From: Ruminococcus albus 7 = DSM 20455
GTDB lineage: Bacteria > Bacillota > Clostridia > Oscillospirales > Ruminococcaceae
Direction: 5' to 3'
Assembly (NCBI RefSeq): GCF_000179635.2
Contig: NC_014824.1
Coordinates: 300,001-332,000 of the forward strand
DNA: 32,000 nt
Shown piece by piece: positions 1 through 32,000 of this stretch. Within the stretch, counting starts at the first letter, position 1. Each line of letters opens with the position of its first letter. The notes under the pieces were generated by a model. The model worked only from the letters and a program-made list of their open reading frames with translations. It was not told where the DNA came from and ran no database searches. The position numbers were made by a program, and so were the translations under genes.

Positions 1-1
1 T

Positions 2-517
2 GATGAATATATTCCCGAATGTTACAGGGTACTTAAACCTGACAGACAGGCATACTTCTTCACAAATTTTCTTAATCTTCAGCAGCTTATTGAAGCAGTT
101 CAGAGGTCAGGATTTAAGGTTCATAACCTTTTGGTCTGGCTGAAAAATAATGCCACACCCAACAGATGGTACATGAAAAACTGTGAGAATGTATTGTTCT
201 GCTACAAAGGAAAAGCAAAGGCTATTTCAAACTGCGGAAGTAAGACCGTACATCAGTTTGATAACATAAAGGGACCAAAACTCCATGAGACCGAAAAACC
301 CGTTGAACTGCTTAAAATGTATATAGAAAATTCCACTGAAGAAGGAGAATGGATCCTTGACCCGTTTGCGGGCTCAGGTTCGACAATGGCGGCATCGCTT
401 CTTCTGAATAGAAAGGTATTTACCTGTGAGATAGATAAAAAGTATCTTAATGTAATAAAAACCAGAGCAATATCTATCCTGAAAAGCGGAGAAGATGATA
501 GGAACTTAGTAGTTTGA
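2..517 (+). CDS. DNA methyltransferase, beta-class N6-adenine/N4-cytosine type; 5' end lies outside the window
   Basis: Reading frame is open from position 2. It carries the C-terminal AdoMet motif ILDPFAGSGST preceded by HETEKPVELL, typical of the N6_N4 MTase family. TGA stop at 515-517. Confidence 0.85.
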   Translation, partial: DEYIPECYRVLKPDRQAYFFTNFLNLQQLIEAVQRSGFKVHNLLVWLKNNATPNRWYMKNCENVLFCYKGKAKAISNCGSKTVHQFDNIKGPKLHETEKPVELLKMYIENSTEEGEWILDPFAGSGSTMAASLLLNRKVFTCEIDKKYLNVIKTRAISILKSGEDDRNLVV

Positions 518-650
518 AAAAATCAGTTTTGCGTCAGCGGTGCTGCTTTTAATAAGATAAATATTCAATTATAATATTAACAGTATCAGTTTTTGGATAC
601 TTGGAGTAAAAAAAGAGTTACTATAATAATTAAAACAGGAGGAAGTAAAA

Positions 651-1361
651 ATGGGACTAGATATGTATTTGTACAAGGTATCTACACCGGAAATAAATGA
701 GGGCGAAATTATAAATGATATACACGAAGATCCAAGATGCTCCGGTGTTAAATTTATCAACACAGATGCAGAAAATGTTCTTTGCGACACAATTAAGAAA
801 ATTGCTGTAAAATGTATTATAACAGAACGATACTATAATATGAGAAAAATCATAACGGATTATCTAATGAATTTTGATGTTTTAGAAGAAAAAGCCTCTG
901 AATACGCAGAAAAGTTCTATCAGGGCGGATCTTCCTATAGTTGCACAAAACAATCTTTTAGTCTGTATTGTGATGATAATGAAGAAGTTAAAAGAATTCT
1001 TAATAGCATCGGTAATTCAGGCGAAACGATTTTAGAAACGACACCAAGTATGACAACGAGTATCAGGTATGAAAAAGATTATGATAGAATAGTTGTTAGT
1101 TTTACTGTGAATGAAACTAATATGCACTATGAAGGTAAATACCTCATCACAAAGAATAATAAAAAATATGCTGTAATAATGAAAGAAGTCGATTATCAGC
1201 GGAAAGGACTGAATGATACCGGATGGTCGTTGCTCCCGGAAAACTGTTGTTACTGCGATGATAAAGACCTTATCTGTGAAATGACTGAAGACGGCGGACT
1301 ATCAGAGTCCTTTATGGAAAATTGGATCGACAATGAAACAGTATTCTGGCCATGGTGGTAG
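651..1361 (+). CDS. hypothetical protein (236 aa, starts MGLDMYLY)
   Basis: ORF track; RBS acaGGAGGaagtaaaaATG. Confidence 0.7.
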   Translation: MGLDMYLYKVSTPEINEGEIINDIHEDPRCSGVKFINTDAENVLCDTIKKIAVKCIITERYYNMRKIITDYLMNFDVLEEKASEYAEKFYQGGSSYSCTKQSFSLYCDDNEEVKRILNSIGNSGETILETTPSMTTSIRYEKDYDRIVVSFTVNETNMHYEGKYLITKNNKKYAVIMKEVDYQRKGLNDTGWSLLPENCCYCDDKDLICEMTEDGGLSESFMENWIDNETVFWPWW

Positions 1362-1374
1362 AAGGAGATAAACA

Positions 1375-1686
1375 ATGAATGATGTAAAAGAAGAAAAACT
1401 GGAATACTATCAATGCCTGAAACTTCTAGAATACCTCGTAGAGATCGGCTTGATACAGAAAAATCCCCAAATTCCGTCTGATATTCTCGTTTTTTGTGAG
1501 GGTAATGGAGAGGAATATCCTGAAGGATGGTATAGTGAAAATATTTTCGATGCAGCAAGAGATCTGGTCAATAAACCGGATGAACAGAGAATACTGCTTG
1601 ATGCCATCGAGGAAAAGGGATTTAAAAAGCCTGAACTTCCTAAATTTGAAACCGTAAGACTAGATGTAGAAAAATTCTTCAGCTAG
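1375..1686 (+). CDS. hypothetical protein (103 aa)
   Basis: ORF track; RBS gaAGGAGataaacaATG; tightly follows the upstream gene. Confidence 0.7.
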   Translation: MNDVKEEKLEYYQCLKLLEYLVEIGLIQKNPQIPSDILVFCEGNGEEYPEGWYSENIFDAARDLVNKPDEQRILLDAIEEKGFKKPELPKFETVRLDVEKFFS

Positions 1687-1706
1687 TATAGTAATTCATG
1701 ATTACA

Positions 1707-1735
1707 AAGCGTCTCTCTCAGGAGGACGCTTTTAT
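1707..1735 (+). terminator. intrinsic terminator, conserved cassette-terminator family
   Basis: Hairpin AGCGTCTCTCtcagGAGGACGCT followed by TTT. G-U pairs form only in the + strand RNA. Confidence 0.7.
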
Positions 1736-1775
1736 CTTTGGGGAAATTCTAGTATAATTCAGGTATAGGATTTAA

Positions 1776-1806
1776 TTGATAAACTGGAGGTCAGACAAGT
1801 TGTTGA
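1776..1806 (+). promoter_or_regulatory. conserved 5' leader hairpin (instance 1)
   Basis: ttgataaacTGGAGGTCAGACaagttgttga, 17 nt downstream of TATAAT (1753-1758). The 7 bp stem uses G-U pairs. Confidence 0.6.
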
Positions 1807-1861
1807 GATCAAATAATAAAGGTAAAAATCTATGACATAATTTCTAAACGGAGGATGAAAA

Positions 1862-2200
1862 ATGAAAATATTTACTGCTTATGATATAGACTGGGATGTT
1901 GATATTAATGAAATCTATGAAGCATTCGAAAAAATGACTATTTACGATGCAGCAAAAGAATTATGTATCACTGCAGATACGTATGCTGATATGAAAACGG
2001 TAGATAGACATGAAATTATACGTGATAAACTTTACCATAACAGAATTAATGCAGCTGAAATAGTAGGACTTCCCGATGAGGTAATAATTCCCGACTTTTT
2101 TGGATTGAAAAGCGAGAAAGATGATACTGGAGAAGTTACAGACTGGCTTTCAGACGAATATGGTTACTGCATTAATAATTACAAAGTAAAATATAGTTGA
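1862..2200 (+). CDS. hypothetical protein (112 aa)
   Basis: ORF track; RBS aaacGGAGGatgaaaaATG. Confidence 0.7.
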   Translation: MKIFTAYDIDWDVDINEIYEAFEKMTIYDAAKELCITADTYADMKTVDRHEIIRDKLYHNRINAAEIVGLPDEVIIPDFFGLKSEKDDTGEVTDWLSDEYGYCINNYKVKYS

Positions 2201-2213
2201 TTTCAATGACTCT

Positions 2214-2241
2214 AACACCTCGCTATGGCGGGGTGTATTTT
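2214..2241 (+). terminator. intrinsic terminator
   Basis: ACACCTCGCtatgGCGGGGTGT followed by ATTTT. Confidence 0.6.
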
Positions 2242-2279
2242 GTTGGTGAAGGTTTTCTTATATAATAGAATCAGATTAA

Positions 2280-2323
2280 TTGAGCGAAAATTTGGAGTCA
2301 TTAAGACCGAATATTTCGCTCAA
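2280..2323 (+). promoter_or_regulatory. conserved 5' leader hairpin (instance 2)
   Basis: TTGAGCGAAAa-tttGGAGTCattaAGACcgaat-ATTTCGCTCAA. The perfect 11 bp stem has a different sequence from other instances but the same loop motif. TATAAT at 2261-2266. Confidence 0.65.
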
Positions 2324-2359
2324 TTTCAAAATCTAACTATACTAAGGAGATTTTAAATT

Positions 2360-2896
2360 ATGGGTCAGTATTTTAAGGCAATTATGAAAACACTTAATGG
2401 AAAGAACGTTGTATTTAAAAATCCAAAAAATTATTTAAAATTAATGGAACATAGCTGGTACAAAAACACATTTGTAAATAGTATCACTGAATTGCTCTAT
2501 CATTCTCCGGCTCAAATATCATGGGTAGGAGATTATGCAGATAAAAACACTGAATCATACCGAATAGCTTATAATAAAAAGGCACAGACTATAATACCGG
2601 ATCCATCAACATTTAATCTTGACAATAAATTTCTGGTAAATCATTCAAAGAAAACATACATCGATATCAATAAATACAAAATGCTGTCTAAAGATCCTGA
2701 CGGAGAAATCGTTCACCCTCTGCCATTATTAACAGCGGAAGGAAACGGTGAAGGCGGCGGAGATTATTATTCAGAGTCACATTTTAATGATGTAGGTCTT
2801 TGGGCTATGGATCTTGTTTCTGTAGAAGATGAGATCCCAAATGGCTATTCTGAATTCGAAGTATTTTTCATAGAAAACTATTATAAAATAGGATGA
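2360..2896 (+). CDS. hypothetical protein (178 aa, starts MGQYFK)
   Basis: ORF track; RBS actAAGGAGattttaaattATG. Confidence 0.7.
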   Translation: MGQYFKAIMKTLNGKNVVFKNPKNYLKLMEHSWYKNTFVNSITELLYHSPAQISWVGDYADKNTESYRIAYNKKAQTIIPDPSTFNLDNKFLVNHSKKTYIDINKYKMLSKDPDGEIVHPLPLLTAEGNGEGGGDYYSESHFNDVGLWAMDLVSVEDEIPNGYSEFEVFFIENYYKIG

Positions 2897-3024
2897 ATGC
2901 TGTTATCCCAGATTATTTGGTCAATCGCTTCACAATTGTGGAGTGATTTTTTTATATAGTTTATACTCTTTTTTATTTATGCTTGTTTTCATATATAATA
3001 AATGTATAAAGGAGATGTACACTT

Positions 3025-3975
3025 ATGAAAATTAAAAAAATTACCATGGTGCTTTCAGTTGTGATTTCGGCGCTATTATGCTGTAATTTTGCAGGATACA
3101 GTTTTATAGAAGACGAGAACGTTCAATATACGAGTGAAAGCAATCCTGAAAGAATAAGCCCATTATCTTATAACATATCCTATTCATCAAAAGGATCATC
3201 AGACAGTTCATCCTTGAAAAAAATCAACAGTAATGATGATCCTCAAAAAGAAGAACCTGTATCTGTAATTGATATCACGGAGCCTTCTTTAAATGAAAGT
3301 TGTCAGGTTGTACCCGTTGATACCGGTGATAATGAATCTTCCTGTGATTCATCATGTGAAGAAAATAAGGAAGAAACGATTGTAGAAGAAAAAGCTCAGA
3401 AACCAGGATATACTATCATTACTGATATAATCGAGCTTGACACTTACATTTATAATCAGCTTGGCGGATCCATATATTCTTCTTCGTGATGTGGCCCGAC
3501 TTCAGCGGCCATGCTGCTGTCTTCAGAAAAAGGAATGGATATTTCTAAAGATGAGATTGTTGTAAATGCTTATGATAATGGTTTCTATTATGATGCAGGA
3601 ATAAATTTTACATCCGGAATGGGAGTCACACTAGAAAATATACAGGATCTTGTAAGCTATTACGGACAGGATTCCGAAATAGATCATTTATGGAATAATT
3701 CAAGTGAAGATATCATTTATACTATAAATGAAAAACTGAATGAAGGACACAGGCTTATATGCGGTCACAGAACTTTTAGCGGCACTCTTCATTATATAGT
3801 TATATACGGTAAATACTGTGAAAAAAACTGTATGTACTATAAAATAGTTGATCCGTGGGGCGGAACTGTTTATACTTGGGATCAGTGGACTCTTTCTGAC
3901 AGGATAATGAGTGTTGGCGGAGATGACGAATCGACTTTTGAAGGATGTGTAAAAGGATTATTGTGGCTTAAATGA
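3025..3975 (+). pseudogene. secreted papain-fold (peptidase C39-like) cysteine peptidase interrupted by one in-frame TGA (3487-3489)
   Basis: ORFs 3025-3489 and 3511-3975 are in the same frame. The sequence reads ...YNQLGGSIYSSS-TGA-CGPTSAAMLL..., giving the Gln / Cys-Gly-Pro / His (LHYIVIYG) / Asp (VDPWGG) order of C39-like peptidases. N-terminal signal peptide MKIKKITMVLSVVISALLCC. Confidence 0.6.
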
Positions 3976-4281
3976 TGGAGTGAATAATCCCGATCTGTGG
4001 CAGTACTTTTAGGACGACTTCTGAATAGTTATGTATAATTAAGCGCACTAAACTTCGATTTAGTGCGATAATACCGTGTGAAATTTAATGATGAAAAGCA
4101 ATTGCTGGAAAGCGATTCTCCTGTTCAAAACTGAAAACTTATGTAATTGCGGTTCTCATAGGAGGAAATTTTTTGTTTCGTTAGGGAAGTGCCACGAAAA
4201 TCAAAACGATAACAAAAAAAATCGGTCAATCAATAATTCATAAGAGAAAAAACGCTTTTATACTATTAGAAAATTTTTCTC

Positions 4282-4310
4282 TTGCATTATAACTTCATAT
4301 ATGTTATAAT
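4282..4310 (+). promoter_or_regulatory. sigma-70-type promoter upstream of scaffold RNA A1
   Basis: TTGCAT, 17 nt spacer, TATAAT. Confidence 0.5.
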
Positions 4311-4368
4311 GACTATAGAAAATCAATTTCATTGATCAGTAATACAGGGCGAATGATAAGCTCACGTT

Positions 4369-4507
4369 AAAATGCTGGGAGATTCGCACTTTATTTCGGG
4401 CGGCTCGGCGTCCGTAAATCGAGAAGTGCTCGTAAGTCTACAAATCTGTAGCCGAAGTAACTCTCGATAAGGTAAAAGCAATACACATTCAATCCGTGTA
4501 TTCAATT
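4369..4507 (+). ncRNA. structured scaffold RNA, copy A1 (tracrRNA/omega-RNA-like), directly upstream of CRISPR array 1
   Basis: Positions 4379-4526 differ from 13585-13732 by one nucleotide. Helices: GGGCG/CGTCC (4398-4413), ATCGAGA/TCTCGAT (4418-4424 with 4462-4468), CTACA/TGTAG (4438-4451), ATACAC/GTGTAT (4481-4501). The same architecture recurs with compensatory changes at 15853-15975. Confidence 0.6.
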
Positions 4508-4526
4508 TTATTTGTATAATTATGCA

Positions 4527-4824
4527 GATGCAATCTGTACAGGCAGGTAAATTGCGAGCAGCCATATCCTTTATCAGCCGTCCGCCGCATTCGGGGATGC
4601 AATCTGTACAGGCAGGTAAATTGCGAGGTGTAAAAGCCGTCAACATAAAAACCACTACTAGATGCAATCTGTACAGGCAGGTAAATTGCGAGAACAGACG
4701 TACAGTTTCAAGGGCGATTGAGATAGATGCAATCTGTACAGGCAGGTAAATTGCGAGAAGTCATTTGCAACAGAGATTTTATTAAAGTGGAGGATGCAAT
4801 CTGTACAGGCAAGTAAATTACAAA
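4527..4824 (+). CRISPR. mini-CRISPR array 1: 4 identical 32 nt repeats plus 1 degenerate terminal repeat, 4 spacers (37, 33, 33, 35 nt)
   Basis: Repeat GATGCAATCTGTACAGGCAGGTAAATTGCGAG at 4527, 4596, 4661 and 4726. Degenerate copy at 4793-4824. TTTGTATAAT promoter-like element at 4511-4520 immediately upstream. Confidence 0.9.
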
Positions 4825-4854
4825 AAACGAATTAAAAATTTTCCATCGAAAACC

Positions 4855-4883
4855 TTGACAGGGCCTACTTTATGATGTATAAT
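4855..4883 (+). promoter_or_regulatory. consensus sigma-70 promoter with no obvious ORF
   Basis: TTGACA, 17 nt spacer, TATAAT exactly. Followed by hairpin CTTGttaATAAGAAG...CGTCTTATctttCAAG (about 4907-4944) and a T-run near 4963-4972. Confidence 0.5.
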
Positions 4884-5010
4884 ATTATTAAAGTCAAATT
4901 AACTTGTTAATAAGAAGTACCGTTCGTCTTATCTTTCAAGTGTCATTTGGCTTTTATTTTTTTGCAATCTTTTCGGCTTCAGAAGTCTTCATATTATAAT
5001 AGTATCATAA

Positions 5011-5068
5011 CCAAGATCGTTTAACTGCCTGCAGCAATTGGAGCTGTAGAGACAAAAACAGATCTTGG
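5011..5068 (+). promoter_or_regulatory. conserved 5' leader hairpin (long-stem instance 3), followed by a T-run
   Basis: CCAAGATC...tTGGAGCTGTAGAGACAAaaaca...GATCTTGG then CTTTTTTT. TATAAT at 4994-4999. Confidence 0.5.
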
Positions 5069-5151
5069 CTTTTTTTATTGTAGTAAATTTTCTCCTATAA
5101 TAAAAATACAACATTCAAACAAATGGTAAGAAAAAGAAAGGAAATGTAAAG

Positions 5152-6264
5152 ATGAACAAATTCGGAAAGATCGTATCCTCGCTGACAGCACTGATGATAT
5201 TGGGGAGTACATTCACAGTAAATGCAGGCGCTGAAACTTTTTATACAAAAGGGGATATAAACAACAGCGGCACAGTAAATATTACGGATATCATTAAGAT
5301 AGCTTCTCATATAAAAAGCAAAAAAATGCTTAGTGAAGAGCGAAATGATATACTTGTACCGTATACAACACTCTGGGCTGCCGATGTCAACAGGGATGGA
5401 AAACTCAATATAACTGACATCACTACAATAGCGGCTCAAATAAAGAACGTAAAAAGTATTAGTAGCAGCACTAATGCATTTAAAAATGTAAGAAAACTAA
5501 CGACTCCTACCGAAACTGATATTATCGCTAGAGCACTCAGACTTACCGAAGCTAATCTCAAATACTACTCACCTAATGAGCCCAGAAAATATGATTTCAC
5601 AAAAGGAAACGACAAAGCTGAAAAAATCATCCTTAAAGAAGGAATAGACTGTTCGGGTATAATAAATTATGCTCTGGGTACACTTGGAATAGAAACAGAA
5701 GGTCTTCGTGGATCAAGCAACACTAATGCTGCACAATTTGGATATACTCCGGCAGCAACAGGTGACTGGCTCAATAAATATAACGTAATAAAGCCTGTAA
5801 AGAATGCTTATTGGATCGTTGACGGAACAAAGAAACCGATGAAAGTGCTGAAAAACGGTGTTTCTACCTCAAAACAGAAGTATTATCAGTACGGGAAGAA
5901 TAATGATATAATTCCTGTGGGTTCTATTGTCGTTGCCTTTGCTGAAGATAATAAAGGAAACCGCATGGCTAATGCAGATCATATGTGGCTGTATCTGGGC
6001 GAATACAACAATGCAAATGAAGTTAGAAAATACATAGCTTCACTGACAGATAAGGCTCCTGGGGATATTATGACCAGGATAGGCTCACAGAAGATAGGAT
6101 ATAATAGCAACAACAGCGATAATGACGGAAAACACTGGAGACTTGAAAGCACGGGTACTTGGCACGGTTTTGATAACTTCACCGGACCGCAGATAAATAA
6201 TGACCTTTGTAATAACACAAAAACACAGTATCTGATCTATGTTTTTGCCCCGCCCACTTTTTGA
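5152..6264 (+). CDS. secreted dockerin-containing NlpC/P60-family peptidase
   Basis: Signal peptide. Two dockerin repeats (GDINNSGTVNITDIIKIASHIK, ADVNRDGKLNITDITTIAAQIK). NlpC/P60-type GIDCSGIINYALG Cys motif and ADHMWLYLG His motif. Confidence 0.8.
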   Translation: MNKFGKIVSSLTALMILGSTFTVNAGAETFYTKGDINNSGTVNITDIIKIASHIKSKKMLSEERNDILVPYTTLWAADVNRDGKLNITDITTIAAQIKNVKSISSSTNAFKNVRKLTTPTETDIIARALRLTEANLKYYSPNEPRKYDFTKGNDKAEKIILKEGIDCSGIINYALGTLGIETEGLRGSSNTNAAQFGYTPAATGDWLNKYNVIKPVKNAYWIVDGTKKPMKVLKNGVSTSKQKYYQYGKNNDIIPVGSIVVAFAEDNKGNRMANADHMWLYLGEYNNANEVRKYIASLTDKAPGDIMTRIGSQKIGYNSNNSDNDGKHWRLESTGTWHGFDNFTGPQINNDLCNNTKTQYLIYVFAPPTF

Positions 6265-6276
6265 TAGCGTATAATT

Positions 6277-6294
6277 TGTGTCACGCGTGATACA
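6277..6294. repeat. palindrome family copy P1 (TGTGTCACGCGTGATACA)
   Basis: One mismatch to TGTGTCACGCGTGACACA. Lies 13 nt after the stop codon of 5152-6264. Confidence 0.8.
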
Positions 6295-6439
6295 AATAGA
6301 CCAACTAATAGAACAACTGAATGATAGCACTGGTTGGTGTATCATTTGTTCTATTGGTTGGTTTATTGTTTTTGTTTCATTTCTATGACGTATTATATCT
6401 TCTTGTATTTTCAAATATAATCTATTCAGGAATATTCAT

Positions 6440-7461
6440 CATGGTTATCCCTTTAACACACCACAGATAATTTACAATGCTGTCCAAATAAACAGACCTC
6501 AAAACTCAGAAAATATAGTATAATAGTGACAGAAACCGAAGGGAGCTGTCGCTATGTCAAAAAGATTTCCGAAACCTGAGATCACACTTGATGGGATATA
6601 CTCAAAGTTCGCAGATGAAAGCTTTTGCAAGGATTTTCTGCTTGATATCCGCTTTGAAAAGGGTTTTGCCTGCCCGTTTTGCGGTGGCTCTGAGTACCGC
6701 AGGATAAGGTCACGCCATCTGCTGCGATGCAAGTTCTGTAAAGCAGATATATCCGCCACAAACGGAACTTTTATGCACAGAACACATATTCCGCTCAGAC
6801 TGTGGATAGTCACCGCATTCCTCATTATGAGCAACAAATGCAGCGTTTCTGCTGTTACGCTGATGAGGTCTTTGGGGGTGACCTACAAGACTGCATGGTA
6901 CATCCTTCATCGCATCAGAAAAGCTATGAAATGCCGTGAAGAACGCTATTTGCTTGACGGGATCGTTGAACTTGATGACACGTATCTCGGTGCTCCGACT
7001 CACGGTAAAAAGCGTGGCAGAGGAACTGAAAAAGTCAAGATGATAGTAGCTTTGTCAAAGAACGCAGCAGGAAATCCCGAGTACGTTAAAATGAGCGATG
7101 TGCCGAATTTAAAGGGTATAACTGTTGGTAGATTTGCCAGGGATAATATCCGCGCAGGCTCGAAGATCGAGAGTGATAATGCTCGAAGTTACAAGAAACC
7201 GTTGGCACAGAAATACTTCCATGTTTTTGAAACATATGATCCGACAAGCGGTCAGCTGAACTGGATGCATAAAGTTATATCAAACTTCAAAGCAATGATC
7301 ATGGGAACTTACCACGGAAACGAAAAGATCCACACAGCGTTATATGCTGCCGAATACTGCTACAAATTCAACCGTCGTAAGCTGGGAAACAGTGCGTATT
7401 TAAGGCTTTTGGCTGCTTTGGTGCAGTGATCTTACTTGTGGTGTGTTAAAGGGATAACCAT
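6440..7461 (+). mobile_element. IS1595-family insertion sequence with target-site duplication
   Basis: 24 bp terminal inverted repeats ATGGTTATCCCTTTAACACACCAC (6441-6464; reverse complement at 7438-7461). Flanked by direct repeat AATATTCAT (6431-6439 and 7462-7470). Confidence 0.85.
6554..7429 (+). CDS. IS1595-family (ISXO2-like) DDE transposase
   Basis: N-terminal zinc-ribbon CPFCGG...CKFC, then IPLRLWIVTAFLIMSNK and VELDDTYLG, as in IS1595 transposases. Confidence 0.8.
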   Translation: MSKRFPKPEITLDGIYSKFADESFCKDFLLDIRFEKGFACPFCGGSEYRRIRSRHLLRCKFCKADISATNGTFMHRTHIPLRLWIVTAFLIMSNKCSVSAVTLMRSLGVTYKTAWYILHRIRKAMKCREERYLLDGIVELDDTYLGAPTHGKKRGRGTEKVKMIVALSKNAAGNPEYVKMSDVPNLKGITVGRFARDNIRAGSKIESDNARSYKKPLAQKYFHVFETYDPTSGQLNWMHKVISNFKAMIMGTYHGNEKIHTALYAAEYCYKFNRRKLGNSAYLRLLAALVQ

Positions 7462-7469
7462 AATATTCA

Positions 7470-7500
7470 TTGATAGCTTGGAGGTCAGACAAGTTGTTGA
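7470..7500 (+). promoter_or_regulatory. conserved 5' leader hairpin (instance 4)
   Basis: ttgatagctTGGAGGTCAGACaagttgttga. Its promoter (TATAAT 6414-6419) is displaced about 1 kb by the IS1595 insertion. Confidence 0.6.
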
Positions 7501-7550
7501 TAATACTTTCAAAATACATATCGAAGAAGATAAAAAGGAGCTTAAGAATT

Positions 7551-8138
7551 ATGAACGAAGTAAAAAACGAAATATCTGAATGGAAGGGATATTCTTTTGA
7601 ATTCAGAAATGACGCATATGAAGTCAAGGTACGTAATCTTGAAATCGAACAGGATGAATACACTGTTTTTCTTTATGCAGATGATATCAAAGTGGAGAGA
7701 AACGGCAGTGAGATGACAGAAAAAGATTTTGGAACGACGTGGTCGGGACGGAAAATGACAGAAAAAGATTTGCTGCAGCAGTCACTTGCTCTTTACGTCA
7801 ACGGTGTGAAAGATTTTTCTATGCATGAAAGTCTGGACGAATTGGATATCGTATATAATAAGCTACATGAAAAGGGAAGAATCAAAGATATTAATGAAGC
7901 TTATCTTACTCCGGATGGTCACATCTTGCATCTTCAGTTTGTAACTGAAAACAGTATCGGTTATGTAGGAGTTGATGATCTTTGTGTTGCCATTCGTGCA
8001 GATACAAAAGAGTCTATCACAGATATTGAATTCTTCTACGAACAATTGGTATACGACCTTGTGAAGGAAAATACAGCATTCATTTATCAGACCGAGGAGT
8101 TAAAGGAATGGATCAAAACTTTCGAAACGGAGGAATAA
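7551..8138 (+). CDS. hypothetical protein (195 aa)
   Basis: ATG at 7551 with RBS aaAAGGAGcttaagaattATG. The longer ORF-track start at 7470 runs through the leader motif. Confidence 0.65.
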   Translation: MNEVKNEISEWKGYSFEFRNDAYEVKVRNLEIEQDEYTVFLYADDIKVERNGSEMTEKDFGTTWSGRKMTEKDLLQQSLALYVNGVKDFSMHESLDELDIVYNKLHEKGRIKDINEAYLTPDGHILHLQFVTENSIGYVGVDDLCVAIRADTKESITDIEFFYEQLVYDLVKENTAFIYQTEELKEWIKTFETEE

Positions 8139-8140
8139 AC

Positions 8141-8509
8141 ATGGAAATCACCGAAGATAAAATAGTATATGGTAAAAATACCTTTACAATAGTAAATGAA
8201 GTTCCTGATGGATATAAAATATGGAATATAGGTCCTTATATGCTGAAAGGATTCATTCCGCTGTGCCGGCTAAAACAAGAACTTTTGCAAAAAGGACTAT
8301 ATGTAATAGAAAAAGATTGTCTATTAGCAATAAAGTCAGAAGGATCAGATAAGATAATGGCTGCGATAGGCGGAGGATATCATACGGTAGCTTTAATGGA
8401 AAAATTCTTGTCAGATAACCCAGAGCCGAAAAAAGATTCCTGGGAAGCTAAACAGGTATCACGGATAAATGCAGCATTGCCTTATATGAAAAAGATTAAA
8501 GGACTGTAA
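8141..8509 (+). CDS. hypothetical protein (122 aa)
   Basis: ATG at 8141 after acGGAGGAataaac; abuts the upstream stop codon. Confidence 0.65.
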   Translation: MEITEDKIVYGKNTFTIVNEVPDGYKIWNIGPYMLKGFIPLCRLKQELLQKGLYVIEKDCLLAIKSEGSDKIMAAIGGGYHTVALMEKFLSDNPEPKKDSWEAKQVSRINAALPYMKKIKGL

Positions 8510-8528
8510 GAATAACAAGGAGGAAAAA

Positions 8529-8801
8529 ATGTCGAAGATCTATAGAGTTCCCGTATATTATCAAGTGAGTGAATACGTTCCGGTGAAGGCTTTTTCTAAA
8601 GAAGAAGCAATAAAGTATGTAAGAGACCACCAGGACAAAATACCTACCCATTGCGGAGATGCCAATTATATCGATGAATCTTATGAGATAGAGTCTGATC
8701 CCGATGTTGTTTTGGGGTGTGATGAAAAATCAGGACTCTGGGAAAGGGAAGCATGGAACAATGAATATTATGATGCAACAAAGGAGAATAAAGATGGATA
8801 A
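8529..8801 (+). CDS. hypothetical protein (90 aa)
   Basis: RBS caAGGAGGaaaaaATG. Confidence 0.7.
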   Translation: MSKIYRVPVYYQVSEYVPVKAFSKEEAIKYVRDHQDKIPTHCGDANYIDESYEIESDPDVVLGCDEKSGLWEREAWNNEYYDATKENKDG

Positions 8802-9042
8802 TCTGAACGGAGACTACATTAGAGGTTATACGACAGCTCTAATCAATGTACTGAACTTCTTTGATGATCATTCTGAAGCTATGAAAGTGAATAAGATGTA
8901 CAATCAGAACTGTGTTCGTGCTGTTCTTAACTTTCTTCTGGAAAACAAAGAGGAAATGCGAGAAACAGGAACGATCGAGGATATAGTTGTTTCAAAAGAA
9001 AAGAATAAAGTGATCATCAAAAAAATCGGACGATATTTTTGA
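8794..9042 (+). CDS. hypothetical protein (82 aa)
   Basis: ATG at 8794 after aaAGGAGaataaag; 8 nt overlap with the upstream gene. Confidence 0.6.
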   Translation: MDNLNGDYIRGYTTALINVLNFFDDHSEAMKVNKMYNQNCVRAVLNFLLENKEEMRETGTIEDIVVSKEKNKVIIKKIGRYF

Positions 9043-9054
9043 AAGGAGCGTACA

Positions 9055-9285
9055 ATGTATAATAAGTACGAAAGTAGATGGAATCTGATACAGGAGATAC
9101 TTGAACTGCAAAAACAGTATCATAAACTGTATACATCAAGTAAGATCACAAAATCAGCTATATGCGAACTTGTTGTCCCTTTCAGAGATAAATACGAGCT
9201 ATCCGATGTTGAAGCTCTTAATATAGCTAAAGAGTTTTGTAGTATGGAACGGATCGTTCGTCTTGCTGAAAAGTTGTTTCCTTGA
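9055..9285 (+). CDS. hypothetical protein (76 aa)
   Basis: RBS gaAAGGAGcgtacaATG. Confidence 0.7.
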   Translation: MYNKYESRWNLIQEILELQKQYHKLYTSSKITKSAICELVVPFRDKYELSDVEALNIAKEFCSMERIVRLAEKLFP

Positions 9286-9303
9286 ATAAGACCTGTCTTT
9301 TAC

Positions 9304-9331
9304 AAACGTCTCTCTTCGTAGGGGCGTTTTT
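9304..9331 (+). terminator. intrinsic terminator, conserved family
   Basis: AAACGTCTCTCttcgtaGGGGCGTTTTT. Confidence 0.75.
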
Positions 9332-9602
9332 ATGCTGTGTCCATAAACTGTCATTTCATCTGGATGTTAAAGTATAACGATATTGAGATTATTAATTATA
9401 TAAATTGCATAATTTTAACAATTATAACTTTATGAACTACATAATTTGCAAAAAATTATCAGATACACACTAACTTGGAAATTTCGGTAAATTTCGAGTT
9501 AAGGTGAGGTAAAACGTATTTTTGATAGGTTGACTTTCTTTCTCGAATGTGTTAAATTAAAATTGTCGCGACAAACACTATTAATTAAGGAGTAATTTAA
9601 CC

Positions 9603-11552
9603 GTGAATATAAACATAAAGTCAAAAAGAATAATTGCAGGTGTAATGGCACTTTCAATCGTATCTTCTGGTGCAATTGCATCTGAGTCAAGCGTGATAGG
9701 CAGATTAATTTTATTAAATTCGCTCTCTGCAAGTGCCGGTACTGTTTATGGTGACTGGGAATATGAAGTAACCGGAGACCACACTGCAAAGCTAGTAAAG
9801 TATACCGGCAGCGATGCAGAAATTAGTATCCCTCAGGGCATTGACGGTCATTCGATAACAGAACTTGGTGAAAATCTGTTCAGTAATAATACTAATATCA
9901 AGTCTGTAAAGATCCCCAGAGGTATCCAGAGCATACCCGGTTACTGTTTCTCAAATGCTTCAAATCTGGAATCGGTGGTAATGCCTCTCGGCGTAACAAA
10001 AATCGAGCGCGGGGCTTTTATGAATGCAAAGAGCCTCACATCAATAGCGCTGCCTCTTTCTGTTGATACCATTGAAAGCTCTGCATTTACCGGCTCGGGA
10101 ATAACTTCCATTAACATGCGGGATGTTAATGAGTTCGGCAAAAGAATTTTTACAGACTGTAAAAACCTTAAAGATGTGGTGCTTCCCGATGGCATTACAA
10201 TAATTCCCGAAAGTACATTTGAAAACTGCATCGGCATAGAGTCCATCATCCTTCCTGATGACCTGATCACTATTGAAAAGAACGCTTTCAAAGGCTGCAC
10301 AAACCTTACAGAGATAAACGCACCCGATTCGTTGACGACTATAAAAAATTCTGCTTTCATGAATTGCTCAAAGCTTAAAAAAACTCCTTGTTCAGAATCA
10401 ACGGTTTCAATTGAATTCGCTGCATTTAGAAACTGCACAGGCCTTGAATCTGTATCATTCTCAAACTCACCTACTTCGATAGGATCGTATGCTTTTGCAG
10501 GCTGCGAAAAGCTTGAATATATCTCCATTCCCGACTCAGTAGAGAAGATTGATTCAGATGCTTTCAGCGAATGTAAAGGTATCAGGTCGATAGATCTTGA
10601 TGTTAATTCAGCTACTAAATTCGGCGGATACTGTTTCAAAGGCTGTTCTTCAGTAGAAAATATAAATGTTTCCGATTTTGACATTCTGGCAGGATTGTTC
10701 GACAAAAGAACATTTTCAGGCTGCAAAGAGCTACGTACAATAAACAATGAAAGTCCCGTTATTCTTAACGGCGATAACACTGAGCCTGAGTTTACAGAAA
10801 AGTACAGAAGTGTTATAATAGAGAATTTTGATGCCATTGACGACAGTGAGCTGGGTTTCTTCAATGACTACCTTGAAGCAGAAGTAAAGTACGTTGTATC
10901 CACAAATATAACCGATGATATGTCCGATATGGAGAAGATAAAAACTCTTCATGATTGGCTCTGTAACAAGGTATTCTATAAATATATCAAGAAAAACAGC
11001 AAGTATACTCCTGATACCAGCAATTATACTCAGGTGGATTCGTCTGCATTTATCAGAAATTCAACTGTATGCGCAGGCTATGCCAAAGCACTTACACTTT
11101 TGCTCAATGAATCTGGTGTAGAAGCATATCTTCTTGTAAATTTCAGCGAACATGCATGGTGTATGGTTAGAGTTGGAGACCATTATTTTCATCTTGATGC
11201 AACACATGATGATTCAGGCTCTGATCCAAACGGTACCATAGGTTATGATCACTTCCTTATCTCGGATACCGATGTAAAAAAATGCTCTTCAGGTCATTCG
11301 AGCTGGGCGATCGATGCGCCTACAAGCCGATATAAATACACTATTCCCGACGAAATCCCCAAATGCCTCTATTCGGTAGGAGATGTAAATAAGGATGGTG
11401 TCATCAACGATGATGATGCCGACCTTATCTGGTATTACTGCAACGGCGATATCGGCTCCATAGACCTTGTTCTCGCAGATACAAACTTCGACGGCAAAGT
11501 TGACTGGGATGATTACCTGGCAGCGCTCAAACGCAAATTGCCCCGAGGATAA
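9603..11552 (+). CDS. secreted leucine-rich-repeat (BspA-type) protein with transglutaminase-like cysteine peptidase core and C-terminal dockerin
   Basis: GTG start after tAAGGAGtaatttaacc; signal peptide. Repeated ...I.IP..V..I...AF..C..L... units. VCAGYAKALTLLL...HAWCMVRVGDHYFHLDATHDD (Cys-His-Asp). Dockerin GDVNKDGVINDDDADL / ADTNFDGKVDWDDY. Confidence 0.8.
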   Translation: MNINIKSKRIIAGVMALSIVSSGAIASESSVIGRLILLNSLSASAGTVYGDWEYEVTGDHTAKLVKYTGSDAEISIPQGIDGHSITELGENLFSNNTNIKSVKIPRGIQSIPGYCFSNASNLESVVMPLGVTKIERGAFMNAKSLTSIALPLSVDTIESSAFTGSGITSINMRDVNEFGKRIFTDCKNLKDVVLPDGITIIPESTFENCIGIESIILPDDLITIEKNAFKGCTNLTEINAPDSLTTIKNSAFMNCSKLKKTPCSESTVSIEFAAFRNCTGLESVSFSNSPTSIGSYAFAGCEKLEYISIPDSVEKIDSDAFSECKGIRSIDLDVNSATKFGGYCFKGCSSVENINVSDFDILAGLFDKRTFSGCKELRTINNESPVILNGDNTEPEFTEKYRSVIIENFDAIDDSELGFFNDYLEAEVKYVVSTNITDDMSDMEKIKTLHDWLCNKVFYKYIKKNSKYTPDTSNYTQVDSSAFIRNSTVCAGYAKALTLLLNESGVEAYLLVNFSEHAWCMVRVGDHYFHLDATHDDSGSDPNGTIGYDHFLISDTDVKKCSSGHSSWAIDAPTSRYKYTIPDEIPKCLYSVGDVNKDGVINDDDADLIWYYCNGDIGSIDLVLADTNFDGKVDWDDYLAALKRKLPRG

Positions 11553-11623
11553 GCTCAGTGATTATAAATATCATCTCAGACATATTTATATCCCATGATC
11601 AACAAACTAAATAATTAAAACTA

Positions 11624-11661
11624 AAGCATCTTCTGCGAAATATATCGCAGAGGATGTTTTT
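11624..11661 (+). terminator. intrinsic terminator
   Basis: AAGCATCTTCTGCGaaatatatCGCAGAGGATGTTTTT. Confidence 0.65.
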
Positions 11662-11662
11662 G

Positions 11663-11680
11663 TGTATCACGCGTGACACT
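11663..11680. repeat. palindrome family copy P2 (TGTATCACGCGTGACACT)
   Basis: Two mismatches to the consensus; directly after a terminator T-run. Confidence 0.7.
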
Positions 11681-11758
11681 AAGTATAGAACCATCCGGCA
11701 GGGAAGTAATGTTTTTATCGTTAGGATATTTCTCATATAATATCTATGTAGAGATTTA

Positions 11759-11790
11759 TTGATAGTTCGGAGATTTTTCGGCTATTGGTA
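11759..11790 (+). promoter_or_regulatory. leader hairpin, divergent instance 5
   Basis: ttGATAGttCGGAGatttttCGgCTATtggtaa, 17 nt after TATAAT (11736-11741). Confidence 0.4.
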
Positions 11791-11828
11791 AGTGTTTGCA
11801 ATATTATTAAAAACGGAGGAATAAAGAC

Positions 11829-12350
11829 ATGGGTTCAGTAATTGAATTAAACGAATGCCCTAAATGTAGTTTTGAGGAAATGAGCTGCGAATATTGGTAC
11901 AGAAGCGATGAGTACAGTGAGTTGTGTCCAAAATGCGGATATTTCAGAAAGAAATTCCTGAAAAGAGATGATAACAGGGAGCCTATAATGCTAACTGAAG
12001 ATATCAGGCGTGAAGATGTAGTCGTTCTTAAGAATAACAAATGGGTATCTCCGGAAAAAGATGAAGATCTTTCAGACTATCCTACAAGTAATTTTGCCGT
12101 AATAATGTCAGATGAAATAATGCGTTACCCTTCTTTTGCAAGAATGGATAAAGATGGAACTAAAGTGACGTATCCAGATTATATAACTGAAACCGGTGGA
12201 GGATGCGGAGCTGTTCATGTAAAATACTCCAACAATCTTGAACGGATAATATCGCTCGGGGAAAAAGGAGACTCTGAACGGATCAAAAAAGCAGTATATG
12301 AAGAGGATACAACAAAAGATATAGTATCTATAGAGATCACTTGCCCTTGA
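11829..12350 (+). CDS. hypothetical zinc-ribbon protein (173 aa)
   Basis: RBS aacGGAGGaataaagacATG; N-terminal CPKC...CPKCG. Confidence 0.7.
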   Translation: MGSVIELNECPKCSFEEMSCEYWYRSDEYSELCPKCGYFRKKFLKRDDNREPIMLTEDIRREDVVVLKNNKWVSPEKDEDLSDYPTSNFAVIMSDEIMRYPSFARMDKDGTKVTYPDYITETGGGCGAVHVKYSNNLERIISLGEKGDSERIKKAVYEEDTTKDIVSIEITCP

Positions 12351-12367
12351 TTATAGCAATACAAAAC

Positions 12368-12391
12368 GTCTTTCTTCGGAAAGGCTTTTTT
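12368..12391 (+). terminator. intrinsic terminator, conserved family
   Basis: GTCTTTCttcgGAAAGGC followed by TTTTTT. Confidence 0.6.
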
Positions 12392-12476
12392 GTTGTATGG
12401 AAAATCTGTAAGATACGACAAGCGTAATTTTATTTACGCCGTAAAAACGGTAGCTGAACTTTACAAATCACTTGAT

Positions 12477-12881
12477 ATGATGCAGTCTATAGGAATAATG
12501 GTAGAGGGGGCCAAAGAAGGTGTTGGTGCCTGCATTTGGAAATCTATAACCAGTTCTACCAATATAGCTCTTTTACTTATGAATCACAGTATAGGGGATG
12601 ATTTGGCTAATGAGGTGTTTCTGGATTTTGTCGAACGGTACATTAAAAATAATATGATAGACAAGGATATTTCGGCTTTTTACGCAACATACAAAAATTT
12701 CGGCAATAATGCTGCGATGGTCAAGCATGAATTGGAAAGACTTAATTCACGTTATGACTATTATTGTGATGATTGTCCTACCAGAAGAAATGGTGAAGAA
12801 TGTGATATTGATTGCCAAAGCAAGAAAGAAAGTCTTTTAAAACGAATTAAGCAGCTGCGTAGAGTGGAAAGCAATCTATAA
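12477..12881 (+). CDS. hypothetical protein; start uncertain
   Basis: The ORF is open from 12390, but that stretch overlaps the terminator. The first in-frame ATG is at 12477 and has no clear RBS. Confidence 0.4.
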   Translation: MMQSIGIMVEGAKEGVGACIWKSITSSTNIALLLMNHSIGDDLANEVFLDFVERYIKNNMIDKDISAFYATYKNFGNNAAMVKHELERLNSRYDYYCDDCPTRRNGEECDIDCQSKKESLLKRIKQLRRVESNL

Positions 12882-12900
12882 AAGACAGGGGAAATTAATT

Positions 12901-13416
12901 ATGAGTTACCATGTTTGGTCTGTAGACGGATACGGTTTTGATGTTTCAAATACAATAAATAATCTTACACTTGAAAAATGGTCACTGTTAAAAGAGAATA
13001 TTCGGCTTTTCTGGGAAGAAAAAAAGCCTTACAGTGATGAAGATTATCCCGAAGCGAAAAATTTTTTTAATATTCCTGTTGATGTGAATGATATTAAGCA
13101 GGATATTCAAAACGCCAGAGAGCTGTTCAGTGAATACGAAAGTCCATTTTATTGTTTATATGGGTTTGATGATCTTGTCGCTGAAATTTTTGTATGGCTA
13201 TGGCAAAAGAATGGGCATATTGAAGATTTAGTGGAAATAGTTATTGATGAGTTTACTGATAGTCATACATACTGGCTTTTAGGTATGGTGTATCCATGGC
13301 GTAAAGTTGAAAAATTCGATTCTAAAGAAGACTGCCGAAATGCGATTATTAAATCAATGAAAGGATTTGTAGAGGCAGGGAATGTAAATTTTGAATCCAT
13401 TGAACAGGGAGGATGA
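12901..13416 (+). CDS. hypothetical protein (171 aa)
   Basis: ORF track; purine-rich stretch gacAGGGGaaattaattATG. Confidence 0.65.
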   Translation: MSYHVWSVDGYGFDVSNTINNLTLEKWSLLKENIRLFWEEKKPYSDEDYPEAKNFFNIPVDVNDIKQDIQNARELFSEYESPFYCLYGFDDLVAEIFVWLWQKNGHIEDLVEIVIDEFTDSHTYWLLGMVYPWRKVEKFDSKEDCRNAIIKSMKGFVEAGNVNFESIEQGG

Positions 13417-13443
13417 ATCCTTCCTGCCATGATCTGTCCTGTA

Positions 13444-13477
13444 AAACATCTCTCTTTTTTGGAGGGATGTTTTTTTA
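13444..13477 (+). terminator. intrinsic terminator, conserved family
   Basis: AAACATCTCTCttttttgGAGGGATGTTTTTTT. Confidence 0.75.
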
Positions 13478-13506
13478 TTCCTTTTTACTATTAGAAAATA
13501 TTTCAC

Positions 13507-13535
13507 TTGAATTATAGATGTATTTGTGTTATTAT
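13507..13535 (+). promoter_or_regulatory. sigma-70-type promoter upstream of scaffold RNA A2
   Basis: TTGAAT, 17 nt spacer, TATTAT. Confidence 0.45.
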
Positions 13536-13574
13536 AAATACAGGAAAACTCGTTGCGAATGGCAAGCTTACATA

Positions 13575-13713
13575 AAAATGCCAAGAGATTCGCACTTTAT
13601 TTCGGGCGGCTCGGCGTCCGTAAATCGAGAAGTGCTCGTAAGTCTACAAATCTGTAGCCGAAGTAACTCTCGATAAGGTAAAAACAATACACATTCAATC
13701 CGTGTATTCAATT
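13575..13713 (+). ncRNA. structured scaffold RNA, copy A2, directly upstream of CRISPR array 2
   Basis: Positions 13585-13732 equal 4379-4526 except A13684 versus G4478. Confidence 0.6.
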
Positions 13714-13732
13714 TTATTTGTATAATTATGCA

Positions 13733-13900
13733 GATGCAATCTGCACTACGCAAGTGAATTGCGAGTTCGGCGTTGCTGCTTGATGAATCGGGCACTATCG
13801 ATGCAATCTGCACTACGCAAGTGAATTGCGAGGTATATTAATTTGTACAAAAGCAGTCGAACACTTTGTTGCAATCTGTACTACGCAAGTGAATTGCGAG
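13733..13900 (+). CRISPR. mini-CRISPR array 2: 3 repeats of 33 nt, 2 spacers (34 and 35 nt)
   Basis: Repeat GATGCAATCTGCACTACGCAAGTGAATTGCGAG at 13733 and 13800. Variant with 2 substitutions at 13868. Confidence 0.8.
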
Positions 13901-13966
13901 TGATTATCTTCATACTTTTCCATTCAAAAATATGCTTACAAAAATGATCACAAAATAATCTTTATA

Positions 13967-13991
13967 GACAGCTTAACGCCCTAAAATCGAG
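13967..13991 (+). repeat. isolated copy of the scaffold 5' hairpin module (copy E)
   Basis: GACAGCTTAACGCCCTAAAATCGAG, compare GGGCGACTTAACGTCCTAAAATCGAG at 17469. Preceded by AAAATGATCACAAAATAATCT, which also occurs at 17568-17589. Confidence 0.45.
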
Positions 13992-14124
13992 AAAATATTT
14001 TGCAAATTTATCAACGAGATACTACTTCATTCGTATATGATTTCAAGTGTTTTGAATGTAACGATGGCGGTAAGTGTGAAATCTGTCGTATCAAGCGGTA
14101 AAATGAATATTAAAGGAGTGCGCT

Positions 14125-14745
14125 ATGGCTGTTAAAAAGAAACTCCCTGCCTTAAAAAGGCTCATCAAGAAAATCGAAAAGGTCACGCACGTCCGTCCCG
14201 CTACGGAAGAGGAGCTTGCGGCTTTACAGAAGCTTGCAGGCGGAAAGCTCCCCGAGGAGGCTATGGAATTTTACTCACATTACAGTTTTGAGGGTATTGT
14301 GCGCATTGATGAGTATATTGATCTCTACGGCATTAACGAAATAGTCAGATGGAATACAGACGCTGTACCCGGGTTTATGGTTCTGCCGTTCGGACTTCTG
14401 ACCGTGGCTTCATGGGTAGACGGTGATGCAATCTGCATTGACCTTAACAGCGTTGGTGAAAAGTTTGGGTATGGGGGATGTTACACCACGCAGGTGATTC
14501 GTCAGTGCAGTCATGAACTTTTCAGCGAGGGCGAGGAGATCACCTTCTACAGAAAAGCACTCGGCGGTTTGGTTCGCCTGCCTTATACCCGTGAGAATGT
14601 CGTTGCGCTTTCTCCTTATGTAACCAATGACTTCAGTTATCTTCTCAAACGCCTGAGAGATGGGGAGCTTCGTTATATCGAACTTACCAAAACATTGGAT
14701 GATTACGAGAAAAAACGATTGCAGGAAACTGCTCAGGAAAGTTAA
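14125..14745 (+). CDS. SMI1/KNR4 (SUKH-1)-like protein, putative immunity protein
   Basis: RBS tAAAGGAGtgcgctATG. The N-terminal LPEEAMEFYSHYSFEG region resembles the SMI1_KNR4 signature. The segment is visibly more GC-rich than its flanks. Confidence 0.5.
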   Translation: MAVKKKLPALKRLIKKIEKVTHVRPATEEELAALQKLAGGKLPEEAMEFYSHYSFEGIVRIDEYIDLYGINEIVRWNTDAVPGFMVLPFGLLTVASWVDGDAICIDLNSVGEKFGYGGCYTTQVIRQCSHELFSEGEEITFYRKALGGLVRLPYTRENVVALSPYVTNDFSYLLKRLRDGELRYIELTKTLDDYEKKRLQETAQES

Positions 14746-14752
14746 CATCACA

Positions 14753-14785
14753 AGCCGAATGTTCATCGAGAGCGTTCGGCTTTTG
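14753..14785 (+). terminator. intrinsic terminator
   Basis: AGCCGAAtgttcatcgagagcgTTCGGCT followed by TTT. Confidence 0.7.
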
Positions 14786-15081
14786 GGTAAAAGAACAAAT
14801 AGCTTTATAGCAAAGATATACGGCTGTTTAGATGAATCGTTAGATGCACATACCACAATGGCATACATTAACCGTAAGGCTCTCGGAAACGCTGTGAAAG
14901 CGTTCCTGAGGGCTTTTTGGCGTTGAAACAGACAAATATGGAAAAAGGTTGCGCAACTGATGCGTTATGCAACCTTAATTATGGGAGCGAAATCTTATAT
15001 ATGATTATTGGGCTTTTAACTGTGATATGAAGCTTTTTTATTATTGCAAATTTTCACGTAAAATAAAATTGTAGATGTTAA

Positions 15082-15113
15082 TTGATAACATAGGAGACCA
15101 GACAGATTATTGA
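15082..15113 (+). promoter_or_regulatory. conserved 5' leader hairpin (instance 6)
   Basis: ttgataacaTAGGAGACCAGACagattattga. The stem changes G to A, converting a G-U wobble pair to A-U, so pairing is kept. Confidence 0.55.
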
Positions 15114-15156
15114 TAAATATTCTCAAATAACTATAAAACCAAAAGGAGTAATTGCT

Positions 15157-15414
15157 ATGAAAGGAATAATGCCGGATCATAAAGAATGGAGAAAGAAAAG
15201 ATACAAGATATTCAATGAAAAAATAAACTATTTTAAAGATCATCCCAAATATGAATGGCTGAGGAAATATGCAGATGATGCAATGAACGCAAATGAAGGG
15301 TTTGGTTATCTGATGATAAAAGGAGCAGACTTTATAGAAAGAATTGAAAAAATGCCTCTTGAATATATCAGAGACTGGCTCAACGGAAAAAATAAACTGG
15401 AATGGACAACATAA
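15157..15414 (+). CDS. hypothetical protein (85 aa)
   Basis: RBS aaAAGGAGtaattgctATG. Confidence 0.7.
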   Translation: MKGIMPDHKEWRKKRYKIFNEKINYFKDHPKYEWLRKYADDAMNANEGFGYLMIKGADFIERIEKMPLEYIRDWLNGKNKLEWTT

Positions 15415-15452
15415 AACAGCAAGCAAGAAAAATAACCGATAATTTGTCTTTT

Positions 15453-15482
15453 AAACGTTCCTCACACGAGGGGCGTTTTTTT
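15453..15482 (+). terminator. intrinsic terminator, conserved family
   Basis: AAACGTTCCTCacacGAGGGGCGTTTTTTT. Confidence 0.75.
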
Positions 15483-15591
15483 CATCATACAAGAATAGAA
15501 GATGTTGACTACAATTTGTTTTTTTGATATAATAATCAAGGAAATATTAAAAAGGAAAAATTATCTTCTGTTATAATAGTATAAAACTTGT

Positions 15592-15609
15592 TGTGTCACG
15601 CGGGACACA
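15592..15609. repeat. palindrome family copy P3 (TGTGTCACGCGGGACACA)
   Basis: One mismatch to the consensus. Confidence 0.75.
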
Positions 15610-15697
15610 AATAAAATGTTCCCTATAAAAACCTTTTTTGCAGGGACGTTTTCATCGATAAAGATTTTCTTCTATAATTATCTTAGATCTAAAAATT

Positions 15698-15728
15698 TTG
15701 ATAATCGGAGTCGGAATCAACAGATCAG
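15698..15728 (+). promoter_or_regulatory. leader hairpin instance 7, heading a decapitated cassette
   Basis: ttgataatCGGAGTCggaatcaACAGAtcag after TATAAT (15673-15678). Followed by AAAGGAG RBS and ATG CAC TAT TAA (15753-15764). Confidence 0.5.
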
Positions 15729-15852
15729 TTTACAGTAAAGGAGAAAATTGAAATGCACTATTAATCATCAAAAGAAATCCCGAACTATATAAAATTTTTC
15801 TCAAAAAGAATAACAGCAACAATAAATAACACTGTGATATTCATATTATCCA

Positions 15853-15975
15853 GGGCGGCTTAACGCCCTTAAATCGAAACAATGCGTCGTAAACCGCTAT
15901 ACAGCGTTGATCGTATACTCGATAAGGTAATATCTCAGCAATGAGATCAAAATTATACGCATAAAATCCGCGTAG
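15853..15975 (+). ncRNA. structured scaffold RNA, copy C, upstream of the Cas12f/TnpB-like gene
   Basis: Same helix order as A1/A2 with compensatory changes: GGGCG/CGCCC (15853-15868), ATCGA/TCGAT (15873-77 with 15919-23), CGCT/AGCG (15895-15906), TACGC/GCGTA (15956-15974) with conserved loop A-AATCC. It has one extra hairpin, ATCTCA/TGAGAT (15932-15947). Confidence 0.55.
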
Positions 15976-16072
15976 ACAGTGAACATAACTATATAAGAAT
16001 GTGAGCTGTAAGTTATATAATGATATTGGAGTATTGATGTGTCCTTCAAAAAAATCTTAAGGAGTAATAAAA

Positions 16073-17434
16073 ATGACTAAAGTAGTAAAATTAGCGTTAA
16101 TAAGCAATGTAACCGATAAAGATGGAAACAAAGTTGAATACAATGAATTAAACAGATGCCTATGGGATCTTCAAAAAGAAACCAGGGACCTGAAAAATGC
16201 TGTAGTAAGAGAATGCTGGGAATGGTACGGATTCACCAACGATTATTATAAACTTAACGAAGAATATCCGAATGAAAGAGATTATCTGAAAAAGGCAAAG
16301 TCTGACGGAACGATTAAAGATTATGCTTTGGATGGATTTATATATGCTAAATACAGCAAAAAATACAATCTTCATTCAGGAAACTATTCACAAACATTAA
16401 GAGACGCCTGCGGAAGCTTTAAAAATAATCTCAAAGAAATATTAAGAGGAGATAAGAGCATTTTAAGTTATAGAGCCGATCAGCCTCTGGATATCAAGAA
16501 GACCTGTATCGGACTGGAATACGATAAGGACACAAACACTTATTATGTAACTCTTGTTCTGCTAAACAAAAATGGCGTCAAGCATTATAATATCAGTGAT
16601 TTCAGATTTAAGATAACCGTAAAGGATAATTCAACAAGAACGATCCTTGAACGTTGTTTTGATGGAGTATACGGCATAAGCGCAAGTAAGCTTATCTGGA
16701 ACAGAAAGAAGAGTCAGTGGTTTTTAAATCTCTGCTATTCATTCGATAAAGTAGAGGTAAAGGAACTTGACAAGAAAAAGATACTGGGAGTAAATCTCGG
16801 TGTTTACTACCCTTTATACGCTTCAATATCCGGAGAAAAGGATAGACTAGCGATCTCTGGTGATGAAATAATCGAATTCAGGAAACGAATAGAGGCTAGA
16901 AGGACAGCTCTGAAGAAACAGGCTGCTGTGTGCGGAGATGGAAGGATAGGTCATGGTTATAAAACCAGGATGAAACCATTACAGAATGTCTCTGATAAGA
17001 TAGCAAATTTCAGAGATACCTTTAATCACAAAGCAAGTAAAAAGCTAATTGATTTTGCAATCAAAAATGATTGTGGGATCATCCAGCTCGAAAATCTTAA
17101 AGGAGTAACAAAAAATTCAGAAGGATTCCTCAAAAACTGGTCTTTTTATGATCTTCAGAGTAAGATCGAAAATAAGGCGAAAGAAAGAGGGATAAAAGTT
17201 GTTTATATTGAACCTGCTTACACAAGCCTGAGATGCTCAAAATGCGGATGTATACACAAAGATAATCATCCGACCAGAGAGCAGTTTATCTGTCAAGAGT
17301 GTGGGTATAGGGTTCTGCATGATTACAATGCCAGCCAGAACATTGCTGTCAAGGATATAGACAAGATAATAAAAGCTGAACTTGAAAAGACGGAACCGGA
17401 AAAGAAAACAGAGGAAGAAAAGCCCGAGAAGTAA
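16073..17434 (+). CDS. miniature Cas12f/TnpB-like RuvC protein (453 aa) with Asn at the RuvC-I catalytic position
   Basis: RBS tAAGGAGtaataaaaATG. RuvC-I context KKILGVNLGVYYP (N241, AAT 16793-16795, where the family has GxDxG). RuvC-II IIQLENLKG (E340). Zinc finger CSKCG...CQECG. RuvC-III HDYNASQNIA (D417). GDGRIGHGYKTRMKPL resembles the Gly/Arg/Lys-rich linker I recall from Cas12f. Confidence 0.8.
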   Translation: MTKVVKLALISNVTDKDGNKVEYNELNRCLWDLQKETRDLKNAVVRECWEWYGFTNDYYKLNEEYPNERDYLKKAKSDGTIKDYALDGFIYAKYSKKYNLHSGNYSQTLRDACGSFKNNLKEILRGDKSILSYRADQPLDIKKTCIGLEYDKDTNTYYVTLVLLNKNGVKHYNISDFRFKITVKDNSTRTILERCFDGVYGISASKLIWNRKKSQWFLNLCYSFDKVEVKELDKKKILGVNLGVYYPLYASISGEKDRLAISGDEIIEFRKRIEARRTALKKQAAVCGDGRIGHGYKTRMKPLQNVSDKIANFRDTFNHKASKKLIDFAIKNDCGIIQLENLKGVTKNSEGFLKNWSFYDLQSKIENKAKERGIKVVYIEPAYTSLRCSKCGCIHKDNHPTREQFICQECGYRVLHDYNASQNIAVKDIDKIIKAELEKTEPEKKTEEEKPEK

Positions 17435-17468
17435 GTTCATGTAAAATAATGTGATGATAATATTTTTA

Positions 17469-17589
17469 GGGCGACTTAACGTCCTAAAATCGAGGCGATT
17501 AATCCTGATTGCTGACTAAAGGCTGGCAGGCAATAAAGCTGCGTTATCCGTTGTATGCAGAAGAATAAAAACGATCACAAAATTAATCT
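17469..17589 (+). ncRNA. partial or diverged scaffold copy D plus repeat-like remnant, 3' of the effector gene
   Basis: GGGCGacttaaCGTCCTAAAATCGAGG starts 35 nt after the stop codon, preceded by TGATGATAAT (-10-like). Contains GGCAGGCAATAAAGCTGCG, which resembles repeat 1 (GGCAGGTAAATTGCGAG). Ends with AAAACGATCACAAAATTAATCT, shared with the trailer of array 2. Confidence 0.4.
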
Positions 17590-17597
17590 GAGAAAAA

Positions 17598-17626
17598 GGC
17601 TTTGTTTTAGTGACAGAGCCTTTTTT
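17598..17626 (+). terminator. intrinsic terminator
   Basis: GGCTTTGttttagtgaCAGAGCC followed by TTTTTT. Confidence 0.7.
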
Positions 17627-17641
17627 GGCAGCTGTATGTTT

Positions 17642-17659
17642 TGTGTCACGCGTGACACA
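17642..17659. repeat. palindrome family copy P4 (perfect TGTGTCACGCGTGACACA)
   Basis: Perfect 18 bp palindrome, 20 bp with the flanking T/A. Lies 33 nt upstream of TATAAT 17692-17697. Confidence 0.85.
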
Positions 17660-17713
17660 AGCGAAAGATATTATCGATTTCACTTTTCTTGTATAATAAC
17701 AACATAGATGTTA

Positions 17714-17745
17714 TTGATAACTGGCGAAGATAAATAAGTTATCGA
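17714..17745 (+). promoter_or_regulatory. leader hairpin instance 8
   Basis: ttGATAACTggcgaagataaataAGTTATCga. Perfect 7 bp stem; loop is a variant (GGCGAAGATAAA). Confidence 0.5.
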
Positions 17746-17780
17746 AGACACTAAATGATTATTATATGGAGGAATTCAAA

Positions 17781-18581
17781 ATGAAAGAATTTAAAAATGC
17801 AAACAATGGAACATCTGAGAAAAACAACATAAACGGCACTATCATTTCAGATATAATTGTAACTATCTTTTCAAGCAAGAAGGAGAATAGTTCGTTAAAT
17901 CAAGAAATGATAAAAAGGAGAGCGGAGATAATTGAAGATATCGGTATTCACAGTAAGCCTTCAGGAGGAGATAACTTCTGGCTTTTCTATGAAAATTATA
18001 TTTTTTCAAAGAAAGAACACGACAAAATAAAGGCTATAGTAGATAAGTACTCATCTGAACATTATTTTAATGAACTGGTGCATATAGATATGAACTGTCT
18101 TTATGATTATACCGAAAGTGGCACTATCACTCTGAGTACAAGAGTCAGAATATCTGATCTGTGCTATGATATGGATACCTGGTGTGCAGGAAGTCTTGAA
18201 AACGTTCTTCCGGGAACATATAACTGTTTTGTTCAGAAAACAGGAGAGGGAAGAGTTGCAGGGATCAAAATAGTTCACGAAGAATACGATCCTGAAGAAT
18301 ATGAACCTGATGAACTTCAGGATATTGACGTAGGAGTGGATTCGGGTGAATGTGGAATTTACGATGAAGAATATTTCGCAAAAAACTGTAAGGACCAAGA
18401 CTGGTATGAATCCACATACGTGCTGAGAGATGGAATGCCTCTAGATGATAAAGCATTTATAAGCAGTTCTGGATACGGCGATGGAAGTTACGAATGCTTT
18501 GTTGCAAGAAATACCGAAGGAAAGATCGTAGCTATAAAGATATTATTCATTGACTTTGAGAACGATGAGGAGGAAGAATGA
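17781..18581 (+). CDS. hypothetical protein, DUF4241-like C-terminal half (tentative)
   Basis: ATG at 17781 after GGAGGaattcaaa. Contains DVGVDSGECGIYDEEYF and SSSGYGDGSYECFV, motifs I associate with DUF4241. Confidence 0.6.
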   Translation: MKEFKNANNGTSEKNNINGTIISDIIVTIFSSKKENSSLNQEMIKRRAEIIEDIGIHSKPSGGDNFWLFYENYIFSKKEHDKIKAIVDKYSSEHYFNELVHIDMNCLYDYTESGTITLSTRVRISDLCYDMDTWCAGSLENVLPGTYNCFVQKTGEGRVAGIKIVHEEYDPEEYEPDELQDIDVGVDSGECGIYDEEYFAKNCKDQDWYESTYVLRDGMPLDDKAFISSSGYGDGSYECFVARNTEGKIVAIKILFIDFENDEEEE

Positions 18582-19054
18582 TGATCTATAAGGAAGAAGT
18601 AAGGGACTTATTTACAACTTCAGATGATTACATCCTCGTCCATTGCATAAGTTCTGACTTTGCTTTGGGCGCAGGGATCGCAAAGAAATTCGCTCAGATG
18701 GGCGTGAAAGAAAAACTTGTGAAAAACTATCCGAAGAACTGGGAAGGTCATGGATATATGATACCTGTCGGTCTTAAGGATAAAATGGTAGCAAATCTCA
18801 TCACTAAAGAAAAGTATTGGATGAAACCCACCTATGATACACTCAGGGAAAGTCTTGAGAATTTAAAGAATTGGGTGATTGATGAAAATTATTTGCCTTG
18901 GGGAGATATACGGCCTATAGGAATTCAACGGAAGTTGGCTATGCCACTAATCGGCTGCGGATTGGATAAACTAAAATGGGATAATGTCAGACAGATCATA
19001 AAAGAAGTATTTGAGAACACTGATATAGAGATCCTTGTTTGTCTGTACAAATAG
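18578..19054 (+). CDS. macrodomain protein, TARG1/OARD1- and DarG-like ADP-ribose hydrolase fold
   Basis: HCISSDFALGAGIAKKF, LITKEKYWMKPTYDTLRESLENLK and MPLIGCGLDKLKWDNVRQIIKEVF match, block for block, the human TARG1 sequence as I recall it, including the catalytic Lys and Asp positions. ATGA overlap with the upstream gene. Confidence 0.75.
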   Translation: MMIYKEEVRDLFTTSDDYILVHCISSDFALGAGIAKKFAQMGVKEKLVKNYPKNWEGHGYMIPVGLKDKMVANLITKEKYWMKPTYDTLRESLENLKNWVIDENYLPWGDIRPIGIQRKLAMPLIGCGLDKLKWDNVRQIIKEVFENTDIEILVCLYK

Positions 19055-19117
19055 TCGCTTAAATTTCCTTAAGAACAAACAATAAATATGCTATAGAAAT
19101 GTATGGAGAAGTTCATT

Positions 19118-19246
19118 ATGAAAGAATTTAATGTAACAATTATCGAAACGCTTAAAAGGACTGTAACAGTTGAAGCTGAGGACTTATCAGGAGTTGAGTT
19201 TGAGACTCAGGAAGATAATACTGAAGCAGAAATAGAAACCGGATAA
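19118..19246 (+). CDS. small hypothetical protein (42 aa)
   Basis: ATG at 19118 after GGAGAagttcatt: MKEFNVTIIETLKRTVTVEAEDLSGVEFETQEDNTEAEIETG. Below the ORF-track size cutoff. Possibly a shortened DpnD/PcfM-like protein. Confidence 0.4.
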   Translation: MKEFNVTIIETLKRTVTVEAEDLSGVEFETQEDNTEAEIETG

Positions 19247-19280
19247 GGTGCGCAAACTGATAGCTTATAGAAACAGTGTG

Positions 19281-19310
19281 GCGTCTCTCTTTTGTGGGGA
19301 GACGCTTTTT
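19281..19310 (+). terminator. intrinsic terminator, conserved family
   Basis: GCGTCTCTCttttgtgGGGAGACGC followed by TTTTT. Confidence 0.75.
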
Positions 19311-19315
19311 ATGTT

Positions 19316-19333
19316 TGTGTCACACGTGACACA
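19316..19333. repeat. palindrome family copy P5 (TGTGTCACACGTGACACA)
   Basis: One central substitution; directly after the terminator. Confidence 0.8.
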
Positions 19334-19438
19334 TTATAACTGCTGCAACGAGGAAAAATAATTAAAGGTATTAGAAATGCAGCGACAGGGCCTTTTTGTC
19401 GTATTAAGTTTTCGTATATAATATAGATAGAATGCATT

Positions 19439-19470
19439 ATCGATAATCTGGGGTCAGACAGGTTATAGAT
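19439..19470 (+). promoter_or_regulatory. conserved 5' leader hairpin (instance 9)
   Basis: atcgataatCTGGGGTCAGACAggttatagat after TATAAT (19417-19422). Confidence 0.55.
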
Positions 19471-19522
19471 GCTAAAATTATAGATATAAACGTAAAAATA
19501 GCAGAAAAAAAAGGGTGATATT

Positions 19523-19729
19523 ATGATATACTATTGGGTAGCAGTAAACCGCAATTGCAAATTGGCAGGTGGAGTAAGAAACATAATTAAATCGGAAACG
19601 AACAAAGAAGAAGTACTAAAGAAAGATTATTATGAGGACTATAATAAATATCCAGGTGATCACTTCGTGCTTTTTAATACACTTAGGAAAGCACAGGAAT
19701 ATGCAGATAAGCTATCAGAAGAAAGCTAA
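19523..19729 (+). CDS. hypothetical protein (68 aa)
   Basis: ORF track; purine-rich aaaaGGGTGatattATG. Confidence 0.6.
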   Translation: MIYYWVAVNRNCKLAGGVRNIIKSETNKEEVLKKDYYEDYNKYPGDHFVLFNTLRKAQEYADKLSEES

Positions 19730-19964
19730 TGGAGAAACAGACAAGAAGAACTTAACAGAATTAGAAAAACTAAAAAGAAAAGACAATGATCTCTATTTCA
19801 GTAACGGAAAACCGAAAAAAATGCACATGATGTGCCGTGATCCTTCCTATATCAGAGAAATAATTCACATTAATGGAAGGTATATTTTGGATTGGTGCTG
19901 TGCCGGAGGCAGGTGTCCTTTCTATTCTACGGGCTGCGATGACAAAGGCAGAGAATGGGAGTAA
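19701..19964 (+). CDS. hypothetical Cys-rich protein; start uncertain
   Basis: ORF open from 19632. ATG at 19701 is the candidate start but has a weak RBS. C-terminal part contains CC...C...C. Confidence 0.4.
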   Translation: MQISYQKKANGETDKKNLTELEKLKRKDNDLYFSNGKPKKMHMMCRDPSYIREIIHINGRYILDWCCAGGRCPFYSTGCDDKGREWE

Positions 19965-20260
19965 TAATTGTGGATATACTTAAGATAATTGGTACAACAG
20001 AAGACGAGTTGGAAATGGCAATGGCTCTTTCAGTAGTGAATCAGTATCTTGCTAACGAAACAGAGCAGGGTACAAAGGTCGGATTCGAGTATAACGGACA
20101 GTTTATCAGTAATATTTTTTTTGATGAAACAGGTAGAACAGACCTTTCCTTAGAAGAAGCTGTATCGAAGTACGGAATAAAGGAAGTTAAAAAGTTCTAT
20201 CATGATGTTCTGAATGATTATGATGTATGGCTGGAAGCTGAAAGACAAGCTCTAGATTAA
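19955..20260 (+). CDS. hypothetical protein (101 aa)
   Basis: ORF track; overlaps the upstream ORF by 10 nt. Confidence 0.55.
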   Translation: MGVIIVDILKIIGTTEDELEMAMALSVVNQYLANETEQGTKVGFEYNGQFISNIFFDETGRTDLSLEEAVSKYGIKEVKKFYHDVLNDYDVWLEAERQALD

Positions 20261-20284
20261 ACAAAATTACAAGAAGAATATACT

Positions 20285-20419
20285 ATGGCAAATTATAATT
20301 TCAGGCTGCTTAATGATTGTTCATCGGGTGAGTATGAGTTAAACGAGACAGGTGCTTGGATCAATGAAGCAAGCGGCAGTAAAGACTGGGACGGCTATAT
20401 TTGCGAAGTGCTTATATAA
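20285..20419 (+). CDS. small hypothetical protein (44 aa)
   Basis: ATG at 20285, TAA at 20417-20419: MANYNFRLLNDCSSGEYELNETGAWINEASGSKDWDGYICEVLI. Fills an otherwise empty gap in the operon. Confidence 0.4.
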   Translation: MANYNFRLLNDCSSGEYELNETGAWINEASGSKDWDGYICEVLI

Positions 20420-20467
20420 TAAATGCAAGCTCAAAACACTATATGAGACAATACAGAGGGATCAATC

Positions 20468-20788
20468 ATGGCAGAAGCAGAACGTAACATACTTGTTATA
20501 ATAAGAGGCATACCAAGTGTGCATCTTAAAGGTCATGTATCTCGACACTTCATTATAGGTGGGATGCGTTATGAGTATACGACCGGGACACAGGAATGCT
20601 CTGAAGAAGAGTTTATTGCTGCTTGTGAATCTAAAGGCTGGAAATGTATGATAGAAAATAACATCATCTACATTCAAGGAAAACACCATAAGGTGTTCAT
20701 TGAACCTGAAGGAATGGTATTCATTGATGGCTATCCTTATTCTATAGAAGATCAGATATACGAACAAAACAAAAAATTTAGGTATTAA
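20468..20788 (+). CDS. hypothetical protein (106 aa)
   Basis: ORF track; acAGAGGGatcaatcATG. Confidence 0.6.
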   Translation: MAEAERNILVIIRGIPSVHLKGHVSRHFIIGGMRYEYTTGTQECSEEEFIAACESKGWKCMIENNIIYIQGKHHKVFIEPEGMVFIDGYPYSIEDQIYEQNKKFRY

Positions 20789-20801
20789 ATAAGGAGTAAT
20801 T

Positions 20802-20996
20802 ATGCTGGATAAAAAGACAGAAGATAAAATAGAAACTCATCTTTTGAGTGCCGCAAAACTGCTCAGGAAGTTACAATTTGATGACTGGGCTTCCGATTTA
20901 GAAGCAGCTTCACACGCAATTCAGAAGGATTTTGAGGAAGAAGATAACGAATATACAAGAAAATTCGGCTTCAGTCACAGGGAAGTCGAATTATAG
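20802..20996 (+). CDS. hypothetical protein (64 aa)
   Basis: RBS tAAGGAGtaattATG. Confidence 0.65.
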   Translation: MLDKKTEDKIETHLLSAAKLLRKLQFDDWASDLEAASHAIQKDFEEEDNEYTRKFGFSHREVEL

Positions 20997-21018
20997 GTCA
21001 ATATCCATATTAGTTAAG

Positions 21019-21049
21019 AAACGTCTCTCCTCGGAGGGGCGTTTCTTTT
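21019..21049 (+). terminator. intrinsic terminator, conserved family
   Basis: AAACGTCTCTCctcgGAGGGGCGTTTCTTTT. Confidence 0.75.
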
Positions 21050-21129
21050 ATACTATGGAATATGCATTGGCAGGAAAAAAACGATTATATAATCTGTTGT
21101 TTTCTGCTATAATCAATAAAGAAACATCA

Positions 21130-21160
21130 TTGATAGCCTGGAGGTCAGACGGGTTGTTTA
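21130..21160 (+). promoter_or_regulatory. conserved 5' leader hairpin (instance 10)
   Basis: ttgatagccTGGAGGTCAGACgggttgttta, 16 nt after TATAAT (21108-21113). Stem ATAGCC/GGTTGT differs compensatorily from ATAGCTT/AAGTTGT at 7470. Confidence 0.6.
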
Positions 21161-21208
21161 CTATTTTGAATTGTCAAATACAATATATAGAAATCGGAGG
21201 AATTACAA

Positions 21209-21727
21209 ATGTCAACTAAAATATATAACGGATTTCGTATGAGGGAATTATCCTCAAATGAACTTATTGTTTTCATCAATGAATTAAGAGAAAAGATCTC
21301 ACCTACAGTCCATAACGCTTTTTGCATTGGTATTATACAAATAGCATCAAAAATAATTACTAAGTGCATAGAATACAACTTTGACTTTGAAGGAACTCCC
21401 GAAAAGGCGGAAAATGTAGAAAAATTCCTGAGAAGTTACTATCTTGCAAGTCTGACAACGACAACAATGGCTCAGAGAGCTCTTGGTAAGATGGATAAGG
21501 TGATCGATGATCTGGAATGGCCTTTTATCGGTGGCGTTATAAACATGGCTATTAATATTTACAAAAATGATACTATGAACGAAAACAAACAGTCTTGCTA
21601 CAATGACGTCAGAAGTAGTATTGCGCTACTTCAGGGCAGCAAAGAAAAGACTTTATTCATGACGTTCGGAAATGTTTTCACAGACTGTATGTACGAACTT
21701 ATAAAAAAGAACGATGAGCTCGTGTGA
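21209..21727 (+). pseudogene. 5' fragment of a hypothetical gene split by the TnpB element
   Basis: RBS atcGGAGGaattacaaATG. The frame stops inside the IS end hairpin. The frame resumes at about 23622 and runs to 24176. Confidence 0.6.
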
Positions 21728-21831
21728 AGCCTCACACGACTAAAGTCGCGTGCTTCCTATAGTATCCTTACGGACACGCCCACTTTAGGCAGGCGGACTA
21801 CGTTTCTACCATACAGCCTGAACTCAGAAAA

Positions 21832-23157
21832 TTATGCTGTTTGAGCGATAAATTCCGCATTCAGGTTAACTAAGGTAGAGAACGTGCAGGTGCTTCTCTT
21901 ACTGCATTGAGGTACTTTAGCCTCAATGAGCAACCTTGAATTCTCATCCAAGGATTTTAATATTTCACGTATGAAGTATCTTGCCCCTATATTATACGAA
22001 GCAGATAGATCGCAGTTGTAGGTCTTGCCATTTTGAAATTTGCATAGCTCATAGGTATTGAAACCACCGAATTTACCACGAAGTACAAAACCACTGCCAT
22101 CGTATGCAAGGCGTGACGTATTCCATGCACAGATATGGCTTACTCTCATACCTAGTCTGTGAGCTTTATTCGTTACAATAGACTGAACTTCCTGACTGCG
22201 CCACAGCTTGAGCTTCTGCTTTTTAGAACCGCGGACCTTACCGTTCTTGTCTAAATGCTCAAATACAATAACATCTGCATTATAAAGAACGGCTATATCT
22301 ACGATGCAGGCAGCAGTTTTAGTGGCAATGTCGTGATTGATTCCTTTGGCTTTTGCCCAAAGCCTTGGTGTTTTATAGTTACCATGCTGCTGAGCTTTTT
22401 TTATACGGTTAATGCTATGCATCAGATGGTCTGTTTCTTTGGTAAGCTTACAAAAATGCCTTCCAAGAATAGTGCCATCTGAACGCATTACGGAAACCGT
22501 AGCTGCGGTGTTGATCCCAAGGTCTACAGCAACAATGGTCTGCTCATACACAGATATATCTGCCAGTTTGACCTTTTCCTCAAACGGAAAGTCCAAAAAC
22601 CACTTCTTGCCTCGTTTTTGAAGTGTTGGAGCGCATTCCTTGCGAAACCTGCAATATCTGTATATATAATCCATATCAGACTTTTTAAGGTTTATAGTTA
22701 TCCAGTCCCATGTATTACGGATATAGACTTTGATCTGGGCAGTATAATCACCGGTCTGATTGTACATTACTGTACGATACATAGACGGGAATGAATAACC
22801 TGCTTTTGGATACGATGGTTCTCTGCCTACAGAATCTTTGATCCAGTTATCGAAATTGCTTTTGTAAGATGATACCTTGCCTATAGCCTCGTTAATAGCA
22901 CCACGGCGCAGATAGCTTGGCATCTTATAGAATTTGGCATCAAAATCATAAATTGGATCGGGATTATCTTTTGTAGCATGGATCAGTGTTTCAATATATG
23001 TGAGTCTACTCACCCCTTTGAATGTAACAATGTTATCCCAATGATCCAGACAAACGCTGATAAGGTAATCTACAGCATGTCTGTATTCGATAACGGTATC
23101 TTTGAAAATGTTGTTGTAATGCTTGATCTTAACGCTGTATGTCGTATATATCTGCAT
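21832..23157 (-). CDS. tnpB: TnpB-like RNA-guided endonuclease (441 aa), RuvC triad intact
   Basis: RBS AAGGAGGG upstream. RuvC-I IVAVDLGINTAA, RuvC-II VIVFEHLD, RuvC-III YNCDLSASYNIGARY. AWNTSRLAYDGSG replaces the usual CxxC zinc finger. Confidence 0.8.
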   Translation of the reverse strand: MQIYTTYSVKIKHYNNIFKDTVIEYRHAVDYLISVCLDHWDNIVTFKGVSRLTYIETLIHATKDNPDPIYDFDAKFYKMPSYLRRGAINEAIGKVSSYKSNFDNWIKDSVGREPSYPKAGYSFPSMYRTVMYNQTGDYTAQIKVYIRNTWDWITINLKKSDMDYIYRYCRFRKECAPTLQKRGKKWFLDFPFEEKVKLADISVYEQTIVAVDLGINTAATVSVMRSDGTILGRHFCKLTKETDHLMHSINRIKKAQQHGNYKTPRLWAKAKGINHDIATKTAACIVDIAVLYNADVIVFEHLDKNGKVRGSKKQKLKLWRSQEVQSIVTNKAHRLGMRVSHICAWNTSRLAYDGSGFVLRGKFGGFNTYELCKFQNGKTYNCDLSASYNIGARYFIREILKSLDENSRLLIEAKVPQCSKRSTCTFSTLVNLNAEFIAQTA

Positions 23158-23332
23158 ACTGCAGACTCCCTCCTTATACTTGTTTTTTTGAGAATTAATG
23201 TAATCTGTTACATGTTTATGTTTAAGACTTCTGTCGCTTACAGTTGCTACAAAATACGATGGATTCCATATATATTATAGCAGATTTATTTAAGAATAAA
23301 AAATTATATATACTTAAAAGTTGTTCTGTGTT

Positions 23333-23350
23333 TGTGTCACGCGTGACACA
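23333..23350. repeat. palindrome family copy P6 (perfect; part of a ~33 bp extended palindrome) inside the TnpB element
   Basis: TTCTGTgTTTGTGTCACGCGTGACACAAACAGAA. Confidence 0.85.
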
Positions 23351-23621
23351 AACAGAATTCAAATTTTCTTTTTATGAGGTTTAAGATGCAGAAAGACAGC
23401 TAATCTTACTCACTTAGATGTCTTTCACTTAAGAATTATAGTATTTGACATTCTTAAGTGAGGCTTACAGTTTACAAGACGAAGTATATGATCAGGACTT
23501 CTGTATTTGGTAGTTCTTACGATATGGTATTACAATGAATATACATACCCTCGACCATGCACAACAGAATGTCTAGAAATGCCGCCTAACTCATGACTAA
23601 AGTCACGAGCGTGCAGCGGCA

Positions 23622-24176
23622 AAATCGTCAAAGTACGAAATTGAAGAGTACGGCTATTGGAACAATACAGATGAGCCAGACGGAATCACAAATGAGGAAT
23701 GGAAGAATTGTGGAGATGACTGGGACGCAGCATTACCCGGTTTAGGCGTCCCTTCAAGATGCGGTCTGTGTTCTTCCGATCTTATCGATCCTGATGTTCT
23801 ATTTTCCGAAATAAAAATGGCTGAGGATGGAAGAATGAGGAAAATTATAAATGATTTTTCACTATTAAAATACGTTCATGCGTTAGTTTGCGATAAAACT
23901 ATAAGCCACTTTGTAAAGATGGACAGTGAGTATGATGAAAAACTGTCATCGACTTATGCTTTAGTGGTAAAATACAGAGAAAAAATAGAAAAAGACGATC
24001 CTCAGATGAAGGATTATGCGGATAAGCTTGAAAACGAGATGATAGAACAGATATCGGACCGTTCCATAGAAGAAATACTATCTGGAAGCATACTCGAACT
24101 ACTACCGAAATATACAAGCTATAAAAAAATGCGGAATGAAGGAGGAAATGATTATGATAATCAAGTATCATCATAA
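23622..24176 (+). pseudogene. 3' fragment of the gene split by the TnpB element
   Basis: The frame is open upstream of the ORF-track ATG (23817), back to about 23622: ...KSSKYEIEEYGYWNNTDEPDGITNEEWKNCGDDWDAALPG... Confidence 0.55.
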
Positions 24177-24354
24177 AACTGAACCCAATGCCGAAAAAAC
24201 GTATAATACAGTCAGAGAATTAATGCGTAATGCTATTATTGTTGTAACAGGAACTCCCGGTATGGATCAGAAAACATTTGATCAACTGATGTTAATACGA
24301 TTCGAACAGGATAGGAAAAAGGGAATAATCCTTGATTACAAAATAGAAAACTGA
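24154..24354 (+). CDS. hypothetical protein (66 aa)
   Basis: AAGGAGG at 24139-24145, ATG at 24154; overlaps the upstream gene end. Confidence 0.55.
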   Translation: MIIKYHHKTEPNAEKTYNTVRELMRNAIIVVTGTPGMDQKTFDQLMLIRFEQDRKKGIILDYKIEN

Positions 24355-24363
24355 ACTGCTGTG

Positions 24364-24392
24364 AAAACATCTCTCTTAGGAGGGATGTTTTT
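24364..24392 (+). terminator. intrinsic terminator, conserved family
   Basis: AAAACATCTCTCttagGAGGGATGTTTTT. Confidence 0.75.
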
Positions 24393-24518
24393 CATTTTAG
24401 TATAAAAATTAATTTGATTGTTAATAATATTTGTCCAATCAAAAGACTTGACGATGTATTTTATAAATGCTATAATATAAAGTAACACAAATTAATTATT
24501 TAGAAGAGGGATGGTATT

Positions 24519-25592
24519 ATGTTTAACGCAAAAAAAATAGTTTCACTGGTTATGTCTGCGATTATTAGCAGTACAATGGTAACAGCGATACCCGCGAATG
24601 CGCAAGTTTACAAAAACGAATGCGCAGGTTTTAAGGCGGTAAAAGATTTAAAACTAGATGATGATGGAAATATATATGGTATGAAGTTCGATTCAATGCA
24701 GGGAATTGCTGGTGATTCTTCCTATATATATGTTGCAAAAAATCACAAAATATCCGAATCAGAACAATATGCGGTTATCTTTCGTTTAAATCCAAATAAC
24801 AAAAATGAAGCCCCAACATTGATGTCGTTCGATACAAAAAAGAATAATGAAAAAAATGTAGCCGGTGATCTCAGTCATGCAAACGATATGTTCTTACTCA
24901 AGGAAAACGGTATCAGATATCTTTATGTTAGCACTGGAGAAGGTCAGATTATTAAACTTCAGATCGATGATTCAAAGAAAAAACTGAAAAAAGTTAAGAG
25001 GATAACGGTAAAGAAAAATGGTGATACAAGATTGAAATTTTCCGGACTTTCGGGTTTTGAAGATGAACTTAATAATAAGTCTAGATATAAAATTATTTTA
25101 AAGGATAAAAACGAGATATATACAGCAACGATCAACAAGAATAACACGAACGAGAGTATTCCGGCATATAAAAAGTTTGACCTGAAAACAAAAGTTCAGT
25201 TGCCCGGTAAGGATAAAAATGGCAAGAGCACAAATGTTCTCCATGATCTTTCTGAGAAAAAATATGCGAATCAGGGAATATCTTACTATAATGGAGATCT
25301 TTATGTAACATATTCAATGAATTCGGATGATAAAAGTGTTCCGCATAATAAAAGTTTTATCATTATATATAAGAATGTATACAATAAATTAAACAATTCA
25401 GGAACTTCCACAATAGCAAATCCATATGGTGAAGCCAAATTCTATTTTGAAAGCGGTTCTTACCCTGATCTTTTTGAAATTGAAGGTTGTGCTATTGTAA
25501 ATAATACGGTTTTTTTTAATACCAATAGAAGAAAAACACCTTCAGATGCAAATTATGATGCCGTTCTTTATCTATCTAATTACAGACCATAA
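24519..25592 (+). CDS. secreted hypothetical protein (357 aa)
   Basis: Promoter TTGACG...TATAAT upstream. Signal peptide MFNAKKIVSLVMSAIISSTMVTAIPANA. Confidence 0.75.
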   Translation: MFNAKKIVSLVMSAIISSTMVTAIPANAQVYKNECAGFKAVKDLKLDDDGNIYGMKFDSMQGIAGDSSYIYVAKNHKISESEQYAVIFRLNPNNKNEAPTLMSFDTKKNNEKNVAGDLSHANDMFLLKENGIRYLYVSTGEGQIIKLQIDDSKKKLKKVKRITVKKNGDTRLKFSGLSGFEDELNNKSRYKIILKDKNEIYTATINKNNTNESIPAYKKFDLKTKVQLPGKDKNGKSTNVLHDLSEKKYANQGISYYNGDLYVTYSMNSDDKSVPHNKSFIIIYKNVYNKLNNSGTSTIANPYGEAKFYFESGSYPDLFEIEGCAIVNNTVFFNTNRRKTPSDANYDAVLYLSNYRP

Positions 25593-25600
25593 TTAATACC

Positions 25601-25627
25601 AACGTCTCTCTACGGAGAGGCGTTTTT
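25601..25627 (+). terminator. intrinsic terminator, conserved family
   Basis: AACGTCTCTCtacgGAGAGGCGTTTTT. Confidence 0.75.
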
Positions 25628-25707
25628 ATGTGTGTTACAATAGTTCAAATAAATCTTTTGCTTTTATCTTCATCAATTTTATCATACAATAAATTTGTAG
25701 ATGATTA

Positions 25708-25736
25708 TTGATGATATGGAGGTAAAAAATATTCGA
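25708..25736 (+). promoter_or_regulatory. leader motif, weak instance 11
   Basis: ttgatgataTGGAGGTAaaaaatattcga. Keeps TAGATG-ATTATTGAT and TGGAGGT, but the stem is poor. Confidence 0.35.
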
Positions 25737-25813
25737 GCGTTAGTAATATCCTCAATATTTCATTTATATTAATATTTCTATTGACATGACTAATGAAAAG
25801 GGAGGAAATTATA

Positions 25814-26122
25814 ATGTTTGATGTAAAAGTGATCACAAATGCTATTCATGAAGCACTTTTTTACGAAATGACATCTTTTCGCAGTAATGGATTTACTTAT
25901 GAGATAATTTGCTGGAAACCAAATCCGGTCGAAATTCGGAATTCAAGAAGAATTTGCAGAATATATAGATTGAATCCTGCGGAAAAAGAACGAAATCGAA
26001 TTACTTATTTAGAAATAAATGCAGATAACACATCAAAAGTGATCTGGAATGATTGCTTAAGTGAAGAAGATAAAAAAACTTTCACTGACGCTTTTAAAAA
26101 CAACAATATTATGATCGCTTAA
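25814..26122 (+). CDS. hypothetical protein (102 aa)
   Basis: ATG at 25814 after aaaGGGAGGaaattata. Confidence 0.65.
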   Translation: MFDVKVITNAIHEALFYEMTSFRSNGFTYEIICWKPNPVEIRNSRRICRIYRLNPAEKERNRITYLEINADNTSKVIWNDCLSEEDKKTFTDAFKNNNIMIA

Positions 26123-26167
26123 CGCTCGACTTTTCAGCACCTCACGTAAAGAGGTGCTTTTTTTTGT

Positions 26168-26915
26168 TGTAACCGAAAACCCCCGGCTATGCCGGGGGTT
26201 CTAAAAAGCTTTAGCTATGAGTAGAAAAATAAAACCTCCTGTGATAAACTAAGAATAGGTCTGGCAACCGAAACTTAGAATAACAAGGAGGTATCGTCAA
26301 TGACAAGAGACGATATAAATAGTTTAGCACATTCCAAGTGGAATTGCAAGTACCATGTAGTATTTGCCCCGAAATATCGAAGAATGGTGATTTATAATAA
26401 AATCAAAGTGGATATCGGAAAGATACTAAGAAAGTTGTGTGATCAAAAAGGAGTTAAAATAATCGAAGCAGAGGCGTGTCCTGATCATATACATATGCTG
26501 TTGTCTATTCCACCCAAATACAGTGTAGCAGAGATAATGGGATATTTGAAAGGCAAGAGTAGTTTGATGATATTTGACAGACACGCAAATCTGAAATATA
26601 AGTATGGCAACAGGCACTTCTGGTGCAGAGGATACTATGTTGATACAGTAGGAAAGAACAAGAAAAAGATAGCAGAGTACATCAGGAATCAGTTGCAGGA
26701 AGATATAGTGTGCGACCAGATCAGCCTGTTTGAGACAGTAGACCCATTTACAGGAGAAAAATACAAGAAAAAGTAGAAAACGAACACAAAATACCCCTTG
26801 AGGGGTTGCACGGGAATGAAATGCGGTTGACAGACCTTTCCCGACCCCTTAAGGGGTAGTGTCAGTATCATGCCCTTATAGGGCTAGTGCAAACCACCCG
26901 TTTAACGGGTGGTTT
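26168..26915 (+). mobile_element. IS200-type element (tnpA only); boundaries approximate
   Basis: Left hairpin AACCCCCGGCtatGCCGGGGGTT (about 26180-26202). Several right-end hairpins: CCCCTTgaGGGG, CCCCTTAAGGGG, GCCCTtatAGGGC, ACCACCCGtttaaCGGGTGGT (about 26795-26915). Confidence 0.75.
26300..26776 (+). CDS. tnpA: IS200/IS605-family Y1 (HUH) transposase TnpA
   Basis: HUH motif PDHIHMLL; catalytic Tyr context RGYYVDTVG; size 158 aa. Confidence 0.9.
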   Translation: MTRDDINSLAHSKWNCKYHVVFAPKYRRMVIYNKIKVDIGKILRKLCDQKGVKIIEAEACPDHIHMLLSIPPKYSVAEIMGYLKGKSSLMIFDRHANLKYKYGNRHFWCRGYYVDTVGKNKKKIAEYIRNQLQEDIVCDQISLFETVDPFTGEKYKKK

Positions 26916-26933
26916 TGATTCACGCGTGATAAA
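26916..26933. repeat. palindrome family copy P7 (degenerate, TGATTCACGCGTGATAAA)
   Basis: Core TCACGCGTGA is intact; the outer positions have diverged symmetrically. Confidence 0.55.
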
Positions 26934-26997
26934 ACCCAAAAAATAAAACGTTCCACCGAAGTGAAACGTCTGGAAAAAATATTTTCTCTTTATTCTT

Positions 26998-27717
26998 CTA
27001 ATCCTGTATCCTTAATGCAAACCACATATTATCGCTTGTAATAAAACTTAAGAGATCAATGATTTTTTCTGTAATGGCTTGATTGTTATATTCGGAATAA
27101 CAAAAATTGATCTGTAAAATTTCTATATTTTGGGTTGTAGCATTTCTTTGTTCTGTAACTGAGACCACGTTCACACCGAGATACTTATTTTTAGAATTCT
27201 CGTAGATGGCAAGATTCTTATTATCCAGAGTTATATGTTGACTGTAAGAATACGGATCTTCTCTGGTATCTACATAGATTCTGTCATCAGGATCACTTTG
27301 AAGATGAAAAATACGTTTTTGAAAATGATTAGTTGAATCAAAAATAGATAAGAATGCGCTTGAATTTGCTGAGCATATTTTATAACAAAATACTTGGAAA
27401 CTATTATTGTGTAAAAAACGCCTATTTTTAGCGCTTTGTAAAAATTCCGGTAAACAAAATGTTATAAAGCCATGATGTAAACCTTTAGGATTATCGCTAA
27501 TAGAAACTTCTACGAGATAATCCCGTGTGATCTCACTTTTATAAGTGTTAGTATAGTACGGATAATTTTCTGGATCTAATTCACTTGCCAAGGAACCATA
27601 AAATGATTGTTCCATGGCGGGATTTTGAGCTTTTATAAGAATTGTTACATCGCTTTTTAATGCTGCCCAATCATCCTGTTTGCCGGCAGGAGAAAATCTA
27701 AAACAATTATTTGACAT
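26998..27717 (-). CDS. hypothetical protein (239 aa); the only confident non-IS minus-strand gene
   Basis: ORF track; RBS GAAGGTG. Minus-strand terminator hairpin AGACGTTTCACttcgGTGGAACGT plus T-run at about 26945-26975. Confidence 0.65.
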   Translation of the reverse strand: MSNNCFRFSPAGKQDDWAALKSDVTILIKAQNPAMEQSFYGSLASELDPENYPYYTNTYKSEITRDYLVEVSISDNPKGLHHGFITFCLPEFLQSAKNRRFLHNNSFQVFCYKICSANSSAFLSIFDSTNHFQKRIFHLQSDPDDRIYVDTREDPYSYSQHITLDNKNLAIYENSKNKYLGVNVVSVTEQRNATTQNIEILQINFCYSEYNNQAITEKIIDLLSFITSDNMWFALRIQD

Positions 27718-27900
27718 TAATACACCTTCTTTTTTCTATAATATAATTATACTAGATTTTTTTCTAATGGGAAAAAATTTTTTCTTGCTGTCGTTTTTAT
27801 TACTCTAAATTTTCTGCTATTATATGATTGCATTTGTAATAATAAAAAATAAGGGAATGCATAATCTGATAATACACAGGAAAACGAAAGGATGATTTTT

Positions 27901-29841
27901 ATGAGCAAAAAGTATAATAGGGTTCTGGCAGGAATTATATCATTAACGTTAATGTTTTCAATGACAATAACCGTATCAGCTGTTGAAAACGAAATGGATT
28001 CAAATTCGTATGATTCAAGCAATACGAGTGTAAGTTACCCTGAAGCCTCAACAAATAAGATAGCAGTAAATGATATTTATCTCATGGACAGTGAAGATAT
28101 GAGTTTCGGAACCGTATATAATCCGGCTATATTAAGAAGTAATTCACCAAAATACTGTGGTTTGAAAGTCAAGCTGACCAAGCAAGGCGATATTACTTTA
28201 AGCATGACTGCAACTTCAAACAAAGTGTCACTTCTTTTTGTGGATTCAAACGGCAGCATAAAGGAAAAGTATGATTATACGGGAAGAACAAATGAAGTCG
28301 GTCAGATAAAACTGGCAAAAGTGCCGGCGGGAAACTATTATGTTGTTATATATAATAAAGGTGTAACATCAGATACAGTTGTTTCTGATCTGTTCATAAA
28401 ATCCTCTGTTATCTTCGATATCACTGACACCGGTAAACTCAAGGCCACGACTGACTACTCAAAAAATGAGGCTGTTCCGGCATATAAATTCAAGTACAAC
28501 GGTGTGGAACTTAAGGAAAATGTTGACTATAAGGTGCTCAGAACTTCCAGCAGCAACAAAAAGATCTCCGGAGGTATAGAATATTCTTTTACTGTTGAGA
28601 TACAGGGCTTAGGAAACTATGTTGGTAAAACCTCCAGGACGTTCATAAACTCTGTAGATGATGAAAACAATAAGATCAATTTTATTGAATGTGAAGTAAG
28701 CGAACCGACGTATAAAGGCGAAAACCCTGTATTTGTTGTTAAACACAAAGGTAAAATCCTTACTGAAAACAAAGATTATAAGATCGTAATAAATACATCA
28801 GATGTTACTAAGTCCGGAGTTACTTACAGAACCTATAACTGCACATTTATAGGTATGGGAAATTATGCAGGAAGCTTCTCCTATAAAATAGAGAATCACA
28901 AAATTTCCGACACGACAAAGAAAAACATTTCCTCCTGCAGTATCACTCCGGTTTTCTCAAAAGGCGAATTCGTGAAGCTTATCGTTATGGATAACGATAA
29001 AACACTAGCTCAAAACACAGATTACACTTACACAGTCACTAAAACCGGGGAAACTGAAAAAAATGGGATCACTACTATTAGCTATGAAATAGTAGTGTAT
29101 GGCATCGGCTCATACATAGGTTCCTGTACGGCAAACGGAACTACACAGAAAAACGGCAAGATCGTTTTAAATTTCAGTGATTACAGCGTTGGAGACAAAG
29201 AGTATACCGGCAGACAGATAACTCCGAATCCCACATTGGTAATAACCGATAGAAACGGAAAGGAGATCACTCTGAAAAAGGATGAAGATTATACTATAAC
29301 CTATGGTTCTAACACTGCAGTAGGTTTTCTTGCAGGTAATTTTACAATTAAAGGAATAGGAAACTATACAGGAACTTCGTATATCCGGTTCAATATTGTC
29401 CCCGCAAAAATCAATGATATTAAAGGCTCACCTATCAGCGTCGGTTATACCGGAAAAGCTGCAACTCCGTTCAATGATAAAATTCGCCTTTCTGATGGAA
29501 GAGCTGTACTTTATGGTATAGATTATACTGTAGAGTATTCTAACAACGTTAAGATCGGAACAGCTACGGCAGTGATCAAGTTCAAGGGTAACTACCAGGG
29601 TACTGTAACAAAAAAATTCAGCATCGTAGAAGGAACAACGCTGTCAAAGGGAGATGTTAACGGAGATGGAAAAATCAACATAACTGATATAACTCTTGCA
29701 GCAGCTCATATAAAAGGCAGAAAGATCATTGACTCAAAAGATGACTTGCTCAGAGTTGACGTAAACGAAGACGGAAAAGTGAATATTACCGATATTGTAG
29801 TGATAGCAGCTCATATAAAAGGGAAAAAAACTCTGAAATAG
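27901..29841 (+). CDS. secreted cell-surface protein with tandem Ig-like repeats and C-terminal dockerin
   Basis: ATG at 27901, 8 nt after GAAAGGA; signal peptide. Repeated ...DY.V.......G......I.G.GNY.G....F.I units. Dockerin GDVNGDGKINITDITLAAAHIKG / VDVNEDGKVNITDIVVIAAHIKG. Confidence 0.8.
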   Translation: MSKKYNRVLAGIISLTLMFSMTITVSAVENEMDSNSYDSSNTSVSYPEASTNKIAVNDIYLMDSEDMSFGTVYNPAILRSNSPKYCGLKVKLTKQGDITLSMTATSNKVSLLFVDSNGSIKEKYDYTGRTNEVGQIKLAKVPAGNYYVVIYNKGVTSDTVVSDLFIKSSVIFDITDTGKLKATTDYSKNEAVPAYKFKYNGVELKENVDYKVLRTSSSNKKISGGIEYSFTVEIQGLGNYVGKTSRTFINSVDDENNKINFIECEVSEPTYKGENPVFVVKHKGKILTENKDYKIVINTSDVTKSGVTYRTYNCTFIGMGNYAGSFSYKIENHKISDTTKKNISSCSITPVFSKGEFVKLIVMDNDKTLAQNTDYTYTVTKTGETEKNGITTISYEIVVYGIGSYIGSCTANGTTQKNGKIVLNFSDYSVGDKEYTGRQITPNPTLVITDRNGKEITLKKDEDYTITYGSNTAVGFLAGNFTIKGIGNYTGTSYIRFNIVPAKINDIKGSPISVGYTGKAATPFNDKIRLSDGRAVLYGIDYTVEYSNNVKIGTATAVIKFKGNYQGTVTKKFSIVEGTTLSKGDVNGDGKINITDITLAAAHIKGRKIIDSKDDLLRVDVNEDGKVNITDIVVIAAHIKGKKTLK

Positions 29842-29851
29842 AAAAAACTTG

Positions 29852-29896
29852 CAACACATCTGTTCTTAATAGAATGGATGTGTTTTGCTTTTTTAA
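29852..29896 (+). terminator. intrinsic terminator
   Basis: CACATCtgttcttaatagaatgGATGTG followed by TTTTGCTTTTTT. Confidence 0.6.
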
Positions 29897-29978
29897 ATTA
29901 CAAATCAATGAAAGATTTCATCCGGAATGAAATTATCTTGATAAGTTTTCTTGTATAATTATTTTAGGTTTACGCTTA

Positions 29979-30010
29979 TTGATAAAATGGAGTCGCAGAC
30001 CGAATATTAT
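29979..30010 (+). promoter_or_regulatory. conserved 5' leader hairpin (instance 12)
   Basis: ttgataaaaTGGAGTCGCAGACCGAATATTat after TATAAT (29954-29959). The loop matches instance 2 (GGAGTC...AGACCGAATATT). Confidence 0.5.
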
Positions 30011-30027
30011 AATACGGAGGAATAAAA

Positions 30028-30690
30028 ATGTTAGACGTAAAATCGATCAAAGAAAAATATCTCCCGGGAACCAGAGTGAAGCTTATTCACATGGATGATC
30101 CATATCATCCTGTTCCGGATAATACCTGCGGTACTGTCACTGAAGTTGATGACGTAGGTACTGTTCACGCAAAATTTGACAACGGAAGCGGTCTGGGGAT
30201 ATGTCTTGAAGTAGATAAGGTAGAGATAATTGAAATACCATATGTAAGAAAGCTTTATAGAACAGGTAAAGATTCGATCTCCTGCTATCCCATCAATGAA
30301 GATTCTGTAGAAATTAAACCAAGCAGCGTATTTGATGATGAATTTGATATCATTGAAAATGACGAAGAAAAAGATTACGGATACACAGAAATTAGCTTTG
30401 TAGAAGGGAAGTATCGTGCAGATTGCTGGAAACACAGGCTTCCGCTCAAAGAATTTAGCACATACGAAGAAGCGGTAAATGAGCTGAGAGAATGCTGTAG
30501 TTATTGCAGCGGTGATGAAAATACAATAGAGGAAGCTATTAACGATCATCTCATTTGGTGGTGTTCTCACGTTTTTGTTGAGGATATTAAAATTAATAAT
30601 ATTCCTGTTTTTGATTTGTCTGATGGTGAAATCAAAAATCTGCTTGATCGTGGTTTTTCAGGTAGCAGGATCTTTATTAGGAGGATATAA
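30028..30690 (+). CDS. DUF4314-like domain protein (220 aa)
   Basis: RBS acGGAGGaataaaaATG. The N-terminal GTRVKLIHMDDPYHPVPDNTCGTVTEVDDVGTVHAKFDNGSGLGI matches my recollection of the DUF4314 signature common on Firmicutes mobile elements. Confidence 0.65.
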   Translation: MLDVKSIKEKYLPGTRVKLIHMDDPYHPVPDNTCGTVTEVDDVGTVHAKFDNGSGLGICLEVDKVEIIEIPYVRKLYRTGKDSISCYPINEDSVEIKPSSVFDDEFDIIENDEEKDYGYTEISFVEGKYRADCWKHRLPLKEFSTYEEAVNELRECCSYCSGDENTIEEAINDHLIWWCSHVFVEDIKINNIPVFDLSDGEIKNLLDRGFSGSRIFIRRI

Positions 30691-31047
30691 TAAAAATGGG
30701 AAGTCTGCAAGGAAGAATGATATGCCCAAATTGCGGAGCTGAAGGAGTATATAACGAATCATAAAATAACTTGTTATTGTTCCGAATTGTCCGATGTAAT
30801 CAAAAACTCGGTTTGAATCAATAGAATATAGTATTCAGTTAGACTGCTGCAGAAATGTGGCAGTTTTTTACTGTACTGTTCTTAATAAATATTTTTGCGT
30901 AAAAATCGAACTGTATATAAAAATTCCTAAAAAAAATATAAAGCGAGGCGATTTTTTTTTATTTTCAATAATTTTCTTATATAATAAGAGTACAAAGCTT
31001 TCAAATAAACAACCAAACAATATTAAATCATGAAAGGAGAATTATGA

Positions 31048-31323
31048 ATGAATAATTCTATCACAAGACTGAAAGCATCAGCAAAAACAACTCCTAAGAA
31101 CCTTGCATGGGCAATCGTCTCTGCACTCAGCGGTAACAGTGAAAAAGTTGAGATAACAGCAGTTGGAGCCGCAGCAACAAACCAGGTAGTGAAGGCTTTA
31201 GCAATTGCTCGCGGAATGGCTATTACCAAGAATAGGGACGTTATCAGTAAAACGTCTTTTGCAACGCTGGAAATCGATTCTAAGCAGGTTACGGGTATAA
31301 TGTTTGATTGTAGCTTCCAGTAA
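31048..31323 (+). CDS. spoVS: stage V sporulation protein S-like
   Basis: LKASAKTTPKNLAWAIVSAL...EITAVGAAATNQVVKALAIARGM is collinear with SpoVS (VSAKS.P..VAGA...IQAIGAGA.NQAVKA.AIARG). Confidence 0.8.
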   Translation: MNNSITRLKASAKTTPKNLAWAIVSALSGNSEKVEITAVGAAATNQVVKALAIARGMAITKNRDVISKTSFATLEIDSKQVTGIMFDCSFQ

Positions 31324-31481
31324 TACTTTAAAAAAGAGGCTGTTGCAACCGCAGCACCCTCTAACCATATCCGAACATCAGAGTAAAAAAATATTAACTG
31401 GTGAAATAAGCTGTTTCATTGCGCACACCCCCAAGCCCTCTTCAAAAAAGAGGACTCGGGGGTGTTATGTTCTGCTGGTTT

Positions 31482-32000
31482 TTATGCCGTTTTCAGTTCA
31501 AAAAGAGAAATTCCAAGTCGGTTTTCTGAAATCTTTGCAAAAAGCTTCTTTATGTTGTATGCAAGTCCCAGCAAAAGGAACTCAGTTCTGATATGATGAT
31601 TTATGATGTCCTTTTCCGTAAACTCGTTCAATACCGAATTTTATCATAAGAGAAGACAGGGTCGAGATCATTTCCGATACTCCTGTATTTTCGGGGAATC
31701 TCACACCATAAGCATAATTTATCTCATCAAGTATCTCAGGCAGTTTGGTACGAAGTTTCTGCTCGTTTTTTGAGATCGCCTTTTTCCAGACGAATGTATA
31801 TCTGTTTGCATTAGCTTCGATCTTGGTGCCATCAATGAACAGGTTCTCGCCGCTTATCTCTTTCATATTCAAAAGATACTTTACAACAGTGTAAAACACA
31901 CGCTCGATCTGTTCTCCCATTTTCTGTCGAAATCTTGAGATAGTGCTGTGATCCGGAGCTCCAAAGCCATCGAGAAGCCACATGAAATGGATATCTCTTT
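31482..32000 (-). pseudogene. IS1182-family transposase remnant with internal deletion; N-terminus beyond the window
   Basis: The N-terminal part (HSTISRFRQK...FIDGTKIEANANRYTFVWKK) stops at 31582. An out-of-frame piece at 31482-31577 encodes the typical extreme C-terminus LLLGLAYNIKKLFAKISENRLGISLFELKTA. The DDE core between them is missing. Confidence 0.65.

Follow-up and report, generated by a model that had tools for sequence, protein, structure and literature searches.

The 32,000-nucleotide stretch of Ruminococcus albus 7 DNA analysed here (in the following, the window; all features located below lie on its + strand) belongs to an integrative, probably conjugative Ruminococcus element, the gene content of which includes a serine recombinase, a NikA-like protein, DUF3945/Toprim and YodL. 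Most small accessory genes of this mobile element are preceded by a repeated unit of about 130-150 nt, which consists of a terminator, a promoter and a leader. Among the accessory genes are an orphan methylase, a DarG-like macrodomain protein as well as DUF4314 and SUKH-1 proteins. Within the junction, an intrinsic terminator is followed by a T-run/ATTG, a promoter of the consensus AATTTTCYTnTATAAT and the leader, the hairpin of which is the transcribed part of the junction. Each cassette has its own promoter and a terminator at its end.

At the focal junction, the terminator of the preceding cassette (AACGTCTCTCCTCGGAGGGGCGTTTCTTTT), identified by the terminator scan, occupies 21020-21049 as the first part of the junction. 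The promoter (21100-21113) consists of TTTTCTGC followed by the -10 hexamer TATAAT (21108-21113) and is without a good -35 element. Downstream lies the hairpin (21130-21160) with the 5' arm TTGATAGCCTG, the loop GAGGTCAGA and the 3' arm CGGGTTGTTTA, in which four G-U pairs are formed; the 5' arm, read as TTGATAGCC, is located at 21130-21138, GGAG at 21140-21143 and the 3' arm, read as GGGTTGTTTA, at 21151-21160. The RNA fold of this hairpin was calculated at -9.7 kcal/mol, and a covariance-model match covers 21120-21167 (E 4e-10). The arrangement ends with the true ribosome binding site, GGAGG at 21196-21200, and the ORF of the cassette (together 21196-21727); the ORF starts with the ATG at 21209, ends at 21727 and encodes 172 amino acids of no known family.

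A preliminary description of this DNA had listed 12 recurrent leaders. The sequence described is present at all 12 coordinates and the sites and their promoter layout were confirmed, whereas the variation between the copies is greater than had been described and strong covariance-model matches were obtained for five of them. A 13th copy of the module (570-650) was absent from this description, as were the outer helix of the leader and the larger terminator-promoter-leader junction. This additional copy carries TATAAT at 570-575, TTGGATACTTGGAG and GGAG at 603-606, upstream of an ORF at 651-1361.

The five strong matches (E ≤ 5.8e-8) are located at 1766, 7460, 15072, 19430 and 21120. Besides the focal copy they comprise, first, the copy at 1753-1831 with the exact loop (-10 at 1753-1758, inner helix at 1776-1806, GGAG at 1786, ORF at 1862-2200; E 3e-10). 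The second is a module split by an IS1595 element (6416-7505), with the -10 at 6416-6421, the insertion at 6440-7461, a hairpin with the exact loop at 7464-7505 (E 1e-11) and an operon that starts at 7551; the sequence reported for this copy at 7470 is correct, while its promoter is parted from the hairpin by the insertion. An uninterrupted counterpart of this module is found in the related contigs L151, L153 and L158. The copy at 15059-15136 is a chimeric leader with the -10 TAAAAT at 15059-15064, the inner helix at 15082-15113, GGAG at 15093 and the ORF at 15157-15414; it pairs poorly (z +0.2) and matches the model with E 2e-10. Finally, the copy at 19417-19472 (E 1e-8) has its -10 at 19417-19422, a hairpin at 19434-19472 with the apex GGGGTCAGAC and an ORF at 19523-19729.

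For the copies at 11759, 15698, 17714, 25708 and 29979, the covariance model gave E values of just 0.5-3. The first of these (11736-11800) has the -10 at 11736-11741 and a long hairpin of 21 pairs at 11747-11800 (z -4.7), with GGAG at 11769 and the ORF at 11829-12350. The copy at 15673-15726, with the -10 at 15673-15678, a hairpin at 15686-15726 and GGAG at 15707, combines the outer helix GATCT/AGATC with the inner helix TTGAT/ATCAA and is followed by a TnpB ORF (16073-17434). At 17692-17753 (-10 at 17692-17697, hairpin at 17705-17753, fold z -4.6), the apex reads GGCG at 17723, ahead of a DUF4241 ORF at 17766-18581. The copy at 25685-25755 has the -10 TACAAT at 25685-25690, a hairpin at 25695-25755, GGAG at 25718 and an ORF that ends at 26122, and the copy at 29954-30001 has the -10 at 29954-29959, a weak hairpin at 29967-30001, GGAGTCGCAGACC, GGAG at 29989 and a DUF4314 ORF at 30028-30690. 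Apart from the five strong matches, the copies have no more in common than the 5' arm TTGATAA, a 3' arm complementary to it and GGAG about 33 nt after the beginning of TATAAT.

Two further copies have strong folds. In the copy at 2261-2334, the hairpin (2273-2334; -19.6 kcal/mol, z -5.3) is formed by a divergent, fully Watson-Crick stem, TTGAGCGAAA/TTTCGCTCAA, with GGAG at 2294 and the ORF at 2360-2896. An atypical unit is present at 4995-5077, where the -10 (4995-5000) is followed by a 58-nt hairpin (5011-5068; -24.2 kcal/mol, z -4.4) with the apex UUGGAG. The T-run noted earlier does follow this hairpin; the TTGATA arm is absent from the unit and the hairpin is longer. The unit is conserved in the related contigs L151 and L158, and behind it a second module-type promoter (5089-5101) serves the ORF at 5152-6264. 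At some cassettes the same promoter occurs with the hairpin absent (2987, 5089 and 30973 in the window). The sequence at 4331-4365, which had been regarded as related, is not a covariance-model match. The CRISPR-like spacers at 4558-4790 show, by eye, no resemblance to the leader.

Common to the copies are TTGATAA, a gap of 3-5 nt and GGAG, and in 12 of the 13 window copies GGAG lies at a distance of 31-35 nt from the initial T of the TATAAT hexamer. The loop TGGAG(G)TC-n-AGAC had been taken as common to all copies; those at 11759, 15698, 17714 and 25708 are without AGAC, and at 17714 GGAG is replaced by GGCG. Likewise, the conserved 12-nt loop is limited to one subfamily, and the exact 12-mer TGGAGGTCAGAC occurs three times in the window (1785, 7479 and 21139).

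The promoter consensus recurs both in the window and in the 17 loci recovered by a metagenome scan, in which every match has the same promoter context, and within a locus all modules have the orientation of the genes. Terminators resembling the focal one precede other modules as well, and the terminator scan yielded 24 terminator-like sites as compared to 9.2 ± 3.3 in shuffled sequences. The leader, which the preliminary description could not assign to a named RNA family, has no counterpart in Rfam: with Rfam 15 there was no match in the window at the gathering threshold, and at E ≤ 5 only three matches were obtained, all at 25482-26287 and none at a leader. No match was obtained in phage and plasmid collections, whether these were searched with the window or the module (megablast/blastn) or with the DUF4314 protein (tblastn), two viral-contig scans gave chance matches only, and a loose pattern of 15 specified bases found only chance matches without the promoter context in a genome collection. 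Homologues of the methylase with 50-62% identity are encoded on contigs L159-L165, which represent other mobile or anti-defence-like islands with e.g. AcrVA2-like and ParE genes; their contexts contain no module. Thus, the motif is confined to a narrow lineage.

Base pairing was assessed in a first set of 32 leaders and later in 39 non-redundant leaders. The inner helix is formed by the TTGATAA arm and its downstream partner, and the outer helix by the first nucleotides of the transcript, as placed by the inferred start, and a downstream complement. Both vary in sequence yet stay paired, as seen from TTAGATC/GATCTAA, GATCTGA/TCAGATC, GTAGTTA/TAACTAC, ATAGA/TCTAT and TTCAAGACCTT/AAGGTCTGAA for the outer helix and from TTGATGATC/GATCGTTGA and TTGAGCGAAA/TTTCGCTCAA for the inner one. 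Between the leaders L133+6205 and L151-10756, the 5' arm of the outer helix differs at three positions, all three changes preserve pairing, and the 3' arm is identical. In the 39 non-redundant leaders, own 5' and 3' halves fold with -10.4 kcal/mol as compared to -7.3 kcal/mol for swapped halves (permutation p ≤ 2e-5), and in the first 32 leaders the same swap was significant for each helix alone (inner p = 8e-4, outer p = 1e-4). The mean fold z-score across the leaders is -1.57 (p about 1e-6). About one third of them fold no better than shuffled sequences, including the focal copy (z -0.5); in the window this applies to the single copies at 1776, 15082, 15698, 21130 and 29979.

The stem comparisons quoted earlier are correct as read. 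The covariation deduced from them is, however, not significant in a larger alignment of the core subfamily, in which 50 of 500 shuffles reach the observed score and 85.7% of the cells are paired as compared to 85.1% after shuffling; this is the outcome that the preliminary description itself had named as speaking against its claim. Pairing specificity is significant only across the whole diverse family with the outer helix included. Furthermore, the swap test cannot distinguish pairing in RNA from an inverted repeat in DNA, so that the asymmetry between the strands alone separates the two. The minimum free energy of the sense strand is 3.4 kcal/mol better than that of the reverse complement (26 of 32 leaders; p = 3e-4), the sense strand also folds better across the 39 non-redundant leaders (p = 2e-4), and the advantage amounts to 2.6-3.4 kcal/mol across the leader sets, in agreement with the earlier proposal, made from the G-U pairs, that the structure forms in + strand RNA. 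G-U pairs make up 81 of the 570 pairs predicted in the 32 leaders. These data support that the hairpin is a transcribed sense-strand RNA structure downstream of the TATAAT promoter and that its G-U pairs matter. If the transcription start is set 7 nt after the -10, at most two unpaired nucleotides remain at the 5' end in 25 of the 39 leaders.

GGAG is found in 30 of the 32 leaders, which had been chosen without reference to it, and is extended to GGAGG(U) in the core subfamily. The probability of being unpaired is 0.65 for GGAG and 0.41 for the remainder of the leader (p = 5e-5). In the 32 leaders no conserved start codon or leader peptide follows GGAG: 21 of them have no ATG, GTG or TTG 4-12 nt past it, and the remaining ones have TTG or ATG at differing spacings, opening reading frames of differing lengths. 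A leader peptide or upstream ORF was rejected on these grounds. The true ribosome binding site lies clear of the hairpin, and no complementarity of the loop beyond GGAGGU was detected to what we take to be the 3' end of Bacillus/Clostridia 16S rRNA.

Among the roles suggested previously, a ribosome-related one fits these features best, given the invariant, exposed GGAG without a start codon, while no positive evidence was obtained for antitermination or the binding of a repressor. We favour, with a probability of roughly 50%, the reading that the leader acts in cis, stabilising the mRNA from its 5' end and enhancing expression in the way known from Bacillus. Expression would thereby be uniformly high across unrelated cassettes, and the junction possibly serves as homology for exchange. 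Transcription would start about 7 nt after TATAAT, and the RNA, which would often begin with UAGAU or UAGUU, would pair through its first nucleotides with a downstream complement to form the outer helix. The conserved UUGAUAA arm and a G-U-rich 3' arm would form the inner helix. The apex, about 21 nt from the start of the transcript, would display the Shine-Dalgarno-like GGAG(G). The buried 5' end might keep off 5'-end-dependent RNases, the orphan Shine-Dalgarno sequence could retain a 30S subunit near the 5' end, and the conserved 5' half of the junction may double as portable homology for the exchange of cassettes or promoters.

Precedents for such a leader are the 5' mRNA stabilisers of Bacillus, namely ermC, aprE, with a stem-loop at the 5' end of its leader, and the STAB-SD of cryIIIA (PMC3997798). 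Polypurine stabilisers of this class are those of ermC and SP82. As in these, a stem-loop is predicted at the extreme 5' end, if the start is placed as above, in a low-GC Gram-positive host, and a strong Shine-Dalgarno-like sequence without a following start codon lies upstream of the real ribosome binding site (PMC3997798). In contrast to them, both features are united here in a single hairpin, the apical loop of which carries the Shine-Dalgarno-like sequence, the sequence of the 5' arm is conserved, at least 13 repeats precede unrelated genes of one mobile element, and the stabilising activity is putative. On plasmid p576, inverted repeats in the 5'-UTR upstream of ardC double expression (PMC6294495); they are found there on one promoter only, whereas in the Ruminococcus element the hairpin is a recurrent feature. 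A stabiliser needs no set sequence, yet TTGATAA and the spacing to GGAG are strongly conserved, which suggests recognition by a factor or shared descent and homogenisation.

Recognition by a factor is the core of the second reading, which is possible and clearly less probable than a stabilising leader: the leader would be the operator of a regulon, bound by an RNA-binding protein or a DNA repressor that switches all cassettes together, for example in a transient burst after transfer, as for Reg576 in p576 or ArdK at the CUP repeats of pKM101. It is favoured by the conservation of TTGATAA, of its spacing to GGAG and of the distance from the -10 beyond what pairing needs. In the RNA version, a protein would recognise the UUGAUAA helix and the GGA of the loop. 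One candidate is a host protein of the CsrA type, which would make a bridge between GGA in the loop and GGAGG in the true ribosome binding site. CsrA sites combine a GGA in a hairpin loop with a GGA that overlaps the Shine-Dalgarno sequence, 10-63 nt apart; the leaders share this geometry, as one GGA is exposed in the apical loop and another follows 26-56 nt further on, within the ribosome binding site. In contrast to CsrA/RsmA sites, their flanks fit the A(N)GGA preference inconsistently, and about 434 kb of element-related sequence contained no CsrA homologue according to tblastn. The other candidate is an element protein, most conspicuously the 100% conserved SpoVS/Alba-like protein encoded beside the serine recombinase, the gene of which has the module promoter and no hairpin. 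It appears quite unlikely to us that the GGAG-loop hairpin with its UUGAUAA arm serves as RNA operator in a post-transcriptional regulon spanning the whole element, in which such an element-encoded protein would bind every leader and time the accessory and establishment genes after transfer; the short terminated transcript of 5011-5077 with the same apex would then be a decoy.

In the DNA version, a repressor would recognise ATTGATAA, located near +10 and repeated near +37; several copies contain a direct repeat, ATTGATAA...TTATTGATAA. In many copies, however, true complements (TTTCGCTCAA, AGTTATCGA, ATCAA) take the place of the downstream TTGATAA repeat, which argues that pairing has been selected and not a second DNA site, and there is no consistent GATAA site upstream of the -10. 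A candidate regulator did not emerge either: Pfam scans of about 40 ORFs, which cover part of the element, detected no RHH or HTH domain, including in ORFs that follow a module. Both versions have a precedent in establishment operons, ahead of which promoter-plus-operator regions are repeated (PMC6294495, PMC8708921). EGeRS2/Reg576 of p576, EGeRS1 of pLS20 and CUP/ArdK of the IncN plasmid pKM101 resemble the present case in that a conserved sigma-A promoter region of about 140 bp is repeated on a conjugative element and precedes operons of small unknown, methylase and anti-restriction genes (PMC6294495, PMC8708921), and EGeRS2 also in that its 5'-UTR inverted repeats raise expression (PMC6294495). 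With EGeRS2 it shares no sequence similarity, a repressor gene, of the RHH type in that regulon, did not turn up in the ORFs scanned, and the Reg576 operator TTATCCCnnTTATCCC, a dual heptamer that flanks the promoter in EGeRS2, is absent, with five matches at ≤3 mismatches as compared to 3.8 expected and none of them at a module.

According to a third reading, which we consider unlikely, the junction is a mere terminator-promoter repeat, spread or homogenised by recombination like the PeSL (promoter-early stem-loop) of T4-type phages, and the hairpin is without function. Pairing would then follow from TTGATAA itself, which with G-U pairs permitted is almost self-complementary; as a direct repeat it pairs automatically via two G-U pairs. 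The missing significance of covariation in the core subfamily, the poor folding of several copies and the existence of chimeric leaders with breakpoints in the module agree with this. However, the outer helix contains no TTGATAA, yet the 5' ends pair specifically with their own partner (p = 1e-4), wholly different inner stems are still paired, the three outer-helix changes between L133+6205 and L151-10756 all keep pairing, and GGAG is invariant and preferentially unpaired.

Recombination is suggested by two orthologous cassettes, the 3' halves of which are 98% identical and the 5' halves just 69-73%; for the leader at 15059-15136 and its counterpart in L144 the values are 98% and only 69%. The crossover of one chimeric leader falls within the loop, that of the other upstream of TTGATAA. 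In the window, related contigs start to diverge at the promoter (17684) or at the hairpin (start at 15081, end at 11789), and in this small sample other breakpoints lie at ORF ends (651, 1368 and 1687). From these sequence comparisons, the chimeric leaders hint that the junction may serve as homology for cassette exchange. PeSL are the precedent (PMC2839356, PMC4122927): there, too, small conserved units of a terminator and a promoter flank variable unknown genes, close relatives diverge in or at the units, and, as between the variable ORFs of the window, the terminator stem-loop directly before the promoter is repeated. The Ruminococcus junction differs from PeSL in host, element type (integrative, Firmicute) and promoter consensus and by the extra transcribed leader hairpin, which has not been described for PeSLs, and the evidence for recombination comes from a handful of junctions. 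A T4-type early promoter in a T4-like genome is not what is found here, as the element carries the gene set named at the outset and there is no phage match. A sigma-dependent pause via TTGATAAY as a second -10-like sequence was also rejected, since the key T at position 6 of the hexamer is not conserved.

An antitermination signal of the nut/put-like or LoaP type, which would modify RNA polymerase to let it pass the cassette terminators, is a very unlikely role for the hairpin. Its promoter-proximal position at a fixed distance, its conserved loop and the terminator at the end of every cassette would suit such a signal; however, every cassette has its own promoter and read-through is thus unneeded, among the ORFs scanned there was neither a boxA-like partner nor an N, Q, NusG-paralogue or ConAn-like gene, Rfam gave no match, and the copy at 5011 itself precedes a T-run.

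Hardly credible is an action as single-stranded DNA, be it as a Frpo/ssi promoter or priming site on the transferred strand or as an attC-like site that captures cassettes. A likeness to the former lies in structured repeats that precede co-oriented early or accessory genes, as in the leading regions of plasmids, on a transferable, apparently conjugative element (PMC11541004); the latter is in line with hairpins at cassette boundaries and one insertion relative to L151 that ends at the 3' end of a hairpin (11789). However, a Frpo/ssi promoter has its -35 and -10 elements within the stem of a long imperfect hairpin, whereas here the -10 hexamer lies outside the hairpin, 16-19 nt upstream, whole modules folded as single-stranded DNA form no consistent long stem (z -2.3 for one, +1.0 for another), the coding-sense strand folds better than its complement, an integron integrase is absent and the differing crossover points of the chimeric leaders argue against site-specific exchange. 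The 3' arms (GTTGTTG, GTTATCG, GTTATAG) also deviate from GTTRRRY, which together with RYYYAAC makes up the R''/R' core (RYYYAAC ... GTTRRRY) that defines attC along with extrahelical bases and an integron integrase close by, and no tyrosine recombinase was found in the window.

Overall, the RNA motif itself is new and of a familiar kind, and most likely stabilises and boosts the mRNAs that carry it. It represents no new principle by itself unless a dedicated trans-acting factor is found, and is now available as a defined motif for Rfam-style searches. With it, Ruminococcus joins a short list of systems in which the upstream regions of accessory genes are standardised, i.e. PeSL of T4-type phages, EGeRS of pLS20 and p576 and CUP of IncN plasmids. 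If the leader works as proposed, the junction would be a compact natural expression cassette for Clostridia, comprising a terminator, a strong promoter, a protective leader and a ribosome binding site. A mobile element of the gut and rumen would thereby express dozens of unrelated accessory genes at uniform levels, and the junction would help to explain how cassettes are gained and lost in such arrays.

The conserved unit extends beyond the hairpin and is a composite terminator-promoter-leader junction module. In order, its parts are a terminator stem rich in GC (often ...GAGGGGCGTTTTTTTATTG), a spacer of about 7 nt, the promoter element AATTTTCYTnTATAAT, a stretch of about 7 nt up to the inferred transcription start, and the leader. 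At the focal copy, on the + strand like nearly all genes of the window, the terminator (21020-21049) is followed by the promoter, TTTTCTGC then TATAAT (21108-21113), a spacer of 16 nt, the 5' arm TTGATAGCC (21130-21138), GGAG (21140-21143), the 3' arm GGGTTGTTTA (21151-21160), the ribosome binding site GGAGG (21196-21200) and an ATG at 21209. The GC content of the window is low (about 35%), and terminator-like sites are enriched (24 versus 9.2 ± 3.3 in shuffles). Counted from the first T of TATAAT, the distance to GGAG is 31-35 nt in 12 of the 13 window copies. When the leaders are aligned on GGAG, conservation is good on the 5' side (TTGATAA) and far lower on the 3' side.

The preliminary description had listed twelve copies of a hairpin with a shared loop. 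The described sequence was found at all twelve coordinates, and a thirteenth copy, absent from that list, is located at 570-650. The hairpin does recur, but only one subfamily has the uniform loop: the window holds just three exact instances of TGGAGGTCAGAC. A covariance model was built on the core form (stem of 11 bp, 9-nt loop GAGGUCAGA). It strongly matched five copies in the window (1766, 7460, 15072, 19430 and 21120, all E ≤ 5.8e-8) and gave weak scores (E 0.5-3) at 17705, 11749, 25698 and 29969. When the folding of single copies was compared with shuffled sequences, those at 2280, 5011, 7470, 11759, 17714 and 19439 were clearly structured, whereas those at 1776, 15082, 15698, 21130 and 29979 folded no better than shuffled sequence.

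The leader contains an inner helix, the TTGATAA stem, and an outer helix in which the nucleotides at the inferred 5' end of the transcript pair with a complement further downstream. The outer helix varies in sequence between leaders while its pairing is kept (TTAGATC/GATCTAA, GATCTGA/TCAGATC, GTAGTTA/TAACTAC, ATAGA/TCTAT, TTCAAGACCTT/AAGGTCTGAA), and for the inner helix wholly different stems also exist, e.g. TTGATGATC/GATCGTTGA and TTGAGCGAAA/TTTCGCTCAA. The covariation of the stems that had been proposed from the sequence was not borne out in the core subfamily, an outcome named beforehand as counting against the motif: among 23 distinct sequences it was not significant (a score as high as the real one in 50 of 500 shuffles), with 85.7% paired cells versus 85.1% after shuffling. 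Pairing was therefore tested without an alignment, in a non-redundant set of 39 leaders that are less than 80% identical. The 5' half forms a duplex of -10.4 kcal/mol with its own 3' half versus -7.3 kcal/mol with those of other leaders (permutation p ≤ 2e-5, n = 39), and in a first set of 32 leaders each helix passed the test alone (inner p = 8e-4, outer p = 1e-4). The minimum free energy of the sense strand is 3.4 kcal/mol better than that of the reverse complement (26 of 32 leaders, p = 3e-4), its own-duplex energy is ahead by 2.6 kcal/mol (p = 2e-4), and 81 of 570 predicted pairs in the 32 leaders are G-U, in agreement with the earlier proposal that the structure forms in + strand RNA. Against dinucleotide shuffles the mean z-score is -1.57 (p about 1e-6), with only 9 of 32 leaders below -2.

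With the transcription start set at 7 nt past the -10 hexamer, GGAG is enclosed by the hairpin in 35 of 39 leaders and at most two 5' nucleotides are unpaired in 25 of 39. The GGA of GGAG has an unpaired probability of 0.65 versus 0.41 in the remaining leader (p = 5e-5). No conserved start codon or peptide was found after GGAG in the leaders, and the gap from the hairpin end to the true ribosome binding site was 10-40 nt as judged by eye. In Bacillus, 5' stabilisers such as ermC, aprE and cryIIIA STAB-SD are described (PMC3997798), and on p576 inverted repeats in the 5'-UTR upstream of ardC double expression (PMC6294495). By analogy, we favour a role of the leader in cis, as a 5' stabiliser that raises expression, with a probability of about one half. 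The two features of the Bacillus stabilisers, a 5'-terminal stem-loop and a Shine-Dalgarno-like sequence without a following start codon, would here be united in one hairpin, which would also account for the finding that GGAG alone is invariant and that it is exposed. This function is less certain than the anatomy of the module and the hairpin in the sense strand.

The stabiliser reading leaves the conserved 5'-arm sequence and its fixed spacing unexplained, which keeps alive a model in which the leader is recognized by a trans-acting factor, be it an RNA-binding protein (CsrA-like or encoded by the element) or a repressor that binds DNA at about +10. We regard this as rather unlikely. No candidate regulator gene was seen among about 40 scanned ORFs, no CsrA homologue in about 434 kb of related sequence and no Reg576-type operator at a module. 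The candidacy of the SpoVS/Alba-like protein encoded at 31048-31323 (91 aa) for such a factor is speculative. An Frpo-like single-strand promoter was rejected, as the stem does not include the -10 hexamer, folding as ssDNA gave inconsistent results and the structure favours the sense strand. An integron attC site (neither core sites nor integrase) and antitermination (no positive sign of it, and every cassette is served by a promoter of its own) were rejected as well.

Module-type promoters also occur without the hairpin, at 2987, 5089 and 30973 in the window, ahead of two signal-peptide proteins and SpoVS, and ahead of a serine recombinase in related loci (L166/L167, 10337). Judging from the window promoters, the hairpin may thus be reserved for cytoplasmic accessory genes, although the numbers are small. 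An atypical unit at 4995-5101 comprises a promoter, a 58-nt hairpin with a UUGGAG apex and the T-run noted previously, giving a predicted transcript of about 70 nt. It is kept with two substitutions in the related contigs L151 and L158, is directly followed by a second module-type promoter serving a dockerin protein, and may represent either a small RNA or a leader that is terminated. Nearby, at 4303-4831, five repeats of about 32 nt (GATGCAATCTGTACAGGCAGGTAAATTGCGAG), 65-69 nt apart and the last one degenerate, form a CRISPR-like mini-array. Upstream of it are a TTATAAT promoter and 190 nt of non-coding sequence (4331-4520), and it has no adjacent cas genes. Blastn alignments with L151, L153 and L158 break inside this array, and the window also carries two TnpB/Cas12f1-like ORFs.

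Insertion sequences of the window that are absent from related contigs are IS1595, a TnpB element and IS200. IS1595 (6440-7461, transposase 6554-7429) splits a module promoter (-10 at 6416-6421) from its hairpin (7464-7505); the module is uninterrupted in L151, L153 and L158. L142 and L143 lack the TnpB-only insertion (21729-23626), whose ORF (21832-23157) is on the minus strand, and the IS200 region is missing in L143. The second TnpB ORF (16073-17434) follows about 350 nt of non-coding sequence downstream of the module leader at 15673-15726, and immediately ahead of the IS200 transposase gene (26300-26776) is a sub-threshold Rfam match to STnc490 (26178-26287, 53.3 bits, gathering score 56, E 7e-8). 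Of the breakpoints in cassette content, one coincides with a promoter (17684), one with the start of a hairpin (15081) and one with the end of a hairpin (11789); others are at ORF ends. A block of about 3 kb (8802-11788) with three ORFs, one encoding a 649-aa protein annotated as LRR_5/transglutaminase/dockerin, is absent from L151 and L158, where the cassette at 11829 lacks its own module and comes straight after the ORF ending at 8801. Two orthologous cassettes are 98% identical in their 3' halves and only 69-73% in their 5' halves. Compared with L144, the chimeric window leader at 15059 has lost its outer-helix pairing; L151-10756 and L133+6205 share an identical 3' arm and differ by three substitutions in the 5' arm of the outer helix, each of which keeps the pairing intact. 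Since the crossover points of the two chimeric leaders differ, homologous exchange would fit better than site-specific exchange, albeit in a small sample. The exchange resembles that at PeSL of T4-type phages, terminator/promoter motifs mediating modular shuffling (PMC2839356, PMC4122927).

The window cassettes were also found in NCBI assembly GCA_000621285.1 and several sequencing-run assemblies, and a methylase homologue is labelled "Ruminococcus sp." in one source. A metagenome scan with TATAAT-N14-20-TTGATA-N4-5-GGAGRYCAGAC returned 17 loci with identical context at every match; their module-type promoters led to about 35 distinct leaders, and further relatives gave more. The impression that the motif fits no named RNA family agrees with the Rfam scan, which gave no match for the leader. 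Phage and plasmid collections gave none either, and the module is absent from islands encoding 50-62%-identical methylases. Thus, the motif is specific to one narrow lineage. One contig with a 58%-identical methylase (L163) carries this orphan gene amid AcrVA2-like, NERD, DUF4942 and ParE-like genes, has no leader module and looks like an anti-defence island.

The genes preceded by leaders encode an orphan N6/N4 methylase, a DarG-like macrodomain protein, DUF4241, DUF4314 and SUKH-1 proteins and many small acidic proteins of no known family. The SpoVS/Alba-like gene, which has the module promoter without the hairpin leader, recurs at 100% identity in L166-L169, four related contigs, adjoins a large serine recombinase in three of them, has NikA-like, DUF3945/Toprim, DUF1848 and YodL genes nearby there and may mark the end of the element. 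Several genes of the serine-recombinase region in related contigs also have modules ahead. From the genes served and these neighbours, the window is the accessory region of an integrative, probably conjugative element, probably with a role in establishment or anti-defence, and resembles islands described in plasmid leading regions (PMC11541004, PMC8708921). Overall, the leader motif is genuine and previously uncatalogued, and is best filed with known 5' stabiliser leaders and the standardised upstream regions of mobile-element accessory genes.
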